From Acidimicrobiales bacterium (GTDB lineage Bacteria; Actinomycetota; Acidimicrobiia; Acidimicrobiales; Bin134): a stretch of 64,000 bases of DNA. The notes under the pieces are model-generated. The model searched no databases and had not been told where the DNA came from. It saw only the letters and a program-made list of their open reading frames with translations. The stretch is taken from the NCBI GenBank assembly GCA_965115985.1, contig OZ220474.1:2974707-3038706 (forward strand), given 5' to 3'. The translations under genes and the position numbers were made by a program. This document shows, piece by piece, positions 1-64,000 of the stretch (positions within the stretch are counted from its first letter, which is position 1; each line of letters starts with the position of its first letter).

Positions 1-182
1 AGGCCGAATCCGATGAGGTCGTGGCCGGCACCAAGGTGCTGGCCGTGCTGGAGTCCCTTCCCGGTCTGGGAAAGGTTCGGGCCCGCAGGATGATGGAGGA
101 GGTCGGTATTGCCGACAACCGCCGCGTTCGCGGGTTGGGGGATCAGCAGCGGGCCGAACTGCTCGAACGCTGCGGCGACTAG
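1..182 (+). CDS. mihF: integration host factor mIHF, 3' partial
   Basis: The frame ending at TAG 180-182 reads ...LESLPGLGKVRARRMMEEVGIADNRRVRGLGDQQRAELLERCGD, the C-terminal region of actinobacterial mIHF. It sits at the head of the conserved mihF-gmk-rpoZ-coaBC-metK order. Confidence 0.8.
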   Translation, partial: AESDEVVAGTKVLAVLESLPGLGKVRARRMMEEVGIADNRRVRGLGDQQRAELLERCGD

Positions 183-202
183 ATCAGCCGCTGATAATCG
201 TC

Positions 203-754
203 TTGTCCGGCCCCGGCGGGGTCGGTAAGGGAACTCTCGCGGCTGCTCTGGTGGCGGCCGACCCCAAATTGTGGCTCAGCCGATCGTGGACCACCCGACC
301 TCGTCGCCCGGGGGAGGCCGAGACCGCTTACGTGTTCGCCGACGAGGCTGCTTTTGAGCGAACGGTGGCCGAGGGCGGCTTCGTGGAGTGGGCCGAGGTC
401 GCCGGCAACCTGTACGGCACCCCATGGCCCGATCCGCCCGAGGACAGCGATGTTCTGCTGGAGATAGACGTTCAGGGCGCGATCCAGGTCCGGGCCCGCC
501 ATCCCGACGCCCTGTGCATCTTCGTGGAGGCCCCGTCGGTCGCGGAGCAGGAGTCCCGCCTGCGGGGTCGGGGCGATTCCGAGGCCCACATTGCCCGAAG
601 GCTGGCCATGTCCGATGCCGAGCGGTCCCTGGCTCGCGATCTCGATGCCGTCCTGGTGGTCAACGACCGCTTCGACGAGGCGGTGGCCGAGATCGCCTCG
701 ATTATCGATGAGGCCCGCCGGGGACGGGGGGACGACCCGAGGACCGCAGGATGA
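203..754 (+). CDS. gmk: guanylate kinase
   Basis: 183-aa ORF with P-loop SGPGGVGKGT and the guanylate kinase core (SRSWTTRPRRPGE, FVEWAEVAGNLYGTP). The start is uncertain: TTG 203, or an upstream CTG near 191 that would give LIIVLSGPGG. Confidence 0.9.
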   Translation: MSGPGGVGKGTLAAALVAADPKLWLSRSWTTRPRRPGEAETAYVFADEAAFERTVAEGGFVEWAEVAGNLYGTPWPDPPEDSDVLLEIDVQGAIQVRARHPDALCIFVEAPSVAEQESRLRGRGDSEAHIARRLAMSDAERSLARDLDAVLVVNDRFDEAVAEIASIIDEARRGRGDDPRTAG

Positions 755-880
755 AGTCGGGAACGACGACGAATCGGAGTGATGGCTGAATAACGGATCC
801 GTCGGTCGGCCTTGTTATCATCTACCTGCTCTCCCGGTACCGCCAGGAGGAGGGCTGCTCATCGGAAGAAGGCCGTACAG

Positions 881-1252
881 ATGACCGAACAGCACGACAC
901 CATGATGTATCCGACCATCGAGGAGCTTCTGGGACGTACCGGTTCCAAGTTTCGCCTGGTCACCCTGGGGGCGCTGCGGGCCTGCCAGATCAACTCGTAC
1001 TTCGGCCAGCTCGGCGACGGCCTGGGAGCCATGGTTCCACCCCAGGTGATGACCACGTCCCGCAAGCCCTTGTCCATCGCCTTCGAGGAGGTCGCGGCCG
1101 ACAAGATCGTCGCGGCCGATCCGGTGGAGGCGTCGGAGCCGGAAGAGGCAATCCTGCCCGGTGCCATGATTCCCACCGGTGAGGCCGTTCTCGGCGGCGA
1201 TGCTTCCGACACCGCCGATGAGGACGGATCCGGCCTCGACCCTGCATCCTGA
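881..1252 (+). CDS. rpoZ: DNA-directed RNA polymerase subunit omega
   Basis: From the internal ATG at 881 the ORF 812-1252 reads MTEQHDTMMYPTIEELLGRTGSKFRLVTLGALRACQI, a typical omega N-terminus. It has an acidic C-terminal tail and lies between gmk and coaBC. Confidence 0.85.
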   Translation: MTEQHDTMMYPTIEELLGRTGSKFRLVTLGALRACQINSYFGQLGDGLGAMVPPQVMTTSRKPLSIAFEEVAADKIVAADPVEASEPEEAILPGAMIPTGEAVLGGDASDTADEDGSGLDPAS

Positions 1253-1260
1253 CCGAAGCC

Positions 1261-2580
1261 ATGTCCGCGGTTGCCGGCAAGCGCATCGTGCTCGGTGTGA
1301 GCGGGGGCATCGCGGCTTACAAGGCGATAGAGATCTGCCGGCTGCTGATGGACGGCGGGGCCCACGTGATTCCGGTGCTGACCAGGGGAGCCACCCGGTT
1401 CGTGGGCCGGACCACGTTCGACGCCCTGGCCTCCGAGCCGGCCCGCACCAGCCTGTTCGACGAGGACGATCCCATTCCCCACACCACCCTGGGGCAAACC
1501 GCGGACTGCATGGTGGTGGCTCCCGCCACGGCCAGGGTGATCGGTGCCCACGCCGCCGGCATCAGCTCCGATCTGTTGACCGCCACTCTTTTGGCCACCC
1601 GGGCTCCGGTGGTGATCTGCCCGGCCATGCACGCCGAGATGTGGGAGCACCCGGCGGTGGTCGCCAACGTGGCCACGCTGGTGGAGCGGGGCGTCCACAT
1701 CGTCGGACCGGAATCGGGCCTGCTGGCCGGTGGCGACGAGGGGGTCGGGCGCCTGAGTTCCCCGGAGGAGGTCGTGGCCGCGGTTGGTCGAGTTCTGTCT
1801 CGGGCCGAGGGCCCGGGCCCCGGGGCTCGCGATCGTGATGCCGAGGGCCCGGGCCCCGGGGCTCGCGATCGTGATGCCGAGGGCCCGGGCCCCGGAGCCC
1901 GCGATCGCGATATGGCCGGACTGTCGGTGGTGGTGACCGCCGGTGGCACCCGGGAACCCATTGATCCGATCCGCTACATCGGGAACCGGTCCTCGGGCAA
2001 GCAGGGTCATGCCTTCGCCGACGAGGCCGCCGGTCGGGGAGCCGAGGTGACCATCGTCACCACCGTGGCCCGTCCCGGGCCTCCGGGCGCGACCGTGGTC
2101 GTGGTGGACACCGCCGCGGAGATGGCCGCCGCCACCGCCGGGGCCGCCGCCGATGCCGACGTGGTGATAATGGCGGCCGCGGTGGCCGATTTTCGCCCGG
2201 TCGATCCGGCCGGCGTGAAGCTCAAAAAGCGCGATGGAATGCCGACCATCGAGCTGGAACCCACTCCCGACATCCTGGCCTCGCTGGGGGCGTCGAAGCC
2301 GGAGGGACAGATTCTGGTGGGTTTCGCGGCCGAGACCTGCGACCTGGCCGCCAATGCCGTCGCGAAACTCAGCGGCAAGGGGGCCGACTACATCGTGGCC
2401 AACGACGTGACCGCCGAGAACGCCGGTTTCGCCGGTGACACCAACGAAGTCCTGGTGCTGGCCTCCGACGGTCGCAGGCACCCGGTAGGTTTGCGCTCCA
2501 AGCGGGAGGTGGCCCGAGCCGTCCTCGACCTGGTGGTGGCCGACCGGAGTGGCCGGGGCGGATCCAATACTGGTAGCTAG
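1261..2580 (+). CDS. coaBC: bifunctional phosphopantothenoylcysteine decarboxylase / phosphopantothenate-cysteine ligase
   Basis: 439 aa. The N-terminal flavoprotein domain reads [23 protein letters not shown]. The C-terminal CoaB domain reads [27 protein letters not shown] and ANDV. Confidence 0.93.
1804..1911 (+). repeat. 36-bp x3 in-frame tandem repeat inside coaBC, encoding ([12 protein letters not shown])x3
   Basis: Copies at 1804-1839 and 1840-1875 are identical. The third copy (1876-1911) has 3 substitutions. The array falls in the CoaC-CoaB interdomain linker. Confidence 0.95.
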
Positions 2581-2588
2581 GAGATTCA

Positions 2589-3767
2589 ATGAGCCGAGGT
2601 TCCGACAGCCGGTACCGTTTCACGTCCGAATCGGTGACCGGCGGCCATCCCGACAAGATCGCCGATCAGATCTCCGACGGGGTGCTGGATGCCCTGATGG
2701 AGGCGGACCCCACCAGCCGGGTGGCGTGCGAGACCCTGGTCACCACCGGTTTGGTGGTGGTGGCCGGGGAGATCACCACCGAGGCCTACATCGACATCTC
2801 CCGGGTGGTGCGCGACACCATCACCGGGATCGGCTACGACCGGGAGGACTTCGGTTTCGACGGCAACACCTGCGGGGTCATGCTGTCCATCGACGACCAG
2901 TCCCCCGACATCGCCCAGGGGGTGGACCGGCCCGACCCGGGAGAGCAGGGGGCCGGCGACCAGGGCATGATGTTCGGCTTCGCCTGTGACGAGACCCCGG
3001 AGCTGATGCCCCTTCCCATCCACGTCGCCCACCGGATGGTGGAACGCCTCACCGAGGTTCGCCGCTCGGGGTCGGTGCCCTACCTGCGGCCCGACGGCAA
3101 GAGCCAGGTGACGTTCGAGTACGAGGGAAACCGGCCGGTGGCCCTCGGCACCGTGGTGATGTCGGCCCACCACCGCGACGGGATCACCATGGAGGAGATG
3201 AGGGACGACCTGAGGGAGCAGGTGGTCGATCCGGCGGTGCCCGAGCGGTTCCGGGGGGACGGCTACGAGGTTCTGATCAATCCCACCGGCAAGTTCGTCA
3301 GGGGCGGGCCGGTGGCCGATGCCGGGCTCACCGGGCGCAAGATCATCGTGGACACCTACGGGGGCATGGCCCGTCACGGCGGGGGGGCCTTCTCGGGCAA
3401 GGACCCCAGCAAGGTGGATCGCTCCGGGGCCTACGCCGCCCGCTGGGTGGCCAAGAACGTGGTGGCCTCGGGGGCGGCCACCCGGTGCGAGGTTCAGGTG
3501 TCCTACGCCATAGGCGTCGCCGACCCGGTGTCGGTGATGGTGGAGACCTTCGGGACCGAGACGGTGGATCCGGCCAGGATCGGCCACCAGGTACACGAGA
3601 TCTTCGACCTTCGACCCGCGGCCATCATCCGGGACCTGGATCTGCTGCGGCCCATCTACCGGCCGACCGCGGCCTACGGCCACTTCGGGCGCAGCCCCGA
3701 GAGCACGTTCACCTGGGAACGCACCAACCGGGTGGACGATCTCCGCGCCGCGTTGGGGTTGTCCTAA
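2589..3767 (+). CDS. metK: S-adenosylmethionine synthetase
   Basis: 392 aa with canonical MetK motifs: [48 protein letters not shown]. Confidence 0.97.
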
Positions 3768-3782
3768 CCGCTCACCGGAAAA

Positions 3783-5495
3783 TTGCATGTCCGGGTCCTG
3801 CCCGATGTCGTCGCCATAGATCGCGAGTTCACCTACACGGTTCCCGAGGGCTGGGACGACGACCCCCGCTTCGGGGTGGGATCCATGGTCCGGGTGATGC
3901 TGGGCGGTCGCCGGACGGGGGGGTGGATCACCGCGGTGGACGTGGAACCGCCCGAGGGGGTGGAGCCGGTGCCGCTGGCCCGGTTGAGCGGGTTGGGGCC
4001 CGACGGGGGGTTGATCGATCTGAGCGGGTGGGCGGCTTGGCGCTGGGCCGGCCGTCGGGCCCACTTCCTGCGCACCGCCTCGCCCTCCCGCATGGTGGCT
4101 GCCCGTCCCCGCCCTCGGCGCTCCCGGTTGGTGGCCTCCGACGACCATGCCGACCTGTTCGCCGGCGAGGGTTGTGTTCTGCGGTCGGGGCCCTCGACCG
4201 ATCTTCTGCCCATCGCCGTGGCCGCGGCGGCTCGGGGCCAGGCGTTGATCCTGGTGCCCGACCACGAGCGGGCCGATCACCTGGTGCGGGGTCTGCGTCG
4301 GGCCGGGGCGTGGGCCGTGCGCCACCCCGAGGGTTGGGCCTCGGCCTCGGCCGGGGCCACCGTGGTGGGTACCTTGTCGGCGGCGTGGGCTCCCGCTCCC
4401 GAGTTGGCCGCGGTGCTGGTGGTCGACGAGCACGACGAGTCGTACCGCTCGGAGTCCGCCCCCACCTGGAGCGGCCGGGACGTGGCCCTGGAGCGGGCCC
4501 GCCGGGCCGGTGCTCCCTGCGTCATGTTGTCGCCGGTGCCCAGCCTGGAGGCGCTCCGGTCCCGCCGTCTGCTGCGGCCGGCTCGGGGCGTCGAGCGCGA
4601 CGGTTGGCCGCGGGTGGAGGTGGTGGATCGTCGCGGCGAGGATCCGGTGCGGGCCGGTCTCTATTCCCCGACGTTGGTTCGGGCGCTGCGGGAGGGCACC
4701 CGGGTGGCGTGCGTGTTGAACCGGCTGGGACGTTCGGTGCTGCTGGCCTGCCGGGTGTGCGGCGAGCTGGCGGTATGCACCGAATGCCGGTCGTCCATGC
4801 GTCAGACCGACGACGGGCGGTTGCGGTGCCGGACGGGGGATCACACTCGCCCCCAGATTTGTGCCGACTGCGGCAGCACCGGGATGCGTAACCTTCGGGC
4901 CGGGGTGAACCGGGTCCGTGAGGAGGTGGAGGCGCTGGTGCGCTCCCCGGTGGCGGAGGTCACCGGTAGGGGCTACGACGGCGCGCCCACTGCTCGGGTG
5001 GTGGTGGGCACCGAGGCGGTTCTGCATCTGGGCCGCCCGTTCGACCTGGTGGCTTTTTTAGAGTTCGACCAGGAGCTGCTGGCCCCCCGGTTCCGGGCTC
5101 GGGAGCAGGCGCTGGCCCTCATGGCCCGGGCGGCCCGGGTGACCGGCCCCCGTGCCACCGGCGGGCGCATCCTGGCGCAGACCCGGCTCCCCGACGACCC
5201 CGTGGTGGTGGCCGCGTTCCGAGCCGATCCGGCGATCCTGGCCCGTTACGAGCGGGACCACCGCCAGGAACTCCGTCTGCCTCCCTACGGGGCCATGGCC
5301 GTGGTGTCCGGCCCGGCCGCCGGGGAGTACATGGAGCGCCTCGGCAACCCACCGGGCCTCCGCACGGCCCCCGGCCCGGACGACCGTTTCTTTCTGCGAG
5401 CCCCCGACCACGACGTCCTGTGCGACGCCCTGGCCTCGGTGGAGCGCCCTTCCGGCCGTCTCCGCATCGATGTGGATCCCGTCAGGGCCATCTAG
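3783..5495 (+). CDS. priA: primosomal protein N' (PriA), actinobacterial type
   Basis: 570 aa with a TTG start. It has the Cys-rich zinc-binding insert CRVCGELAVCTECRSSMRQ...CADCGS and keeps the conserved position after metK. Confidence 0.8.
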   Translation: MHVRVLPDVVAIDREFTYTVPEGWDDDPRFGVGSMVRVMLGGRRTGGWITAVDVEPPEGVEPVPLARLSGLGPDGGLIDLSGWAAWRWAGRRAHFLRTASPSRMVAARPRPRRSRLVASDDHADLFAGEGCVLRSGPSTDLLPIAVAAAARGQALILVPDHERADHLVRGLRRAGAWAVRHPEGWASASAGATVVGTLSAAWAPAPELAAVLVVDEHDESYRSESAPTWSGRDVALERARRAGAPCVMLSPVPSLEALRSRRLLRPARGVERDGWPRVEVVDRRGEDPVRAGLYSPTLVRALREGTRVACVLNRLGRSVLLACRVCGELAVCTECRSSMRQTDDGRLRCRTGDHTRPQICADCGSTGMRNLRAGVNRVREEVEALVRSPVAEVTGRGYDGAPTARVVVGTEAVLHLGRPFDLVAFLEFDQELLAPRFRAREQALALMARAARVTGPRATGGRILAQTRLPDDPVVVAAFRADPAILARYERDHRQELRLPPYGAMAVVSGPAAGEYMERLGNPPGLRTAPGPDDRFFLRAPDHDVLCDALASVERPSGRLRIDVDPVRAI

Positions 5496-5567
5496 CTGGT
5501 CGGTACCGTCCCGCTCGGAGTCGGTGCGGATGTCGGCATCGATGTGGATCCGGTCAGGACCATCTAG
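5464..5567 (+). repeat. Direct repeat of the priA 3' end including its TAG (period 72 bp, 2 copies of a 32-bp core)
   Basis: gcatcgatgtggatcccgtcagggccatctag at 5464-5495 recurs as gcatcgatgtggatccggtcaggaccatctag at 5536-5567. Confidence 0.9.
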
Positions 5568-5598
5568 GTATCGGGGTTGAGGGGTGTTTTGGGATGTG

Positions 5599-5630
5599 TT
5601 GTGCCCCCCGGGGGGACCCGGGGGGCACAA
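5599..5630. terminator. Bidirectional stem-loop between convergent priA and the FN3 gene
   Basis: Perfect 14-bp stem ttgtgccccccggg / cccggggggcacaa with loop ggga. It is followed on the + strand by a T/G-rich tract (ctgtttgggtttgggttttggg). Confidence 0.6.
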
Positions 5631-5658
5631 CTGTTTGGGTTTGGGTTTTGGGATCTTG

Positions 5659-8600
5659 TTATGGGCCGCAGACGTCGGCGGCTAGGTCTGCGGGGGTGTC
5701 GCCGTAGTTGGTTCCTTTGAGGCGGCGGCATTCCTCGGTGAGTGCGGTTTTGAACTCGTCGTGGTGGATGGCGGCGAGGGCGTCGCCTGCTTTTTGGCGG
5801 GCTATGGCTTCGCGGCGGGTGTAGGGCAGCGAGCAGACGTCGGCCACTCCGTCGCGGTCCGAGTCGAGGGGGTAGGTGGTGGGCCCGCCCAGGGAGCGGT
5901 TGGTGCAGTAGCCGGGGCCGGTGATGGTGCCCGAGTAGTAGGGGCCGCCGTCGTTGATGGGCGCGTATCCCGGAGCGGCCAGCGTGTCGCCGCCGCAGGC
6001 CTGGTCGCCGTCGGGTTCGGCGGCGCAGGCGGCGTTGACCAGTGCTCGGTATTGGTCGGGGTAACGGTTGGCCAGGGTGATTACCGCGTTTTGGCGGGCT
6101 ATGGCTTCGCGGCGGGTATAGGGCAGCGAGCAGGTGTCGGCCACGCCGTTGCCGTCGCCGTCGAGGGCGAACAGGCGGGCTCCGCCCAGGGATCGGTCGG
6201 TGCAGAAGTCGGGGCCGTCGACCACGCCTGAGTAGTAGTCGTCGTTCACCGGTGGGGCCGAAGTGGGTGTCACCGGGTCGGAGGTGGTGACCGCGCCGTC
6301 GCCGATGGCGTTGGTGGCTCTGACCTCGAATGTGTAGGCCACTGCGCCGGTGCCGGTGTCCAAACCGGTCAGGCTCGCCCCTTCTGCGTCGGCGGCCATC
6401 ATGGTCCACTCGCCGTAGTCGCCGACCCCAACTCGCATGCGGTAGTGCCAGCCGGTGATTTGTGAGCCGCCGTCGCCGGTCGAGGCCCATGACAGGGTGA
6501 TTTCCCCGTCGCCGCCGGTAACGGTCACCGTCGGCGCCGACGGTACCGTCGCCGGGGTGGCCGATTCGGTGGTTACCGCGCCGTCGCCCATGGCGTTGGT
6601 GGCTCGTACTCCGAAGGTGTAGGCGGTTCCGTTGGTCAAGTCGGAAACGACATGGCTAGTGGCATCGGCGGCGAGGTCGGCCCATTCGCCGTCGCCGGTT
6701 CGCACGTGCCATCCGGTGATCGCCGAACCGTTGTCGCCGTTGGAGGTCCACGACAACATCACCATCATGTCGCCGGCCTCGGCGGTCAGCGTCGGCGCCG
6801 GGGGTGTTCCTGCGGGGGTGGCCGACGCGGTGGCGGCCTCGCCGGCACCGACCGCGTTCACCGCCCGCACTCCGAAGGTGTATGCGGTTCCGTTGTCCAG
6901 GTTGGATATCGACACGGTGTTGGTCGCGGAGGTGGTCAGATCGGCCCATTCGCCGTCACCGGTTCGAGACTGCCAGCCGGTGATGACCGAACCGCCATCA
7001 CCGTTGGGGGTCCACGACAGAGTGACCGCCATATCACCGGCTTCGGCGGTCAGCGTCGGCGCGGGAGGCACCACCGCGGGCGTGGCCGAATCAGACCCGG
7101 CTTCGCTGGCTCCCATGGGGTTTATCGCCCGCACCTCGAACGTGTAGGGAACACCGTTGGTCAGATCGGTGATGGTGTGGCCGGTGGTGGTGGCGTCGCT
7201 GTCGGCGATGTCGGTCCACGTCGCGAAGGCGCCGTCGCCGGTTCTCGTGCGGTATTGCCAGCTCGTGGTGGGCGACGCCCAGGTGGGCTCGCCGGGTGTA
7301 CCGGGGGTGCCCGCGGTCCATGTCAGTATTACTTGGCGGTCGCCGCGAGAAGCGGTCACCTGGGCCGGTTGGGGCGGTGTGGTGGACGGGGTGACGGTGT
7401 TTGACTCGAACTCGAATCCTTTGACCTGCTGGTTGTTGGTCACTGCTCGTACTGCGAATCGGTAGCCGATCCCGTTGGACAAACCGGTCACGGTATGAGA
7501 GGTGGTGGCGGGGCCGCTGTTTTCTATGTCGGTCCATGCTGCGTAGCCGCCGTCGTCTTGGCGTTGGCGGTATTGCCAGGCGGTGATGGTGCTGCCGGCG
7601 GAGGCGGCTCCGGCCCATGACAGCATGACCTGGGTGTCGCCGGCTCGGGCGTTGAGTGTTCCTGCGGTGGGGGCGCCGATGGGTATCACCGCGGAGGTCT
7701 CCAGGTGGGGGCCTGGCCCGTAGGTGTTCACTGCTCGTACTTGGAAGGTGTAGCTGACGCCGTTTTCCAGGTTGCGTATCACCGCACCGGTTTCTGCCGA
7801 GGGGCGGTCCGTTTTGAAGTTCGCGGTCTTCGGTATCGTGGTGCCCAGAGTTTCCCAGGCCTCCCAGGGTTCGCCGACGCGTTTTTTGCGAACCTGGTAT
7901 CCGGTCACTCGGTCGCCGCGAACGGTCGCCGATTCGTCCGAAAGCGCAAGCAGCGATGGTTTGGTGACCCTGAACGTGACCTGGGCGTCGCCGGCCTCCA
8001 CCAGTGCTCGTACCGGTGGGTTGGGTACTCGGCCCGGGGTGACGGGCAACGTCTGGGCGGCGGCTCCGGCGCCGATGGCGTTTATCGCTCTGATCCTGTA
8101 GGTGTAGGCGGTGCCGTTGGTCAACCCCGACACGATCGCGGAGGCGGCGGCGGGGTTGCGGCCGGGCACGTCGGTCCAGTCGTCCGCGGCGTCGCAGTCG
8201 GTGGAGAAGTCGCAGTACTGCCACTTGGTGATCGCCGGGCCACCGCTGCCGGCCGACGTCCAGGTGAGGGTCACCTGTCGGTCGCCGCCGGTCGCGGTCA
8301 ACCCCTCGGGGGCCGGAGGAGGGACTCCGGGGGTGACTGGTTTGGATTCCATGGTTATGCCGGGCAACGAGCCCAGTACGGCGCGGATTCTGAATTGGTG
8401 GGCCACGCCGTTGCCGAGGCCGTCGATTTCGAGTTCTTGGCTGTTGTTGAACTGCAAGCCGTTGTTGACGAACGTCCACTCTCCCCAGTCGCCGTCGGCG
8501 ATCTTGTAGGAGTACTCCCAACCGATGGTGCCGCCGAGGTTTTCCATCTGGCTCCTGGTCGAGATCGCGGAGTTGGCCGCGGCGGTGTCCCTGAGGCTCA

Positions 8601-10854
8601 GGATCGCTTTGCTGGTCCCCGCCTTGGCATGAAGAACCGGAAGAACGAAGGTGCCGGCGCCGGTGGAGCCGCCGGCCGAGCCGAGCATCGCGCCGCCGCC
8701 GGGCAGGGGTGGCCCGCCGTAGACGAACGCGGGACCCTCGGTGGCCAGACTGGGACCGTTGTCGTTGTAGTGGCGCACTCTCACTTGGTAGGTCTCGCCT
8801 ATTTTGAAATCGGTGATTGTCGTGCGTTGGTCCAAGGTGCTGGCCACGGTCCACGGACCCCAGGGACCGTCCCCAACCTTCCAGGAAACCTCGTCCCCAA
8901 CCTTGCCTGGTCCACTTCCTCTGAAAACTCGAGGTTTGCCGCCGTTGCTGGGAGAGTCCACATAATAAGCTATGGTCACCCATTTAGGTGCCCCCGGTGG
9001 CCGCTCGTCGCCATGGCCTTTTACTTTGACGACCGCGGACGAGAAACCTTTGCCGAAACTGTTTTCCGCTCGCAAAACCAGGTAACGATCGGAAATATAA
9101 CCTAAAGTAATGCCATCGGGGGCTTGCCCGTTCGCCAGGATGCGGGGCAAAGTGATAGTGTTCAACCCGGCGCACTCCTGTGGGTCGGTGATGTCCACCT
9201 GGTCGTCGCTCGCGTCCTGCGTGCTGTCGCACAACGGAATCCATTTGGTCTCGGCCGCCAAATCCTCCACGGAACCGTCATGCTTGTACTCCCAGGCGGT
9301 GATCGGAGAACCACCATCGCTGCCAGGGGTCCACGACAAAGTAATCCTCGCCGACCCATTGCGCGCTATCCAGTCGGCCTCCCCGGAGAAGTCCAACGGG
9401 GCCGCAGGCACCGTACCCGGGTAAAGATCCTTGGGGGTCTCCACATAGGGGCCGGGGCCGATACGGTTCACCGCCCGAATCCTGAACCGGTAGGGTGTGC
9501 CCGCAGCCAAACCGGGGACCTTGTACGCCCTGGACCCTGTCTTATCCACCTTGGCCAACTCGGTTAAAATTTCTCCGGCTGTCCCGTTGGTTAGGAATGT
9601 TTGGTCGGCGGGGATGGTCATCCACTGGCCCCACTCGCCATCACCGGTCTTTTGCTGGTACTCGTAACGAATCAAAGGGGAATCCCCATCGTTCATGCGC
9701 GTAACACCTCGAGGTTCTGCCCACTTCAAGGTGATCGAGTCCTCTCCCGGATCCTGCCGGAACCAAGTGGTGTCCCCAGCGGGCGCACCGGTGGGTACGG
9801 CACCGGGAACGCTGCCGGGATCGACAACGGGGGTCACGGAGGACTCGGTGCCCGCACCGTTGATGTTCACCGCCCGAACCTGGAAGCGGTAATTCTTGGT
9901 GTTGTCCAAACCGGTCACCACATAAGAAGTGGTGCCCGCGCCGCTGCCGGGGATCCTGGTCCATGGTGTGTCGGAGGGAATCCTCCCTCGGTACTCCCAT
10001 CCGGTGATCGGCGAACCCCCGTCGCTGCTCGCCACCCACGACAAGGTGACCGACTTGTCTCCCGGTGTGGTTCTGAGGTTCTGGGGGCGGCCCGGTTTGC
10101 CCGAGGCCACCACCGGTCCCACCTCGGCGGCGGGACCCGCACCGTTGGCGTTCACGGCTCGAAGCCTGAACCGATAGGTCACCCCGTTGGTCAAACCCGT
10201 GACCTCGAAATCACCGGAATACTGGTCGGAGCCGGGAACGATGTTCCAGGAGGTCCAATCCCCATCACCGGTCTTCTGCTGATACTCGTAGCGCACCGGG
10301 TCAGTCCACCCGGTCTCCACGCTGTCGAACTGGGGCAACGTCCAGTTCAGGGTGATCTTCGAATCATCTGGAGTGGCTCTCAACCCGCCGGGAGCCTGCG
10401 GCAAGCCAGTGATAGTGACCCGTTCGATCCTGGTCGCCAGGTTGCTGTCGCCCTTTTGGCCCGCGGCGTTCACCGCGCGGAGCTTGAAAGTGTAGGAGTA
10501 ACCATTGCGCAGGCCGGTGACGGTGTAGGAAGTGGTGGAGCCGGTGCTTCCCGGGATCGGGTACCACACTCCCTTGTCGGTTTGGGTGGATCCAAAAGGG
10601 CCTACCAAATAGGTGTACTCGTATCCCACGATCGGACTGCCACCGTTGTCGGTCGGGGCACTCCACGTCAATGTCGCCTGCCTGAAACCGGCCACCGCAA
10701 CCGGCTTACTCCTATCACCACCACTGGGCCCCAGAACTATCGACGGCCCCACCTGCTGCTGCGCACCAACACTACCAACCGGCACCAAAACCGCAGCCAA
10801 CAACACCCCGACAGCGGCCCACCCACCAACAGATCGCCCGGTGGAACCGCCCAT
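5659..10854 (-). CDS. Giant secreted protein: signal peptide, about 14 fibronectin type III domains, duplicated Cys-rich DxDxDG-containing C-terminal module
   Basis: The ORF runs 5659-10965. The ATG at 10854 is preceded by AGGA at 5-nt spacing and gives a signal peptide MGGSTGRSVGGWAAVGVLLAAVLVPVGSVGA/QQ. There are about 14 units with the FN3 signature (xTLxW...GGSPITGWEY...TGLxNGxxYxFxVRAVNxxG). The C-terminus carries two roughly 95-aa repeats with LDGDGNGVADTCSLPYTRREAIARQ and LDSDRDGVADVCSLPYTRREAIARQ. Alternative starts are 10917 (ATG) and 10965 (TTG). Confidence 0.85.
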   Translation of the reverse strand: MGGSTGRSVGGWAAVGVLLAAVLVPVGSVGAQQQVGPSIVLGPSGGDRSKPVAVAGFRQATLTWSAPTDNGGSPIVGYEYTYLVGPFGSTQTDKGVWYPIPGSTGSTTSYTVTGLRNGYSYTFKLRAVNAAGQKGDSNLATRIERVTITGLPQAPGGLRATPDDSKITLNWTLPQFDSVETGWTDPVRYEYQQKTGDGDWTSWNIVPGSDQYSGDFEVTGLTNGVTYRFRLRAVNANGAGPAAEVGPVVASGKPGRPQNLRTTPGDKSVTLSWVASSDGGSPITGWEYRGRIPSDTPWTRIPGSGAGTTSYVVTGLDNTKNYRFQVRAVNINGAGTESSVTPVVDPGSVPGAVPTGAPAGDTTWFRQDPGEDSITLKWAEPRGVTRMNDGDSPLIRYEYQQKTGDGEWGQWMTIPADQTFLTNGTAGEILTELAKVDKTGSRAYKVPGLAAGTPYRFRIRAVNRIGPGPYVETPKDLYPGTVPAAPLDFSGEADWIARNGSARITLSWTPGSDGGSPITAWEYKHDGSVEDLAAETKWIPLCDSTQDASDDQVDITDPQECAGLNTITLPRILANGQAPDGITLGYISDRYLVLRAENSFGKGFSSAVVKVKGHGDERPPGAPKWVTIAYYVDSPSNGGKPRVFRGSGPGKVGDEVSWKVGDGPWGPWTVASTLDQRTTITDFKIGETYQVRVRHYNDNGPSLATEGPAFVYGGPPLPGGGAMLGSAGGSTGAGTFVLPVLHAKAGTSKAILSLRDTAAANSAISTRSQMENLGGTIGWEYSYKIADGDWGEWTFVNNGLQFNNSQELEIDGLGNGVAHQFRIRAVLGSLPGITMESKPVTPGVPPPAPEGLTATGGDRQVTLTWTSAGSGGPAITKWQYCDFSTDCDAADDWTDVPGRNPAAASAIVSGLTNGTAYTYRIRAINAIGAGAAAQTLPVTPGRVPNPPVRALVEAGDAQVTFRVTKPSLLALSDESATVRGDRVTGYQVRKKRVGEPWEAWETLGTTIPKTANFKTDRPSAETGAVIRNLENGVSYTFQVRAVNTYGPGPHLETSAVIPIGAPTAGTLNARAGDTQVMLSWAGAASAGSTITAWQYRQRQDDGGYAAWTDIENSGPATTSHTVTGLSNGIGYRFAVRAVTNNQQVKGFEFESNTVTPSTTPPQPAQVTASRGDRQVILTWTAGTPGTPGEPTWASPTTSWQYRTRTGDGAFATWTDIADSDATTTGHTITDLTNGVPYTFEVRAINPMGASEAGSDSATPAVVPPAPTLTAEAGDMAVTLSWTPNGDGGSVITGWQSRTGDGEWADLTTSATNTVSISNLDNGTAYTFGVRAVNAVGAGEAATASATPAGTPPAPTLTAEAGDMMVMLSWTSNGDNGSAITGWHVRTGDGEWADLAADATSHVVSDLTNGTAYTFGVRATNAMGDGAVTTESATPATVPSAPTVTVTGGDGEITLSWASTGDGGSQITGWHYRMRVGVGDYGEWTMMAADAEGASLTGLDTGTGAVAYTFEVRATNAIGDGAVTTSDPVTPTSAPPVNDDYYSGVVDGPDFCTDRSLGGARLFALDGDGNGVADTCSLPYTRREAIARQNAVITLANRYPDQYRALVNAACAAEPDGDQACGGDTLAAPGYAPINDGGPYYSGTITGPGYCTNRSLGGPTTYPLDSDRDGVADVCSLPYTRREAIARQKAGDALAAIHHDEFKTALTEECRRLKGTNYGDTPADLAADVCGP

Positions 10855-10931
10855 CGAAGTCCTAGCAACCCGCCGGACACGGCCGACGGCACGGCCCCAA
10901 AACCTGGATTCAATCATAGGGGCGAGTATCG

Positions 10932-10948
10932 CCCCCCCCCCCCCCCCC
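10932..10948 (-). repeat. Homopolymer G17 (C17 on + strand) upstream of, or at the extreme 5' end of, the FN3 gene
   Basis: Counted directly: 17 consecutive C at 10932-10948. This is 78-94 nt upstream of the preferred ATG 10854, or codons 7-11 (GGGGG) if TTG 10965 were used. Confidence 0.9.
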
Positions 10949-11090
10949 GTCAAGTCTCTGGGCAAAAAGTTCTAGGGTTTAGAGTGTTGCCCCCGGCGGG
11001 CCCGGAGGCGACAAAGGTCCAGATACCCGAGCCAAGAAACGCTTCAGGAAGTGGAGTCGCCCCGGGAGGGCTGGAAGCCCACCCGGCTGG

Positions 11091-11723
11091 CTAACGTACC
11101 TCCAGGATTCGGTAGCCCCGGCGGGATCCGAGCCGGGTGGTGGGGTGGCCCTGCTCCTCCAGCCATCGGGCCAGCGAGTCCGAGCCCAGGTTCTTGTTGA
11201 CCACTAGGTAGGCCCGCCCTCCGTCGTCCAGCCTTCCCAGCCAGGTGGTCAGCATCCGGTGGAGGGCGACCTTGCCGATACGGATGGGAGGGTTGGAGTA
11301 GATGGCGGCGAAGCGAACATCGGGAGGAACCTCGTCGGGCAGGCATGCGGTGGCGGTTCCACCGGCGTGGCGATCCAGGTTGGCCCGGCACAACTCCAGC
11401 GCTCGAGGGTTGACGTCCACGGCCCACAGCGGTACCTGGGGGGCCCACCGGCTCAGTGCCACCGCGATCGGCCCGTACCCGCAGCCCAGATCCAGCAGCG
11501 GTCCGGTTCGGGGTGGGCGAGGGCCCTCGGCCAGCAAGTACCGGGTTCCCCAGTCCACCTCGTCGGCCGCGAACACTCCCCGGTCGGTAGCCAGCTCGAC
11601 GTCCAGATCACCCACCCGCAACTCGACCGTCCCCGCCCGCCGCCCGCTCTCCGGCCCGGTGCTGAAGTAGTGGGAGTTGCTCACACCTCGACGGTACCCC
11701 GTCCGGCGGTCCTGCCCGCCCAT
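11091..11723 (-). CDS. Class I SAM-dependent methyltransferase, small-domain (RsmC/RsmD-like) type
   Basis: LLDLGCGYGPIAVALS (motif I) and IYSNPPIRIGK (NPPxR catalytic motif). The start is uncertain (ATG 11723 or GTG 11684). Confidence 0.8.
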   Translation of the reverse strand: MGGQDRRTGYRRGVSNSHYFSTGPESGRRAGTVELRVGDLDVELATDRGVFAADEVDWGTRYLLAEGPRPPRTGPLLDLGCGYGPIAVALSRWAPQVPLWAVDVNPRALELCRANLDRHAGGTATACLPDEVPPDVRFAAIYSNPPIRIGKVALHRMLTTWLGRLDDGGRAYLVVNKNLGSDSLARWLEEQGHPTTRLGSRRGYRILEVR

Positions 11724-11830
11724 CCGGCTCGGAGGCCTGCTGGGTGGTTCCGCCCGCCCATCCGGCTCGGAGGCTCCGTCCGGTGGTCCCGTCCGCTCAT
11801 CCGGCTCGGCTGCTTGGGTGCGGGCCTTCC
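11714..11830. repeat. 38-39 bp x3 tandem repeat at the methyltransferase 5' end / def upstream region
   Basis: gcccgcccatccggctcggaggc occurs at 11714 and 11752. A degenerate third copy (gtccgctcatccggctcggctgc) lies at 11791. Confidence 0.85.
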
Positions 11831-11854
11831 ATCGGTTGGCGGTAACCTGCGGCC

Positions 11855-12379
11855 ATGGCTCCGCTGCGGATACGAGTGTACGGCGACCCGGTGCTGCGGC
11901 GGGTGGCGGCGGACGTCACCGACATCGACGGGGCGATGGCCGATCTGTGCGGTCAAATGTTCACCGCCATGTACGAGGCCCCGGGCATCGGTCTGGCCGC
12001 GCCCCAGGTGGGGGTGTCCCAGCGGTTCTTCGTGTACGACATGGGTGAGGGGCCCGAGGTTCTGGTCAATCCCGAGATCGCCGACCGTGACGGCGAATGG
12101 GTCTACAACGAGGGCTGCCTGTCGGTGCCCGAACTGTCGTGGGAGATCGTCCGGCCCCGCCGCATCCACCTGAGGGCCCACGATCTGGACGGCAACGAGG
12201 TGTCCATCGAGGCCGAGGACCTCCAGGCCCGTCTCTTCCAGCACGAACTCGACCACCTCGATGGCAGGATCCTGCTCGACTATCTGGACGAGGATCAGCG
12301 TCGGGAGGCCAAGCGCATCCTGCGGCACCGGACGATGGGCGACCGCAGCCGTCCCCCTGGCCGCGGATTGTCGTTGTAG
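11855..12379 (+). CDS. def: peptide deformylase
   Basis: 174 aa with the three Def motifs: GIGLAAPQVG, EGCLSVP, QHELDHLDG. Confidence 0.95.
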   Translation: MAPLRIRVYGDPVLRRVAADVTDIDGAMADLCGQMFTAMYEAPGIGLAAPQVGVSQRFFVYDMGEGPEVLVNPEIADRDGEWVYNEGCLSVPELSWEIVRPRRIHLRAHDLDGNEVSIEAEDLQARLFQHELDHLDGRILLDYLDEDQRREAKRILRHRTMGDRSRPPGRGLSL

Positions 12380-13260
12380 TGATCGACCCGCCGGTCGAGG
12401 TCCACCGGCTCGTATACCTCGGCACCCCGGTGGAATCGGTGCCGTTCCTGGAAGCGCTGGTCGAGGCCGGTTTCGACGTGGTCCTGGTGGTCACCCGGCC
12501 CGACAAGCGCCGGGGACGGCGGACTGCTCCCACCCCCAGCCCGGTGAAGGCCGCCGCCCGGAGGTTGGGGGTTCCCACCACTTCCGAGGTGGACGACGTG
12601 CTCGACGTCGATGCCGACCTCGGCGTGGTGGTGGCCTTCGGGCGGATCATCAAACCCCATGTGCTCGACCGGTTGGCCATGGTCAACGTCCACTTTTCGC
12701 TACTGCCCCGTTGGCGGGGCGCGGCCCCGGTGGAGCGGGCCATCCTGGCCGGTGACCGGGTGACCGGGGTGGGCCTGATGGAGGTGGACGAGGGACTCGA
12801 CACCGGCCGGGTGTATCGCCAGGTCGAAGTGCCCGTGGCCCCCGATGCCACCGCGGCGTCGCTGCGGGCCGACATGGTGGAAGCCGCCGTTCCCATGCTG
12901 ATCGGGGCCCTCCAGGATGGCCTGGGCAGGCCCGAGCCCCAGCGGGGGGAGCCGGTGTACGCGGCCAGGATCACCCGTGACGAGCTTCGCCTCGACTGGG
13001 AGCAGCCGGCAGCGTTTTTGTGCCGGCAGGTCCGGGTCGGTGGGGCGTGGACGACCTGGCGAGGGAAAACCCTGAAAATCTGGTCGGCCCTCTCGGTCGG
13101 GGGGTCGCAACCGGTCGGCCGGATCGACGGCGATCTGGTCGGCACCGGCGAGGGACGGTTGCGGCTGCTGGAGGTTCAGGCCGAGGGCGGCCGCCGCCAG
13201 GCCGCCGGGGACTGGTACCGGGGGGCCCGCCCGACCCCCGACGACCGCCTCGGGCCGTGA
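12379..13260 (+). CDS. fmt: methionyl-tRNA formyltransferase
   Basis: Within ORF 12097-13260 the homology begins at VYLGTPVESVPFLEALVEAG. It continues with HFSLLPRWRGAAPVERAILAGD. The proposed GTG 12379 overlaps the def TAG by 1 nt. Confidence 0.85.
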   Translation: MIDPPVEVHRLVYLGTPVESVPFLEALVEAGFDVVLVVTRPDKRRGRRTAPTPSPVKAAARRLGVPTTSEVDDVLDVDADLGVVVAFGRIIKPHVLDRLAMVNVHFSLLPRWRGAAPVERAILAGDRVTGVGLMEVDEGLDTGRVYRQVEVPVAPDATAASLRADMVEAAVPMLIGALQDGLGRPEPQRGEPVYAARITRDELRLDWEQPAAFLCRQVRVGGAWTTWRGKTLKIWSALSVGGSQPVGRIDGDLVGTGEGRLRLLEVQAEGGRRQAAGDWYRGARPTPDDRLGP

Positions 13261-13400
13261 ACCCCGCCGGCGGAGGGCGAAACGCTCGGGCCGTGAACCC
13301 TACCGGCGGAGAGCGAAACGCTCGGGCCGTGAATCCTGCCGGCGGGGAGCGAAACGCTCGGGCCGTGAATCCTGCCGGCGGGGAGCGAAACGCTCGGGCC
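13249..13400 (+). repeat. 36-bp x4.2 tandem repeat of the fmt-stop / rsmB-start GTGA junction
   Basis: ctcgggccGTGAa recurs with TGA at 13258, 13294, 13330 and 13366 (period exactly 36). A fifth partial copy reads GTTG instead of GTGA. Confidence 0.95.
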
Positions 13401-14756
13401 GTTGCCGCCTCGCTTTTGAACCGAATCGAGGGCGATGGGGCCTACGCCAACCTGGTGCTGGCCTCGGCCGACCTGCCCGAGCGTGACGCGCCTTTCATCA
13501 CCGAGCTGGTCTACGGGGTTACCCGCATGCGCCGGGCCCTGGATTACCTGATCGACGGTTTCGTGGCCGACCCTCCCGACCTCGGCACCCGCAACCTGCT
13601 GCGGATCGGGGCCTACCAGCTCCACATGATGGCCACCCCGGCGTATGCCGCGGTGAGCGAGACCGTCCAAGCCTGCCCTCGTCGCCGCCGGGGATTCGTC
13701 AACGCCGTCCTGCGCCGGGTGGCCGAGATGGACCCGGTATGGCCTTCAGATGCGGTCCGATTGAGCTACCCGGATTGGATGTTGGAGCAACTGGAGGGCG
13801 ACCTCGGACCGGCTGATGCCCACGCCGCGCTGGAGCGGATGAACCAGCCGACCGCGGTCGCCACCCGATCCGACGGCTATGTCCAGGATCGGGCGTCGCA
13901 GTGGGTGGCCGAGCTGGTCGATCCCCAGCCGGGGAATCTGGTTCTGGACATGTGCGCCGGTCCGGGAGGAAAGGCCACGGCCATGGCCGGGAGATCGGTG
14001 ATTTCGGAGAGCCCAGCCGAAGCCGGGAGATCGGCAACGGCAAAGAGCCCAGCCGAAGCCGGGAGATCGGCAACGGCAAAGAGCCCAGCCGAAGCCGGGA
14101 GATCGGCAACGGCAAAGAGCCCAGCCGAAGCCGGGAGATCGGCAACGGCGGAGAGCCCAGCCGGAGCCGGGAGATCGGCAACGGCGGAGAGCCCAGGAAC
14201 GGCCAAAAGTCCGCCCATCGTGGTGGCTGCCGATCACCGCCGTCATCGAGCATTGCTGGTGGCGAACAACTCCATCCGCTCCGGTGTCCCCCTGGCCGGT
14301 GTGGTGGTCGCCGACGGCCGTCAACCGCCGTTTCGCTCCGGTTCTTTCGACCGGGTGCTGGTGGATGCCCCCTGCTCTGGTCTGGGGGTGCTGGGGCGTC
14401 GGGCCGATGCCCGCTGGCGGGTGGGTCCCGACGACGTGGAGGAGCTGGCCCGTCTCCAGTCCGAGTTGGTTCGGACCGCATTTCGTTTGGTCCGTCCCGC
14501 GGGAGTGGTGGTGTACAGCGTCTGCACCATGACCGTGGCCGAGACGGTGGCCATCGACGACATGGTGGCCCGGGAGCACCCGGATGCCGTGCCGGTGGTC
14601 ATCGACGACATGGTGGCTCGGGAGCACCCGGACACCGTGCCGGTGACCATCGACGACACCCGCTGGCGGCCCTGGGGCCGTGGAGCCCTCGTCCTCCCCC
14701 AGGACCACGACACCGACGGGATGTTCGTCGCCATCTACATGACTCCCGCAGGCTGA
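13257..14756 (+). CDS. rsmB: 16S rRNA (cytosine967-C5)-methyltransferase RsmB/Sun
   Basis: NusB-like N-domain (ARAVAASLLNRIEGDGAYANLVL), SAM motif DMCAGPGGKA, and catalytic region DRVLVDAPCSGLGVLGRRADARWR. The start can be any of four in-frame GTGs (13257, 13293, 13329, 13365). Confidence 0.85.
   Translation: MNPAGGGRNARAVNPTGGERNARAVNPAGGERNARAVNPAGGERNARAVAASLLNRIEGDGAYANLVLASADLPERDAPFITELVYGVTRMRRALDYLIDGFVADPPDLGTRNLLRIGAYQLHMMATPAYAAVSETVQACPRRRRGFVNAVLRRVAEMDPVWPSDAVRLSYPDWMLEQLEGDLGPADAHAALERMNQPTAVATRSDGYVQDRASQWVAELVDPQPGNLVLDMCAGPGGKATAMAGRSVISESPAEAGRSATAKSPAEAGRSATAKSPAEAGRSATAKSPAEAGRSATAESPAGAGRSATAESPGTAKSPPIVVAADHRRHRALLVANNSIRSGVPLAGVVVADGRQPPFRSGSFDRVLVDAPCSGLGVLGRRADARWRVGPDDVEELARLQSELVRTAFRLVRPAGVVVYSVCTMTVAETVAIDDMVAREHPDAVPVVIDDMVAREHPDTVPVTIDDTRWRPWGRGALVLPQDHDTDGMFVAIYMTPAG
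13986..14207 (+). repeat. 36-bp x~6 in-frame tandem repeat inside rsmB, encoding (SPAEAGRSATAK)n
   Basis: Units begin at 14009, 14045, 14081, 14117 and 14153, with partial copies at both edges. The array sits immediately after the GPGGKATAMAG SAM-binding motif. Confidence 0.93.
14553..14660 (+). repeat. 48-bp x2.2 in-frame tandem repeat near the rsmB C-terminus, encoding IDDMVAREHPD(A/T)VPV(V/T)
   Basis: atcgacgacatggtggc occurs at 14553 and 14601, with a partial copy at 14649. Confidence 0.92.
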
Positions 14757-14855
14757 TTGTCCTTGCATCGGTCGGGTGGGTGGGCCGGTACCCCGGTTGT
14801 CGAGTCGGCCGGCCCACTCGCCCCCCAGCCGGTCGGGTGGGTAATCTGGGCGGCG

Positions 14856-15344
14856 ATGACGGATCGGGACACCGCCGGATTGGTGGCCAGAGTCCTAACG
14901 GTGTCCGACGGGGTGATCGCCGGTACCCGAAAGGACGAATCGGGTGATGCTCTGGTGGAGCTGCTGGTTCGCGAGGGATACCGGGTGGACGATCGCCGAG
15001 CGATCGAGGACGGGGTCGAGTCGGTGCGTGATGCCCTGGTGGACCTGTCCAGCGGCTTCGCCGGGCTCGTCGTCACCACCGGAGGGACCGGTTTCGGGCC
15101 TCGGGATCTGACTCCCGAAGGCACTGCCGCGGTGGTGGAGCGGCGGGCCGACGGCCTGGCCGAGGCCACTCGGTTGGTGACCCCGTTCGGTCGTCTGTCC
15201 CGAGCCATCGCCGGCACCAGGGGCACCGCGCTGATCGTGAACCTCCCCGGATCACCGAAGGGGGCGGTGGAGTGTCTGGAAGCGGTGCTCGACGTCATCC
15301 CCCACGCACTGCGCCTGCTGGCCGACCAACCGACCGAGCATTGA
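14856..15344 (+). CDS. mog: Molybdenum cofactor biosynthesis protein MogA/MoaB family
   Basis: VLTVSDGV...GDALVELL...VVTTGGTGFGPRD.TPE...PGSPKGAVECL, the MoaB/Mog fold signature. The ATG at 14856 lies inside ORF 14757-15344. Confidence 0.85.
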   Translation: MTDRDTAGLVARVLTVSDGVIAGTRKDESGDALVELLVREGYRVDDRRAIEDGVESVRDALVDLSSGFAGLVVTTGGTGFGPRDLTPEGTAAVVERRADGLAEATRLVTPFGRLSRAIAGTRGTALIVNLPGSPKGAVECLEAVLDVIPHALRLLADQPTEH

Positions 15345-15345
15345 C

Positions 15346-15490
15346 GTCGCCCCCCGGTGGTGAGGAAGGGGGCCGGGGCTGATGGGGCGGCGGGGTGCCT
15401 CCCGGCCCGAGTCGCCCCCCGGTGGTGAGGAAGGGGGCCGGGGCTGATGGGGCGGCGGGATATCTCCCGGCCCGAATCGCCCCCCGGAGA
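15346..15490 (+). repeat. 65-bp x2.2 tandem repeat between mog and ribD, including the ribD start region
   Basis: gtcgccccccggtggtgaggaagggggccggggctgatggggcggcggg occurs at 15346 and 15411, with a partial third copy from about 15476. The ATGs at 15382 and 15447 are 65 nt apart and so in different frames. Confidence 0.92.
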
Positions 15491-16496
15491 TCAACGGGGC
15501 CGGGACGACCGGATGATGGATCTGGCGCTGGAGGCGGCTCGCTCCTGTCGGCTCGTCACCTCGCCCAATCCGTGGGTGGGAGCGGTGGTGGACGCCGGCG
15601 GGAAGCAGTTCACCGGGGCCACCTCGCCGCCGGGCGGCAACCATGCGGAGATCAACGCTCTCGGAGCCGCGGGGCCGAGAGCCGAGGGGGCCGATCTCTA
15701 CACCACCCTGGAACCTTGCGATCACCGAAGTCGCACCGGACCCTGCACCGAGGCCATCATCGCCGCGGGGGTTGCTCGGGTGGTGGTGGCGGTCGAGGAT
15801 CCCGACCCGGCGGTCCGGGGGCGGGGCATCTCCGCCCTGCAAAGAGCGGGTATTACCGTAAAGATGGGGGTGCGAGCCACCGATGCCGCCGAGCTGCTCG
15901 CCCCCTACCTCAAGCACCGTCGTACCGGACTTCCCTGGGTGGTGCTGAAGCTGGCCGCATCGCTGGACGGCCGCATCGCTGCTCCCGACACCACCAGCCG
16001 CTGGATCACCGGACCGCAGGCCCGGGCCGACAGCCACCGGTTGCGGGCCGAGAGCGATGCCGTGCTGGTGGGGGCGGGTACCGTGAGAGCCGACGATCCG
16101 GCACTCACCGTGCGTCGCTGGCAACCACCCCCGGGCGTGACCCCCGGCATCGACCAGCCCCTCAGGGTGGTTCTGGGCGTCGCTCCCCCCGGTGCCCGTG
16201 TTCACCCGGCATTGGAGATGGACGGCCCGCTCGAACAGGTGCTTCGGGAGCTGGGGGAGCGGGGCGTGATCCAACTCCTGGTGGAGGGGGGCGCGACCAC
16301 CGCCGCCTCCTTCCACCGAGCCGGCTTGGTGGATCACTACGCCGTCTACCTGGCTCCCGCCCTGTTCGGGGGCGACGACGGCCTTCCCCTGTTCTCCGGT
16401 CCGGGGGTGGCCACCATCTCCGATCTGTGGCGGGGAGAGATCGCCGATGTGTGCCGACTGGGCCCCGACCTGCGCATCGATCTCCGTCCTGGCTGA
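15447..16496 (+). CDS. ribD: Bifunctional riboflavin biosynthesis deaminase/reductase RibD
   Basis: Deaminase zinc motifs HAEINAL and PCDHRSRTGPC. Reductase domain LKLAASLDGRIA...SR.ITG. The start may instead be the MMDLALEAA methionine at 15513. Confidence 0.9.
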   Translation: MGRRDISRPESPPGDQRGRDDRMMDLALEAARSCRLVTSPNPWVGAVVDAGGKQFTGATSPPGGNHAEINALGAAGPRAEGADLYTTLEPCDHRSRTGPCTEAIIAAGVARVVVAVEDPDPAVRGRGISALQRAGITVKMGVRATDAAELLAPYLKHRRTGLPWVVLKLAASLDGRIAAPDTTSRWITGPQARADSHRLRAESDAVLVGAGTVRADDPALTVRRWQPPPGVTPGIDQPLRVVLGVAPPGARVHPALEMDGPLEQVLRELGERGVIQLLVEGGATTAASFHRAGLVDHYAVYLAPALFGGDDGLPLFSGPGVATISDLWRGEIADVCRLGPDLRIDLRPG

Positions 16497-16665
16497 ACCC
16501 GGGTATGGGCTCGACACCGACGAGGACGCGCACCTCGTCGTCACGTCGCATTGATCTCCGTCCCGGCTGAACCCGGGTATGGGTCGCATTGCCCCCAGTC
16601 CCGGCTGAACCCGGGTATGGGTCGCATTGCCCCCAGTCCCGGCTGAACCCGGGTATGGGTCGCAG
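16470..16665 (+). repeat. Repeat array (38-bp unit, 4 copies; first interval 74 bp) copying the ribD stop region
   Basis: ggctgaacccgggtatggg occurs at 16491 (containing the ribD TGA), 16565, 16603 and 16641. The first spacer contains an 8-bp-stem hairpin, cgacgagg-acgcgca-cctcgtcg. Confidence 0.92.
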
Positions 16666-16696
16666 CCCTGAACCGTTGATTCGGTAGCGTGGGGGC

Positions 16697-17572
16697 ATGC
16701 TCTCGTTGGTGCTGCCCAAGGGGTCGTTGGAGAAGGCGACCATGGATCTCTTCGCTGCCGCCGACATTCCGGTAAACCGCAGTTCGGATGTGGCCTACAA
16801 GGGGACGATCGACGACCCCCGGGTTGACCAGGTTCGCATCCTTCGACCCCAGGAGATCCCCCGGTACGTGGCCGATGGGCTGTTCGATCTGGGTATCACC
16901 GGGCGGGACTGGGTGGTGGAGACCGGCAGCGAGGTGGTGTCGTTGGGCGAACTCCGGTACTCGAAGAACACCTCCCGGCCGGTCCGGGTGGTGCTGGCCG
17001 TCCCCGCCGATTCGCCGTGGGACGCCGCCGAGGACCTGCCCCAGGGGGTGAGGATCTCCAGCGAGTATCCCGCCCTGACCAAGCAGTTCTTCGACGGCCT
17101 GGGCATCGAGGCCGACGTCGCCCTGTCCTACGGGGCCACCGAGGCCAAGGCCCCCGACATCGTGGACGCGGTGGTGGACGTCACCGAGACCGGTCGGGCG
17201 TTGCGGGCGGCCGGGCTCAGGATAATCCACACCATCCTCACGTCCTACACCGAGTTGGTGGCCAATCCGATCAGTCACGCCGACTCCGAGCGTCGCCACG
17301 CCATGGAGCAGATCCGAACCCTGTTGAGCGGGGTGCTGGAGGCCAGGGGCAAGGTGCTGGTGAAGATGAACGTGTCGGCCGGCAGTCTGGACAAGGTCAT
17401 CGACCTGCTGCCGTCCATGAAGGCCCCCACGGTGAACGAGCTGTTCGGGGGTCACGGCTACGCGGTGGAGACCGTCGTGCCCAAGACCGACATCAACATC
17501 TTGATTCCCGACCTGCGCGACGCCGGGGCCGGCGACATCATCGAGCTGCCCCTGGCCAAGATCGTCCATTGA
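16697..17572 (+). CDS. hisG: ATP phosphoribosyltransferase, long form
   Basis: 291 aa: LVLPKGSLEKATMDLF, DLGITGRDW, GATEAKAPDIVDAVVDVTETGRALRAAGL. It has the C-terminal regulatory domain. Confidence 0.95.
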   Translation: MLSLVLPKGSLEKATMDLFAAADIPVNRSSDVAYKGTIDDPRVDQVRILRPQEIPRYVADGLFDLGITGRDWVVETGSEVVSLGELRYSKNTSRPVRVVLAVPADSPWDAAEDLPQGVRISSEYPALTKQFFDGLGIEADVALSYGATEAKAPDIVDAVVDVTETGRALRAAGLRIIHTILTSYTELVANPISHADSERRHAMEQIRTLLSGVLEARGKVLVKMNVSAGSLDKVIDLLPSMKAPTVNELFGGHGYAVETVVPKTDINILIPDLRDAGAGDIIELPLAKIVH

Positions 17573-17793
17573 TCCCCACCGGCCCCGGCGTTCTGCTCAC
17601 CGGCAGCGTGACCGGTTTCGACGACGCGACCGGCTGGGGGTGGATCACCATCGGCGACGGCACCGGCTACCCGTTCCACTGCACGGCCATCGCCGGTGGG
17701 ACCCGCACGATCGAGGTCGGCACCGCGGTGGCGTTTTGGCCGTCGCCCGGTCACCGGGGCGCGTGGGAGGCGGCCGGGGTTACTCCTCGCTAG
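17569..17793 (+). CDS. Small cold-shock-domain-like protein
   Basis: The TTG at 17569 overlaps the hisG TGA (TTGA). GSVTGFDDATGWGWITIGDGTGYPFHCTAIAGG...IEVGTAVAF...GHRGAWEAAGV parallels the CspA pattern GxVKWFNxxKGFGFI...FxHxSAI. Confidence 0.55.
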   Translation: MIPTGPGVLLTGSVTGFDDATGWGWITIGDGTGYPFHCTAIAGGTRTIEVGTAVAFWPSPGHRGAWEAAGVTPR

Positions 17794-18220
17794 GTTCCTC
17801 GACGGCCCTGGATACCTGCACGAACACCATGCGGATCTGGTGGAGGGCTTCCTTCAGGGTGGCTTCGTGCTCGCCGAGGCGACCCTCCAGTTCCCCCACC
17901 AGCGCTCCGAGGGCGTCTATGGCCAGCCGGGCCTCCTCCAGGTTGGGCGGCTGCCGGCTGAGGTGGATCGCCCCCAGTTCGTACAGACCCATGGCATGGT
18001 TGCCCACCACCACCGAGGCCGGGGTGCCGGCGATCGCCTCCCGGGCCTCGGCCAACTGCTGGGCCATCTCCTCGGCCTGGGCCCGCTCCTCGTCGCTCAG
18101 CCCGGCCAGGGGATCCTCGGGGGTCTCGGGTTGGGCCCGCGGTGGAGGGGGTGCCGGTTGCTCGCGGCCGCTTCCCACCGGCACTTCGCCTCCTGGTGTC
18201 CACAGTGTGCTTCCCGTCAT
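17780..18220 (-). CDS. Conserved hypothetical protein, DUF1844-like (recalled, not verified)
   Basis: 146 aa with a Pro-rich N-terminus, followed by VVVGNHAMGLYELGAIHL...PPNLEEARLAIDALGALVGELEGRLG. This kind of gene is typically found upstream of infC in actinobacteria. Confidence 0.6.
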   Translation of the reverse strand: MTGSTLWTPGGEVPVGSGREQPAPPPPRAQPETPEDPLAGLSDEERAQAEEMAQQLAEAREAIAGTPASVVVGNHAMGLYELGAIHLSRQPPNLEEARLAIDALGALVGELEGRLGEHEATLKEALHQIRMVFVQVSRAVEEPSEE

Positions 18221-18376
18221 CGTCGGCTCCCTTTTGCCTCGTCTGGCGTGTTTGTCCCCGAACGCTGATATTGTTACCCCGCAACTTCGGTACGCAAGTG
18301 GGGGTGATCCATCCCCGCGTGCCGGCCCCCGTAATCGAGAGAGAGGAACATGCGCATTGCAGAGCGGTGATCAGCC

Positions 18377-18982
18377 ATAGCCTCGGCGGACGCCGAGCCC
18401 CGGATCAACGACCGGATCAGGGCCCGAGAGGTGCGTCTCGTGGCTCAGGACGGACAGCAGGTGGGCATTCGCCTACTGACCGAGGCGTTGGCCATGGCCA
18501 GTGAAGCCGGCCTGGACCTGGTGGAGGTTGCCGAAAAGGCAAACCCGCCCGTGTGCCGGATCATGGACTACGGGAAGTACAAGTACGAGGCCGCCCAGAG
18601 AGCCAAGGAATCCCGAAGAAACAGCACCAACATCATCGTCAAGGAGATGAAGTACCGGCCCAAGATCAGTTCCGGTGACTTCGAGACCAAGACGCGCAAG
18701 GTTCGGAGTTTTCTGGAGGAAGGGCACAAGGTCAAGGTCACGATCATGTTCCGCGGCCGTGAGGTTCAGCATCCCGAGTTGGGTCGTCGCATCCTCGACG
18801 GCATTGAGGAGGAGGTGACCGACGTGGCCAAGGTCGAGGTCTATCCGAGACTGGACGGTCGCAACATGGTCATGGTGCTGGGACCGGCCAAGCGGAAGTC
18901 CCGCAAGCAGGCTGCTCGGTCGGCCCGTCCTCCCGAGGAGGCGGCGGAGGCCGAGGCTGCTCCCCAGAGCGCAGGTAATTGA
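18377..18982 (+). CDS. infC: Translation initiation factor IF-3, probable non-canonical (ATA) start
   Basis: The frame is open only from the stop at 18368-18370. The conserved N-terminus [13 protein letters not shown] lies upstream of the first canonical start (GTG 18431). In-frame ATA 18377 or ATC 18404 is the only way to include it. The rest matches IF-3 ([26 protein letters not shown]). Confidence 0.8.
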
Positions 18983-18983
18983 A

Positions 18984-19178
18984 ATGCCCAAGATGAAAAC
19001 CCACCGAGGCGCGGCCAAACGGTTCAGAACCACCGGTTCCGGCAAGATCCGTCGCCGGCGCGCCTACAAGAACCATATCCTTGAGAAGAAGGCCCCCAAG
19101 CGCAAGCGTCAGCTACGCGGTTCCGCCCAGGTGTCGGACGCCGATGCCCCGGCGGTCAAGCGCCAGTTGGGCCTCTAG
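18984..19178 (+). CDS. rpmI: 50S ribosomal protein L35
   Basis: [36 protein letters not shown]. Confidence 0.97.
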
Positions 19179-19208
19179 TCACGGATTCGAGTCCAGGGAG
19201 AAGACACG

Positions 19209-19679
19209 ATGGCCAGGATCAAGCGCTCCGTTCCCGCCCGTAAGCGCCGCAAGGCGGTTCTCAAGCGGGCCAAGGGGTACTACGGCAACAAGAGCCGGAC
19301 CTTTCGAGCCGCCAACGAGCAGTTGCTGCACAGCGGGCAGTACGCCTTTCGGGATCGCCGGGCTCGCAAGGGTCAGTTCCGCCGCCTGTGGATCCAGCGC
19401 ATCAACGCCGCCTGCCGCCAGAACGGCACCACTTACAGCCGGTTCATCAACGGCCTCAAGCAGGCCGATGTGGAGGTGGACCGCAAGATCCTGGCCGAGT
19501 TGGCGGTCAGCGACCCCGCGGCCTTCGCCGCGCTGGTGGAGGTTGCCCGGGCCGGGGTCGGAGAGGGAACCGGTGCCGAGGCGGCAGTGGCCGAGGAGTC
19601 CGGCCCCGAGGCGGCAGTGGTCGATGAGGCCGACGTTGTAGAAGTCCCCGACGGGGAAGAAACCGTCCCGGTGGGGTAG
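19209..19679 (+). CDS. rplT: 50S ribosomal protein L20 with acidic C-terminal extension
   Basis: [26 protein letters not shown]...[21 protein letters not shown]. It carries roughly 35 extra Ala/Glu/Val-rich residues containing a 30-bp direct repeat (19576 and 19606). Confidence 0.93.
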
Positions 19680-19708
19680 CCGAGCTGCTCGGCGCGCGCA
19701 ACCCCCGG

Positions 19709-20407
19709 GTGGCGGAACTGCGCCGCCTGGTGAACCGACATCGTGACCGGGCGGCAACCGGAAAGTTCGTCGTGGACGGCCCCCGGCTTTTGGCCGAGGC
19801 GGTGGACGCGGGGATCGAGCTGGTCGATGTATTCGTCGAGCCGGGGGTCGATCCCGGTGTCACGGTCGACGTCCCCGTCCGGACGGTGGGCCACGGCGTT
19901 CTGGCCAGGGTGGGCTCGGTGGTCACTTCCCAGGGGGTCATGGCCACCGCCCGGATCCCCCGGTTGCCCCCTCCGAAGGACGGCGATTTCGTGGTCGAGC
20001 TGGCTGGGGTGGCCGATCCCGGTAACGCCGGCACCATCGTTCGCAGCGCGGTGGCGGCCGGTGCTCAGGCGGTGGTTTTCGGTCCCGGTTCGGTGGATCC
20101 GTGGAACCCCAAGACGGTGCGGGCCGCGGCCGGTGCCCTGTTCCGAATCCCCCTGACCGTGGCGGCTCCCGTGGGGTGCCGTGTCGGTGCCGACCCCCAT
20201 CGGGGCGATCCCTGCGATCAGGTCGATCTCACCGGCCCCCTCACCCTGGTGGTGGGCAACGAGTCCCACGGCCTCGACCCATCGGCCGCCGATCGCTGGG
20301 TGTCCATTCCCATGTCGGCCTCGGTCGAGTCCCTCAACGTGGCCTCCGCCGCCGCGGTGCTCTGCTTCGAGATCGCCCGCCAGCGCCGCCCATCCATACT
20401 CGATTGA
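19709..20407 (+). CDS. TrmH/SpoU family RNA 2'-O-methyltransferase
   Basis: SpoU motifs: DPGNAGTIVRSA, LVVGNESHGL, IPMSASVESLNVASAAAVLCFE. The upstream in-frame sequence ELLGARNPRVAELRRL suggests the true start may be a non-standard codon before 19709. Confidence 0.88.
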   Translation: MAELRRLVNRHRDRAATGKFVVDGPRLLAEAVDAGIELVDVFVEPGVDPGVTVDVPVRTVGHGVLARVGSVVTSQGVMATARIPRLPPPKDGDFVVELAGVADPGNAGTIVRSAVAAGAQAVVFGPGSVDPWNPKTVRAAAGALFRIPLTVAAPVGCRVGADPHRGDPCDQVDLTGPLTLVVGNESHGLDPSAADRWVSIPMSASVESLNVASAAAVLCFEIARQRRPSILD

Positions 20408-20410
20408 ACC

Positions 20411-20467
20411 GAGTACTGAATACTCCATTCAATGGAGTACTGAATACTCCATTCAATGGAGTCATAC
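20411..20467. repeat. 24-bp x2.3 low-GC tandem repeat, each unit carrying two short dyads
   Basis: gagtactgaatactccattcaatg occurs at 20411 and 20435, with a partial copy at 20459. The dyads are GAGTA-ctgaa-TACTC and CCATT-c-AATGG. It lies between convergent trmH and the Rieske gene. Confidence 0.9.
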
Positions 20468-20500
20468 CCGAGGGGCTCTCGCCGATGGAACCCGGGGGGC

Positions 20501-21892
20501 TCAGCCGACCGCCGGGCCGATGGCGGGGGGTTGGGCTCGGAGGGCTTCGAGTTCGGCGGTGGCTTCGGGGGAGAGTTCGTTGATGCCGATGAACTCCTCC
20601 AGGTTGTAGTGGAGGTTGATGATTCGCATCTCCTCCCGGCTCAGAACGATGTGGTCCAGACCGGGCTGGTGCAGGCCCCGCTGGGCCCGCTGGAGGTTGG
20701 AAAGATCCTGGTCGAACACCAGGTTCAGCGAGGCGTCCTCGGGGGCGATGGTGGCTTGCACCGGTCGGTCCCGGGCGCTCCCCGGTGGGCGGCGGTCGAG
20801 GTGGAGGACGTCCATGAGGGCGTCGTCGGGGGTGGCACCGGGTCGAGCTCGCAGCACGGTGACGCTGTCGCACATAACGATCACGGTGATGTTGGGGAAC
20901 AGGTTGAACTGGAACAGGTCCAGCACCTGGGACTGGTCGAGACCGTCCAGGTCGAGGCCCTTCTCGGCGGTGTGGGTTCTTAACAAGGTCTCGAGCACGT
21001 CCCGCACGCTGCCCCCCTCGGGGATCGGGGGACACGGCCCCGGGTTGGCGGAGTCCTGGCCGTAGCGGGCCCCCTGGGTGGTGATGATGGAGTCCCAGAT
21101 CTGCTGATCGGTGGCCCCGTCGCGCAGGCGGGGACTGGGCACCCCGTAGGGCTGGTGCAGTGATCCGTGCCGGCCGTACAAGCGGTTCACCGAGTTGACG
21201 TCGTCGCAGCTCGGCAGCATCTCCCGGTGTATGCCCTGCACGTGGTAGGTCTCGCTGAACGCCTCGATGAGCGTCTTCCAGTTGCACGGCAGCGGCACGG
21301 TCAGGTCGTAGGTGCAGGCGTACTCGTCCAGGTGGGCCCATTCCAGCAGGTCGGGGACGGCCTCCAGATATTCGTCCAGCGGCTCGGTGTTCGGGTCGAG
21401 GTTCACGAACACCATCGGCCCCCAGGTGGCCACCTGCACCGGAAAAAGAGGGTAGTCGTCGTTGCGGAGCGCTCCGAAGCCCCGACGCGACGGTACTTCT
21501 CGCAGTCGGCCGTCCAACGTCCACGACCACCGGTGGTAGATGCACCGCAACTCGCTCAGCCCCGATCCCGACCCGGTACACAGCACGTTGCCCCGGTGGC
21601 GGCACACGTTCTGAAATCCCCGCAGGACGCCGTCCTCGTCCCGCACCACCAGCACCGACAGCTTGCCCACCGAGTATTCGAACCAGTCGCCCGGCGAGGG
21701 CACGTGGTCCACGGTGCAGGCCAACTGCCAGACCCGGGGCCACACGTGGGCCATCTCCAACTCGGCCCACTCCGGGGAGATGTACCGGTGGGTGGGCACC
21801 CGAACCGGCGTGCGCCGGGGCGGGACCGCGCCGATGGCGGTACCCACCGGGGCGTCATTGGTCAGCTCGGGTCCGATCTCGACCGTGGTCAT
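20501..21892 (-). CDS. Rieske [2Fe-2S] non-heme iron oxygenase, alpha subunit
   Basis: The exact Rieske motif C-x-H-x17-C-x2-H is present in CRHRGNVLCTGSGSGLSELRCIYHRW. It is followed by a catalytic domain (SETYHVQGIHRE). Confidence 0.9.
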   Translation of the reverse strand: MTTVEIGPELTNDAPVGTAIGAVPPRRTPVRVPTHRYISPEWAELEMAHVWPRVWQLACTVDHVPSPGDWFEYSVGKLSVLVVRDEDGVLRGFQNVCRHRGNVLCTGSGSGLSELRCIYHRWSWTLDGRLREVPSRRGFGALRNDDYPLFPVQVATWGPMVFVNLDPNTEPLDEYLEAVPDLLEWAHLDEYACTYDLTVPLPCNWKTLIEAFSETYHVQGIHREMLPSCDDVNSVNRLYGRHGSLHQPYGVPSPRLRDGATDQQIWDSIITTQGARYGQDSANPGPCPPIPEGGSVRDVLETLLRTHTAEKGLDLDGLDQSQVLDLFQFNLFPNITVIVMCDSVTVLRARPGATPDDALMDVLHLDRRPPGSARDRPVQATIAPEDASLNLVFDQDLSNLQRAQRGLHQPGLDHIVLSREEMRIINLHYNLEEFIGINELSPEATAELEALRAQPPAIGPAVG

Positions 21893-22052
21893 ACCCGGGC
21901 CTCCCCCGGGGCGACGGGCGGAGTCGGCGGGCGGCCCTCCCCCGGGGCCGCGATCAGAGCCGGCGGGGGCTGGGGGTGCGGGGCGGTTTTCATGGCTGAA
22001 CAGTAGTGGTAGCCACCGGCAGGGTGTCGGGGTTACCTAGGCTTGAGCGGGT

Positions 22053-23198
22053 ATGAGCTGGGTGGAGGGGATCGTGTTCACGGTGGGGGCGCTGATCTCC
22101 CTGGGCACGCTGCTGGCCGCGGTCCGAACGGTTGTGGTTCCCCGAGCCGAGCGGAGCCTGCTGATCCGTTTCGTCTACGTCGGCGTGGGGTTGCTGTTCT
22201 CGTTGCTGGCCCGGCACCGCAAGTCCTACGAGTCGCGGGACACGCTTCTGGCCCGCTACGCCTCGACCACGCTGATGATGCTGCCGTTCGTGTGGGCCAC
22301 CGGGATCGTCTACGGGTTCTCGCTCATGTTCTGGGCCAACGGTGTGCGCCCGTACCGGGAGTCCTTGATGTTGAGCGGGTCTTCGCTGGCCACGTTGGGT
22401 TTCCGGGAGAAGAACGACCTGGTGAGCCTGATGCTGGCCATAATCGAGGCGCTCATAGGCCTGGGCATCGTGGCGCTTTTGATCAGCTTTCTTCCCGCCA
22501 TGTACAGCGCGTTCAGTTCTCGGGAGGCCGCGGTCGCCCGACTCGAGGTCAGGGCCGGCACCCCCCCGACGCCGGAGGCCATGATCATTCTGGCTCACAA
22601 GCACGGGGCCCTGGAGTCCATGGGCGATACCTGGACCGAGTGGGAGCACTGGTTCATCCAGATCGAGGAGACCCATCAGATCTTCCCGGCGCTGTCCTTC
22701 TTCCGGTCGGTCCGCTCCGACCGATCGTGGGTCGTCGCCGCCGGTGCCGTCCTGGACACCGCGGCCATCATGTTGTCCACGGTGGCGGTACCTCACTCGC
22801 CGACGGTGCCGTTCATGATCCGGTCGGGTTATATGGCCCTGCGGCACATCGCCGACTTCCTCGGTATCGACTACGACCCCGATCCGCGGCCCACCGACCC
22901 GATCACCGTGCGCCGCCACGAGTTCCACAAAACCTACGAGACGTTGAAAAACGCCGGGGTGCCGGTGGTGGAGGATCGTGACCAGGCGTGGCGTGACTTC
23001 GCCGGTTGGCGGGTCAACTACGACGATTGTCTGGTAGGGCTGGCCTCGATCACCTCGGCCCCACCGGGCAAGTGGAGCAGCGACCGTCCGTCCCCCTACC
23101 ACCGACTGCCATTGCTCCACCGCCCCCGACACCGCCCCCGGACTCCCCTGTTGCGCCAACTCCTGCGCCGATCCGACGATTCGGCGAGGCGGCGGTGA
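22053..23198 (+). CDS. Membrane protein with possible 2-TM pore-loop (ion-channel-like) N-terminal half and cytosolic C-terminal domain
   Basis: The layout is TM - SGSSLATLGFRE - TM (LVSLMLAIIEALIGLGIVALLISFL), which resembles a K+-channel pore helix, filter and inner helix. The function is not established. The stop TGA 23196-23198 lies in the first unit of the downstream 37-bp array. Confidence 0.7.
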   Translation: MSWVEGIVFTVGALISLGTLLAAVRTVVVPRAERSLLIRFVYVGVGLLFSLLARHRKSYESRDTLLARYASTTLMMLPFVWATGIVYGFSLMFWANGVRPYRESLMLSGSSLATLGFREKNDLVSLMLAIIEALIGLGIVALLISFLPAMYSAFSSREAAVARLEVRAGTPPTPEAMIILAHKHGALESMGDTWTEWEHWFIQIEETHQIFPALSFFRSVRSDRSWVVAAGAVLDTAAIMLSTVAVPHSPTVPFMIRSGYMALRHIADFLGIDYDPDPRPTDPITVRRHEFHKTYETLKNAGVPVVEDRDQAWRDFAGWRVNYDDCLVGLASITSAPPGKWSSDRPSPYHRLPLLHRPRHRPRTPLLRQLLRRSDDSARRR

Positions 23199-23393
23199 TT
23201 TCGTGGGAGCGTGCGGTTCGGCGAGGCGGCGGTGATTTCGTGGGAGCGTGCGGTTCGGCGAGGCGGCGGTGATTTCGTGGGAGCGTGCGGTTCGGCGAGG
23301 CGGCGGTGATTTCGTGGGAGCGTGCGGTTCGGCGAGGCGGCGGTGATTTCGTGGGAGCGTGCGGTTCGGCGAGGCGGCGGTGATTTCTTCGGG
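23180..23393. repeat. 37-bp x5.6 tandem repeat starting at the stop codon of the preceding gene
   Basis: ttcggcgaggcggcggtgatttcgtgggagcgtgcgg starts at 23180, 23217, 23254, 23291, 23328 and 23365. The full copies are identical. Confidence 0.95.
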
Positions 23394-23416
23394 ATGTCGG
23401 CACCGATGAAGCTGGC

Positions 23417-24349
23417 GTGATGAAGACTCGGATTACCGAACTCCTGGGCATCGATATACCGGTCGTGCAGGCCCCGATGGGCTATATCGCCCGATCCCGG
23501 TTGGCCTCGGCGGTGTCCAACGCCGGAGGCATGGGCATCATCGAGACCTCCTCGGGCCGGCTCGACGACATCAAGGGGGAGATCGCCCGGATGCGCGACC
23601 TCACCGATCGCCCGTGGGGGGTGAACATTGCCCAGCTCCTGGTGCCCGACGCCACCGTCATCGATTTCGTGATCGAGCACGGTGTGAGGTTCGTGACCAC
23701 CTCGGCGGGCGACCCCGGCCGGTTCACCACCGTGCTGAAGGACGCGGGAATCACCGTCTTCCATGTGGTGCCCACGCTGCGAGGAGCCCGCAAGGCGGTG
23801 GACGCCGGGGTGGACGGCCTCGTCGTCGAGGGGGTGGAGGGGGGTGGGTTCAAGAACCCTCATGGCGCGTCCACCATGGTGCTCGCTCCGCTGGTGCGGG
23901 CCTCGGTGGAGGTGCCGATCATTGCGGCCGGGGGGATATGCGACGGGGTGTCCATGGCGGCCGCTCTGGCACTGGGTGCCGATGGCGTGCAGATGGGCAC
24001 CCGGATGCTCTCGGCCGCGGAGTCGCCGGTACACGACAACTGGAAGCAGGCGGTGGTGGAAGCCGCCGAGACCGACACCGTGGTGCTGAACCGGTTCGGT
24101 CGCCCCGGAATGCGGGCGCTGCGCACCTCGCTGACCTCCGAGATGGAGCACCAGGATCAGGTATCGATGCCCGGTCTGGACCGGCTCATGGATCAGTATT
24201 TCGGCGGACGGATGGACGTGGCCGTTCCCTTCGGGGGCCAGGTGATGGGGCGCATAGACGAGGTACGTCCGGTGGCCGACATCCTGGGGGAGGCCTGGGA
24301 GGAATGTCGCCGTCGCCTGTACCGACTGGGCCGGGCTGCTTCGGGATAA
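23417..24349 (+). CDS. Nitronate monooxygenase (NMO / 2-nitropropane dioxygenase family, FMN-dependent)
   Basis: ITELLGIDIPVVQAPMGYIA...LASAVSNAGGMGII...GVDGLVVEGVEGGG...IAAGGI.DG. The start is GTG 23417 or ATG 23420. Confidence 0.9.
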   Translation: MMKTRITELLGIDIPVVQAPMGYIARSRLASAVSNAGGMGIIETSSGRLDDIKGEIARMRDLTDRPWGVNIAQLLVPDATVIDFVIEHGVRFVTTSAGDPGRFTTVLKDAGITVFHVVPTLRGARKAVDAGVDGLVVEGVEGGGFKNPHGASTMVLAPLVRASVEVPIIAAGGICDGVSMAAALALGADGVQMGTRMLSAAESPVHDNWKQAVVEAAETDTVVLNRFGRPGMRALRTSLTSEMEHQDQVSMPGLDRLMDQYFGGRMDVAVPFGGQVMGRIDEVRPVADILGEAWEECRRRLYRLGRAASG

Positions 24350-24413
24350 TCGGGGCGATGCCGCCACTCGTCCTGCGGTTGCCCGTTCGGGTCTCGGTCG
24401 GGGAACCGGGCTG

Positions 24414-25640
24414 ATGCCGTCCTTCGTCCGGTCGCCCCTGGCCCGGCTGCTCGGTCCCGATCCGAGAGGGGTGATCCAGTCGTTGGGGGCGCTGTGCGCG
24501 CTCGCGGTGACCAGCGTGGTTGCCGGGGTGGTGCTGGGTCGCAGCCACCAGCGACTGGCCGAGCTTCCCGGCCTGCTGCTGCTGGTGCCGGCGGCCATCG
24601 CGCTGCGGGGCAACATCTTCGGGGCGCTGGGCAGCCGGCTGGGAACTGCCATTCATGCCGGCACGTTCCGTCCGTCGCTGCGGTCGTCGAGCGTGGTGGG
24701 TCGAAACGTCTGGGCATCGATGGTGTTGACCCTGGCCCTGTCGCTGGCGCTGGCCCTGCTGGCCTCGGCGGTGGCGTCCGGTACCGGGGTGGAGGGGGCC
24801 ATCGGCGTGGCCGACTATGTGGTGATATCGGTGGTGGGGGGGACGCTGGCCTCGGTGTTCGTGCTGCTGGTGGCGCTGGGAATGGCCACCGGATCGGTGC
24901 GGTGGGGTTTGGATCCCGACAACGTGACCGCGCCGATGGTCACCGCCGCCGGTGACGTGCTGACCGTGCCGGCGCTGTTCTTGGCCTCCTATCTGGTGCG
25001 GCGCGACGTGGTGACCCCGGTGATCGCCGCCGCGGTGGCTGTGATCACGGTGATCTCGCTGGTTGCGGCCGTCCGGTCCGGGGGGCCCCGGTTGCGGGTC
25101 GTCCTACGGGAGTCGATCCCGGTTCTGGTGCTGGCCGGGGTCCTGTCGCTGATGGCCGGGGTCACGGTGGAGAACCGGTTCGAGGTGTTCGTCGCCCACC
25201 CGGTGCTGCTGGTGATGGTGCCCGGTTACCTGGCGGTGGCGGGAGCGTTGGGGGGAATCCTGGCCAACCGACTGTCCAGCAAGCTGCATCTGGGTCTGAT
25301 CGGTCCCTCGCCCCTGCCCCACCGGGGGGCCCGGGCCGACGTGGGGGTGACGTTCGGGTTGGCCGTGCCGGTCCTGGGGTTGGTGGCCCTGGTGTCGCAG
25401 TGGGGTGGGTTCCTGTTCGATCTGGCCGGGCCGGGAACGGGCCGGTTGGTGGCGATTGCCCTTATCGGTGGGGTTCTGTCGGTGGTGGTGGCCGTCACGG
25501 TGGCCTACTACGGGACGATCGCCGCGGTGCGGTTCGGGGTGGATCCCGACACGGTGGGCATTCCGCTGGTGACCGCGGTGCTCGATCTGGTGGGGGCTCT
25601 CACCCTGGTGTTCGCCATAGCCGCGGTAGGGGTGGGATGA
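24414..25640 (+). CDS. MgtE-like divalent cation transporter, tandem membrane domains (SLC41-like), no cytosolic sensor domain
   Basis: 408 aa, polytopic. The MgtE TM-domain signature LPGLLLLVPAAIALRGNIFGALGSRLGTAIHAG is repeated in the second half as VLLVMVPGYLAVAGALGGILANRLSSKLHLG. Confidence 0.75.
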   Translation: MPSFVRSPLARLLGPDPRGVIQSLGALCALAVTSVVAGVVLGRSHQRLAELPGLLLLVPAAIALRGNIFGALGSRLGTAIHAGTFRPSLRSSSVVGRNVWASMVLTLALSLALALLASAVASGTGVEGAIGVADYVVISVVGGTLASVFVLLVALGMATGSVRWGLDPDNVTAPMVTAAGDVLTVPALFLASYLVRRDVVTPVIAAAVAVITVISLVAAVRSGGPRLRVVLRESIPVLVLAGVLSLMAGVTVENRFEVFVAHPVLLVMVPGYLAVAGALGGILANRLSSKLHLGLIGPSPLPHRGARADVGVTFGLAVPVLGLVALVSQWGGFLFDLAGPGTGRLVAIALIGGVLSVVVAVTVAYYGTIAAVRFGVDPDTVGIPLVTAVLDLVGALTLVFAIAAVGVG

Positions 25641-25770
25641 GCCCGGCGGCCGATCGGCTCGGTGGGCCAACCCGAACCGCCCCACCTACACGATTTGGAC
25701 GTAGGGGTGGGATGAGTCCGGCGGCCGGGCCCGACGGCGGCATGAATGACTAACTTGGAGGGACTCCACG

Positions 25771-26997
25771 ATGGACGATAAACCCCGCAATCTCCGGGCC
25801 ATGCTCGCCGAGGCCAAGGATCTCTCCGAGCTCATGGTCGACCTGGCCTATGCCGCCCTGTACTTCGGTGATCCCGATATGGCCACCGAGGTGGACAACC
25901 TCGAGATGCGCATGACCGAGCTGGTCCAGGACATGCGGGCGGTGTGCATCATGGCGGTGCGCCACCCGAGGGAGGCCGAGGGCATGTCGTCGGTGCTCCA
26001 GGTGATCAGCGCCATCGAACGGATCGCCAACGATGCGGTGGACATCTCCCGGATCGTGACCCGTCGGCTGGGAATCCCGGCCGAGCTGGTGGCCGACATG
26101 TCCAGCGCGGAGGAGGTCTCGCACCGGCTGGTGGTGCGGGAGGGGTCCCACATGGCTCGCCGTCCCCTCGGGGATCTGGAGTTGCCGGTGGTGGCCGGGA
26201 TGCGGGTCATGGCAATCCGGCGGGATCGGAGCTGGATCACCGATGTGGGCGGCACCCAGCTCATGATGCCCGGCGATGTTCTCTTCCTGCGGGGTTCGCC
26301 CGCGGGGATCACGCGACTGCACCAACTGGCGGCCGCGCCCGGGTGGGAGGAGCCGGTCGCGCCCGAGGATCCATGGATCTCCGATCTGGATCGGGCGGTG
26401 GACGCCTTGGTGGAGATGAAGGATCTGTCGGAGGCCGCGGTGGGGCTGGCCTACTCGACGCTGGTGCTGAACGACCGGGGTCTGGCCGTGGAAGTGCGGC
26501 ACCTGGAGACCCGGCTGGACGAGATGAAGCACCAGTTGGAACTGTGGGTACTGCGGGCCGCGGCCGACAACATAGATCCCGCCCCCCTGCGAGGACTGCT
26601 GCACCTCGGCCAGGCGGCCGAGGACATCGGGGATCAGGCCCGCCAGATGGTCTCGTTGGTGGAGCAGGGGGAGGACGTGCATCCGATTCTGGAGATCGCC
26701 CTGGGGGACTCCGACGAAGTGGTGGTGGATCTTCCGGTGGCGTCGGGCAGCGAAGCCGATGGCGCCTCGCTGCGGGATTTGGCGCTGAGCATCGAACCGG
26801 GCTTCACCGTTCTGGCCATCCGCAGGGCCGGCCGCTACATCTACCACCCCCGGAGCCGAGCCGTGCTGGCGGCCGACGACCGGATCATCGCCTGCGGCCC
26901 CGACGAGGGCCGCGAGGCCCTGTCCGCCCGCCTCGGTTGGAACCTGGTGCGCGAGGAGGAGGGCCTGGAGGACGAACTCCAGCCCCTGGAATCCTGA
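25771..26997 (+). CDS. Cytosolic regulator with duplicated PhoU-like + TrkA-C (RCK-C) domains
   Basis: Two halves, each a helical PhoU-like segment (DLSELMVDLAYAALYFGD and DLSEAAVGLAYSTLVLND) followed by a TrkA-C-like segment (G..L.DL.LP...G..V.AIRR...). Confidence 0.7.
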   Translation: MDDKPRNLRAMLAEAKDLSELMVDLAYAALYFGDPDMATEVDNLEMRMTELVQDMRAVCIMAVRHPREAEGMSSVLQVISAIERIANDAVDISRIVTRRLGIPAELVADMSSAEEVSHRLVVREGSHMARRPLGDLELPVVAGMRVMAIRRDRSWITDVGGTQLMMPGDVLFLRGSPAGITRLHQLAAAPGWEEPVAPEDPWISDLDRAVDALVEMKDLSEAAVGLAYSTLVLNDRGLAVEVRHLETRLDEMKHQLELWVLRAAADNIDPAPLRGLLHLGQAAEDIGDQARQMVSLVEQGEDVHPILEIALGDSDEVVVDLPVASGSEADGASLRDLALSIEPGFTVLAIRRAGRYIYHPRSRAVLAADDRIIACGPDEGREALSARLGWNLVREEEGLEDELQPLES

Positions 26998-27075
26998 GCC
27001 GACTGCCCAGCAGTAATCTCCATCAGCAGGTCGAGCGGTGCCGCGTCAAAAGTCCGGGGCCGGTAATTTCACGAT

Positions 27076-28347
27076 GTGAGCGACGTCGCCCCTGCCTCCA
27101 CCACCGGGGTGTTCGCGTCGCTGTCCAATCGGAGCTACGCCATGTTGTGGTGGTCGGGGTTGGTGGCGTTCCTCGCGGTGGGCATGCAGATCCTGGCCCG
27201 GGGTTGGTTGGCCATTCAGCTCACCGACAGCAACTCCAGCTTTGCCCTGGTGCTGCTGGCTTTCGGCGTGGGCATGGTCACGGTAACCCCGTTCGGGGGG
27301 GTGGCCGCCGACCGGTTTCCCCGCCGGGCGCTGATACTGGGTTCCCACGTATCGCTGACCCTCAGTGCGGTCGGGATCGGGGTCATGGTGGTGCTGGGGC
27401 AAGAGCAGTTCTGGATGCTGCTGCTGGTGTCGTTCGTCCAGGGGGCGTCGTTCGCGTTCATGGGCCCGGCCCGGGTGGCCATGACCGGAGAGGTGGTGGA
27501 GCGCGAGCTTTTGTCCAACGCGATATCGCTCACCCAGCTCACCGTGGCCAGCACCCAGACGATCGGCCCCGCCCTGGCCGGAGTGCTGGCCGACACGCCC
27601 GGCTTCGGGCTGTCGGGGGTGTATCTGCTGAGCGCGGGCCTCACCGCGGTGGGGACGATCCCGGTCATGCTGCTGCCGGTGTCGCGTCCGAAGCAGCGAG
27701 AGGCTCGCAGCCCCTTCGAGGAGATCGCCGACGGGGTGTCCTATGTCCGACGGAAGCCCTATTTGCGAGTGGTGGTTGTCTCCACCGCGCTGATGATCAT
27801 CGCCGCCCTGCCCTATCTGGCGTTCCTCCCCAAATTCACCGAGAGCGTGTTCGGAGTGGGAGCGCTATGGCTGGGCATCCTCCAGGGGGCCAACGCTCTC
27901 GGGGGCACGGTCACCGCGCTTCAGGTGGCCCGGATGCGGGACAACACCAAGCTCTGGCGACTGCGGGTCACCAGTGGGATCGCGGTGGCCGGCGGCGTGG
28001 CCGTCCTGGCCGTCACCCCCAATCATCTGGTGGCGTTGGTGGTGTTGTTCGTGCTGGGGGGCGCGGCCACCACGTTCCAAACCGCCAACATGTCGATGTC
28101 GCTGCTGCTGTCCGAGCCGGTCTACCACGGCCGGGTGCAGAGCCTGCTGATGATCGCGTTCAGCGCCCAGAGCCTGATCGCGTTTCCGCTCGGCGTTCTG
28201 GCCGATCGGATCGGGTTGCGGGAGATGCACGGATACATGGCCGCGGCCACCGTCCTGGTGGTGCTGTGGTCGGTGGTTGCCGGCCGCACGGCCCGCCGTC
28301 AGACCCGGGCGGCAGCCAGGGACCGGACGACGGGGGCCGGTGGTTAG
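27076..28347 (+). CDS. MFS transporter (EntS/MFS_3-like)
   Basis: 423 aa with about 12 predicted TM segments. N-terminus: LSNRSYAMLWWSGLVAFLAVGMQILARGWL...GGVAADRFPRR. Confidence 0.85.
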   Translation: MSDVAPASTTGVFASLSNRSYAMLWWSGLVAFLAVGMQILARGWLAIQLTDSNSSFALVLLAFGVGMVTVTPFGGVAADRFPRRALILGSHVSLTLSAVGIGVMVVLGQEQFWMLLLVSFVQGASFAFMGPARVAMTGEVVERELLSNAISLTQLTVASTQTIGPALAGVLADTPGFGLSGVYLLSAGLTAVGTIPVMLLPVSRPKQREARSPFEEIADGVSYVRRKPYLRVVVVSTALMIIAALPYLAFLPKFTESVFGVGALWLGILQGANALGGTVTALQVARMRDNTKLWRLRVTSGIAVAGGVAVLAVTPNHLVALVVLFVLGGAATTFQTANMSMSLLLSEPVYHGRVQSLLMIAFSAQSLIAFPLGVLADRIGLREMHGYMAAATVLVVLWSVVAGRTARRQTRAAARDRTTGAGG

Positions 28348-28425
28348 GCTCGGGCGTTGACCGCCGTCAGACCCGAGCAGCCAGGGATCGGACGACGGTA
28401 TCGGGCTCTTAGGCTCGGGCGTTTA
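28293..28425. repeat. 65-68 bp x2 tandem duplication spanning the stops of two convergent genes
   Basis: ccgccgtcagacccg occurs at 28293 and 28361. ttaggctcgggcgtt occurs at 28344 and 28409. Copy 1 carries the MFS TAG (28345-28347) and copy 2 carries the TAA of the minus-strand methyltransferase (28409-28411). Confidence 0.9.
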
Positions 28426-29251
28426 CCAGCCAGGCGGCGGCGCCCATGACGATGCCGTCGGGAGTCCGACGGCGCTCGACCATGGTGCCGAGGGCGGCCT
28501 TGATCCGGTCGATCACGTGAACCTCGGCGTTCTCGGGGATGGTCGTGGCCGGCAGGAGGTCGATGTAGTAGCGAACCAACTCGTCGGTGGTGCCGTCGCC
28601 CACGGTCACCGGAAGGTCGTGGGGGGTGATGTCGATGTCCACCAGCCCGGCCTCGGTGAGGGTCGAGACGATGCGGTCGGCGGAGGCCAGCGAGAACGGC
28701 CCGGGAGCATCGGGATCCATCGGCTCGGGTGGCCCCAGCACCTCGGCCACCACCCGTCCCGGCTCGGTCACCCAGGAGTTCTCGTCGGGCGACCGCCAAC
28801 ATATGAAGCTCAGCCGCCCACCGGGTTGCAGTGCCCGCCTGAGGTTGGTGAATCCCGCCACCGGCTCGGCGAAGAACATGATTCCCATTCGTGAGAAGGC
28901 GGCGTCGTGGCACCGGGGCTCGAACTCGTGGACACTGGCGTCGGCCACCACGAACGACGTGTTGGCCATCCCGGCGGCCTCGGCCCGGCGACGAGCCTCG
29001 GCCACCATGGGTGCCGACACGTCCACCCCGGTCACATGGCCGCCCCCGCCCACCAGACGGGCCAGTTCCAGGCTGGTGGTGCCGGTACCGCAGCCGATGT
29101 CCAGCAGATCCTCGCCCGCACCGGGGTGCAACCGGGCGATGGCGGTCTCCCCCAGGGGGGCGAGCATGGAATCCAGCCTGTTCCGGTGCTCCACCCACAC
29201 CCGTCCCCGATTGTTCCAGTAGTTGCGCAGCGCCTCGGCCTGGTCGGGCAT
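28409..29251 (-). CDS. Class I SAM-dependent methyltransferase
   Basis: LLDIGCGTGTTSLELARLV (motif I) and Methyltransf_11-like spacing of later motifs. Confidence 0.85.
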   Translation of the reverse strand: MPDQAEALRNYWNNRGRVWVEHRNRLDSMLAPLGETAIARLHPGAGEDLLDIGCGTGTTSLELARLVGGGGHVTGVDVSAPMVAEARRRAEAAGMANTSFVVADASVHEFEPRCHDAAFSRMGIMFFAEPVAGFTNLRRALQPGGRLSFICWRSPDENSWVTEPGRVVAEVLGPPEPMDPDAPGPFSLASADRIVSTLTEAGLVDIDITPHDLPVTVGDGTTDELVRYYIDLLPATTIPENAEVHVIDRIKAALGTMVERRRTPDGIVMGAAAWLVNARA

Positions 29252-29279
29252 CCCCCCAGTCTGTCAGACCACCGGTATG

Positions 29280-29412
29280 GGTGGGTACGTGTACCGATGC
29301 TCCAACACCGGGGCCGGTGGGTACATGTACTGGGTACTCCAGGACCGGGACAAGTGGGTGCGTGTACCGATACCCTGTAGCGGGATTGGTGGGTGCGTGT
29401 ACCGATACTCCT
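29280..29412. repeat. Four direct repeats (period 35-37 bp) with GTAC-rich palindromic cores in a divergent promoter region
   Basis: The copies are ggtgggtacgtgtaccgat (29280), ggtgggtacatgtactggg (29316; GTACATGTAC is a perfect palindrome), agtgggtgcgtgtaccgat (29353) and ggtgggtgcgtgtaccgat (29388). Confidence 0.9.
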
Positions 29413-29425
29413 GCGAACCCGAGGG

Positions 29426-30334
29426 ATGGTCGGGCTACAGTCGCTCCCAGTGAAACCTGCTTCTTTTGAATACCACGCTCCCGAGACGGTGGCCGATGCC
29501 GTCTCCCTGCTGGCCGAGCACGGTGACGAAGCCAAGCCTCTGGCCGGCGGCCAGAGCCTGGTGCCCATGCTGGCCATGCGCCTCACCCGCTTCGAGCATC
29601 TGGTGGACCTGAACCGGGTGGACGAGCTGTTCGGGGTTGCATCGGTGGACGGCGGCGTGCGCATCGCGGCCATGACCCGCCAGGCCGACGTCGGAACCGA
29701 TCCCGTGGTGGCCGAGCGGGTGCCGCTGCTGCGTCTGGCCACCCCCCACATCGGTCATTTCCAGATTCGCAACCGGGGCACCATCGGCGGCTCGCTGGCC
29801 CACGCCGACCCGGTGTCGGAGTATCCCGCAGTGATGCTGGCGCTGGACGGCACCGCGGAGATCGCATCGGCGTCGGGCACCCGGGAGGTGCCGGCGGTCG
29901 AGTTCTTCGAGTCCACGTTCGCCACCGCGGTGGCCGCCGACGAGCTGCTGGTGGCCGTCCGGTTCCCGGCCTGGGACCAGCCGGCCGGGTTCGCGTTCGA
30001 CGAGATCGCCCGCCGCAGCGGCGACTTCGCGTTGGCCGGTGCCGCGGTGGCCATGGGTCTGGACAGCACCGGCCGCATCGACCGGGCCGCGGTGGGCATG
30101 CTGGGGGTTGGTCCCACCCCGCTGAGAGCCCCGACGGTGGAGGCGGCGTTGATCGGCCTGACCGTGGCCGATGCCGACCCCGCCGAGATCGGGTCCCTGG
30201 CAGCCGACGACATGGAACCGGTGGGTGATGTGCATGCCGGGGCCGACTACCGCCGCCGGGCCGGGTCCACCCTGGTGGGCCGGATCCTGGCCGACGCTCT
30301 CGCCCAGCTATCCCAGGAGGCAAACGGTGGCTGA
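29426..30334 (+). CDS. Molybdenum hydroxylase FAD-binding (medium, CoxM/XdhB-like) subunit
   Basis: KPASFEYHAPETVADAVSLLAEHGDEAKPLAGGQSLVPMLAMRL...IRNRGTIGGSLAHADP. The start is ATG 29426 or GTG 29450. Confidence 0.88.
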   Translation: MVGLQSLPVKPASFEYHAPETVADAVSLLAEHGDEAKPLAGGQSLVPMLAMRLTRFEHLVDLNRVDELFGVASVDGGVRIAAMTRQADVGTDPVVAERVPLLRLATPHIGHFQIRNRGTIGGSLAHADPVSEYPAVMLALDGTAEIASASGTREVPAVEFFESTFATAVAADELLVAVRFPAWDQPAGFAFDEIARRSGDFALAGAAVAMGLDSTGRIDRAAVGMLGVGPTPLRAPTVEAALIGLTVADADPAEIGSLAADDMEPVGDVHAGADYRRRAGSTLVGRILADALAQLSQEANGG

Positions 30335-30818
30335 TCCCGTCCCCCTTTCCATGACCGTCAACGGTCGAACCCGGCGAGGGTCGGCCGAGCCCCGGTTGAC
30401 ACTGGCCGACTTCCTGCGGGAACAGGCCCTGTGTACCGGGGTCCACCTGGGCTGCGAGCACGGGGTGTGCGGCTCTTGTACCGTGCTGGTGGACGGCCGG
30501 GCGGTGCGCTCCTGTCTGCTGTTCGCGGTGCAGGCCGACGGGGCCGACGTCACCACCGTGGAAGGGCTCGCTCCCGACGAGGAGACGCTCCATCCGGTGC
30601 AGGAGGCGTTTCGTGACTGCCACGGCCTCCAGTGCGGGTTCTGCACCCCGGGTTTCGTGATGTCGGTGACCGCCTTCCTCCGGGCCAATCCCGACCCCTC
30701 CGACGAGGAGATCCGCCACGGCATCGCCGGCAACCTCTGCCGCTGCACCGGTTACCAGGGCATCGTGGCCGCCACCCGCCAGGCGGCCGCGACCATGAGG
30801 GGAGACAGCCATGAGTAG
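30327..30818 (+). CDS. Molybdenum hydroxylase [2Fe-2S] (small, CoxS-like) subunit
   Basis: The GTG at 30327 follows a CAGGAGG Shine-Dalgarno and overlaps the upstream stop. Cluster motifs are CEHGVCGSCTV and GLQCGFCTPG...CRCTGY. Confidence 0.92.
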   Translation: MADPVPLSMTVNGRTRRGSAEPRLTLADFLREQALCTGVHLGCEHGVCGSCTVLVDGRAVRSCLLFAVQADGADVTTVEGLAPDEETLHPVQEAFRDCHGLQCGFCTPGFVMSVTAFLRANPDPSDEEIRHGIAGNLCRCTGYQGIVAATRQAAATMRGDSHE

Positions 30819-30911
30819 GGGAGACAGCCATGAGGCCAGGCGGCCGCGACCATGAGGGGAGACAGCCATGAGGCCAGGCGGCCGCGACCATGAGGGGAGA
30901 CAGCCATGAGT
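30779..30911 (+). repeat. Complex 19/38/57-bp tandem repeat of the small-subunit stop / large-subunit start junction (ATGAGTAG)
   Basis: ccaggcggccgcgaccatgaggggagacagccatgag occurs at 30779, 30836 and 30874. gggagacagccATGAGTAG occurs at the first copy (stop used at 30816-30818) and at the last copy (ATG used at 30906). Confidence 0.92.
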
Positions 30912-33224
30912 AGGACGGCCGCGGCCCGCTATGTGGGGCAGTCGGTCAAGCGCATCGAGGATCCCCGGCTGGTCACCGGGCACGGCCGGTACGTGGACGA
31001 CGTCGTTCTGCCCGGCATGGTCCACGCCGCCTTCGGGCGCAGCGACCTGGCCCGGGCGACCATCACCCGCCTCGACACCTCTGCGGCCGAGGCCCTGGAG
31101 GGGGTCCGCGCCGTCTTCGTCGGCACCGACCTGAACCCCCACAACGACTCGCTGCGGGCGTCGCTGCATCCACCGGAGTCGCCCGCCCCACCGGCCAACA
31201 TGCTGGCCGACGGCGATGTCCGTTTCGTGGGCGACCCCTACGTGATGGTGCTGGCCGAGAGTCGCTACATCGCCGAGGACGCCCTCGATCTGGTCGAGGT
31301 CGAGTTCGAGCCGTTGGCCCCGGTGGTGGATTACGAGGTCGCCGCCGACGCCGACGATCACGTTCACCCCGAACTGGGCGGCAACCTGGCCCATGATTTG
31401 GTCGTGCCCAACCCGGCCCTGGAGGAGGCCTTTGCCTTGGCCGCTCATGTCGTGACCGAGACCTGGCACCAGCACCGCCAGACCAACGTGCCCATGGAGA
31501 CCCGGGGGATCGTGGCGTCCTGGCAGCCCCATGGCGGGGTGATGGAGGTATGGGCGTCCACCCAGAGTCCCCACGAGATCCAGCACACCGGGGCCCGGGT
31601 GCTGGGCATCGGCGAGCACAAGATGGTGGTCCACTTCGGCGATGTGGGGGGCGGGTTCGGCCAGAAGATGTTCCTGGGGCGCGAGGACATGGCGGTGCTG
31701 GTGGCCGCCCGGCTCCTGGGCAGCCCGGTGAAGTGGATCGAGGATCGCAGGGAGAACCTGCTGGCCTCCAACCATGCTCGCATCGAGCAGGTCACCGTCA
31801 AGATGGCGGTGGGGGAGGATGGTGGTTTCCTGGCCGCCGATCTGGACCAGCTCGAGGACGACGGGGCCTACCCCCTGGGCGGGCCGGCCACGCCGGGGGC
31901 CATGACCGCGATGCAATTCCCCGGGCCCTACCGGATGGGGCCGGTGAGCTGGCGGGCCCGCACGGTGTACACCAACACCTGCGGCCGGGGGGCCTACCGG
32001 GGGCCGTGGCAGATGGAGAGCGTGGCCCGGGAGCAGATGATCGACCGGGTGGCTCGGGAGATCGGCATGGATCCGCTGGAGCTGCGCCGTCGCAACGTGC
32101 TGACCCCCGACGACCTGCCCTACCAGGGGCCCACCGGCCTGGCCTACGAGACCACCATCTCCCCCGATCAAACCCTGGAACAGGCGGCCGAGATGATCGG
32201 CTACGAGCGGTTCCGGGTCGAGCAGGCCCAGGCCCGGGAGCAGGGCCGCTACCTGGGGTTGGGCATCGCTCTGTACATCGAGCCCACATCCATGGGAATG
32301 GGGCCGTTGGGTACGGAATCGGCCATGCTCCGGGTGGAGGTGGACGGCCATGTCAACGTGTTCATGGGCACCGGCTCGCACGGCCAGAGCCTGGAGACCA
32401 CCATGGCCCAACTGGTGGCCGACGAGCTCGGGGTGCGCCCCGAGGACGTCACCCTCCATCAGGGTCACGGCTCGGGCTACGGGTTCGGTACCGGGGGCAG
32501 TCGCTCGGCGGTGATTGCCGGCAGCGCGGCCCGGGCCGCGGCCGCAGGGGTGAAGGAGAAGGTGGTCGCCATTGCCGCCCACCTGATGGAAGCCTCCGCC
32601 GACGACTTGGAGGTGGCCGACGGGGTGATCTCGGTCCGGGGCACACCGGCGGCCTCGACGACGCTGGCCCGGGTGGCGGCCACCGCTTATCAGAACTCCG
32701 ACGCCCTTCCCCCCGGCATGGAGGCCGGACTGGAGCACACCGCCCGTTACAAGGCCCCGCCGACCACCCACTCCAACGCCTGCCACATATGCACCTGCGA
32801 GGTGGATCCGGGAACCGGCAAGGTCACCCTCCTTCGTTACGTGGTCAGTGAGGACTGCGGGGTATTGATCAACCCCATGGTGGTGGACGGCCAGATCGCC
32901 GGAGGAGTGGCCCAGGGCATCGGCGGTGTGCTCTACGAGCATGCGGTGTACGACGAGAGCGGCAATCCACTGGCCTCCACCTTCCTCGACTACCTGGTGC
33001 CCACCGCGGCCGAGGTGCCCGAACTGGAGTGCGGCCACGTGGTGGTGCCCTCCGACACCCCCGGTGGGCACAAGGGGACCGGGGAGGGCGGTGCCATCGG
33101 GGCCCCTCCGGCGGTGTTCAACGCGGTGGCCGACGCTCTGGCCCCCTTCGGGGTGCATCCCAACCGTCAACCGCTCGACCCCGATGCCGTACTCGATCTG
33201 ATCGCTTCGTCCACCAACTCCTAG
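30906..33224 (+). CDS. Molybdopterin-binding large subunit, xanthine dehydrogenase / aldehyde oxidase family
   Basis: 772 aa: VGQSVKRIEDPRLVTGHGRYVDD, GGGFGQK, and a C-terminal GTGEGGAIGAPPAV motif. The active-site loop reads GAYRGPW, which is not the form-I CODH signature. Confidence 0.92.
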   Translation: MSRTAAARYVGQSVKRIEDPRLVTGHGRYVDDVVLPGMVHAAFGRSDLARATITRLDTSAAEALEGVRAVFVGTDLNPHNDSLRASLHPPESPAPPANMLADGDVRFVGDPYVMVLAESRYIAEDALDLVEVEFEPLAPVVDYEVAADADDHVHPELGGNLAHDLVVPNPALEEAFALAAHVVTETWHQHRQTNVPMETRGIVASWQPHGGVMEVWASTQSPHEIQHTGARVLGIGEHKMVVHFGDVGGGFGQKMFLGREDMAVLVAARLLGSPVKWIEDRRENLLASNHARIEQVTVKMAVGEDGGFLAADLDQLEDDGAYPLGGPATPGAMTAMQFPGPYRMGPVSWRARTVYTNTCGRGAYRGPWQMESVAREQMIDRVAREIGMDPLELRRRNVLTPDDLPYQGPTGLAYETTISPDQTLEQAAEMIGYERFRVEQAQAREQGRYLGLGIALYIEPTSMGMGPLGTESAMLRVEVDGHVNVFMGTGSHGQSLETTMAQLVADELGVRPEDVTLHQGHGSGYGFGTGGSRSAVIAGSAARAAAAGVKEKVVAIAAHLMEASADDLEVADGVISVRGTPAASTTLARVAATAYQNSDALPPGMEAGLEHTARYKAPPTTHSNACHICTCEVDPGTGKVTLLRYVVSEDCGVLINPMVVDGQIAGGVAQGIGGVLYEHAVYDESGNPLASTFLDYLVPTAAEVPELECGHVVVPSDTPGGHKGTGEGGAIGAPPAVFNAVADALAPFGVHPNRQPLDPDAVLDLIASSTNS

Positions 33225-33324
33225 AAGCCTCCCCACCATCATCAGTTCGCCATCTTCGGGAGAGTCCGAACCAGCAACAGGAGCGACCGGGGCCTCGTCG
33301 CCCGGAGCCGGCCTGGGGCTGGGA

Positions 33325-34155
33325 ATGTGGGCGGCCATTGCCGGCATCTTCCTGTTCAGTTGGGGTCCGATACTGGTTCGCGACAACGAGTTCGGGGCTC
33401 TGCCGTTCGCGTTCTGGCGACTCATCGGCGCGGCCACGTGGGCGGTGGCCGCGCTCCACCTGCGGGGAGGACGTCTCGACCGTCGGGTGTTGCGCCACTC
33501 CCTGGTCGGTGGGGTGGTGTTCACCATCAACGGAGCCACGTTCTTCACCGCCATCAAGACCACCACCATCGCCAACGCCATGGTCATCGGGGCCACCGCT
33601 CCCATCTGCCTGCTGTGGATCGCCGGCCGGGTGTTCGGCGAGCGGATAAGCCCCCGGGTGGTCCTGGCCACCCTGATGGCCATCGCCGGGGTGGCTCTGG
33701 TCTTCCTGGCCCGGCCCGGCGGGATCGGCGGCGGGTCCCGTTCGGGGGATGTGCTGGCGGTGGTGGCCATGCTCTCGTTCGCCGCCTATCTGGGGGCCTC
33801 CCGCATGGCCCGCAACCATCTGAGCGCTCTGGAGTACCAGGCGGGGTGGTCCACGATCGCCGCGGTGCTGATGCTGCCGGTCGCGCTCTTGTCGTTCGAT
33901 CCCCTGGTGGTCGGGGACGGCCGGAGTTGGGCGGTGGCCGCCATTATGGCGGTGACCGCCGGGATGGCTCACCTGATGGTCAACTACAGCCACCGGTTCG
34001 TGCCCCTGCGGGCGATATCGCTGTTGAACATCGCCGCTCCCGCCCTGGCGGTGGTTTGGGCCTGGTTCCTGTTCGACGAGCAGCTCGGCGGCTGGCAGTG
34101 GCTCGGCGTCCCCCTGGTGGTGGTATCGGTGGCGGCGGTCGTACTGGATCAGTGA
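33325..34155 (+). CDS. DMT superfamily (EamA-like) transporter
   Basis: About 10 TM segments in two EamA-like halves. The start may lie upstream of 33325. Confidence 0.8.
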   Translation: MWAAIAGIFLFSWGPILVRDNEFGALPFAFWRLIGAATWAVAALHLRGGRLDRRVLRHSLVGGVVFTINGATFFTAIKTTTIANAMVIGATAPICLLWIAGRVFGERISPRVVLATLMAIAGVALVFLARPGGIGGGSRSGDVLAVVAMLSFAAYLGASRMARNHLSALEYQAGWSTIAAVLMLPVALLSFDPLVVGDGRSWAVAAIMAVTAGMAHLMVNYSHRFVPLRAISLLNIAAPALAVVWAWFLFDEQLGGWQWLGVPLVVVSVAAVVLDQ

Positions 34156-34305
34156 CCCGACCCGCGGGCGGGGTTGACCGGCGGAGCAAGGACGAGCGTT
34201 TCGACCTGCGCCGCCATGTCTGGCACCGGTACCAGCGTCGAGGGGTGAGCCGGCGGAGTAAAGATGAGTGATCCGACCCGCGGGCAGGGTAAAATTGCCG
34301 GTCGA

Positions 34306-34378
34306 TCCGGGGTAGCTCAACCGGCAGAGCAAGCGGCTGTTAACCGCTAGGTTGTGAGTTCGAGTCTCACCCCCGGAG
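34306..34378 (+). tRNA. tRNA-Asn (anticodon GTT)
   Basis: I folded a full cloverleaf by hand. Acceptor TCCGGGG/CCCCGGA, D-stem GCTC/GAGC, anticodon arm AGCGG-CTGTTAA-CCGCT, T-arm GTGAG-TTCGAGT-CTCAC, discriminator G. No encoded CCA. Confidence 0.93.
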
Positions 34379-34422
34379 CCCACATCCAAAACGGTGCCCA
34401 TCCCCGGAACGCAACGACCGGG

Positions 34423-34592
34423 CTGTTGGCCGATTGGATCGGCCGACGGGATAGGCCGTTGGGATATCGGGTGGTTGACCGATTGGGTAGGCCGTTGGGA
34501 TATCGGACGGCTGGCCGATTGGGTAGGCCGTTGGGATATCGGACGGCTGGCCGATTGGGTAGGCCGTTGGGATATCGGACGGCATGCCAACA
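34423..34592. repeat. 36-bp x~4.5 tandem repeat filling the spacer between two tRNA genes
   Basis: taggccgttgggatatcggacggctggccgattggg starts at 34452, 34488, 34524 and 34560, with a partial copy from 34423. Confidence 0.93.
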
Positions 34593-34606
34593 GGGCCGGC
34601 CAATAA

Positions 34607-34682
34607 GATGTGGCCGGGCCCGTAGCTCAGTGGTCAGAGCAGGCGACTCATAATCGCTCGGTCGCGGGTTCGATCCCCGCCG
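34607..34682 (+). tRNA. tRNA with CAT anticodon, probably tRNA-Ile2 (lysidine) rather than elongator Met; CCA encoded
   Basis: Cloverleaf GGGCCCG/CGGGCCC, anticodon arm GGCGA-CTCATAA-TCGCT, T-arm GCGGG-TTCGATC-CCCGC. G1-C72 excludes an initiator. C4-G69/C5-G68 and an anticodon arm nearly identical to my recollection of E. coli ileX favour Ile2. Confidence 0.9.
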
Positions 34683-34904
34683 GGCCCACCACGCACCACC
34701 AGGGTGCCCATGCACCGCTGGGGGGGATGGCCGGAGATAATCCGGCGGGTTCTGCTATTAGTGACGGGCACCATAAGGGTGCCCATGCACCGCTGGGGGG
34801 AGGGGGGGATGGTGCCAGGGGGCTGTTCGGTTGAGGACCGGTCCGGTGTCCCGGCTACGGTGACGACGGGGGCGCACCCTCGGGGTTGCACCTTCGGGGT
34901 TGTT

Positions 34905-36026
34905 ATGAGCCAAACCGAACTAGATGCCCGCATCCACCAGGTTCTCTCCGAGTTCCGGTTGGTCGGGCCCTTCTCCGCCGGGTACCCCGTCAACCAGAGG
35001 TTCGACTACTCCGCGCTCTACCCGCTCCTGGACTTCGCCGCCAACAATGTGGGTGACCCGTTCGGCTATTCCCGCTACCAGGCCAATACCCACGAGACCG
35101 AGCGCGAAGTGGTACGCATGGTCGCCGAACTCCTGAAGCTGCCCGCCGACCAGGCCTGGGGTTACGTCACCGCCGGCGGCACCGAGGGCAACATGTATGG
35201 TATCTACGTGGGGCGGGAGATGCTTCACGAGCCCATCGCCTACTTCTCCCAGGACACCCACTACTCGGTACTCAAGATCCTCCACATTCTCAAGATTCGC
35301 AACATCATGATCCGCAGTCAGGACAACGGCGAGATCGACTACGACGACCTCCGCGAATCGATCAGCATCAACCGCGACACCCCGGCCCTCATCATCGCCA
35401 ACATCGGGACGACGATGAAGGGTGCGGTCGATGACCTGGACCGCATCCGCGGCATCATCGACGACCTCGCGCTCACCCGTTACTACATCCACGCCGACGA
35501 GGCCCTCAGCGGCATGATCCTGCCCTTCGTCGACGACCCTCAGCCGTTCGGATTCGACCGCGGCATCGACAGCGCCGCCGTCTCCGGGCACAAGATGTTC
35601 GGCTCCCCGGTGCCCAGCGGGGTGGTGGTGACCAAGCGCGAGCACACTGCTCAGATAGGTCGGGCCATCGAATACGTCGGAGCTCTCGACACCACCCTTC
35701 TCGGTTCCCGGAGCGCCATAGCCCCGGTGATTCTCTGGTACTCCCTGACCAAGCACGGCCGTGACGGCTTCCGCGAGATGGTGGCCAACATGCTCGACAC
35801 GGCCGAGTACGCCGTGCAACGGTTCAACGCCAACGGCATTCCGGCCTGGCGGAACAAGAACAGCCCCACCGTGGTCATCCCTCGTCCTTCCCCATACGTT
35901 CTCTTCCAGTGGCAGCTCGCCCCCCTCGACGACCTCGCCCACCTCATCACCATGCCGCAGGTCACCCGAGAGATGATCGACGCCATCGTTGCCGACTGCG
36001 TGGAAAGGCCGCCAACCGCCCAATGA
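34905..36026 (+). CDS. hdc: PLP-dependent histidine decarboxylase (group II decarboxylase)
   Basis: Colinear with the Gram-negative HDC family as recalled: GYP.N..FDYS.L...L.F..NN.GDP; WGYVT.GGTEGNM.G; SQDTHYSV.KI; NGEIDYDDL; ANIGTT.KGA.DD; HADEALSGMILPFVDDPQPF.F; PLP-lysine motif VSGHKMFGSPVPSGVVV; AWRNKNS.TVV.P. The ATG at 34905 lies inside ORF 34704-36026. Confidence 0.92.
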   Translation: MSQTELDARIHQVLSEFRLVGPFSAGYPVNQRFDYSALYPLLDFAANNVGDPFGYSRYQANTHETEREVVRMVAELLKLPADQAWGYVTAGGTEGNMYGIYVGREMLHEPIAYFSQDTHYSVLKILHILKIRNIMIRSQDNGEIDYDDLRESISINRDTPALIIANIGTTMKGAVDDLDRIRGIIDDLALTRYYIHADEALSGMILPFVDDPQPFGFDRGIDSAAVSGHKMFGSPVPSGVVVTKREHTAQIGRAIEYVGALDTTLLGSRSAIAPVILWYSLTKHGRDGFREMVANMLDTAEYAVQRFNANGIPAWRNKNSPTVVIPRPSPYVLFQWQLAPLDDLAHLITMPQVTREMIDAIVADCVERPPTAQ

Positions 36027-36463
36027 GCCAGACCCCCCCATCCAACCGAACCGACGGCCAGGAAGCACCCGACTCCCGTCTGATCGTCGTCGTGCCCCAT
36101 GAGCCCGGGCAGCTCGCCCACGTCGCCGGCCTGTTGGCCGAGGAGAACATCGACGTCGAGGCCATGGACGGGCACCTCGTCGGAGAGCTCGGTGTCCTCA
36201 TGCTCAGCACCAGCGACGACGACACCGCACTCCATGTCCTGCTCAAGGCCAACCTTCGGGCCGTGACCTCCGACGCTCTCGTCTTCCACATGCTCGACCG
36301 TCCCGGTGCCCTGGCCGGCGTTGTGCAGTTGTTCGAGCAGAACGGCCTCAACGTCCGTACCATCCATATCATCCACCGCCATGCCGGCTCTGCCGTGGTC
36401 GCCGTCTCCACCGACAACGACGACCTCGCGCTCACCCTGCTCGACCGCGATTCCCTCCTCTAG
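36023..36463 (+). CDS. Tandem ACT-domain protein, translationally coupled to hdc
   Basis: The ATG at 36023 overlaps the hdc TGA (ATGA). Two ACT-like units are present (LIVVVPHEPGQLAHVAGLLAEENIDVEAM and LVFHMLDRPGALAGVVQLFEQNGLNVRTI). Confidence 0.75.
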   Translation: MSQTPPSNRTDGQEAPDSRLIVVVPHEPGQLAHVAGLLAEENIDVEAMDGHLVGELGVLMLSTSDDDTALHVLLKANLRAVTSDALVFHMLDRPGALAGVVQLFEQNGLNVRTIHIIHRHAGSAVVAVSTDNDDLALTLLDRDSLL

Positions 36464-36590
36464 TGGTTCCTGCCGGTAGCCGCAGCCAAAGCTGCTCGAC
36501 CGCGATTCCCTCCTCTAGTGGTTCCTGCCGGTAGCCGCAGCCAAAGCTGCTCGACCGCGGCTCTCTGCTCTGTCTGTTCCTCCCAGCAAC
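36437..36590. repeat. 55-bp x2 (+ degenerate third) tandem repeat copying the ACT-gene stop region
   Basis: ctgctcgaccgcgattccctcctctagtggttcctgccggtagccgcagccaaag occurs at 36437 and 36492, with a diverged copy from 36547. The first copy contains the TAG at 36461-36463. Confidence 0.92.
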
Positions 36591-36639
36591 TGCCGGGATC
36601 TCCTCACCCGGTGATGGAACCACCGGGAGTTCGCTCAGG

Positions 36640-37443
36640 TCAGGAAGTGGTCGGTTCGGGGGCCAACGGAGCCTGGTTGCCCTCGGCCGGTGCATCTTGC
36701 GGCTCTCGCCAACTGCGGGTGAGCCAGCCCAGCCGGTGGGCGGCGTAGAGGCCGATCAGGGCCAGCGCGGTGCCCACAAAACCGTCGACCACCCAGTGAT
36801 TGCCGGTGAGCACCACCGCGATCGACATCAGTATCGGGGATGTGACCGCGAACACCCGAACGACGACCGACCGGGTGCTGCGGAACAGCACGACCCCGGC
36901 GAGCACGTTCCACCCCACGTGGAAGCTGGGCAGAGCGGCGTATTTGTTGATCACCGACGGGGGTTGAAGGTACTTGTAGGAGGTGGACAGCTCGGTGACC
37001 GTGTCGGTGAAGCCGTCCAGGAAGCGGGGCGGGGCCACCGGAAAGAAGGCGAAGAACAGCAGCCCCAGCGCCCCGGATATGAGCATGGCGTTGCGCATCA
37101 GCGTGTAGCGGTGCCGGTTGTAGAAGTACAGCAGAAGCAGGGCCCCGATGATCATCGGCCAGTGCAACCAGATGTACACCCAGTTGAAGAAGGTCACCAC
37201 CCAGCGGTAGTCGAGCACTGCCGATTGGGACCAGGCTTCGAAGTCCAGTCCCAGGGAGGCCTCGAAGGTCAGCAGGTCGTAGGCGTTGCTGAACGCGACG
37301 GCCTCGGCTCCCTCGGTCAACATCCGCACCCCGAAGTAGACGAGTGCAGCCAACGTTATGATGCCGATCTGGCCCGGGAAGCCGCGCCATCCCCGGCTGC
37401 CGAAGATATCCGGTGCCAGTACCTGCTTCAGCCGTCGACCCAT
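36640..37443 (-). CDS. PAP2-superfamily membrane phosphatase/phosphotransferase (PAP2_3 / IPC-synthase-like)
   Basis: Polytopic, with motifs AALPSFHVGW and TGNHWVVDG (the PSxH and HxxxD pattern of PAP2 C2/C3). Confidence 0.75.
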   Translation of the reverse strand: MGRRLKQVLAPDIFGSRGWRGFPGQIGIITLAALVYFGVRMLTEGAEAVAFSNAYDLLTFEASLGLDFEAWSQSAVLDYRWVVTFFNWVYIWLHWPMIIGALLLLYFYNRHRYTLMRNAMLISGALGLLFFAFFPVAPPRFLDGFTDTVTELSTSYKYLQPPSVINKYAALPSFHVGWNVLAGVVLFRSTRSVVVRVFAVTSPILMSIAVVLTGNHWVVDGFVGTALALIGLYAAHRLGWLTRSWREPQDAPAEGNQAPLAPEPTTS

Positions 37444-37453
37444 GAGGTTCGCA

Positions 37454-37636
37454 TTCTACCGGGGGTTTGTCGGTCCGTCGTTGCGGGTTGACCGGGCCGG
37501 GATCGTGGAACGGGTTCTACCGGGGGTTTGTCGGTCCGTCGTTGCGGGTTGACCGGGCCGGGATCGTGGAACGGGTTCTACCGGGGGGTTGCCGGTCTGT
37601 CGTCGCGGGTTGACCGGGCCGGGATCGTGGATCGGG
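37454..37636. repeat. 61-bp x3 tandem repeat between two co-directional genes (5' region of the PAP2 gene)
   Basis: ttctaccgggggtttgtcggtccgtcgttgcgggttgaccgggccgggatcgtggaacggg starts at 37454, 37515 and 37576. Confidence 0.93.
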
Positions 37637-37640
37637 TGGG

Positions 37641-38210
37641 TTAGGCCAGGCCCTCCCCGAGCCAGGCCGGAGCCCGGTCCAGGAGGAACTCGCTGATTTC
37701 CGCCACCTTGGGCAAGGCTCCGCCCAGGCATTCCTCGCCGGTGAACATGCCGCTGATCGAAACCTCCACCCGGGCCGAGATGGTGATGCTCCGCTGGGGA
37801 GCGTCGGTAACCGCGGCATAGGCGTCCATGGCCGATACGTCCAGGGGCAGGTCCATGCCCCCGATGCCCGCCAGTTCGGTGGCCAGCAGCAGAAGATCGG
37901 GGCCGTCGGTCAACGGGGGAAGGCTCCACGACACCACCATCGGCAGCTTGAAGTCCTCGGTGGGGTCCGCTCCTTCGGGCAGTTCCATCACGTGGTCCTC
38001 GAAGCTCAGCATCACCCGGGGATCGACCTCCAGCGCGATGTGTACGTCCAGAGGTCCGCCGCAGGCGTTGGCGGGGTGCAGATCCACCTCCCAGGCCTGG
38101 CGCATGGAGTAGGTCTCGACGAAGTGGCGGTCGTCGTGGATGTGGAAGCCGAGGTCGGCGGCATGATCCTTGAGGTCGGCGATGAAGGTTGAGATATCGA
38201 CGATGGCCAA
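37641..38210 (-). CDS. Hypothetical protein (no family recognised)
   Basis: 189-aa ORF with protein-like, non-repetitive, acidic composition, flanked by clean intergenic arrays. It has no recognisable motifs. Confidence 0.6.
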   Translation of the reverse strand: MAIVDISTFIADLKDHAADLGFHIHDDRHFVETYSMRQAWEVDLHPANACGGPLDVHIALEVDPRVMLSFEDHVMELPEGADPTEDFKLPMVVSWSLPPLTDGPDLLLLATELAGIGGMDLPLDVSAMDAYAAVTDAPQRSITISARVEVSISGMFTGEECLGGALPKVAEISEFLLDRAPAWLGEGLA

Positions 38211-38243
38211 GAGCCCTACACTGCCACGCCGGAGCCGGTCATT

Positions 38244-38378
38244 GCTATCCGCGGGGTGTGGCTATCCGTGAGTTCTGGCTATGGGCGGGTTCTGGTTATC
38301 CGCGGGTCTCGTGGCTATCGGCGGGTTCTTGCTATCGGCGGGTTCTGGCTCGCGGTTAGGGCTATCCGGTGGAGGTCG
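38244..38378. repeat. 17-bp x~8 direct-repeat array in a divergent promoter region
   Basis: Units starting gctat/gttat occur at 38244, 38261, 38278, 38295, 38314, 38331, 38348 and 38361. The consensus is roughly GCTATCSGCGGGTTCTG. Confidence 0.88.
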
Positions 38379-38417
38379 GCAGCGGGTAGTTTCGCCTCGG
38401 TGGATGGTGACCAGATC

Positions 38418-39332
38418 ATGGCGGTTCTCGACCGGGCGGCCGGGGCGGTGGCCGCGGCGGTCGCCCGGACCAAGGGTGGGGAAACGACCGGGATGCGGGA
38501 GGGCCAGTACGACTTCGACGTGGCCGCCGACGAGGCGGCCCTGGCGGTACTGACCGGGGCCGGCTTCGGGGTGTACAGCGAGGAGTCGGGGTGGCACGAC
38601 GCCGACCGGGAGATGGTGGTGGTGCTCGATCCGGTGGATGGCTCCACCAACGCGGCGCGCGGTCTCCCCTGGGTCTCCACCAGCCTGTGCGTGGTGGACT
38701 CGGAGGGAATGCTGGCCGCGCTGGTGCAGAACCTGGTGAACGGCCGGGCCTACCGGGCGATCAGGGGCCGGGGTTCCACCGTGGACGGCCGACCGCTGGT
38801 GTCTTCGGCCGGACCGGGTAATCCCTGGGGCTCGGGCCCGTCCGCCCAGGTGTCTTCGGCCGGACCGGGTAATCCCTGGGGCTCGGGCCCGTCGGCCCAG
38901 GTGTCTTCGGCCGGACCGGGTAATCCCTGGGGCTCGGGCCCGTCGGCCCAGGTGTCTTCGGCCGGACCGGGTAATCCCTGGGGCTCGGGCCCGTCGGCCC
39001 AGGAGTCGTTGGCCGCGGCCACCGTGGGGTTGACCGGCCTGCCACCCCGGAACCTGGGGTGGGGGCAGTACCGATCCATGGGATCCATCGCCCTGGATCT
39101 GTGCGCCGTGGCCGAGGGAGTGCTGGACGCCTACATCGACTGCACCCCCGAAGGTCATGCCACATGGGACTATCTGGGCGGCATCCTGGTGTGTGACGAG
39201 GCCGGGGTGGCGGTGGACGAGGCCCGGGGGTGCTCCCTGCTGCCCGACGACCTGGCGGAGCGCCGCCTCCCCGTGGCGGCCGCCACCGACCCACTGCTCT
39301 TCGAGGTTCTGGTTCAGCGCCGCAAGTTCTAA
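38418..39332 (+). CDS. Inositol monophosphatase family protein (SuhB/ImpA/CysQ-like)
   Basis: Metal-binding motifs are EESG, VVLDPVDGSTNAARG and WDYLGGILVCDEAG. The ATG at 38418 lies inside ORF 38256-39332. Confidence 0.85.
   Translation: MAVLDRAAGAVAAAVARTKGGETTGMREGQYDFDVAADEAALAVLTGAGFGVYSEESGWHDADREMVVVLDPVDGSTNAARGLPWVSTSLCVVDSEGMLAALVQNLVNGRAYRAIRGRGSTVDGRPLVSSAGPGNPWGSGPSAQVSSAGPGNPWGSGPSAQVSSAGPGNPWGSGPSAQVSSAGPGNPWGSGPSAQESLAAATVGLTGLPPRNLGWGQYRSMGSIALDLCAVAEGVLDAYIDCTPEGHATWDYLGGILVCDEAGVAVDEARGCSLLPDDLAERRLPVAAATDPLLFEVLVQRRKF
38799..39002 (+). repeat. 51-bp x4 in-frame tandem repeat inside the IMPase gene, encoding (VSSAGPGNPWGSGPSAQ)x4
   Basis: gtgtcttcggccggaccgggtaatccctggggctcgggcccgtcSgcccag starts at 38799, 38850, 38901 and 38952. 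Confidence 0.95.
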
Positions 39333-39348
39333 ACTCCGGTTTCGGTCG

Positions 39349-39422
39349 GGGCGCGTAGCTCAGATGGCAAGAGCGCTTCCCTTACAAGGAAGAGGCCGGG
39401 GGTTCAAGTCCCTCCGCGCCCA
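39349..39422 (+). tRNA. tRNA-Val (anticodon TAC)
   Basis: Acceptor GGGCGCG/CGCGCCC, anticodon arm CTTCC-CTTACAA-GGAAG, T-arm GGGGG-TTCAAGT-CCCTC, discriminator A. Confidence 0.92.
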
Positions 39423-39430
39423 CCTCTCCG

Positions 39431-39540
39431 GGCGGAATACGCCTCGATGGAATGTCCGCTTTCGGGCGGGATACGCTCGTAGGCAATGGGGTACGCCTCG
39501 ATGGAATGTCCGCTTTCGGGCGGGATACGCTCGTAGGCAC
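39431..39540. repeat. 54-bp x2 tandem repeat immediately 3' of tRNA-Val
   Basis: tacgcctcgatggaatgtccgctttcgggcgggatacgctcgtaggca occurs at 39438 and 39492. Confidence 0.92.
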
Positions 39541-39566
39541 GCCGGATATCGAGGGGGAACCGACCC

Positions 39567-40856
39567 ATGCCCAGCCCAATGGTAGACGTTGACCGGAGCA
39601 ACTCTCCCTACGTCATCGTTTCGTCCGATACCCACGCCGGATTGTTCGTCGAGGATTACCGGGAGTACCTCGAGTCGTCGGTCCATCCCGAGTTCGACGA
39701 GTGGCTGGTCACCCGCCATCGGCACCGGGCAATGGTGGAGGAGGTCAACGGCGAGTACGTGGAGCAGTGGGAGCGCGACAACGAGATCGGTCTGAAGGGG
39801 GCCTACGATCCCGAGATTCGTGACAAGACCCTTGACGCCGATGGGGTCGCGGGCGAGATCATCTTTGCCGACGGCGACGCGGTCACCGGTATGGAGTCCC
39901 CGCCGTTCGGAGCCGGTCTGTCCGCCGGGCAGATAACCGATTCCCGGCTCGCCTGGGCCGGAGCCCGGGCCCACAACCGTTGGCTGGAGGAGTTCTGCGC
40001 CACCAACCCGCCGCGCCGGGCCGGTGTCGCCCTGGTGCCGGTGACCCACGGGGTGGAGGAGTCGGTGAGGGAGATCGAAGCACTGGCCGGCAAGCCCGGC
40101 ATCAGGGGCATCATGATCCCGACCATGTGGCACGAACACCCGTCCTACGGTCACCAAAGCTATGAGCCGGTGTGGGCCGCCTGCGCCGAGGCCGGTCTGG
40201 TGGTCCACACTCACTCGGGCGAGGCCGACACCCCGTCGTACAACGAGAACATGGCCCAGTACATGCTCGAGGTTGCGTTCTGGACCCACCGCCCCTTGTG
40301 GCAACTGTTGTTCTCCGGTGCCTTCGACCGTCACCCCGGCCTGCGGTACGTGCCGGTGGAGTGCGGTTCATGGTGGCTCGGTGATCTGCTGTTCAAGGCC
40401 GACGCCATGTTCGGGGGACGCAACTGGAAGGTGAAGAAGATGAGCTCGCGCACCCGGGGCCTCATCCGGCGTCTGCCGTCGGAGTACATCGGCACCAACG
40501 TGTTCATCGGAGCCTCCACCATGAGCAAGGTGGAGCTGCGGAGGCGCTACGCCAACGGTGTGGATGCGCTGATGTGGGGTACCGACTACCCCCATCCCGA
40601 GGGAAGCTGGCCCAACACGGTCGAGCGTCTCGAGACCGACTTCCAGCAAATCCCGGTCGAGGAGACCCGCCTCTTGCTCGGACTCAACGCCGTGCGCTGC
40701 TACAACCTGGATATCGACGGTTTGTCGATCATCGCCGACCAGATCGGCCCGACCCCCGAACAGCTCAACCAGAACCTCGATCTGCGAACCGACCCCAACG
40801 CCATCCGCGAGGCCCGGTTCTGGTTCGACGACTACAACATCGACTGGCCCGGCTGA
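39567..40856 (+). CDS. Amidohydrolase-family (Amidohydro_2-like) metal-dependent hydrolase/decarboxylase
   Basis: 429 aa: VIVSSDTHAG at the N-terminus, HTHSGE, and WGTDYPHPEG near the C-terminus, matching the TIM-barrel amidohydrolase_2 pattern. Confidence 0.65.
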   Translation: MPSPMVDVDRSNSPYVIVSSDTHAGLFVEDYREYLESSVHPEFDEWLVTRHRHRAMVEEVNGEYVEQWERDNEIGLKGAYDPEIRDKTLDADGVAGEIIFADGDAVTGMESPPFGAGLSAGQITDSRLAWAGARAHNRWLEEFCATNPPRRAGVALVPVTHGVEESVREIEALAGKPGIRGIMIPTMWHEHPSYGHQSYEPVWAACAEAGLVVHTHSGEADTPSYNENMAQYMLEVAFWTHRPLWQLLFSGAFDRHPGLRYVPVECGSWWLGDLLFKADAMFGGRNWKVKKMSSRTRGLIRRLPSEYIGTNVFIGASTMSKVELRRRYANGVDALMWGTDYPHPEGSWPNTVERLETDFQQIPVEETRLLLGLNAVRCYNLDIDGLSIIADQIGPTPEQLNQNLDLRTDPNAIREARFWFDDYNIDWPG

Positions 40857-40900
40857 GCATCGACTGGCCCGGCTGAGGGTCGGTTGGTTCGGCTGAGCAT
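40838..40900. repeat. 20-bp x2-3 tandem repeat containing the amidohydrolase stop codon
   Basis: catcgactggcccggctgag occurs at 40838 (TGA 40854-40856) and 40858, with a degenerate ggttcggctgagcat at about 40886. Confidence 0.85.
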
Positions 40901-40942
40901 TGCACGGGACTGGCCTGCGGTAGTGCCTGATACATTCTGGTT

Positions 40943-41737
40943 GTGGAGATTCGGCGATTGGGCGGAGCGCTGGGTGCGGAGGTGGTGGGGCTCGATACGG
41001 CTCGGGAAGTGGACGGCGATGGGTTCGATGCGGTACGCGACGCTCTCCATCAGAATGGTGTGATCTGCATCCGGGATCAGGGGGCGATGACCCCCGAGGA
41101 ACAGCTTGCCTTTGCCGCCCGATGGGGGCCGATCTCCATCCACCCCTACGTGCCGTCGATCGAGGGGCATCCCGGGATCATGAGGATCTACGACCCGAAC
41201 CCCATCACCCAGACCTGGCATTCCGATTCGACCCACATGCGCGAACCTCACGCCTACACCCTGTTGCTGGCCCGGACTCTGCCCGAGGTGGGGGGCGATA
41301 CGATGTTCGCCAGCGCCACCAAGGCGTTCGAGTCGCTTTCGTCCGGGCTCCGGTCGATGTTGCGCTCCCTCTCGGCCGTTCACGAGGGCACCGATCGAGC
41401 CGCTGATGCCGGGTTGGACCACGATTCGGTGGTGGCGATCCATCCGGTGGTGATAACCCACCCGAGTACCGGGGCCGAGGCGCTGTTCGTCAACGACAAC
41501 TACGTGACCCGCATTGATGGGTGGACCCCCGAGGAAAGTCGCCCGCTTCTGGAGTACCTCTATTCGGTGGTGGGGCGTTACGAGAACACCTACCGGCATC
41601 GCTGGCGCGAGGGCGATCTGGTTGTCTGGGACAACCGATCCACCCAGCACGCCGTGGTCGGTGACGTCGGTGGAGCCGAGCGGGTGCTTCATCGGGTCAC
41701 GATTGCCGGGAGTGCTCCTGTTCGATCCGCTGCCTGA
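40943..41737 (+). CDS. TauD/TfdA-family Fe(II)/2-oxoglutarate dioxygenase
   Basis: The WHSDSTH (HxD) iron motif, ARTLPEVGGDTMFAS, and a C-terminal WDNRSTQHAVV...R.LHRVTI. Confidence 0.9.
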   Translation: MEIRRLGGALGAEVVGLDTAREVDGDGFDAVRDALHQNGVICIRDQGAMTPEEQLAFAARWGPISIHPYVPSIEGHPGIMRIYDPNPITQTWHSDSTHMREPHAYTLLLARTLPEVGGDTMFASATKAFESLSSGLRSMLRSLSAVHEGTDRAADAGLDHDSVVAIHPVVITHPSTGAEALFVNDNYVTRIDGWTPEESRPLLEYLYSVVGRYENTYRHRWREGDLVVWDNRSTQHAVVGDVGGAERVLHRVTIAGSAPVRSAA

Positions 41738-41813
41738 TCGGTCCGATCGGTTCATCGGGTCACGATTGCCGGGAGCGCTCCTGTTCGATCAGCAGCCTGA
41801 TCGGCCCGATCAG
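41688..41813. repeat. 63-bp x2 tandem duplication spanning the stops of convergent TauD and acyl-CoA dehydrogenase genes
   Basis: ttcatcgggtcacgattgccgggag occurs at 41688 and 41751. The TauD TGA (41735-41737) is in copy 1 and the ACAD stop (41810-41812, minus strand) is at the end of copy 2. Confidence 0.92.
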
Positions 41814-43393
41814 GTGGTCAGGTCGGCCAAACGCTCCAGGTGCTCGGCGGTTGTCCCGGCCCTGCTCTGGGCGGCCCACGCCCATTGGGCATAGGACGCA
41901 AGGACGTGGTCGGCGTAGTAGCCGTCCGCGCCGTGCAACTGGTGAGCGTCGGCCACGATGTTCAGCAAGTGTTCGTTGGCAACCACCTTGGCCCCTGATG
42001 CCAGGTAATCGTGCTGGGGTCCGGGAGGGGTTCTCGCGGCCTCCATGGCGGTGAGCTCCATGGCTTCGACCGCTATCGCCATATCCACGAATCGGTGGCG
42101 AGCAGCCTGAAAGTCCCCCACCGTCCTCCCGTACAACGGGCGCTGAAGGGCGTGGCGGGCGGTAACGGCCAGGATCCGCCGGGCGTGCTCCGCCATTGCC
42201 GCGCACTCAGCGACAACCGGGTCGTCACCCGGCGCGGTTGGGGCAGTGGCGGTCGATGGGTCGGCATCGGGGTCGAGCAGGGCAGTGGCGATCATGTCGC
42301 GGTGGGTCTCGTTGGCACCGACGGAGATGGTGGGGTGGATGGCCTCGAGGGCGTTGTACAAGTAAGGCGGGCCATCGCCGAACATCGGCGCCCACTCGGA
42401 TTCGCCGGCCCCGACCGCCGAGAGCGCACTCCGAGCGATGGTTTGGAGCAGCTCGGTGACGGTCACCTTGACCACCGAAGCCTCGTAGCCCACCGGTCGC
42501 CCGGTCTCCTCGAGGTCGATCAACCGTTGGCAGAAGGCCCGGACGCAAACCGCGTGCGCGTGCAGACGGGCCCGGTCCCGGGCCGGCAGGCCGGGGGGAA
42601 GCCTCTCCAACCAGCGCTCGGCCCACCCGTAGTGGGCCAGCGACCCCCTCTCGGTGGCCACCGCGGCCATTACCTGGGACCATCCCTCGCCCACCCGGCC
42701 CAGCACGCAACCATCATCCAGGCGTACCTGGTGGAAGGTGATCTCGTCCAGGGTCCACCGGTTTATGGTCGGCCTCCGGCGGACCCGCACCCCCGGTGCA
42801 TCCAGCGGGACCAAAAACATGGTCATCGACGAGCGGGGACTTCCCCCCGGGTCGGTCACCGCCAGCACCACGGCCACCTCGGCCTTGTGGGCTCCGGTCA
42901 CATGGGCCTTGGTGCCGGACAGTTCCCACCCGTCGGAGTGGCGCGTCGCGGTGGTCGAGATGGCGGCCAGGCTGTTGCCCGCACCGGCTTCGCTGTAGGC
43001 AATCGCCCCCAGAATGTCCCCCGAAACCATGGGGGCCAGCCACCGGCTCTTCTGGGCCGGGGTGCCGAAGCGGGAGAGCACGGATCCGCACAGGGTCACT
43101 CCGGTGTCGATGGACGGCGCACCGTGGTAGGCGGCTTCCCGATCGAACACGTGTTTCCAGGCCCGTGAACGTCCGCCACCGCCATCGGCGGTCGGCAGCG
43201 ACACCGCCGGCATTCCCCGGCGAGCGGCCTCTTTCTGGTGACGCAATTCGAAGGTTCGATCCAGTCCGGTGAGGTCGGAGGGATCGGTGTGCCCGGCCAC
43301 GTTCCCGGGTTCCATCTCGGTGCCGAGAAAATCACGAACCTCGTCGCGCCACCGGGCCAGTTCCGCCCCCAGTCGGAGTTCAGTGAGTCGCAT
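41810..43393 (-). CDS. Acyl-CoA dehydrogenase family protein (extended, 527 aa)
   Basis: ACAD N and middle domain pattern (GAIAYSEAGAGNSLAAISTTA...DGWELSGTKAHVTGA), plus a second helical C-terminal region ending LHGADGYY. Confidence 0.75.
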   Translation of the reverse strand: MRLTELRLGAELARWRDEVRDFLGTEMEPGNVAGHTDPSDLTGLDRTFELRHQKEAARRGMPAVSLPTADGGGGRSRAWKHVFDREAAYHGAPSIDTGVTLCGSVLSRFGTPAQKSRWLAPMVSGDILGAIAYSEAGAGNSLAAISTTATRHSDGWELSGTKAHVTGAHKAEVAVVLAVTDPGGSPRSSMTMFLVPLDAPGVRVRRRPTINRWTLDEITFHQVRLDDGCVLGRVGEGWSQVMAAVATERGSLAHYGWAERWLERLPPGLPARDRARLHAHAVCVRAFCQRLIDLEETGRPVGYEASVVKVTVTELLQTIARSALSAVGAGESEWAPMFGDGPPYLYNALEAIHPTISVGANETHRDMIATALLDPDADPSTATAPTAPGDDPVVAECAAMAEHARRILAVTARHALQRPLYGRTVGDFQAARHRFVDMAIAVEAMELTAMEAARTPPGPQHDYLASGAKVVANEHLLNIVADAHQLHGADGYYADHVLASYAQWAWAAQSRAGTTAEHLERLADLTT

Positions 43394-43422
43394 CGCCGAC
43401 CAGGGGATCAGGCGGCCACCGC

Positions 43423-43863
43423 TCAGCAGTCGGCGCAGTGGCCGTGGAGGTCAAGGCTGTGGTGGGCGGGGGTGAACCCGGTGCGCTCGGCGATGTCGTC
43501 CAGGCTCCGGTGAACGAGATTCTCAAGATCGTTCTCGAGATGGATGTCCTCGATGGTGCCGCAGCCGATGCAGATCATGTGATGATGGTGCCCCAGCAGG
43601 GGCTCGGCCAGTTCAAAGTGGACCCGATCCCCCCCGGAGACGATACGACGGACGACCCCGCTGCGAACCAGCAGATCCAGATTGCGGTACACCGAACTCG
43701 GGGCCAAATCCGGGTCGGCCGCCACGATGTCGGGCAGGGTCATCGGCTGGTCGGAACCGTGGATCACCTCGATGAGCTTCCTCCGGCCTTTGGTGTAGCG
43801 ATGATCCTGGCGGGCCAGCTTGGCTCCTACCTGTAGGTGAAGTTCGTTCAAATAGCTTCTCAT
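43423..43863 (-). CDS. zur: Fur-family metalloregulator, probably Zur
   Basis: 146 aa from ATG 43863 (alternative 43896). Winged-helix part: RYTKGRRKLIEVI...MTLPDIV. Metal sites: HHHHMICIGCG...HGHCADC. It is divergent from a znuA-type gene. Confidence 0.8.
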   Translation of the reverse strand: MRSYLNELHLQVGAKLARQDHRYTKGRRKLIEVIHGSDQPMTLPDIVAADPDLAPSSVYRNLDLLVRSGVVRRIVSGGDRVHFELAEPLLGHHHHMICIGCGTIEDIHLENDLENLVHRSLDDIAERTGFTPAHHSLDLHGHCADC

Positions 43864-43924
43864 ATGAGGGTATTCGAGGATTTGACCGCCATCCATGCCC
43901 AGTATTTCACCTGGGCCTGGCTGG

Positions 43925-43975
43925 TTGCGTCCATTGTTCGACATTTGTATAATAATGAGAATGATTACTAATATC
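43925..43975. promoter_or_regulatory. AT-rich divergent control region: candidate -35/-10 promoter plus Fur/Zur-box-like dyad overlapping the znuA start
   Basis: This is among the most AT-rich stretches of the window. TTGCGT (43925-43930), then 17 nt, then a perfect TATAAT (43948-43953). The 19-mer aataatgagaatgattact (43951-43969) matches 14/19 positions of the classical Fur box GATAATGATAATCATTATC. An ATG at 43961 lies 7 nt after the -10 box, so the mRNA could be leaderless. Confidence 0.5.
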
Positions 43976-45367
43976 AAAAAGGCGTTGGCCGGTGGCTTTG
44001 CTGCTCTGGCCGTTCTGGCCCTGGTGGCATCGGGTTGCGGTAACGATGACGATGCCGCCGACGGCCAAGTATCGGATGATCGGCCGACGGTGATGGCCAC
44101 CACCTCAATCTGGGCCGATGTGGTGACCAACGTGGCTTGTGACGGGCTGGCCGACGTGGTGACGCTGATTCCCCCGGGCGGGGATCCTCACGCCTTTCAA
44201 CCTTCCTTGCAGGACCGGGGCCGCATGGACGATGCCGTCATGATCGTGGCCAACGGTCTTGACTTGGAGGAGGGTGTGATCGACACCATCGAAGCGGTTG
44301 AGGAGGCCGGCACGCCGGTATTTCACGTAGCCGATCACGTCGAGACCATCGGATTCGCCCCCGGTATGGAGTTGGACCACGACGACGAGGACGATCACGG
44401 CGACGATCACGGCGACGAGGACGATCATGGCGACGAGGACGACCATGGCGAGGAAGATGGTGACCACGGCGAGGAAGAGGCTGACGATCATGGCGACGAG
44501 GACGATCATGGCGACGAAGATGGTGACCACGGCGAGGAAGAGGCTGACGATCATGGCGACGAGGACGATCACGGCGAGGAAGAGGCTGACCACGGCGAGG
44601 AAGAGGCTGACGATCATGGCGACGAGGACGATCACGGCGAGGAAGAGGCTGACGATCATGGCGACGAGGACGATCACGGCGAGGAAGAGGCTGACGATCA
44701 TGGCGACGAGGACGATCACGGCGAGGAAGAGGCTGACGATCATGGCGACGAGGACGATCACGGCGAGGAAGAGGCTGACGATCATGGCGACGAGGACGAT
44801 CACGGCGACGAGGACGACGGCCATGGGCACGACCATGGGGCGGAGGACCCCCATATTTGGTTCGATCCGGTGAAGGTGGCGGGCGCGCTGCCTGCGCTCG
44901 GCGAGGCTCTGGGGTCGGCTGCTGGTCTGGATGCTGATGCACTGGATGCTTGCGTGGCGGCATACCGGGAGGAACTGATGGCCCTCGACGCGGAGGTCGA
45001 GAGAATCCTGGAACCGATTGCCCAGGAGGATCGCCTGATGGTCACCAACCACGATGCCCTGGGATATTTCGCCGACCGCTACGGATTCCGGCTGATCGGG
45101 ACGGTTATCCCCGGCGGCTCATCCATGGGCACGGCCAACCCGGCCAACCTTCAGGAGCTGGTGGAACTGATCGACCAGACCGGAGTGCGGGCCATATTCG
45201 CCGAGTCCACGCACAGTTCCCAGGACGCGGAGGCTCTGGGCCGGGAGGCCGGTGTGCAGGTTGTGGTGCTGGATACCGGGTCGCTGGGTCCCGCGGGCAG
45301 CGATTCGGGCACCTACATAGGCTTCATGCGGGCCAACGCCCATAGGATCGCCATCGGCCTCGGCTGA
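43955..45367 (+). CDS. znuA: Metal (Zn/Mn)-binding lipoprotein of an ABC importer, ZnuA/TroA family, with giant His/Asp/Glu-rich loop
   Basis: Lipoprotein signal MRMITNIKKALAGGFAALAVLALVASGC. Cluster-9 SBP blocks: VMATTSIWADVV, GGDPHAFQPS, DPHIWFDP, VTNHDALGYFADRYGF. Between them lies an acidic/His segment of about 150 residues. Alternative starts are 43961 and 43895. Confidence 0.88.
   Translation: MRMITNIKKALAGGFAALAVLALVASGCGNDDDAADGQVSDDRPTVMATTSIWADVVTNVACDGLADVVTLIPPGGDPHAFQPSLQDRGRMDDAVMIVANGLDLEEGVIDTIEAVEEAGTPVFHVADHVETIGFAPGMELDHDDEDDHGDDHGDEDDHGDEDDHGEEDGDHGEEEADDHGDEDDHGDEDGDHGEEEADDHGDEDDHGEEEADHGEEEADDHGDEDDHGEEEADDHGDEDDHGEEEADDHGDEDDHGEEEADDHGDEDDHGEEEADDHGDEDDHGDEDDGHGHDHGAEDPHIWFDPVKVAGALPALGEALGSAAGLDADALDACVAAYREELMALDAEVERILEPIAQEDRLMVTNHDALGYFADRYGFRLIGTVIPGGSSMGTANPANLQELVELIDQTGVRAIFAESTHSSQDAEALGREAGVQVVVLDTGSLGPAGSDSGTYIGFMRANAHRIAIGLG
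44383..44835 (+). repeat. In-frame repeat region encoding the (DHGDEDDHGEEEAD)n loop; five perfect 42-bp units
   Basis: gaggaagaggctgacgatcatggcgacgaggacgatcacggc occurs at 44597, 44639, 44681, 44723 and 44765. More divergent copies lie upstream from about 44383. Confidence 0.93.
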
Positions 45368-45402
45368 CCGAATTTCCGGGCAAGCTGCGGTAGGTTCGGG
45401 AG

Positions 45403-46266
45403 ATGGAGTTCTTGACCAACCCGGTCGAGTGGTGGGTCGAGCCCTTCATCGACAACATCTTCATGCGCAATGCCCTGTGGTCGGGACTGCTGGCCGTTTT
45501 GACCACCTCGACGGTCGGAACCTGGGTGGTGCTCCGAGGGATGAGCTTCTTGGGCGAAGCTCTGGCTCACGGGGTGCTGCCCGGCCTGGCCATCGCTTTC
45601 ATCATCGGGGGTGATACCACCATTGGTGCGTTGGTGGCCGCCCTGGCCATGGTGGGCGGCATCAATATCGTTCGTAGTCACTCGCCGCTGCCCGACGACA
45701 GCACCATCGGGTTGCTCTATGTGGGATTCCTGGCCACGGCGGTGGTGATCATGTCCACCAGTTCGGGGGCGTACTCCGGTGAGCTCACCCGGTTCCTGTT
45801 CGGTTCGATCACCGGGGTGACGGACAGTGATCTTGTCCGCCAGCTCGTCATTGCCGGGATCGTGATGGTCGGGGTGGTGGTGCTGCACCGGGCGTTTCTG
45901 GTCTTGACCTTCGACATGGTCCAGGCTCGCCTCTTCGGATTCCGCCCCCAGTTGACCCACGCCGCTCTGCTGGCGCTTCTGGCCATCTCGATCGTGGCGT
46001 CGTTCCAAGCCGTCGGAAATCTGCTGGTGTTCGCGTTCTTGGTGGCCCCTCCGTCGGCCGCGGCCATGCTGGTGCGCCGGATCCCGGCAATCATGGTCGT
46101 CGCAGTTGGTCTCGGTGTGGTCTCGGTGGTGGTCGGTCTGCTCATCAGCTACCACCACGACACCGCGGCCGGTGCCACCATGGCGCTGGGGGCGGTGGTG
46201 CTGTTCCTGGTCGCTATTTTGATCCGGGCCTGCTTGGGGTCCTACAACGTCAGGTTGGCCACCTAG
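45403..46266 (+). CDS. znuB: ABC-3 family metal importer permease
   Basis: 287 aa with 8-9 TM segments: FMRNALWSGLLAVLTTSTVGTWVVLRGMSFLGEALAHGVLPG. Confidence 0.9.
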   Translation: MEFLTNPVEWWVEPFIDNIFMRNALWSGLLAVLTTSTVGTWVVLRGMSFLGEALAHGVLPGLAIAFIIGGDTTIGALVAALAMVGGINIVRSHSPLPDDSTIGLLYVGFLATAVVIMSTSSGAYSGELTRFLFGSITGVTDSDLVRQLVIAGIVMVGVVVLHRAFLVLTFDMVQARLFGFRPQLTHAALLALLAISIVASFQAVGNLLVFAFLVAPPSAAAMLVRRIPAIMVVAVGLGVVSVVVGLLISYHHDTAAGATMALGAVVLFLVAILIRACLGSYNVRLAT

Positions 46267-46370
46267 CTCGGGGGTTCGTCACCTGATCAGGGGGATTGGC
46301 CACCTAGTTCGGGGGTTCGTCACCTGATCAGGGGGATTGGCCACCTAGTTCGGGGGTTCGTCACCTGGTT
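46257..46370. repeat. 41-bp x2.7 tandem repeat beginning with the znuB stop codon
   Basis: ggccacctag occurs at 46257 (TAG 46264-46266), 46298 and 46339. Confidence 0.9.
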
Positions 46371-46407
46371 GAGGAACTGGGTGCCGGGCCGTCCAGGGCG
46401 GGGCCCA

Positions 46408-46902
46408 TCACCGGGCAGAGCCCATCGCCAGGGTGGCGGTCCCGGCCAGCACCGGGTGGGTGCCGTCACGAGCCAGCCAGACGTCGCACTCCACCGTGCC
46501 GTCGTCGCCCACCGAGGTGACCGAGCCACCGGCCTCCAGGCGATCACCGGCGAACACGTTGTCCAAGAAACGCACCCGTATCCGCCGGATGTGCTCGGTA
46601 CCACCGGCCCAGTCGGCCAGCATGTTCATCACGTAGGCCATGTTGTTGGGTCCCTGGTTCACGGGTTGATCCCCCATGCCCAGTTCCCGCACCGCCTCGA
46701 CGTCCCAGTGGATGGGGTTGGGGTCGCCGAGCAGGGCGGCCATGGTCTTCATTTTCTCGGCGTCCACCGACTCGATCACCATCCGGGGCAGATCGTCGCC
46801 CACCGACGGTGTCGGCCGCTTCGACGCACCGGGCGCAGGCGACCCGGACGGGGCCGGCCGGGACGGATCCTCGCCCACCGACGGTGTTGATACTGCGCTC
46901 AT
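46408..46902 (-). CDS. MaoC-like (R)-hydratase hotdog-fold protein
   Basis: From ATG 46902 the sequence reads GDPNPIHWDVEAVRELGMGDQPVNQGPNNMAYVMNML (hydratase 2 motif region). The Pro/Ser-rich N-terminus has a 75-bp-spaced direct repeat (46796 and 46871). Confidence 0.82.
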   Translation of the reverse strand: MSAVSTPSVGEDPSRPAPSGSPAPGASKRPTPSVGDDLPRMVIESVDAEKMKTMAALLGDPNPIHWDVEAVRELGMGDQPVNQGPNNMAYVMNMLADWAGGTEHIRRIRVRFLDNVFAGDRLEAGGSVTSVGDDGTVECDVWLARDGTHPVLAGTATLAMGSAR

Positions 46903-47357
46903 GTCGATCTCCGAGGATAGATGAAGGAGTTGGACACCACTCCGGCCACGTCGCCGTCGGGGGCCACCACCTCCAGCCGGAAGGCCACTATGTCGAAGGT
47001 GCCGGTCCGGGTGCCCTGCTTGCGCACCGCGCTGGTGATTTGCCCCCGCACGGTGTAGGTGGTGCCGACCTCCAGGGGGCGGAGTTGGCGGAGGTCGGAT
47101 TCTCCGAACATGGGGCCGTCGTCGGCCGACGCCCGGCACAGGGTGAACAGCTCGTCGATGCTCAGGCCCATGCCGGCCATGGCCGCGTAGTAGCAGAACA
47201 TGGGGTGGGCGATACCGTCGGTGTGCTGGGGCGCACCCACCACGTCGTTGGTCAGCCATACCCGCCAGGGCTCGACGGTGTAGGTACCGCCCGGGAACTG
47301 CCACCCCACCAGGGCCTCCAGTTCCTCGACGGTCGGAATTGCGGGTAGATCGCTCAT
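46899..47357 (-). CDS. Hotdog-fold protein, MaoC N-terminal-like partner subunit (HadA-like arrangement)
   Basis: 152 aa, overlapping the downstream MaoC gene by ATGA. It has the FAS1-DH-N/UPF0336-like pattern (WQFPGGTYTVEPWRVWL...HPMF). Confidence 0.7.
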   Translation of the reverse strand: MSDLPAIPTVEELEALVGWQFPGGTYTVEPWRVWLTNDVVGAPQHTDGIAHPMFCYYAAMAGMGLSIDELFTLCRASADDGPMFGESDLRQLRPLEVGTTYTVRGQITSAVRKQGTRTGTFDIVAFRLEVVAPDGDVAGVVSNSFIYPRRST

Positions 47358-47423
47358 CGGTTCACCACCGGCAGGCCTCGGGGTGGATCGCTCATCGGTT
47401 CACCACCGGCAGGCCTCGGGGAT
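47348..47423. repeat. 38-bp x2 tandem duplication of the LLM-stop / hotdog-start junction
   Basis: gatcgctcatcggttcaccaccggcaggcctcgggg occurs at 47348 and 47386. The start used is in copy 1 (CAT 47355-47357) and the stop used is in copy 2 (TCA 47400-47402). Confidence 0.93.
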
Positions 47424-48482
47424 GGCCGGATGGTCGGGGGCGGGGTACTTGCGGTGCAGAGGTTGTACCACCTCCTCGCCGAATCGCTGGATCTGCTCCC
47501 GGGTGGCCTCGAAAGAGGGGCCGGTGACCATGCGGAACTGCACGGTGAAGTATTGCACCCCCAGATCCTCGTGGTACTGCTCCAAGCGCTCCCGGCACTG
47601 GGCCGGAGAACCCACCACTATGTGCTCGCGGGCCGATTCGGTGGTGATCTTCTCCGGGGAGTCGAACTCGGGATGGTGGGCCAGGATCCCCTGCTCGCAG
47701 TAGAAGCGCATCTCGGGTACGTAGTGGGTGCCGTACTGCTCGGCGGCCTGCTCGAAGCTGTCGGCCACCCACGCCTTGCGCATCAGGACTACGAACGGCT
47801 CCTTGCCATGTTCGATGGCTCTGGCCCGATAGGCCCCGGCCTGTTGGTCCCAGGTCTCCTTCAGGATGGGGAAGTCGTCGCAGGTCCACGACTCGGCGTA
47901 TGCCCCGCACCGCTCTATGGCGGCGGGCAACTGGCCACCGCCCCAGAACGGGAATCGGGGTTGCTGGTAGGAGTTGGGCGACAAAAGGCCGTCGCTCACC
48001 CGGTAGAAGTCCCCGTCCCAGTCGAACCGCTCGCCCTTGGATTGCAGGGCTTTGTCGATGATGGCCACGTTCTCCAGGTAGCGGCCCAGCATTCGCTCGG
48101 GCGGAACCCCGAACTGCCCCCAGTAGCCGGCGTGGAAGCCCCGGCCCCAGGTCATGTACAGCCGACCCCGGGAAAGGTTGTCGATGATGGCGCACTGCTC
48201 GGCCACCTGCATGGGGTGGTAGAGGGTGTTGACCAGGCAGTAGGAGCCGATGGCCACCCGAGTGGTCTCCCGGGCCAGGATCATCAGCAGATTCAGCGGG
48301 GAGCCGAAGTAGGACTCGGTTCGACCGTGGCGGTCGGGCACCTGGATGGAATGAAACCCCGACCGCTCGGCCAGTATGCCCTCCTCCACCATGGCGTCGA
48401 GGACGTCGGCGGCGTTGTCGGGGGTGGGCAGGGGCTGGTCGTAGGACCCGTGGTTGGTGTCGATCAGATAGCCGATGCGCAA
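47400..48482 (-). CDS. LLM-class (luciferase-like) flavin-dependent oxidoreductase
   Basis: 360 aa: ERSGFHSIQVPDRHG, YHPMQVAEQCAIIDNLSRGRLYMTWGRGFH. Confidence 0.85.
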   Translation of the reverse strand: MRIGYLIDTNHGSYDQPLPTPDNAADVLDAMVEEGILAERSGFHSIQVPDRHGRTESYFGSPLNLLMILARETTRVAIGSYCLVNTLYHPMQVAEQCAIIDNLSRGRLYMTWGRGFHAGYWGQFGVPPERMLGRYLENVAIIDKALQSKGERFDWDGDFYRVSDGLLSPNSYQQPRFPFWGGGQLPAAIERCGAYAESWTCDDFPILKETWDQQAGAYRARAIEHGKEPFVVLMRKAWVADSFEQAAEQYGTHYVPEMRFYCEQGILAHHPEFDSPEKITTESAREHIVVGSPAQCRERLEQYHEDLGVQYFTVQFRMVTGPSFEATREQIQRFGEEVVQPLHRKYPAPDHPAIPEACRW

Positions 48483-48644
48483 GAGGTACTCGCTTTCGAT
48501 GGATGGTGGTCGCCGGTCATCCTCCCCACCTTATTGGTCGCCGCCCGTGGATGTCTCCGGCACTCGGCCCAAAAGGCAGTAGCCGCCGCTCCCTGGGCCT
48601 ACGCTGAGCCTCGCGTACAATTCGAGTCGGGCAAAGGAGTACAC

Positions 48645-49412
48645 GTGGCCATTCACACCGAGATCGATGGGCAGGGCATTGCCGTGGTCACCATGGACAA
48701 TCCCCCGGTGAACGCCCTCAACATCGCCGACACCTACAAGCTGGCCGAGGTCTTTCGCGGTTTCAAGCACGATCCCGAGGTGCGGGTTGCGATCCTGACC
48801 GCGGTGGGACGGGGGTTCAACGCCGGGGTGGACATCAAGGAGATGCAGGCCATGGAGGGCTTCGAGGGCGTTCTGGGCACCGGCGACGCCTGTTACGAGG
48901 CCTTCGGCGCGGTGTACGACTGTGCGGTGCCGGTGGTGGCGGCCGTTCAGGACTTCTGTTTGGGTCTGGGCATCGGCTTGGCCGGCAACTGCGACCTGGT
49001 GGTGGCCGCCGAGGGAGTCAAGTTCTCCATGCCCGAGGTGGACAATGGTGCCCTGGGAGCAGCCACCCACACCGCCCGGCTGGTGCCGGAGAAGGTGATG
49101 CGGTGGATGATGTACAGTTGCCAGCCGGTGGCCGCCGAGGACCTGCACCGGTGGGGAACCGTGCTGAGCGTGGTTCCCGGCGACGAGCTCATGGCCGAGG
49201 CCCGGCGAGTGGCCGGGGTGATCGCGTCGAAGCCGCCCGGTGTCATCCGCAAGGCCAAGTGGTCGATCAACGGGATCGACCCGGTGGACGTACACCGCAG
49301 CTATCGCTTCGAGCAGGGGTTCACCTACGAGCTCAACCTCATGGGGGAGGGCGACAAGGCTCGGGAGGCGTTCATCCGGGGAGAACGGGAGTCCAACAAG
49401 GCAGCCGGATAG
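48645..49412 (+). CDS. Enoyl-CoA hydratase/isomerase (crotonase) family protein
   Basis: The GTG at 48645 is preceded by AAGGAG. Sequence: IAVVTMDNPPVNAL, GRGFNAGVDIKE, GLGIGLAGNCDLVVAAE. Confidence 0.88.
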   Translation: MAIHTEIDGQGIAVVTMDNPPVNALNIADTYKLAEVFRGFKHDPEVRVAILTAVGRGFNAGVDIKEMQAMEGFEGVLGTGDACYEAFGAVYDCAVPVVAAVQDFCLGLGIGLAGNCDLVVAAEGVKFSMPEVDNGALGAATHTARLVPEKVMRWMMYSCQPVAAEDLHRWGTVLSVVPGDELMAEARRVAGVIASKPPGVIRKAKWSINGIDPVDVHRSYRFEQGFTYELNLMGEGDKAREAFIRGERESNKAAG

Positions 49413-49426
49413 GGCTTGAGCGCAGA

Positions 49427-49640
49427 CATCGTAATCGTGGGGGCCGGTTCGGGGGTTGGGGCATGAACGGGGCGACGGCCTCCCAGCCGGTCGATACCGT
49501 CGTCGTGGGGGCCGGTTCGGGGGTTGGGGCATGAACGGGGCGACGGCCTCCCAGCCGGTCGATACCGTCGTCGTGGGGGCCGGTTCGGGGGTTGGGGCAT
49601 GAACGGGGCGACGGCCTCCCAGCCGGTCGATACCGTCGTC
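49427..49640 (+). repeat. 68-bp x3.1 tandem repeat of the GMC oxidoreductase 5' end (start codon plus first 22 codons)
   Basis: atgaacggggcgacggcctcccagccggtcgataccgtcgtcgtgggggccggttcgggggttggggc has its ATG at 49463, 49531 and 49599. Confidence 0.95.
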
Positions 49641-51140
49641 GTGGGGGCCGGTTCGGCGGGGTCGGTGCTGGCTGCCCGGTTGTCCGAGGATCCCGCTCGC
49701 CGGGTGGTGCTGCTCGAAGCCGGTCCCGATCATGGTGACCGCCCGCCCCCGGAACTGGCCGACGTCACCGAGTCGTCCCACCCTGATCATGATTGGGGCG
49801 ATGAGGTGCGTCTGCCCGGGGGTCGAACCCAGCACTATCCCCGGGGACGGGTGGTGGGCGGCAGTTCGGCGGTCAACGGCGGCATCGCCGTCCGGGCCAT
49901 GCCCGCCGATTTCGATGCCTGGGGATTTCCCGAATGGCGGTGGGAGGCGATTCTGGATGGCTTCCGGCGACTGGAATCCGATCCTGACGGCGAGGATCGC
50001 TGGCACGGTCGAAACGGCCCGTTGCCCATTGTCCGCACGCCCGAGGCCGATCTCCACCCGGTTCATGTCGCCTTCTACGAGGCGTGCCGGTGGGCCGGTC
50101 ACGGCTTTGTCGCCGATCACAACGCCCCGGATTCCACCGGTGTGGGTCCGCTGCCCCGCAATCGCCGGGGTCGGCAACGGGTATCGGCGGCGGACGCCTA
50201 CCTGACTCCCGAGGTCCGGGGCCGCCCCAACCTGGAGGTTCGAGGCGGTTGCCCGGTTTCGTCGGTGCGGTGGAGCGGCCGCCGGGCCGTGGGGGTAAAC
50301 GTGGCCGGCAGCCACGGGCTGGAGGCCGTCGTCGCCGGGGAGGTGATAGTGGCGGCCGGGGTGGTGCAGTCCCCGCTGCTGTTGTGGCGTTCCGGTATCG
50401 GCCCGGCCTCGGAGCTGGCCGGTTTGGGGCTGGACGTCGTGGTGGACCGCCCCGGGGTGGGGGCGAACCTCTCCGATCACCCCGCGATCTATCAGTTCGC
50501 CGTACCCAAGCCCCGGATGGTGTCCCCGAGCGACGTCACCATCCAGACCCTATTGCGGTTCACCAGCTCGACCGGCCCTACCAACGATCTCCAACTGTTC
50601 CCCGTAGGGGTGATCGACCTGTCGGCCAACCCCCGGCGGCGGGCCGAGGCCGGCGGAGTGGACACCGTCTTCGCGTTGGTGGCGGCCCTGCAACGGGTGG
50701 AGAGCCGGGGGTCGGTGCGACCGGTATCGGCCGATCCCGGGTATCCGCCCGCCATCACCTATCCGTTCATGGCTCACAAGCCCGACCGGGATCGACTGGT
50801 CGAGGCTCTGGAGCTGGGGCTGGAGCTGCTGGGCTCGCCCCCGTATCAAAACGTGGCCGACGGTCCCTTGTTCCTGCCCGACAAGCTCGACCGTGACGAA
50901 CTGTCCGCCCATGTGTTCGCCAATCATGTGGCCTTCTATCACGGAGCGGGCACGTGTGCGATGGGCTCGCCCGACGATTCCGGCGCGGTGGTCGGCCCCC
51001 ACGGGCAGGTGTGGGGCACCGAGGGGCTGCGGGTGTGCGATGCCTCCATCATCCCCGAAACCCCGAGAGCCAACACCAACCTGAACGTCATCGCCATCGC
51101 CGAGCACATGTCCGACCTGCTCCGAAAGGGTGGGCCATAG
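49599..51140 (+). CDS. GMC-family FAD oxidoreductase (choline dehydrogenase-like)
   Basis: MNGATASQPVDTVVVGAGSAGSVLAARLSEDP..VLLEAG (Rossmann GxGxxG). GMC signature regions GG.S.VNG and a C-terminal HGAGTCAMG. Confidence 0.9.
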   Translation: MNGATASQPVDTVVVGAGSAGSVLAARLSEDPARRVVLLEAGPDHGDRPPPELADVTESSHPDHDWGDEVRLPGGRTQHYPRGRVVGGSSAVNGGIAVRAMPADFDAWGFPEWRWEAILDGFRRLESDPDGEDRWHGRNGPLPIVRTPEADLHPVHVAFYEACRWAGHGFVADHNAPDSTGVGPLPRNRRGRQRVSAADAYLTPEVRGRPNLEVRGGCPVSSVRWSGRRAVGVNVAGSHGLEAVVAGEVIVAAGVVQSPLLLWRSGIGPASELAGLGLDVVVDRPGVGANLSDHPAIYQFAVPKPRMVSPSDVTIQTLLRFTSSTGPTNDLQLFPVGVIDLSANPRRRAEAGGVDTVFALVAALQRVESRGSVRPVSADPGYPPAITYPFMAHKPDRDRLVEALELGLELLGSPPYQNVADGPLFLPDKLDRDELSAHVFANHVAFYHGAGTCAMGSPDDSGAVVGPHGQVWGTEGLRVCDASIIPETPRANTNLNVIAIAEHMSDLLRKGGP

Positions 51141-51207
51141 CTGGGCCATATCCACGAGGGTGGCCCAGGCCGGGGAGATTGTCGGTCCGGCGATATAACG
51201 TCGGGGT

Positions 51208-52191
51208 ATGACTGCGGCGGCCCGGCATGCCTACGACACCCATGACGACCTGGTGGAGGACTACTACGAGAGGGGGTGGACCGACGGGTTGCCGGTCGTG
51301 GCTCCCACTCCCGACAAGGTGTCCGCCTTCCTGGAGCACGCCGGATTGCCGGGAGACGAGGTGTTGGGGGCGGTGCCCACCCGAGAGGTGATCTGCACCG
51401 CGGAGCAGGCCGCGGTCAACGCGGTCATGGCCGGCTGTCTGACCGAGTACTTTCCCGCAGTGGTGGCGGCCGTGCGGGCCCACCTCCACCCCAAGGGGAA
51501 CTGCCACTCCACCACGGGCACGTTGTCGGGCGCGGCCCAGGCGGTGATAATCAACGGCCCCGTCCGCAACCGGTTGGGGGTGGTCTCGGGAGCGGGTTGC
51601 TTCGGGCCGGGGTTCCGGGCCAACGCCACCATCGGTCGGGCGCTGCGGCTGGTGATCCGCAACGTGTGCCGAGGCATCCCCGGGTTCTTGGACCGGGCCA
51701 GCTTCTCCACCCCGGCCCGCTACTCCTTCTGCTTCGGGGAGAACGAGGAGGCCTCCGACTGGTTGCCGCTGCACGTGCAGCGGGGGCTGGCTCCCGACCG
51801 GAGCGCGGTGACGGTTCATTCCCTGATGAAGATGGTCGAGGTCACCGATTTCATCAGCCGCACCGCCGAGGGGGTGTGCAACTCCCTGGTGACCCAGATA
51901 CGGGCCAACGGCATTACCGGGGACTCCTGGCTGGGCGAGGACGGCAACGTGGTCGTGGTGGTAGGTCACGAGCACCATCGGTTCTTCATCGAGGAGGGAT
52001 GGTCGAAGGCCGACATCCAGGATTATCTGTGGCCCCGGCTGAACGCCCCCGCCACCAGCGCCACCGACCGCATGGCTCGCATCGGCAAACCGGAGGGCAT
52101 CCTGATCGTGGCCGCCGGGGGAGCGGGCATGGGGGCAAGCTGGCTGTTGCTGCCCCACCTGGCTCTGGCCATCACCGAGCCCATCGTCTGA
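51208..52191 (+). CDS. Conserved hypothetical protein (no family recognised), immediately upstream of the UGSC gene
   Basis: 327-aa ORF with globular, non-repetitive composition (GWTDGLPVVAPTPDKV..., NCHSTTGT...). It has no recognisable motifs. Confidence 0.7.
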   Translation: MTAAARHAYDTHDDLVEDYYERGWTDGLPVVAPTPDKVSAFLEHAGLPGDEVLGAVPTREVICTAEQAAVNAVMAGCLTEYFPAVVAAVRAHLHPKGNCHSTTGTLSGAAQAVIINGPVRNRLGVVSGAGCFGPGFRANATIGRALRLVIRNVCRGIPGFLDRASFSTPARYSFCFGENEEASDWLPLHVQRGLAPDRSAVTVHSLMKMVEVTDFISRTAEGVCNSLVTQIRANGITGDSWLGEDGNVVVVVGHEHHRFFIEEGWSKADIQDYLWPRLNAPATSATDRMARIGKPEGILIVAAGGAGMGASWLLLPHLALAITEPIV

Positions 52192-52211
52192 GCGCCGGCT
52201 AGTATTGCCTC

Positions 52212-52760
52212 ATGTCAGCTCTCATTGGTCTTGATCCCACATCCGGCCCCCTCGACAGGGTCGGCGATCATGATTTCGTCCCCCGACCGGCCAGCCTGGA
52301 TGGGGCGGTGGTCGGTCTGGTGGCCAACGGCCTCGGCGAGGGGGAGATCTTCCTGGATGCCCTCTACGACGAGTTGGCCGGGCTGAGCGACCTGAAGGCC
52401 CCGCTGAAAGTGGTGAAGGGCTCGGTGTCGATCCCGCCCGATCCGGGGGATTGGAGCCGTCTGACCGAGGAGGCCACGGTCGCCATCACCGGCTTCGGCG
52501 GTTGAGGAAGCTGTAGTGCCCGCAGTTTGCGGGACGCAGTGGAGCTGGAGTGGGCCGGTGTACCCAGCGTCGCCATAGTCCACGAGCAGATGAGGGGCTC
52601 GGCCCAGGCCATCGCCCGGGTGAGCGGATGCCCCGACTACGAGTTCCTCGCCGCCGACTATCCCTGGATCCCCACCGCCATCTGGTCCAAGGAGGAATGC
52701 CTGGAACTGGCCGAGATCATGGCCCCCAAAGTTCTGGCCACCCTCACCGGCCGGCACTGA
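52212..52760 (+). CDS. UGSC-motif selenoprotein candidate (in-frame TGA 52503-52505 read as selenocysteine)
   Basis: Track ORFs 52212-52505 and 52527-52760 share one frame and are separated only by TGA. The joined product reads ...ATVAITGFGG-U-GSCSARSLRDAVELEWAGVPSVAIVHE.... The second ORF has no ATG or GTG start and no Shine-Dalgarno, and a hairpin follows the TGA. Confidence 0.7.
52506..52546 (+). promoter_or_regulatory. Candidate bacterial SECIS element
   Basis: A stem cccgca/tgcggg (52519-52524 / 52528-52533) with apical loop GTT begins 13 nt after the UGA. Possible lower helices are agct(52509-52512)/agct(52543-52546) or ctg/cag. Confidence 0.55.
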
Positions 52761-52863
52761 TACTCACCCACCCGGCAGGGAGGCCGCTGCCGCAGGGAAG
52801 CACCAACCGCAAGACAGCCGAAGCATCCTAATTTCGCCTATCTCCACTCTGGTCTATGTCCAC

Positions 52864-54255
52864 TCAGTTGGTGAAGGCCGCGGAGGATGGGCGGACGGCG
52901 AGGGCTCCGAGTACGCCGATGGTGGCGATGGCCATGCCTACCCAGAAGCCGTTGGCGAAGGCGGTGCTGGTGCTCTCCTCTCCTTTGGCCAGTACCAGCA
53001 CCTGAATACCCACCGCGGTGCCCAAGCTGGTTGACATTTGGAACATGCCGGTGGCTGCGCCCAACTCCCGCAGGGGCACCGTACCGGCCAGTGCCACTTG
53101 ATAGGCGGGGCCGGCGGTTCCCAGTCCGGCTCCCGAGAGGCCGAGGCCCAGGATCACCAGGGCCACCGCCGAGGTCAACGCACTGCCCAGGAATGCGGCC
53201 ATGGCCAGTACCACCAAAAGGGTGCCGACCATGACCGGGAAGCGTTCCCCCCGGGTGCGGGCCAGAAATCCGCCCACCGGCGAGGCCAGGGTGAAGCTCA
53301 GCAATCGGGTCACCAGAACCATGGTGGCCGCGGTGAGGGAGTAGCCGTATCGTTCCTGCAACAGCAGCGGGGTCAGCACGAAACCGCCCATGTAGGCGGC
53401 GTTGGAGGCGGCGGAGGCGACGATCGGGCCGCTGAAGTTGGGCAGTCCGAACCATTCCAGCGGGACCATGGGGTGGGCCGAGCGACTCTCCACCGCCACG
53501 AAGGCGGCCACTGCGACCGGAGTGGCCAACAGCAGGCCCAACGGCAGGGGATGGGAGAAGCCCCGGGCCGTCCCCTGCGACAGGCCCAGCATGAGGGCGA
53601 CCACTGCGGTCACCAGGGTGGCCGCGCCGGCCATGTCCAGTGGCTTGGGCTCGCTGCGGGTACCGGGTCGCACCACCAGAACCACTGCCACCAGCCCCAG
53701 GGCGGCAATCGGGGTGTAGACGGCGAAGACGGCCCGCCAGCCGAGGGCGTCCACCAGGGCCCCGCCGGTGAACAACCCGAAGGTCGGGCCTCCCACGGCG
53801 GCGAACTGGAACCACCCCATGGCCCGGGCCCGATCCCGGGGGTTGAACGCGGCCAGCATCAAGGCGTTGCCGTTGGGGAGCATCATCGCCCCGCCGACCC
53901 CCACCAGCAGGCGGAACACGATGAAGCTGACCGCGTTCCAGGCCAGCCCGCTGAGGCCGGTGGCCACGGCGAGCAGTGCCAACCCGATGATGAGCATCCG
54001 CCGGTGGCCGTACATGTCGCCCAGCGATCCCGACAGGGTGGTGCCCGCAGCCAGACCCAGAAACGGAGCGGTGAGCGCCCAGGACAGGGTGGCTTGGGTG
54101 GTGTCCAGCGCCTCGGCGATCTCGGCCAACGAGGCCCCGATGATGGTCATGGTCGAGCCGAACACCACCGAGCCCACCAGCACGATGCGCAGCAGACGCC
54201 ATGCATAGGCGGGGTCGTTCGGGCCGCCCGGCTCTGCCGGGGGTGAGGCGGTCAC
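52864..54255 (-). CDS. MFS transporter, 14-TM DHA2 (EmrB/QacA-like) type
   Basis: 463 aa: LRIVLVGSVVFGSTMTIIGASLAEIA, GSLGDMYGHRRML, about 14 hydrophobic segments. Confidence 0.85.
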   Translation of the reverse strand: MTASPPAEPGGPNDPAYAWRLLRIVLVGSVVFGSTMTIIGASLAEIAEALDTTQATLSWALTAPFLGLAAGTTLSGSLGDMYGHRRMLIIGLALLAVATGLSGLAWNAVSFIVFRLLVGVGGAMMLPNGNALMLAAFNPRDRARAMGWFQFAAVGGPTFGLFTGGALVDALGWRAVFAVYTPIAALGLVAVVLVVRPGTRSEPKPLDMAGAATLVTAVVALMLGLSQGTARGFSHPLPLGLLLATPVAVAAFVAVESRSAHPMVPLEWFGLPNFSGPIVASAASNAAYMGGFVLTPLLLQERYGYSLTAATMVLVTRLLSFTLASPVGGFLARTRGERFPVMVGTLLVVLAMAAFLGSALTSAVALVILGLGLSGAGLGTAGPAYQVALAGTVPLRELGAATGMFQMSTSLGTAVGIQVLVLAKGEESTSTAFANGFWVGMAIATIGVLGALAVRPSSAAFTN

Positions 54256-54305
54256 CGTTGGATCGGGATTGGGGCTGGATCAGGGGATCAGGATTGAGGC
54301 CGAAA

Positions 54306-54626
54306 TCAATCCTTCAGCTCAACGAGAATTTCGTAGTAGGGCTCGGTGCCGGTGTTGACCGCGGTCTCGATGCCGCCGCGGGAGATGAACATCGTCTGGC
54401 CGGGGATCACGTCGCCCTCCACCGAACCGGAGAACTCCCCGGCGGTGTCGGGCTCGAACTCGCCGGTGATCCTGTCGCCGGCCACCTGCACGAGCACGTA
54501 GTCGTGATCATGGCGGTGAAGGTCGGACCGCTGGCCCGGGTCCAGGCGCATCTCCCAGATGCGCACCCGGTCGTTCTCCATCAGCAGCTTGGTGGCCACG
54601 TCTCCCAATGCTCTTTGTGCGCTCAT
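54306..54626 (-). CDS. Cupin-domain protein
   Basis: From ATG 54626: 106 aa, LMENDRVRIWEMRLDPGQRSDLHRHDHDYVLVQV...G....F...G..ETAVNTG. Confidence 0.75.
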   Translation of the reverse strand: MSAQRALGDVATKLLMENDRVRIWEMRLDPGQRSDLHRHDHDYVLVQVAGDRITGEFEPDTAGEFSGSVEGDVIPGQTMFISRGGIETAVNTGTEPYYEILVELKD

Positions 54627-54645
54627 GGCTGCATCGTAGGCGATT

Positions 54646-54750
54646 GCGGGTTGCCACCGGAGCGCCGCCAAAGGACTTGCAGGGCCGCCCCGTCTTTTTG
54701 CTTCTGGCGGCGCGGCGGCGGGTTGCCACCGGAGCGCCGCCAAAGGACTC
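54646..54750. repeat. 32-bp core repeated at 72-bp spacing upstream of the cupin gene
   Basis: gcgggttgccaccggagcgccgccaaaggact occurs at 54646 and 54718. Confidence 0.88.
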
Positions 54751-54765
54751 GCAGCGCTTGTGCGG

Positions 54766-56829
54766 TCAGTCGGGGTTGTTTAGAGCCCTTTGGGCTCCGG
54801 GTGCGGTGATGTGGACGGCGGCGGTCAGCCCGGCGAGCGTGGCCGCGGCGATGGTGGCGGCGGCGATCACCGCCGAAGGGGCGTAGTTGGGAGGGACCGA
54901 CCCGTCCACCAGGGCATAGGCCACGGCGCCGATGGTGCCCACGGCGGTGCCGCCGAGGCCGACGATGGCCACCAGCGCGAACGACTCGGCGGCGGCCAGA
55001 CGGCGAATGGTTGCGAGTTTGGCTCCCAGGGCGATGAGGCGTAGCCGGGTTCTGGCCGATTGCGAAGCGTTGGTGGCAACCGACAACAACAAGGCCGCGA
55101 ACGCACCGACACCGGCGATCTTGAAAGCGGCGAGAATCCAGGGAACCGCCCTGTCCTCCTTCTGCACGCCGTCGGCCGGGCTCCTCACCGAAAGGTCGGG
55201 GCCTGCACGGTTCACCACGAATTTCCGGACGACCCGTTCCGCCCTCAGCTCATCGGGGGCGACCAGGAGGCGGTAAGCGAACCTTGTTGCGGCCGGTGGG
55301 GCGGTGGAGCCGGTTCCATGCTTGGCGAAAGCACCGGCGGCTTCGGGGGCCACCATGATCCCATCCGGCCCGCATTTTTCGAACTCCACGTACCGACCGA
55401 GGCTCGAGCAGTCGCCAACCCAGGTGAAGGTCGGGGCGGCGTTGCCCATGGGTTCGGTTCGGTAGACGTCCAGGAAGTCGCCACCGGCTTCGGTTTCGAG
55501 CCATCTCAGCTCGGAGTTGTCCAGGTCGCCGTTGACTATGATGGCCGCGACGGTCGATTGGGGTGGTTCGTCGTCGCCTTGTCGGGCTACCGCGATGTAG
55601 GACGCGGCGACCGGGATGAGAACGGCGACACCGGCCAGCGCCATGAGCGAACGGGCCGAGGTGGCCGCGTTCCAACTCAACCGCCGACCCACCAGCTTGG
55701 CCAGAGGGGAGGCTCCTTTGGCGATGGCGGCTCCGAGGTGGTTGACAATGACGGGCAGGGCGAAAGTTACGCTCAGCGACGCCGCCAAAAGCCAGGTGAG
55801 CAAAAGACGCACTGCGGCTTCGCCCGATTGGGTGGTGGAGTAGAGGATCAGGCCGATCGAACCGGCCAACGGCAGAGCCCGCCACAGAGCCGGGGATTGC
55901 GGGATTCGAGACGTTGGGCGCGACCCGACTCGGCTGCCGAGATGACGAAGACCGAGCAAACCGGCAAGCACGGTCACAACGGCTGCGGTGACCGCGACGA
56001 CCCACAGAGGAACCGCCATATCACCCCTAAACACTCGCTCGCCCACCAGCGGGACCGATGAGAGCTTCGGCGCGACCCAGTACCAGGCTCCCGCAGCAAG
56101 GACCGCGCCCGGTAACGCCACCACGGCCGTGCTGAGAACAGAGAGGCGAGCCAGCGTCAATCGAGGGGCACCAAGAAGGTGCAGTACCTGGAGTCGGCGC
56201 TCCAGCCCGATGGAGACCGGCCCCAGCGCAGCCCGCAAAAACCCAACACCGATGACAAGGACCAAACCAAAAGTGGCCAGAGCCACGGTCGGGGCCCCAA
56301 CAGCCGACTTGATCCCGGACCACTCCGAACCGCTTTCTGCGGTTCGGCGCGTTCGCAGGGGGACATCGGGGCCGACAATACGATATGCGAGAAGCTCGTC
56401 GGCGGCACCGATACCGGCTTTCGCGATAACACCGGGGTTGTCACCGAAGCGGCCGGTCAACACCGGTTCGGTGCGTATGCGACGGTCAAGCTCGGGGCTG
56501 ACGAACCAATCTCCTACCTTCGCGGTGGGCGGCACCCCCGGAATCAGTGCCCCGGGGGTCTCTATGCGCCAGTAAGTGATGGAGATGGACTCACCGTTGA
56601 CCGAATCGTAGTTGAAATCGGAGCTGAAGGCCGCAGGCTCGCCCTCGACAGCATGCCTAAAAGTGCGGCCGATTGCCCGATCGTCAATCCGTTCGGCGAG
56701 CAGGGTGGCACTGACTCCAGCCAAAGCGACCACGGTCACGACCGTGGTCGCAGCCGCGAGCACCAGGCTCTTGAGCCGGTTTGTCCAGCCCCCGCCCCAA
56801 CCGGCAGCCAAAGCGATGGACCAGATCAC
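54766..56829 (-). CDS. FtsX-like (MacB-type) ABC transporter permease
   Basis: 687 aa, multi-TM, with large extracytoplasmic loops. It overlaps the upstream ATPase gene by 4 nt. Confidence 0.8.
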   Translation of the reverse strand: MIWSIALAAGWGGGWTNRLKSLVLAAATTVVTVVALAGVSATLLAERIDDRAIGRTFRHAVEGEPAAFSSDFNYDSVNGESISITYWRIETPGALIPGVPPTAKVGDWFVSPELDRRIRTEPVLTGRFGDNPGVIAKAGIGAADELLAYRIVGPDVPLRTRRTAESGSEWSGIKSAVGAPTVALATFGLVLVIGVGFLRAALGPVSIGLERRLQVLHLLGAPRLTLARLSVLSTAVVALPGAVLAAGAWYWVAPKLSSVPLVGERVFRGDMAVPLWVVAVTAAVVTVLAGLLGLRHLGSRVGSRPTSRIPQSPALWRALPLAGSIGLILYSTTQSGEAAVRLLLTWLLAASLSVTFALPVIVNHLGAAIAKGASPLAKLVGRRLSWNAATSARSLMALAGVAVLIPVAASYIAVARQGDDEPPQSTVAAIIVNGDLDNSELRWLETEAGGDFLDVYRTEPMGNAAPTFTWVGDCSSLGRYVEFEKCGPDGIMVAPEAAGAFAKHGTGSTAPPAATRFAYRLLVAPDELRAERVVRKFVVNRAGPDLSVRSPADGVQKEDRAVPWILAAFKIAGVGAFAALLLSVATNASQSARTRLRLIALGAKLATIRRLAAAESFALVAIVGLGGTAVGTIGAVAYALVDGSVPPNYAPSAVIAAATIAAATLAGLTAAVHITAPGAQRALNNPD

Positions 56830-57527
56830 CGGCTACGTCGCACCAGACGGCCGTGGGCAAGGTCATATACCTCTCCCATCTGGTCGGCAACCGACTGGTC
56901 ATGGGTGGAAACCACCAGAGTGGCCCCGGAATCGGCAGAGGCAATCCGCAGCACCGACATCACTTGTCGCGAACCGGCCTCGTCGAGCGAACCGGTCGGC
57001 TCGTCGCACAAGATTACTTCGGGGCGAGTAACCAGAGCTCGGGCCATTGCAACCCTTTGGGTCTCACCCCCGGACAACTGAGCCGGCCACGCCCTCGGAT
57101 TGTCGAAACCAACAGCCTCAAGCGCATCATTTACGAGATCGGCCGAGGGCCTATCACCTCTAAGCAACAGCGGAAGCACCAGGTTCTCACCAACCCTTAA
57201 TTCCGGCAACAACTCACCGAACTGGAAAACCATCGAGAGCTTGCTCTGGCGCAGAACTGCCCTGTCTTTTGCATGAGCTCGTAGAAGATCCAAACCGGCA
57301 ACGCTCACCCGACCACCATCGGGAACAATGATCCCCGCCAGAATGTGCAACAAGGTTGTCTTACCCGACCCACTCGGACCCATAACCGCTACCTGACTCC
57401 CCCTCGGAGCATCCCAGCAAAGCCCATTCAACACCCGCCGCTCCCCAAAAGAGAGAACAATGTCCACACACGAAATGGCGGAATTCGGGGTGGCGTTCAT
57501 AGGATTTCTGCTCTCGAGCTTATGCAA
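56826..57527 (-). CDS. ABC transporter ATP-binding protein (MacB/LolD-like)
   Basis: Walker A GPSGSGKTT, signature LSGGETQR, Walker B ILCDEPTGSLD. It is visibly lower in GC than its surroundings. Confidence 0.93.
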   Translation of the reverse strand: MHKLESRNPMNATPNSAISCVDIVLSFGERRVLNGLCWDAPRGSQVAVMGPSGSGKTTLLHILAGIIVPDGGRVSVAGLDLLRAHAKDRAVLRQSKLSMVFQFGELLPELRVGENLVLPLLLRGDRPSADLVNDALEAVGFDNPRAWPAQLSGGETQRVAMARALVTRPEVILCDEPTGSLDEAGSRQVMSVLRIASADSGATLVVSTHDQSVADQMGEVYDLAHGRLVRRSR

Positions 57528-57584
57528 AGACTCGGACTGTCGGTGAACCTACGTCTGCGATCGGGGGTTGTCAACCGAATGGTC

Positions 57585-57621
57585 TTTCAAAAGACGACAA
57601 ATTTTATGTCCACTTTTGAAA
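57585..57621. promoter_or_regulatory. 9-bp inverted repeat (TTTCAAAAG-19 nt-CTTTTGAAA) in the AT-rich region upstream of the ABC operon
   Basis: Read directly at 57585-57593 and 57613-57621. A second small dyad, GGTTG-t-CAACC, lies at 57566-57576. Confidence 0.4.
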
Positions 57622-57622
57622 A

Positions 57623-59311
57623 TCAGCGGGGCACGACATAGCCCGATTGTTCCCGGTCCCAGGTATCGGGGGTGATGCCCTGCTCGCGTAGTTTGAACTT
57701 CTGGACCCGCTCGGAGGGGGTCTTGGGCAGTTCGTTCGCCCAGCGTACGAAGCGGGGTACGGCGAAATGGGCCATGCGGGGCACGCAGAAGTCGAGCAGG
57801 GCGACCTCGGAGAGCTCGTGGTCGGCCTTGAGCACCACCACGGCCATCACCTCCTCCTCGCCCAGCTCGGAGGGCACGCCGATCACCGCCGACTCCAGTA
57901 CCGCTTCGCAGGTGTTGATCACCGCCTCCACCTCGTAGGAGGAGATGTTCTCCCCCCGGCGGCGCACGCAGTCCTTCATACGGTCGATGAACGTCAGATA
58001 GCCGTCGGAGTCCAGGCGGCCCCGGTCGCCGGTATGGAACCACAGGTTGCGAAACGCCTCCACCGTGGCATCGGCCATGTCGAAGTAGTGGTCGAACATG
58101 ACGTAGGGCTTCTTGGGACGCACCACGATCTCGCCCGCGGTGCCGGCGGGAACGGGGCGGTCCTCGGAGTCCACCACCGCCACGTGATAGAGGGCCGATT
58201 CCCGCCCGGCGGTGCCGATCCTGCGCACTCCCCGGCGGTTCTCGGTGGCGATGGCTGCCTCGGTCATGCCGTACACCTCGGTCAGGTGGACCCCGAAGCG
58301 CTCCTCGAACCGCTCCCATATCTCCACCGGGCAGGGGGCCCCGAAGCCGTTGCGCACCGGGTTGTCGGCGTCGTCGGGCCGCTCGGGCTGCTTCCACAGC
58401 ATCATCAGGAGCCCGCCCTGGTAGTTGAACGCGGTGATGCCGTCGGCCCGGCAGCGGTCCCAGAAGCGGCTGGCCGAGAACCGCCGGTCCATCACCAGTC
58501 GGGCGTCGGCCTCCATGGCGCACATCACGCTGGTGTACTTGGCGTTTATGTGGAACAGCGGGAAGGCGGTGTAGAGCACGTCGTCGGCGTGGTAGCCCAC
58601 CAGATCGACGGTGTGGCGGGCCAGGTTCAGATTGGCCTCGTGGCTCAGCATCACCCCCTTGGACGGGCCGGTGGTGCCCGAGGTGTACAGGATCACCGCG
58701 GTGTTCCGGTAGTCGATGGCGGGCTCGGGCGGCGAGGAGCCGAGGTACAGATCGGCCAGCTCGTGGACGGTGACATGGCCGGGAAACTCGGGGGTGCCGG
58801 TGGCGCTTCCCCCACGCCCGTCGGCCCGGGTGGGGGCACCGCCGGTGACATGGCCGGGGAACTCGGGGGTGCCGGTGGCGTTCGGGCCGGGCGGCCGATT
58901 CACCACCACGTGCTCGAGGTCGGGCAGGCTCCTGGCCGCCTCGGCGATGCGGTCCAGGTACTCGGCGTCGCACACCACCGCCCGCGAGCGGGACTGGGCC
59001 ACCAGGTATTCCAGCAGGTGGCCCCGGTAGGCCTGGTTGATGGGCACCTCCACCACTGCGGCCTTGGTCATGGCGAACCAGGCGTCTATGCACTCCAGCG
59101 AGTTCTGCATCATCAAGCACGAACGGTCGCCCGGCTCCAGCCCCAGCGAGACCAGACCGGCCGCCAGCCTGTCCGAGTCCAGATGAACCCCGACGTAGGA
59201 CTTGTCCCGCCCCTCCACGGTCAGCGCCCGCCGCTCGCCGTTCACCTCCGCCTTGTGGCGAATCCAAGCCCCGATGGTGGGGGGATCGTCGGGGGTGCCG
59301 GTCGAACTCAT
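57623..59311 (-). CDS. AMP-dependent acyl-CoA synthetase/ligase
   Basis: YTSGTTGPSKGV (AMP-binding motif), YGMTE, HTGDRG, and a C-terminal K in LPKTPSERVQK. The preferred start is ATG 59311 (the ORF runs to 59362). Confidence 0.9.
   Translation of the reverse strand: MSSTGTPDDPPTIGAWIRHKAEVNGERRALTVEGRDKSYVGVHLDSDRLAAGLVSLGLEPGDRSCLMMQNSLECIDAWFAMTKAAVVEVPINQAYRGHLLEYLVAQSRSRAVVCDAEYLDRIAEAARSLPDLEHVVVNRPPGPNATGTPEFPGHVTGGAPTRADGRGGSATGTPEFPGHVTVHELADLYLGSSPPEPAIDYRNTAVILYTSGTTGPSKGVMLSHEANLNLARHTVDLVGYHADDVLYTAFPLFHINAKYTSVMCAMEADARLVMDRRFSASRFWDRCRADGITAFNYQGGLLMMLWKQPERPDDADNPVRNGFGAPCPVEIWERFEERFGVHLTEVYGMTEAAIATENRRGVRRIGTAGRESALYHVAVVDSEDRPVPAGTAGEIVVRPKKPYVMFDHYFDMADATVEAFRNLWFHTGDRGRLDSDGYLTFIDRMKDCVRRRGENISSYEVEAVINTCEAVLESAVIGVPSELGEEEVMAVVVLKADHELSEVALLDFCVPRMAHFAVPRFVRWANELPKTPSERVQKFKLREQGITPDTWDREQSGYVVPR
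58769..58885 (-). repeat. 75-bp x1.5 in-frame duplication inside the acyl-CoA synthetase, TGTPEFPGHVT...(25 aa)...TGTPEFPGHVT
   Basis: ggtgacatggccgggRaactcgggggtgccggtggcg occurs at 58769 and 58844. Confidence 0.9.
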
Positions 59312-59339
59312 CGAGATTCCCTGCCGCCGCCGACCCGTC

Positions 59340-60122
59340 TCAGCCCAGAACTTCGGGAGCATCGCGCAACAAACGCCGAACAGCCCCCTCCCAGTAGTAC
59401 CGCACGGTCATGTGGTGACTGTTGATGGCCGCCTTGAGCGGGGGGCGCTGCTCGGGAGGCACGGGCACCGGGGTTTGCCCGGCGATCATGGCATCGTGGT
59501 TGAGCCTGCACACCCGCTCGAAGTTCGATGCCCGATAGACGGCCTGCTCGGTGGTCTCGCCGGTGATGAGCACCCCGTGGTTGGCCAGGATCACCGCGGT
59601 GGCCTCTCCAACCGCGTCGGCCAGGTGCCGTCCGCCGGAAGCGTCGTCCACCCCACCGGTATAGGTGCCGAACAGGGCGATGTCGCCGTCGAACATGCAG
59701 GCCTGCTGATCGGTGATCTCCGGCAGTCGGTGCAGGGTGGAGAGCAGGCTCCCGTAGTAGGGGTGGTTGTGGATCACCACCCGGGCATCGGGGCGGGCTC
59801 GGTGCAACTCGGTGTGAATGAACACCGCCGGGGTCACGTCCCAGCGGCCCTCCAACACCTCGCCGTCGGCATCGATCACCAAAATGTCCGATGCGGTGAT
59901 CTCGCCCCACCACAGCCCGTAGGGGGTACACCACATGGAGCCGTCATCGGCCTCGTCGCGGACCACGGTGATGTGGCCGGCCACATCCAGGGCGTATCCC
60001 TCGGCATCGAGAATCCGGGCCGCACAGGCCATCTTCTGCGGCACGGTCAGGGAATGGTCCAGGCCGGGCATCACCCGGGGAAATGCGCTCTGCCCGGCGA
60101 TGGCGGCATCGAGCTTGCCCAT
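59340..60122 (-). CDS. Class II aldolase/adducin-domain protein
   Basis: From ATG 60122: GHITVR, IHTELHRARPD..VVIHNHP, ILANHGVLITGET. Confidence 0.85.
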   Translation of the reverse strand: MGKLDAAIAGQSAFPRVMPGLDHSLTVPQKMACAARILDAEGYALDVAGHITVVRDEADDGSMWCTPYGLWWGEITASDILVIDADGEVLEGRWDVTPAVFIHTELHRARPDARVVIHNHPYYGSLLSTLHRLPEITDQQACMFDGDIALFGTYTGGVDDASGGRHLADAVGEATAVILANHGVLITGETTEQAVYRASNFERVCRLNHDAMIAGQTPVPVPPEQRPPLKAAINSHHMTVRYYWEGAVRRLLRDAPEVLG

Positions 60123-60254
60123 ACCCTGTTGGATAGCACATCGAGCCGATCCCCGAGGAATGTTCGGACACCGGCAGGGTCGGCCGATAGCCTGAAGCGG
60201 GCAGGAGCGAGGAAGGTGGGCAGGCATGAGCAATTCCAACGAGAGGCGTAAGTT

Positions 60255-60611
60255 GTGACAAGCAAGCTGAAGGACAAGCACCGCGAGGCAATTGTCACAA
60301 TAATTTCTGCCAATGACCGAGTGGAAAAAGCGGTGCTGTTCGGATCCAGGGCGACCGGAACGAACACCGTGTCGTCCGACGTGGATATTGCCTTGTTCGG
60401 CAACTGCTTGACTTTCACGGATCAGGCCCGTATAAGCGCCGCTTTGGAAGCGCTCCCGATGGTCCAGTCGGTAGATCTTGTGTTGTACGAATCAATACAA
60501 AAGGAAGCCTTGAAGGGGCACATCCGAAAACAAGGCATCACCTGGTACGAACGACCACCTCACGAACAGAGCTTGGGTGGGCGGGGGTCAGAGGCCGAGT
60601 TCGGCGCGTAG
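60255..60611 (+). CDS. Nucleotidyltransferase-domain protein (MNT-type antitoxin-like), orphan
   Basis: LFGSRATGTNTVSSDVDIALFG is the minimal NTase GS-x9-DxD motif. The gene is low in GC. Its last 24 nt overlap the 3' end of the convergent synthetase gene. No HEPN partner ORF follows. Confidence 0.7.
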   Translation: MTSKLKDKHREAIVTIISANDRVEKAVLFGSRATGTNTVSSDVDIALFGNCLTFTDQARISAALEALPMVQSVDLVLYESIQKEALKGHIRKQGITWYERPPHEQSLGGRGSEAEFGA

Positions 60612-62228
60612 TTTGTCGGCCAGGCGGAACTTCTGGATCTTGGTGGCGGACAGGGGCCATTCGTTGGGGGCGACGAAACGGATGTGGTGGGGGATCTTGA
60701 AACTGGCAATTTCGCCCCGGCAGAACTCGATCAGCTCGTCCTCGCCGACCTCGGTGCCGGGCTTCAGCTCGCAGAAGGCGGCGGGCACCTCCTGGTACTT
60801 TTCGTCGGGCAGGGCCACCACCTGGGCGATGGCCACCGCCGGGTGGGTCTGGAGGTAGCTCTCTATCTCCACCGCGGCCACGTTCTCGCCCCCCACCTTG
60901 AGCATGTCCTTGGTGCGGCCCAGGTAGCTGATGCGCCCTTCGGGGTCGAGCGAACCGATGTCGCCGGTGAAGAACCAGCCCTCGTCGTCGAAGCACTCGG
61001 CGTTCTTGGCGGGATCCTTGTAGTAGCCCTCGAACAGGTTGTAACCCCTAACCCAGATCTCGCCCCGCTGGTGGGGTTCGGTCAGCGTTCGGCGGGTATC
61101 GAGGTCCTTTATCCTGATCTCGATGCCCCGGAACGGGCGGCCCGACGACACCGCCCACGTCTCCGGCGGGTCCTCGGGACCGGAGAAGGCCACCACCCCG
61201 CCGCACTCGGTGAGGCCGTAGGCGTTGATGTGACGAGCCCAGGGCAGCAGGGCGTGTATGGCCCGTAGCGCATCGGGGGGAGCCACGTTGTTCATCAGCC
61301 GAATACGCTGGAACTCGTCGGCGTCCCAGTCGGGGTGATTTATCATCGCCTGGGTCACCGGCGGGAAGGTGGAGAAGCACACCGTGGCCTTCTCCTCACG
61401 CATCTGGGCGATGGCGGCACCCGGATCGAAGTGGGTGAGCGTCACGTACGACGACCCGGCGTCGAGGCAGCCGATGAGCGGCAGGATCGAGCTCATGTGG
61501 AACAGGGGGAGCGGATCCCAGAACACGTCGGTGGCGGTCAGCTCGAACCGGGTCCGACAGGCGGTAACCGCGGTACGCACCAGAGCCTCGTGGTTCAGGG
61601 GACAGCCCTTGGGCTCGGCGGTGGTGCCCGAGGTGTAGATCATGAGCGCCACGTCCCGAATGGCCACCCGGGAACGGAGCAGCTCCACCTCGTCGTCGGT
61701 GACCTGGTCGGCACAAGCCTCGAATCCGGCCCGGTCCACCATACCGGTGGGGGTGGTGCTGCCCAGCAGCACCACCGACTTGAGCTCGGGAGCGACGTCG
61801 AGATCCAGGTCGGCGGGATCGGGGGCATCGGCCAGGCCGGGGAGGCAGTCGTGGAGAATCGCCACGTAGTCGGTGTGCTGGTCGATGATGTCGCTGGTGA
61901 CCAGTACCCTCAGATCGGCGTTCTCGGTGACGTAGGCCAGCTCCCGGCCCTTGAAGCGAGCGTTGATGGGAACCGGGGTGGCACCGATGAGGGCGGCACC
62001 GAACATGACCTCGATGAAGTCCATGCAGTTGGGCATGAGGATCCCCACCCGGTCCTTGGGCCCAACTCCCAGCCCCAGCAGCGACCGGGCCGACCGGCGG
62101 GCCGCCTCCTCCAGCGACTCGAAGCTGTGCCGATCGTCGGGGAACACCACCGCGTCCCCGCCCCCGTACAACGCCGCGGCCCGCACGACCAGGTCGCCGA
62201 ACGTGGTGACGTCAATCCAAGTGCTCAT
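60588..62228 (-). CDS. AMP-dependent acyl-CoA synthetase (fatty-acid-CoA ligase-like)
   Basis: IYTSGTTAEPKGC, YGLTECGG, FFTGDIG, KDMLKVGGENV, and a C-terminal SATKIQKF. The preferred start is ATG 62228. Confidence 0.9.
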   Translation of the reverse strand: MSTWIDVTTFGDLVVRAAALYGGGDAVVFPDDRHSFESLEEAARRSARSLLGLGVGPKDRVGILMPNCMDFIEVMFGAALIGATPVPINARFKGRELAYVTENADLRVLVTSDIIDQHTDYVAILHDCLPGLADAPDPADLDLDVAPELKSVVLLGSTTPTGMVDRAGFEACADQVTDDEVELLRSRVAIRDVALMIYTSGTTAEPKGCPLNHEALVRTAVTACRTRFELTATDVFWDPLPLFHMSSILPLIGCLDAGSSYVTLTHFDPGAAIAQMREEKATVCFSTFPPVTQAMINHPDWDADEFQRIRLMNNVAPPDALRAIHALLPWARHINAYGLTECGGVVAFSGPEDPPETWAVSSGRPFRGIEIRIKDLDTRRTLTEPHQRGEIWVRGYNLFEGYYKDPAKNAECFDDEGWFFTGDIGSLDPEGRISYLGRTKDMLKVGGENVAAVEIESYLQTHPAVAIAQVVALPDEKYQEVPAAFCELKPGTEVGEDELIEFCRGEIASFKIPHHIRFVAPNEWPLSATKIQKFRLADKLRAELGL

Positions 62229-62370
62229 CCCCGTAGCTTCGCGCACCCGAGCGGGGCGATGCCCGACCCGCAGGTGTACCAGTGGGAAACTGCCACTGGA
62301 TGTTCATGCACCGCCCGCCCCCATCGTTTTCGACCAGCCGGTCGGTTCCGGCCCAGTGGGAAATGCCGTT

Positions 62371-63534
62371 CTAGTGGGAGTGGGAGAAGAACTGGAGGAT
62401 CTTGGACTTGTGACGGATTTCCTTCTCGGTGGCCAGGAGATGATCCACATGGTGGTTCTCGTTGCCGCAGTCGTCCACCGAGTGCTCGAGCTGAATGGTG
62501 GAGTGCTGGATTCCGTACCGACTGGCGATCGAGCGAATCCGTTTTAGCTGCGAGTCGGTTCCGCCCTCGTACTCGTAGTCCGGGTCGGCCAGAACGTGGG
62601 CGGTCATCGACAGATACCCGGAGGTGATGGTTCGGACATGTACGTCGTGGACGATGGTTACGCCCTCCACGTCTTCGATTTCGGCGCAGAGCTTGAACAC
62701 GTCCACGTGCTCGGGAGTTCCGTCGATCAGCACGTGGAACACCTCGGTCACCAGATTCCAGGAACTCATGAGGATCAGCAAGCCAATGACCATACTGAGG
62801 ATCGGGTCAACGACGTCCCAGCCCAGGCTGAGCACCACGACCCCGGAAACCACCACGGCCACCGACCCCAGCAGGTCGGCCAATACATGCTGGAAGGCAC
62901 CCTCCACGTTCAGACTGTGCTGGGACTGCCGATGGAGAATCCAGGCCACCAGGACATTGATCAACAGACCGGCGGCACCGACGATGAGCATGAGCGCGCC
63001 CTCGACTTCGGCCTCGTCGCCGATTCGGTGGAAGGCCTCGTAGAAGATCCAGGCCACGATCACCCACAGGGACAAAACGTTGAACAACGCGGCCAGTATC
63101 TCGGTTCGATAGAAGCCGAAGGTCCGGTGGGTCGAGGGCGGCCGGTCGGCGGCCCACATGGCGAACAGCGCCAGCCCGATGGCCGCGCTGTCGGTGAGCA
63201 TGTGCCCGGCATCGGCGATAAGCGCCAAGCTGCCCGAGGCAATACCGCCGATCACCTCGATCACCATGAAGGTGGTGGTCAAGGTAACCGCCAGAATCAG
63301 ACTGCGGCGGCTGGCCTCCCGCAGGTCGTGATGGTGGTGCCCGTGATCGTGGTCATGGTGGTGGTCGTGCCCATGATCGTGGTCATGACTGTGGTCGTGA
63401 CCATGGTGGTGATCGTGCTCATGACTGTGGTCATGCCCGTGATTGTGACCATGGCCACCACCATGATCTTCCTCGTGACCATGGTGGTGATCGTGCCCAT
63501 GCTCATGGTCGTGACCACGATCAGATTTTGCCAC
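62371..63534 (-). CDS. Cation diffusion facilitator (CzcD/ZitB-type) exporter with 65-residue His-rich N-terminus
   Basis: CDF TM core (GSLALIADAGHMLTDSAAIG, HVLADLLGS) and a C-terminal cytosolic domain. The N-terminus reads GHDHEHGHDHHHGH...HDHDHGHHHH. The GTG start shares one base with the upstream TAG (TAGTG). Confidence 0.92.
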   Translation of the reverse strand: MAKSDRGHDHEHGHDHHHGHEEDHGGGHGHNHGHDHSHEHDHHHGHDHSHDHDHGHDHHHDHDHGHHHHDLREASRRSLILAVTLTTTFMVIEVIGGIASGSLALIADAGHMLTDSAAIGLALFAMWAADRPPSTHRTFGFYRTEILAALFNVLSLWVIVAWIFYEAFHRIGDEAEVEGALMLIVGAAGLLINVLVAWILHRQSQHSLNVEGAFQHVLADLLGSVAVVVSGVVVLSLGWDVVDPILSMVIGLLILMSSWNLVTEVFHVLIDGTPEHVDVFKLCAEIEDVEGVTIVHDVHVRTITSGYLSMTAHVLADPDYEYEGGTDSQLKRIRSIASRYGIQHSTIQLEHSVDDCGNENHHVDHLLATEKEIRHKSKILQFFSHSH

Positions 63535-63761
63535 TAGGCCGCTTTACAGCACTCGTCGGTGTGGACGTGTACTGGGATGTTGCAGTGGTCCTCGTGGTCG
63601 GCATGGGTGTGCTCACCGGCATCGCAGTGAGCAGAGTGATCGTGACTGTCGTCACAGTGATCGGCGTGGTTGTGCTCCACCTGATCGCAGTGATCCTCGT
63701 GGTCGGCGTGGGTGTGCTCCGGGTGGTCGTAGCACGAATCGGAGTGGACATGATCTGACAT
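63534..63761 (-). CDS. 75-aa His/Cys/Asp-rich putative metal-binding protein, translationally coupled to the CDF gene
   Basis: The ATG at 63761 is preceded by GAAAGG 7 nt upstream. The product MSDHVHSDSCYDHPEHTHADHEDHCDQVEHNHADHCDDSHDHSAHCDAGEHTHADHEDHCNIPVHVHTDECCKAA has 19 His, 7 Cys and 14 Asp (counted), with an internal repeat EHTHADHEDHC x2. Confidence 0.7.
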   Translation of the reverse strand: MSDHVHSDSCYDHPEHTHADHEDHCDQVEHNHADHCDDSHDHSAHCDAGEHTHADHEDHCNIPVHVHTDECCKAA

Positions 63762-63785
63762 GATCTGGCCTTTCTGATGGTGGCT

Positions 63786-63842
63786 GGCACCCACTTGGTG
63801 CCCGGTATCGCAAACGATAATCACCACTGTCCCCCAAGTCAA
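63786..63842 (-). promoter_or_regulatory. Candidate promoter and two operator-like dyads upstream of the His/Cys-rich gene
   Basis: On the minus strand: TTGACT (63842-63837), then 17 nt, then TATCGT (63819-63814). The dyads are TATCG-caaa-CGATA (63806-63819) and GGCACC-cactt-GGTGCC (63786-63802). Confidence 0.35.
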
Positions 63843-63849
63843 TAGCCTT

Positions 63850-63948
63850 GAGTCAACGGCTTTGGAGCTTGGGTTTTTCGCTACCGCAATCATCCACGGC
63901 GCTGTCAACGGTCTTCGAGTCAACGGCTTTGGAGCTTGGGTTTTTCGC
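63850..63948. repeat. 32-bp core repeated at 67-bp spacing upstream of the metal-export operon
   Basis: gagtcaacggctttggagcttgggtttttcgc occurs at 63850-63881 and 63917-63948. Confidence 0.9.
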
Positions 63949-64000
63949 CTCTTCAGCCGTTGGCGGCGGCCGTACCGGCGGAATGGGCGGCGACGAGGAT

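Follow-up and report, generated by a model that had tools for sequence, protein, structure and literature searches.

In glycine/sarcosine/betaine reductase and D-proline reductase, the selenoproteins GrdB and PrdB act with the partners GrdE and PrdA, and trxB and trxA are found in the operon. One subunit of these enzymes carries selenocysteine in a UxxC motif, and a larger second subunit binds the substrate. The UGSC family, first reported from metagenomes in 2007-2008, is a selenoprotein family that is abundant in aquatic metagenomes and has no assigned function (PMC1976440; PMC2398784; PMC13188914). It is also treated as a selenoprotein of unassigned function in PMC9312934, and a 2026 review places it among the selenoproteins with largely uncharacterized functions. 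The sole hint of a partner in the UGSC literature that we consulted is one line of 2008 on a 'UGSC/Unknown_1' fusion, in which UGSC is joined to an unnamed conserved domain with a conserved cysteine (PMC2398784, Figure S1A). This domain is probably the partner family that we describe herein; the line and figure in question report neither operon linkage, nor the partner family as such, nor a thioredoxin context, nor a census.

The locus studied here lies in a 64-kb stretch of DNA (64,000 nt, hereafter the window) from an Acidimicrobiales bacterium. It consists of a UGSC gene and a gene for a 327-aa protein, whose unannotated family we name FAM (Table 1). The initial annotation had described the two frames as co-directional, 20 nt apart and flanked by a GMC oxidoreductase gene upstream and a convergent MFS gene downstream, and this arrangement is exactly what we find. 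Promoter and terminator scans of the 20-nt spacer revealed no promoter-like or terminator-like site. The GMC and MFS neighbours are kept only in two Poriferisocius-like genomes. A relative with 68% identity and a Deltaproteobacteria MAG likewise have UGSC directly after FAM, with different flanking genes, and in both of them the gene caller split UGSC at the TGA. Conservation does not extend to the flanks, so it is the two genes alone that make up the unit. Around the pair, the window carries genes for an acyl-CoA dehydrogenase, a MaoC-type hydratase, a luciferase-like monooxygenase, an enoyl-CoA hydratase and two acyl-CoA synthetases. Its only tRNA genes are those for tRNA-Asn, tRNA-Met and tRNA-Val, and within these 64 kb we found no NifU-like element, trxB, trxA or fused thioredoxin-like domain.

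Table 1. Features of the FAM/UGSC locus and its flanks (positions within the window).
Feature	Position	Strand	Basis or remark
GMC oxidoreductase	49524-51140	+	upstream flank; MftG-like, below threshold (Pfam/NCBIfam)
FAM gene (327-aa partner protein; ATG start)	51208-52191	+	ORF list; unannotated family
Spacer between FAM and UGSC	52192-52211 (20 nt)	+	sequence
UGSC-family selenoprotein gene	52212-52760, stop 52758-52760	+	182 residues + stop; U98; motif GFGG-U-GSC
In-frame TGA, putatively read as selenocysteine	52503-52505	+	translation; TGA at the same column in relatives
Putative bacterial SECIS hairpin	52510-52540	+	stem 52518-52524 with 52528-52534; apical GU 52525-52526
DHA2-type MFS transporter	52864-54255	-	downstream flank, convergent (Pfam/NCBIfam)

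With U replaced by C, the window UGSC protein matches the Pfam UGSC family (PF24696) at 129.3 bits (cut-off 25). Its match to NCBIfam NF041046, at 80.4 bits, lies under the equivalog cut-off of 125, hence the protein belongs to a divergent subgroup. The residues around U98 read AITGFGG-U-GSCSARS; unlike the family, which has G-x-G-D ahead of U, the window protein has GFGG. A UGSC profile derived from more than 60 loci matches the window gene on both sides of the TGA. At the U column, the UGSC genes linked to FAM among the best 80 of at least 599 FAM loci carry TGA in 62 of 66 cases and a cysteine codon (TGC or TGT) in the other four. A selenocysteine form is found in Neobacillus bataviensis, and cysteine forms were seen in Paraburkholderia caffeinilytica, Advenella kashmirensis, Roseovarius, Arthrobacter, Nocardioides and Natrinema. 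Moreover, RNAfold predicted the hairpin of the window gene in 67 UGSC genes that have TGA at this position, each time equally far past the TGA. For the analysis of covariation, 64 of these 67 genes were aligned without gaps: 94.2% of the cells of a 7-bp stem (columns 16-22 with 26-32) are paired, and two-sided changes occur in 37 cells, as compared with 6.8 in shuffled alignments, none of 500 shuffles reaching 37. The covariation score of the stem was 0.335 versus 0.12 and became far lower when the partner was slid by 1-3 columns. Compensating stem variants include CCGCAG/UGCGG, GUGCAG/UGCAC, GAGCAG/UGCUC and GUGGAG/UCCAC, and the loop bases G23 and U24 never vary among the 64 aligned sequences. 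These features are consistent with the form expected of a bacterial SECIS element. Because this SECIS-like hairpin covaries, the UGSC gene is not a broken frame, and the in-frame TGA of the window gene is a predicted selenocysteine codon.

Linkage of the two families was examined from both sides. On the FAM side, taking one genome per species, we scanned the best 80 of at least 599 confirmed relatives (at least 600 stretches). In 66 of these 80 loci, tblastn of the flanks located a UGSC gene at most 4 kb from FAM; it lies on FAM's strand in 65 of the 66, downstream in 51 and upstream in 14, nearly always abutting. By our estimate, an 8-kb flank covers approximately 0.2% of a 4-Mb genome, which leads to an expectation of less than one chance co-occurrence in 80. 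On the UGSC side, a tblastn search of plasmids with a typical UGSC protein gave five records (two Natrinema, which are haloarchaea, Arthrobacter, Roseovarius and Embleya), and in all five FAM adjoins UGSC on the same strand (E 1e-91 to 1e-115). Similarly, FAM abuts or overlaps the UGSC gene at each of eight chromosomal loci encoding full-length, cysteine-type UGSC proteins, with Advenella kashmirensis and several megabase contigs among them (E 1e-97 to 1e-113). FAM is therefore directly adjacent in 13 of 13 loci chosen by UGSC alone. Additionally, the pairwise divergences of FAM and UGSC correlate across 62 loci (r = 0.80), and none of 2000 Mantel permutations gave a correlation as high. The initial annotation had named a lack of conserved linkage in other genomes as the finding that would speak against a two-gene module; linkage proved to be conserved, both in the FAM-chosen loci (66 of 80) and in the UGSC-chosen ones (13 of 13). 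Judging from these genomic patterns, FAM and UGSC truly belong together as a two-part unit, whose members are neighbours or fusion partners in many bacteria and also in some archaea.

The fused forms occur in both orders, UGSC-FAM in proteins P0184 and P0204 and FAM-UGSC in P0143, which ends at the selenocysteine codon; two further fusions, L042 and L070, were recovered with the selenocysteine codon read through. Among the best 150 of 4,653 FAM representatives clustered at 50% identity, 28 are fused to UGSC (25 UGSC-FAM, one UGSC-FAM-NifU and two FAM-UGSC). FAM stands alone in 106, and the remaining architectures are FAM-FAM (seven), FAM-NifU (four), Trx-FAM (four) and NifU-FAM (one). P0204 is a natural three-domain fusion, UGSC-FAM-NifU-like, of 630 aa, and a search with it retrieved scores of similar fusions, including those of the isolates Dactylosporangium, Nocardioides marmoriginsengisoli and Paraburkholderia caffeinilytica. 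Its structural model reached a pLDDT of 91.5 and a pTM of 0.87 over the 630 residues, with uncertainty confined to the linkers. Since this pTM is too high for independently placed domains, we infer a defined packing among them, in which UGSC and FAM (with the NifU-like domain) may form one compact body. The initial annotation had suggested, for the 327-aa protein, a role as substrate or redox partner of UGSC. Linkage and the fusions in both orders uphold the partner role; the fusions and the compact fused model suggest two subunits of one enzyme and disfavour a freely diffusing substrate protein.

The same model gives an indication of the UGSC fold. Its matches in the PDB are flavodoxin, WrbA, the flavodoxin domain of flavodiiron proteins and PTS IIB, all of them weak (TM to target 0.45-0.56). 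Because these flavodoxin-like matches are absent when FAM is searched alone, they belong to the UGSC part. The model has a repeated strand-helix pattern, in which the UGSC motif links a strand to the beginning of a helix. Profile searches of PDB sequences with UGSC returned chance-level matches only. The thioredoxin-like fold suggested for UGSC in 2008 (PMC2398784) is not supported by the P0204 model, which gives the flavodoxin-like matches, themselves modest.

FAM is a large family. The 327-aa protein gave no match in Pfam, NCBIfam or PADLOC, permissive thresholds included, in agreement with the initial view that it fits no nameable family. More than 7,900 homologues, all unnamed, are present in a collection clustered at 90%, and the nearest ones, with 92-84% identity, belong to Candidatus Poriferisocius and other Acidimicrobiia. 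An anti-phage defence system was also considered and rejected, PADLOC having no match for either protein of the pair. Conservation was measured over 550 distinct FAM domains, in the numbering of the window protein. D26 (470/471), G27, G76, N139, G143, R144 (485/485), E178 (481/484) and W185 are near-invariant; C77 (in MAGC) and C175 (in FCFGE) are each conserved at 94%, and H256 at 92%. Of the 482 domains in which the two positions are aligned, both cysteines are present in 426, only C77 in 29 and only C175 in 27, and no domain lacks both. The Cys/His motifs to which the initial annotation had drawn attention (NCHSTTGT, GAGCFGPG and RNVCRG) are present in the window protein, but their cysteines are not conserved over the 550 domains (C99 29%, C131 40%, C154 37%), and H100 reaches 65%.

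Several relatives carry accessory redox domains or genes. In 15 of the best 80 of at least 599 loci, FAM carries at its N terminus a fused thioredoxin-like domain (motif C-P/A-T-C), and UGSC again lies downstream. In Arthrobacter sp. ERGS1:01, the overlapping genes run trxB-trxA-FAM-UGSC and the UGSC protein has a NifU-like tail; Roseovarius sp. THAF8 shows the order FAM-UGSC-trxB. In Paraburkholderia, Nocardioides, Advenella and others, the pair is followed by a small NifU-like CxxC element (PF01106, E 5e-7), either as a gene or as a domain. No conserved third gene emerged: the NifU-like element is limited to some lineages, and trxB, trxA, DUF6282 and phosphosulfolactate synthase are sporadic. 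The upstream neighbours are heterogeneous, any one Pfam family being common to at most four of 133. AMP-binding ligases, acyl-CoA dehydrogenases, family III CoA-transferases (the commonest neighbour, at eight loci), Tct, TRAP and MFS transporters, and GntR, IclR and LysR regulators recur near the pair. The tie to acyl-CoA and organic-acid catabolism is a tendency and not a fixed operon.

With moderate confidence, we propose that FAM and UGSC together form a two-subunit, thioredoxin-fed (seleno)cysteine reductase, which in some members is a single chain. UGSC would be the small alpha/beta subunit, of flavodoxin-like topology and with Sec-x-x-Cys at the start of a helix, and would cycle between a selenol/thiol and a selenenylsulfide state. 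FAM would be the larger subunit holding the substrate site, which may be built from D26, N139, R144 and E178 together with at least one of C77 and C175. The reducing power would probably be supplied by the thioredoxin system, acting in trans in this genome; in relatives, electrons might arrive through the fused thioredoxin-like CxxC domain, an adjacent trxB-trxA pair or the NifU-like CxxC domain. The recurrent neighbours suggest that the enzyme could reduce or reductively cleave a small organic acid or an acyl-CoA derivative as its substrate. Some observations weigh against this proposal. In 14 of the 80 loci (best 80 of at least 599), no UGSC gene was detected within 4 kb of FAM, even by profile search; C77 and C175 are each missing in about 6% of FAM members; trxB or trxA adjoins the pair in few loci only; and FAM lacks a convincing fold match in the PDB from which the chemistry of a known enzyme could be transferred.

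The main rival takes FAM for a non-redox enzyme, such as a hydrolase or an isomerase made of YjgF/Toblerone-like units, and UGSC for a dedicated reductase that reactivates or regulates it by keeping C77 or C175 reduced, so that FAM would be a client and not a co-catalyst. We regard this as unlikely. The AlphaFold2 model of the 327-aa protein, built from an 87-sequence alignment, is of high confidence (pLDDT 95.3, pTM 0.94), and its sole fold matches in the PDB by Foldseek are Toblerone-fold cyclic amide hydrolases, in several entries, followed by YjgF/RidA. The retention of C77 or C175 in every one of the 482 domains also fits a client, and the near-invariant D, N, R and E fit acid-base chemistry on a carboxylate or amide. 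However, the Toblerone matches are weak (E 7e-4 to 0.1, probability at most 0.8, TM ~0.21, rmsd >11 Å), and profile searches of PDB sequences found no relative of FAM. Unlike cyanuric acid hydrolase and barbiturase, the Toblerone cyclic amide hydrolases, FAM has no conserved Ser-Lys dyads, its alignment containing no invariant Ser or Lys, and profile self-comparison detected no internal repeat, three-fold included. Moreover, costly selenocysteine is kept in 62 of 66 linked genes, an unusual outlay for a thiol switch that serves regulation only.

A role of the module in the trafficking or assembly of a metal, an iron-sulfur cluster or selenium/sulfur, instead of the reduction of an organic substrate, is less likely still, and we consider it improbable. 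The NifU-like CxxC domain or gene that accompanies the pair in several lineages points in this direction, as does the presence of several Cys/Sec motifs within one complex. Nevertheless, the NifU-like element is missing in the window and in 79 of the 80 scanned loci (best 80 of at least 599), the neighbours are catabolic enzymes and transporters with no cluster-assembly genes among them, and FAM has only two conserved cysteines, either of which can be lost. Finally, a meaningless adjacency, or a UGSC frame that is merely a gene broken by a stop codon, has nothing in its favour except that gene callers split UGSC at the TGA, and is excluded by the linkage (66 of the best 80 of at least 599 loci, and 13 of 13), the fusions in both orders, the TGA at one column in 62 genes with a covarying hairpin and invariant GU loop behind it, and the UGSC profile that matches both halves.

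UGSC almost never stands by itself; its companion, encoded next to it or in the same chain, comes from a large unannotated family, some members of which are tied to thioredoxin. The pairing opens a first route for testing UGSC function, and an orphan, abundant selenoprotein becomes a defined two-subunit system that can be approached in cultured organisms. For genome annotation, FAM comprises more than 4,600 clusters at 50% identity for which neither Pfam nor NCBIfam has a model, and its fusion partners are missed or truncated by gene callers at the selenocysteine codon. More tentatively, we suggest that the pair could be the core of an unrecognised and widespread class of thioredoxin-dependent selenoenzymes, unrelated to the glycine and proline reductases, with a catalytic-subunit fold that has no solved relative and with a place in aerobic organic-acid or acyl-CoA catabolism in bacteria and haloarchaea. 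If this is true, it would explain the rank of UGSC among the most abundant selenoproteins of aquatic metagenomes.

Membership of FAM/UGSC in the glycine/D-proline reductase family was considered and rejected, as both homology tests failed: at E values up to 10, the Pfam model GRDB did not match either of two UGSC proteins, and Gly_reductase did not match FAM. Pfam likewise gave nothing for the core of 87 FAM relatives, and a pyruvoyl-forming partner of the GrdE/PrdA type was not encountered. The hosts differ as well, being mostly aerobic heterotrophs and haloarchaea and not amino-acid-fermenting clostridia. Reductases of the Msr, ArsC and PAPS reductase types, to which we found no sequence or fold relationship of FAM or UGSC, follow the same logic of a thioredoxin-fed thiol/selenol relay, and some FAM members have a fused thioredoxin-like domain. 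Genes of the thioredoxin system lie in the operon in some relatives of the pair and are absent from the window. By analogy, the pair would resemble glycine and D-proline reductase in its design, combining a subunit with selenocysteine in a UxxC motif and a larger, proposed substrate subunit.

The selenocysteine-encoding (Sec-type) form of UGSC, which carries an in-frame TGA at the U column, occurs beside the 327-aa partner family (FAM) in Neobacillus bataviensis LMG 21833 (Table), where the UGSC gene, with the motif GSAD-U-GSC, adjoins the FAM gene on its upstream side and a family III CoA-transferase gene lies downstream. This strain, a Firmicute in culture, would suit tests of Sec incorporation. 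Gene callers break the UGSC frame at its Sec codon, which leaves fragments of ~98 aa and ~77 aa, and in Sec-type UGSC-FAM fusions they place the start after the TGA; such calls are seen at loci L001, L003 and L004 and in database proteins P0144, P0229 and P0284-P0321. Hence, many database entries are truncated, and the counts of fusions are underestimates.

In some genomes, two or three FAM copies are clustered (loci L057, 1665-5416; L010, L027, L043 and L070). At L057, L027 and L043, the copies differ in which of the two conserved cysteines of the family they retain: C175 alone in one, C77 alone in the other. In FAM-FAM proteins, which join two copies in a single chain (P0129 and P0136 among them), each half retains C77 and has lost C175. 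This pattern may reflect heterodimers with specialised sites.

In the window, genes of fatty-acid or organic-acid catabolism were observed on both sides of the pair. The GMC oxidoreductase gene upstream is 76% conserved in both Poriferisocius-like genomes (n = 2), in which an alanine dehydrogenase gene lies between it and the pair. Beyond the convergent MFS transporter gene, the permease and ABC ATPase genes bear, as far as we could see, no relation to the pair, and a Pfam search with a 145-aa ORF (54306-54743) gave no match.

Features of the window and of the Neobacillus locus
Feature	Position	Strand	Remark
Sec-type UGSC + FAM	L076 3335-4981		NZ_AJLS01000097.1
Acyl-CoA dehydrogenase	within 41810-49412 / 57623-62246		
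Luciferase-like monooxygenase	within 41810-49412 / 57623-62246		
Enoyl-CoA hydratase	within 41810-49412 / 57623-62246		
AMP-binding acyl-CoA synthetases	within 41810-49412 / 57623-62246		two
MaoC-like hydratase + second, overlapping hot-dog-like ORF	46408-47357		
GMC oxidoreductase	49524-51140	+	MftG (mycofactocin dehydrogenase) model, 345 bits, slightly below cut-off 387
FtsX-like permease (687 aa) + ABC ATPase (233 aa)	54766-57527	-	shortly past MFS gene

The pair is also present in haloarchaea in its Cys-type form, with a Cys codon at the U column; on two Natrinema plasmids (L108, NZ_CP084884.1; L110, NZ_CP100446.1), a DUF6282 gene follows it. Since a phosphosulfolactate synthase-like gene lies near the pair in Natrinema zhouii, in Arthrobacter and at L070, these surroundings hint at organosulfur metabolism.

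Follow-up and report, generated by a model that had tools for sequence, protein, structure and literature searches.

A reading frame of 75 codons lying directly upstream of a cation diffusion facilitator (CDF) gene in an Acidimicrobiales bacterium is a real, conserved and unannotated protein-coding gene under purifying selection. It belongs to a new gene family without match in known families, and the most probable role of its small product is that of a new metal-buffering partner to the adjoining zinc-type pump. The stretch of DNA analysed, called here the window, comprises 64,000 nucleotides of contig OZ220474.1, and the two genes are arranged in it as follows.

63534..63761, minus strand: mini-protein gene, 75 aa, His/Cys/Asp repeats (sequence, composition, frame-specific purifying selection)
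63532..63536, minus strand: TAGTG, one-base overlap of the mini-gene stop and the CDF GTG start, also in L001, L081-L088 and L090
62371..63534, minus strand: CDF exporter, 387 aa, ZitB/CzcD/ZnT type, HD-HD transport site (Pfam, TIGR01297, PDB alignment)
63325..63516, minus strand: N-terminal cytoplasmic extension of the CDF, residues 7-70, His/Asp/Gly-rich and Cys-free

The translation of 63534-63761 on the minus strand, MSDHVHSDSCYDHPEHTHADHEDHCDQVEHNHADHCDDSHDHSAHCDAGEHTHADHEDHCNIPVHVHTDECCKAA, contains 19 His, 14 Asp, 7 Cys and 6 Glu, which reproduces the His, Cys and Asp counts given in the initial annotation of this DNA; the duplicated EHTHADHEDHC block (residues 15-25 and 50-60) and the C-terminal ECC (three residues short of the end) described there were likewise located. 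The protein opens with an N-cap (M..HVH.D.C), continues with a 15-aa unit 1 (YDHPEHTHADHEDHC) and with units of 11, 10 and 14 aa, and closes with the C-cap IPVHVHTDECC-KAA. The dipeptide HH is found nowhere in it, each His being isolated and poly-His runs being absent, and its 7 hydrophobic residues do not cluster. Because it is extremely acidic and has almost no hydrophobic or basic residues, the apo form is probably disordered. AlphaFold gave no fold (pLDDT 45.7), which agrees with disorder, but the single-sequence input makes this result uninformative.

The family was found in about 11 lineages of Acidimicrobiia, which are marine and mostly live with sponges. As drawn from nine full-length members, which carry 0-1 basic residues, its architecture consists of a fixed N-cap, 0-6 units of 10-15 aa and a fixed ECC cap, for a total of 39-110 aa, the middle units being missing in the 39-aa members. 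Unit number thus differs among members and unit sequence is maintained: each unit provides four His, one Cys and two or three carboxylates, and in the 14-aa version, DxxEHxHADHxDHC, positions H5, H7, A8, D9, H10, H13 and C14 are invariant in 23 of 23. Position-specific conservation extends to His, Cys, Asp, Ala and Tyr and to both caps. Searches of Pfam, NCBIfam (E <= 1), PHROG and PDB (E <= 10) returned no match to the mini-protein, and a phmmer search of 1.84 billion representatives returned three proteins, all of them family members. The earlier remark that the sequence does not look like known metallothioneins is supported, and extends to every family in these collections. In total, the family yielded 3-6 matches among billions of proteins; a word-indexed homologue search with the single mini-protein as query gave nothing, an exact look-up found neither the window mini-protein nor the window CDF on record, and a literature search found no description of such a CDF partner or of these repeats.

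At the junction of the two genes, the TAG (63536-63534) and the GTG (63534-63532) have one G in common, just as had been annotated. Since no other in-frame ATG, GTG or TTG precedes TM1 of the CDF, this GTG is its only workable start. The TAGTG was seen in seven lineages. It was read in the window, L001 (L083-85 being identical), L086, L081, L082, L087, L088 and L090, with L008 as the exception, which has a gap of 55 nt and no overlap. Such a conserved stop/start overlap is characteristic of a translationally coupled pair, for which reinitiation is predicted. A -1 frameshift joining the mini-protein to the CDF was discarded, as GCGGCCTAGTG contains no slippery heptamer. Upstream of the mini-gene lie the following elements.

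63769..63774, minus strand: Shine-Dalgarno-like GAAAGG, 7 nt 5' of the mini-gene ATG
63814..63842, minus strand: promoter-like TTGACT-17-TATCGT
63806-63819: dyad TATCG-n4-CGATA, overlapping the -10 box
63786-63802: dyad GGCACC-n5-GGTGCC
63837..63948: direct repeats and iterons upstream of the promoter (two perfect 32-nt repeats, four 14-nt TTGAC-containing iterons)

These elements, all but the last of which had been pointed out initially, fared unevenly. The Shine-Dalgarno sequence, described as good, is present but of moderate strength, its counterparts in relatives (AAGGAG, GAGGAG or GGGAG, at equal spacing) being stronger. The plausible promoter exists as a sequence, but matches of its type occur at shuffle level (1 found against 0.6 expected). 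Both dyads are in the sequence as well, but the closest lineage (L001/L086) has conserved neither and the stability of the hairpin upstream of the mini-gene is ordinary (z = -0.66), so they were rejected as operators. The 32-nt repeats (63850-63881 and 63917-63948) and the 14-nt iterons have a chance expectation of 0. A further gene ends at about 63955.

Two readings would deprive the mini-protein of any role of its own. One takes the mini-ORF as no gene, but a frame left open in DNA that is rich in His codons, poor in stops and followed by a His-rich CDF: six of six frames are open across this stretch, gene callers often skip it or pick other frames, and most of the relatives' exact sequences are missing as called genes from a 15-billion-protein collection. 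However, among the 31 codons alignable between the window and the lower-GC L008 there are 17 synonymous versus 7 non-synonymous changes, third codon positions hold 23 of the 31 base differences, and amino acid identity reaches 81% at a nucleotide identity of 67%, the remaining sense frames staying at 20-25%; among relatives, protein identity is 76-86% across the GC shift versus 20-65% for other sense frames. The fixed Shine-Dalgarno spacing and the conserved start and caps also speak against chance. The initial annotation had named conservation of the ORF, as opposed to mere His-codon DNA, as a point to test, and the dominance of third-position substitutions in relatives supports the gene and makes the no-gene reading exceedingly improbable. 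The other reading is a regulatory uORF, in which ribosome progress through a His/Cys-codon leader would set CDF translation via the overlap, much as in an attenuator, the product being irrelevant. Initiation of the CDF seemingly needs termination at TAGTG, its GTG having no Shine-Dalgarno sequence, and short ORFs rich in one amino acid, such as polycysteine uORFs, do serve actinobacteria as attenuators (bioRxiv 10.1101/834739). Against this stand a product of 39-110 aa with position-specific conservation, in which both caps and the unit sequence are kept and the unit number varies, the lack of any relation of the downstream CDF to His or Cys supply, and the retention of the protein in L008 without the overlap, so that we regard an attenuator as very unlikely.

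The pump itself belongs to the cation diffusion facilitators, with scores above the cutoffs of PF01545 (E = 4.9e-44; 150.9 bits, cutoff 26.6) and TIGR01297 (277.5 bits, cutoff 82.35). Its best NCBIfam equivalog is ZitB (NF002923), at 259.4 bits and below the cutoff of 408, so it is ZitB-like and not a ZitB orthologue; the DmeF Co/Ni model NF033827 gave 103.6 bits, below its cutoff of 250. Among PDB entries ZnT8 (6xpe, E = 7.7e-41) matches best, and the HD-HD site aligns with it in both halves (DAGHMLTD/DAAHLLID for the TM2 H..D and FQHVLAD/FVHALGD for the TM5 H..D). The CDF had been called His-tailed, and a tail does exist, at the N-terminus: residues 1-70 include 34 His, 13 Asp, 11 Gly and 4 Glu, in keeping with the roughly 65 H/D/G/E residues noted at its start, but the C-terminus merely reads ...FFSHSH. 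In relatives the frame of this extension is kept and its length is variable. Homology between the mini-protein and this tail was considered and is unsupported (E = 12 after composition correction). A search of Rfam for a czcD (NiCo) riboswitch upstream of the CDF gave only spurious sub-threshold miRNA-type matches within the His-codon repeats.

The initial annotation saw no regulator gene before the end of the sequence and suggested looking for ArsR/SmtB or MerR beyond it. A Fur-family gene is in fact present within the window, next to zinc-uptake genes, and nothing found points to ArsR/SmtB or MerR control of the pair.

43423..43863, minus strand: Fur-family regulator gene (PF01475, E = 1.9e-18; tblastn, 75% identity to the L086 fur)
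43955..46266, plus strand: znuA (43955-45367) and znuB (45403-46266)
43954..43964, plus strand: Fur-type box AATGAGAATGA, inside TATAATAATGAGAATGATTAC, at the start of znuA
46267..46422: "empty site" flanked by znuB and a MaoC-like gene, exactly where the L086/L001 cassette lies (synteny)

This gene, probably Zur, lies about 18 kb from the pair and is orthologous to the fur genes found directly upstream of it elsewhere (L081, L082, L087, L088 and L090). The window ZnuA (PF01297, E = 7.9e-52) carries a loop of about 190 aa of Asp/Glu/His repeats, and ZnuB matches PF00950 (E = 4.7e-58); znuA/B adjoin the pair in L086, L088, L090 and L096, and a cobW/COG0523 gene is near it in a single lineage (L089/90). 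The mini-CDF module is part of a zinc-homeostasis gene set made of a Zur-like Fur, ZnuAB and, in that one lineage, COG0523. Since the frame is open from fur into the mini-ORF in L081, L087, L088 and P0019, a Fur-mini fusion was also considered. It is not conserved, the linker having a stop in P0004 and P0005 and a frameshift in P0007 (relatives within the same 90%-identity cluster), and by our own estimate its approximately 35 stop-free codons have a chance expectation of about 40% at the local GC content.

Zur control of the pair may be suspected from its promoters in some relatives. In L081 and L090 a TGAGAAT box, common to the mini promoter and the fur/znuA promoter, overlaps the -10 of the former just as it does at the latter, and in L081 the two promoters have the full 12-mer TATAATGAGAAT in common. 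In the window, the exact Fur-type box of znuA occurs as a single copy and the mini promoter has no convincing one, a 2-mismatch match at 63813-63823 being at chance level (8 found, 8.7 expected). The actinobacterial Zur box has the consensus TGAAAATSATTTTCA, for which the window gave 0 matches at <= 3 mismatches. With a box over the -10, as in L081/L090, classical Zur repression would have the mini-gene expressed when zinc is low, and a detoxification module calls for the reverse. Activation by Zur has been described both for the exporter gene zitB of Streptomyces coelicolor (PMC11077047) and for the metallothionein gene bmtA of Synechococcus WH8102 (PMC9337993).

The initial annotation proposed asking whether similar mini-ORFs precede CDF genes in relatives, and they do, the TAGTG overlap being conserved too. 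The mini-gene is directly 5' of an orthologous CDF in the window, L001/L083-85, L086, L008, L081, L082, L087, L088, L089/90, L095 and L096, although the link is not absolute, as two further copies, orphaned or degenerate, have no CDF nearby. In L086/L001 the pair separates the maoC-like gene from znuB; the window has these two genes adjacent, with a tandem repeat of about 41 nt in the site between them, and the pair 16 kb off. The flanks of the two locations (window versus L086) have no similarity. The pair therefore moves as a two-gene cassette. In L095, both the mini-gene and the CDF bear frameshifts, and the frameshifted mini product is recorded from 15 contigs.

The same CDF clade is flanked in other symbiont phyla by three further His/Cys mini-protein families, unrelated in sequence. 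Unrelated small ORFs rich in His, Cys and acidic residues flank the clade at 14 of 26 marine-clade loci versus 1 of 54 loci from soil actinomycetes, and both of the other families that were checked are under purifying selection. The types include A, that of the window, those with HECDxHEHH and HCHxH in Dehalococcoidia/SAR202, and an Hpn-like one with CCEE-H6; none had a match in Pfam, NCBIfam, PHROGs or PDB. Homology between types A and C is unsupported (E = 13 after composition correction). Type D shows one weak Galaxin_repeat match, under its cutoff. We put forward, tentatively and as less probable than not, that sponge and coral bacteria from two or more phyla have recruited no fewer than four unrelated hyper-His/Cys acidic repeat families as soluble metal-delivery partners of one horizontally shared CDF clade.

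As to function, the balance tips slightly towards the mini-protein being a disordered buffer or donor of Zn(II), with multiple sites, that is co-produced with the ZnT/ZitB-type exporter. That metal is bound, and which one, its transfer to the pump, coupling by reinitiation and control by Zur are inferred. Briefly, both proteins would be translated from one mRNA, and ribosomes ending at the TAG of the mini-gene would restart at the overlapping GTG, so that the two are made together. The 26 His/Cys ligands of the mini-protein would be sufficient to form about five to seven sites of Zn(II) type. In the cytosol, the mini-protein might trap excess labile zinc, and possibly also Cd, Co or Ni, acting as a fast buffer, and would probably pass what it has trapped on to the pump, at its His-rich N-terminal tail and HD-HD site; a co-expressed sink and pump explains the gene layout as well as physical transfer does. 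The metal is argued here from the CDF subtype and the neighbouring genes; Hpn, of similar composition, serves nickel.

The mini-protein could instead be a zinc store, that is, a metallothionein-like reservoir feeding apo-enzymes, perhaps switched on when Zur is off at low zinc, with the CDF as an overflow valve and no hand-off between them. The Zur-type box over the -10 in L081/L090, placed exactly as at fur/znuA, the proximity of the mini-gene to uptake genes and COG0523, and the orphan copies without a CDF would all fit, and the Zur-controlled BmtA of marine Synechococcus has been suggested to serve as a zinc bank (PMC9337993). However, seven lineages retain the stop/start overlap with the exporter and the two genes relocate and decay together, which is hard to explain if both proteins act independently, and four unrelated mini-protein families occur at one CDF clade; we therefore rate a store as rather unlikely. 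More doubtful still is an Hpn-like binder of Ni(II) or Co(II), with a CDF that exports nickel or cobalt instead of zinc. CDFs of the ZitB/CzcD/ZnT type often transport Co and Cd too, and CCEE-HHHHHH repeats that closely resemble Hpn occur in one neighbouring family, type D (L014); the composition of the mini-protein itself, acidic, dominated by His and with Cys present, is similar to that of Hpn and Hpn-2 (PMC4671568). Yet the DmeF (Co/Ni) model scores 104 bits versus 259 for ZitB, no czcD (NiCo) riboswitch was found in Rfam, the mini-protein has no poly-His runs, and the neighbours are ZnuA with its acidic/His loop, ZnuB, the Fur-family gene and COG0523, no urease, hydrogenase or nik genes being seen nearby.

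The buffer and partner we favour can be set against several known systems. Hpn and Hpn-2 of gastric Helicobacter are small His-rich nickel-binding proteins (PMC4671568). Like them, the mini-protein is small, cytosolic, His-dominated with few Cys and many acidic residues, repeat-like, and a presumed metal sink or donor, but it has no detectable sequence relation to them (phmmer, PDB). Hpn and Hpn-2 have poly-His runs and EEGCC repeats, whereas the mini-protein has neither, its units carrying isolated His and ending in HC. Its context is of zinc and not of nickel type, and it is coupled to a CDF by the stop/start overlap; to our knowledge, hpn is not encoded beside an exporter. With SmtA/BmtA (PF02069) it shares small size, a tie to a Zur/ZnuABC circuit, mixed Cys/His ligands and, putatively, sequestration, but it does not match the family profile (Pfam Metallothio_Pro). 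The ligand set of SmtA/BmtA is Cys-dominated (about 9 Cys and 2 His) and forms a Zn4 cluster, whereas the mini-protein has the reverse proportion (19 His versus 7 Cys, about 3x), is built of repeats in variable number without a predicted fixed fold, and is linked to an exporter.

As a pump partner, the mini-protein has its closest functional parallel in PacL1 of Mycobacterium tuberculosis, a small metal-binding, chaperone-like protein that is required by CtpC, an exporter of the P-type ATPase class involved in zinc resistance (PMC9374683). Both small proteins are encoded directly 5' of a metal exporter. PacL1, however, combines a transmembrane helix with Gln/Ala repeats, has only one metal motif, at its C-terminus, and serves a P1B-ATPase, whereas the mini-protein is soluble, bears ligand repeats throughout and adjoins a CDF; its few, scattered hydrophobic residues and lack of a Pfam match place it outside the PacL type. 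The window CDF, for its part, shares with ZitB/CzcD and human ZnT8/ZnT3 the fold, the HD-HD site, the cytoplasmic C-terminal domain and a His-rich cytoplasmic segment, common in that family, but differs by its unusually long N-terminal His stretch and its dedicated upstream mini-protein. As with Zur and zitB in Streptomyces coelicolor, an actinobacterial Fur-family zinc sensor is linked to znuA and a CDF exporter, although the link here is one of gene adjacency, plus a common box in some lineages only.

We know of no cytosolic metallochaperone or dedicated buffer protein for any CDF/ZnT transporter, and the route of zinc from the buffered cytosol to these pumps is an open question, for which a two-gene cassette with a partner of 39-110 aa and variable unit number would offer a simple system to tell buffering from hand-off. 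The family also exposes an annotation blind spot: the mini-genes are mostly missing or mis-framed, antisense ORFs are called over the His-codon tracts, and tryptic proteomics would miss the products, as they are almost devoid of Lys and Arg, the window mini-protein having one Lys and no Arg. In sponge symbionts, the occurrence of several unrelated families around a single CDF clade suggests metal stress, or metal provisioning, as a selective force. If the proposed recruitment is true, bacterial CDF exporters can possess dedicated soluble metal-delivery partners, and these symbionts would carry a symbiosis-specific, largely unannotated metal-handling module whose capacity is tuned by the gain and loss of repeat units.

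The element under study is a cassette of two genes on the minus strand, a short open reading frame followed by that of a cation diffusion facilitator (CDF) exporter:

63761-63534, minus strand: mini-gene, an ATG-to-TAG ORF of 75 codons with the product MSDHVHSDSCYDHPEHTHADHEDHCDQVEHNHADHCDDSHDHSAHCDAGEHTHADHEDHCNIPVHVHTDECCKAA
62371-63534, minus strand: CDF transporter, an ORF of 387 aa (PF01545, E = 4.9e-44)

The TAG of the mini-gene overlaps the GTG of the CDF gene by one base, the shared G. The mini-protein contains 19 His, 14 Asp, 6 Glu and 7 Cys, together with 1 basic and 7 hydrophobic residues; adjacent His pairs are found nowhere, and each Cys is the final residue of a short His-rich unit. 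Composition, coordinates and the TAGTG junction were re-read, and what the initial annotation stated about the sequence of the two genes proved correct throughout. Because six of six frames are open across this stretch, the openness of the ORF is uninformative on coding. A comparison was made with the 53-aa version in L008, the locus of a lower-GC Acidimicrobiaceae MAG. In 31 unambiguously alignable codons, 17 of the codon changes were silent and 7 altered the amino acid, 23/31 base differences fell at third positions, and the mini-ORFs showed 81% protein and 67% DNA identity, versus 20-25% for the other sense frames. A Shine-Dalgarno sequence lies 6-11 nt 5' of the ATG in every lineage whose upstream sequence was read. 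Judged by this comparison of sequences, the mini-ORF encodes a protein and evolves under purifying selection; the dominance of third-position changes indicates that relatives keep it as a protein, beyond His-codon-rich DNA, and that it is non-coding seems scarcely credible.

With the CDF as the query across species-representative genomes, the closest relative (78% identity) came from a 'Sva0996 marine group' MAG (L001), and a clade at 48-63% identity comprised Dehalococcoidia/SAR202, Acidimicrobiia and other MAGs, many with sponge-type bin names. We take L001 (accession MPNQ) to be one bin of Slaby et al. These authors binned the Aplysina aerophoba sponge microbiome and mentioned Sva0996 (PMC5649159). 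L001 carries a 110-aa ORF with the same position, N-terminus, C-terminus and TAGTG junction as the window mini-gene, and the loci L081, L082, L086-L088, L089/90, L095 and L096 were added by a metagenome scan and HMMER searches. Nine full-length members have four elements in common:

N-cap: M(A/S)(D)H-x-H-(T/S)-(D/E)-x-C
First unit: 15 aa, YDHPEH-x-HADH-x-DHC
Further units: variable in number, the 14-aa type being D-x-x-E-H-x-H-A-D-H-x-D-H-C
C-cap: H-x-H-T-(D/E)-(E/D)-C-C, then three or four residues

In the 14-aa unit, H5, H7, A8, D9, H10, H13 and C14 are invariant (23/23 units); a pair of shorter units, 11+10 aa, is present in the window and in L081, L082, L087, L088 and L090. Members measure 39, 53, 74-76, 102 or 110 aa, the 39-aa form being without middle units. 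The invariant H-x-H-x-D-H matches the zinc-ligand signature of metallo-beta-lactamase-fold enzymes, and offers a lead. AlphaFold, given a single mini-protein sequence, produced no fold (pLDDT 45.7), which is compatible, as weak evidence, with a chain that would be disordered when metal-free.

In about eleven distinct lineages the mini-gene is found directly 5' of the CDF orthologue, as the initial annotation had thought worth checking. The TAGTG junction was read in seven of them, the exception being L008, with a gap of 55 nt. L086 and L001 are colinear with 40.9-51.1 kb of the window, and there the cassette separates znuB from a MaoC-like gene; the window has these two genes as direct neighbours, with 156 nt of spacing, and the cassette is 16 kb away:

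43.4-46.3 kb: fur, znuA and znuB
43423-43863: Fur-family gene (PF01475, E = 1.9e-18), orthologue of the fur upstream of the cassette elsewhere
46267-46422: 156-nt spacer between znuB and the MaoC-like gene, the exact cassette site in L086/L001

This spacer is largely a roughly 41-nt tandem repeat in about 2.5 copies. By synteny, the mini-CDF pair is one unit. In L095 (6001-7137), a locus on a contig of 3.59 Mb, a frameshift follows codon 27 of the mini-gene, and records from 15 contigs show the frameshifted product. The CDF there is divided between two frames, and both genes of the cassette thus seem to be decaying together. Exceptions to the link are a 39-aa orphan mini-gene beside lexA and a degenerate piece of the N-terminus close to a transposase remnant.

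The neighbourhood is consistently of the zinc type, as read from gene content. A fur gene lies directly upstream of the mini-gene, in the same direction, in L081, L082, L087, L088 and L090 (in L090, 22 nt from fur stop to mini ATG), ZnuA and ZnuB adjoin the cassette in L086, L088, L090 and L096, and a COG0523 cobW gene is found at L089/90. The claim that no regulator gene was visible does not hold, given the Fur-family gene beside znuA and znuB. In-frame read-through of fur into the mini-ORF (L081 560-1297, L087, L088 5428-6303, protein record P0019), which would predict a fusion of Fur to a His/Cys tail, is probably incidental, because relatives in the same 90%-identity cluster (P0004, P0005, P0007) carry a stop or frameshift in the linker.

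In L081 one box, TATAATGAGAAT, recurs in the promoters of fur/znuA and of the mini-gene; its counterparts in L090 are the variants TACAATGAGAAT and TATACTGAGAAT. An exact copy is confined in the window to znuA (43954-43964), and the mini promoter offers no more than a match with 2 mismatches, at chance level. A box that covers the -10 would point to repression by Zn-Zur, yet in Streptomyces coelicolor zitB is activated by Zur (PMC11077047), and in Synechococcus Zur activates bmtA from a box that also overlaps the -10 and -35 elements (PMC9337993). Both dyads described upstream of the mini-gene are present but show no conservation in L001/L086, and the stability of the hairpin is ordinary. Just 5' of the promoter (63837-63948) lie two perfect 32-nt direct repeats, 67 nt apart, and four 14-nt CAARGNCRTTGACT iterons. 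None of these is expected by chance, recurs elsewhere in the window or is conserved in L001/L086; they may be an array of operators or the scar of an insertion.

At znuA itself, the Fur-type box overlaps the start codon, and TATAATAATGAGAATGATTAC (43940-43975) places a -10-like hexamer 3 nt 5' of the ATG, suggesting a leaderless mRNA. The encoded ZnuA (43955-45367, plus strand) has a hyper-expanded loop of roughly 190 aa with DDHGDEDDHGEEEA-type repeats, much longer than the His/acidic loop that zinc-specific ZnuA proteins usually have, and a similar expansion is present in the L088 homologue. Enlarged metal-ligand low-complexity tracts are thus a feature of this organism's zinc genes (ZnuA loop, CDF tail, mini-protein).

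As for the pump, residues 7-70 form a His/Asp/Gly tract without Cys (34 His in the first 70), and this tract belongs to the protein, since no alternative in-frame start codon exists from the GTG to TM1; the His-rich tail reported previously is therefore real, but N-terminal. No Shine-Dalgarno sequence precedes the GTG, so CDF translation probably relies on termination-reinitiation. Beyond the stop (62247-62370), TTTCCCACTGG is present twice, along with a perfect 7-bp inverted repeat, CCAGTGG-n7-CCACTGG, without a T-run; these may mark a terminator or the cassette boundary.

The CDF exceeds the cutoff of TIGR01297 (277.5 bits), and its top equivalog is ZitB (259 bits, under the cutoff of 408). 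Among solved structures human ZnT8 is its best relative (E = 7.7e-41), and the transport ligands of the two align (TM2 H..D and TM5 H..D). On balance, and with limited assurance, we regard the mini-protein as a Zn(II) buffer, disordered and with multiple sites, produced together with an exporter of the ZnT/ZitB type, whose His-rich tail it would probably feed with metal. A zinc store without hand-off to the pump would agree with the same neighbourhood, and is an unlikely reading, if one to be reckoned with. Specificity for Ni/Co is quite improbable; the DmeF model gives the CDF 104 bits only, and an Rfam search at the locus found no NiCo/czcD riboswitch and no other element. A regulatory leader ORF, whose position ahead of a probably reinitiating gene could be expected, is very improbable for a frame whose protein is conserved. 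Compared with known systems, PacL1-CtpC (PMC9374683) is the nearest functional analogy in layout, and Hpn (PMC4671568) and SmtA/BmtA are nearest in chemistry; the mini-protein belongs to none of these families.

Searches of Pfam, NCBIfam, PHROGs and PDB sequences gave zero matches, in line with the earlier statement that the mini-protein does not resemble bacterial metallothioneins, and no description of it was found in the literature searched. Phmmer against 1.84 billion cluster representatives returned three matches, all from the family, and a family profile search of 5.8 billion sequences returned six; most members are absent as called genes from a 15-billion-protein collection. At annotated loci (L089/L090 6793-7056; L096 5090-5272), public antisense ORF calls run across the His-codon tract and the CDF starts are about 90 codons late, a pattern suggestive of an annotation error that His-repeat DNA provokes systematically. 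The family is new, and so is its arrangement, a genetic coupling to a CDF pump that is both conserved and unusual; its putative function would place it within a known kind, the small His/Cys metal-binding proteins.

Three further unannotated families of His/Cys/acidic mini-proteins flank the same CDF clade, within about 1 kb of the CDF, at L002, L004, L006, L009, L010, L013-L019 and L023. Ten Dehalococcoidia/SAR202 loci have repeats of the HECDxHEHH type, 64-144 aa long, two loci have the HCHxH type, and one Acidimicrobiia locus has an Hpn-like CCEE-HHHHHH type. The HECD and HCH types, likewise unannotated in family searches, show third-position-biased changes (36 synonymous versus 13 non-synonymous, and 8 versus 2), and by this measure are under purifying selection. 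Homology of these types to the mini-protein (E = 13), or of the latter to the CDF tail (E = 12), found no support after composition correction. L012 (6140-6490) encodes, 3' of a Nitrospirales CDF, a 116-aa ORF with 30 His and a duplicated HxGHTDYLxxGHLHHxH, without Pfam or NCBIfam match. By a single composition criterion, a His/Cys/acidic ORF accompanies the CDF at 14/26 marine-clade loci versus 1/54 soil actinomycete loci. It looks as though soluble metal-ligand repeat proteins have been recruited repeatedly and independently to one pump clade.
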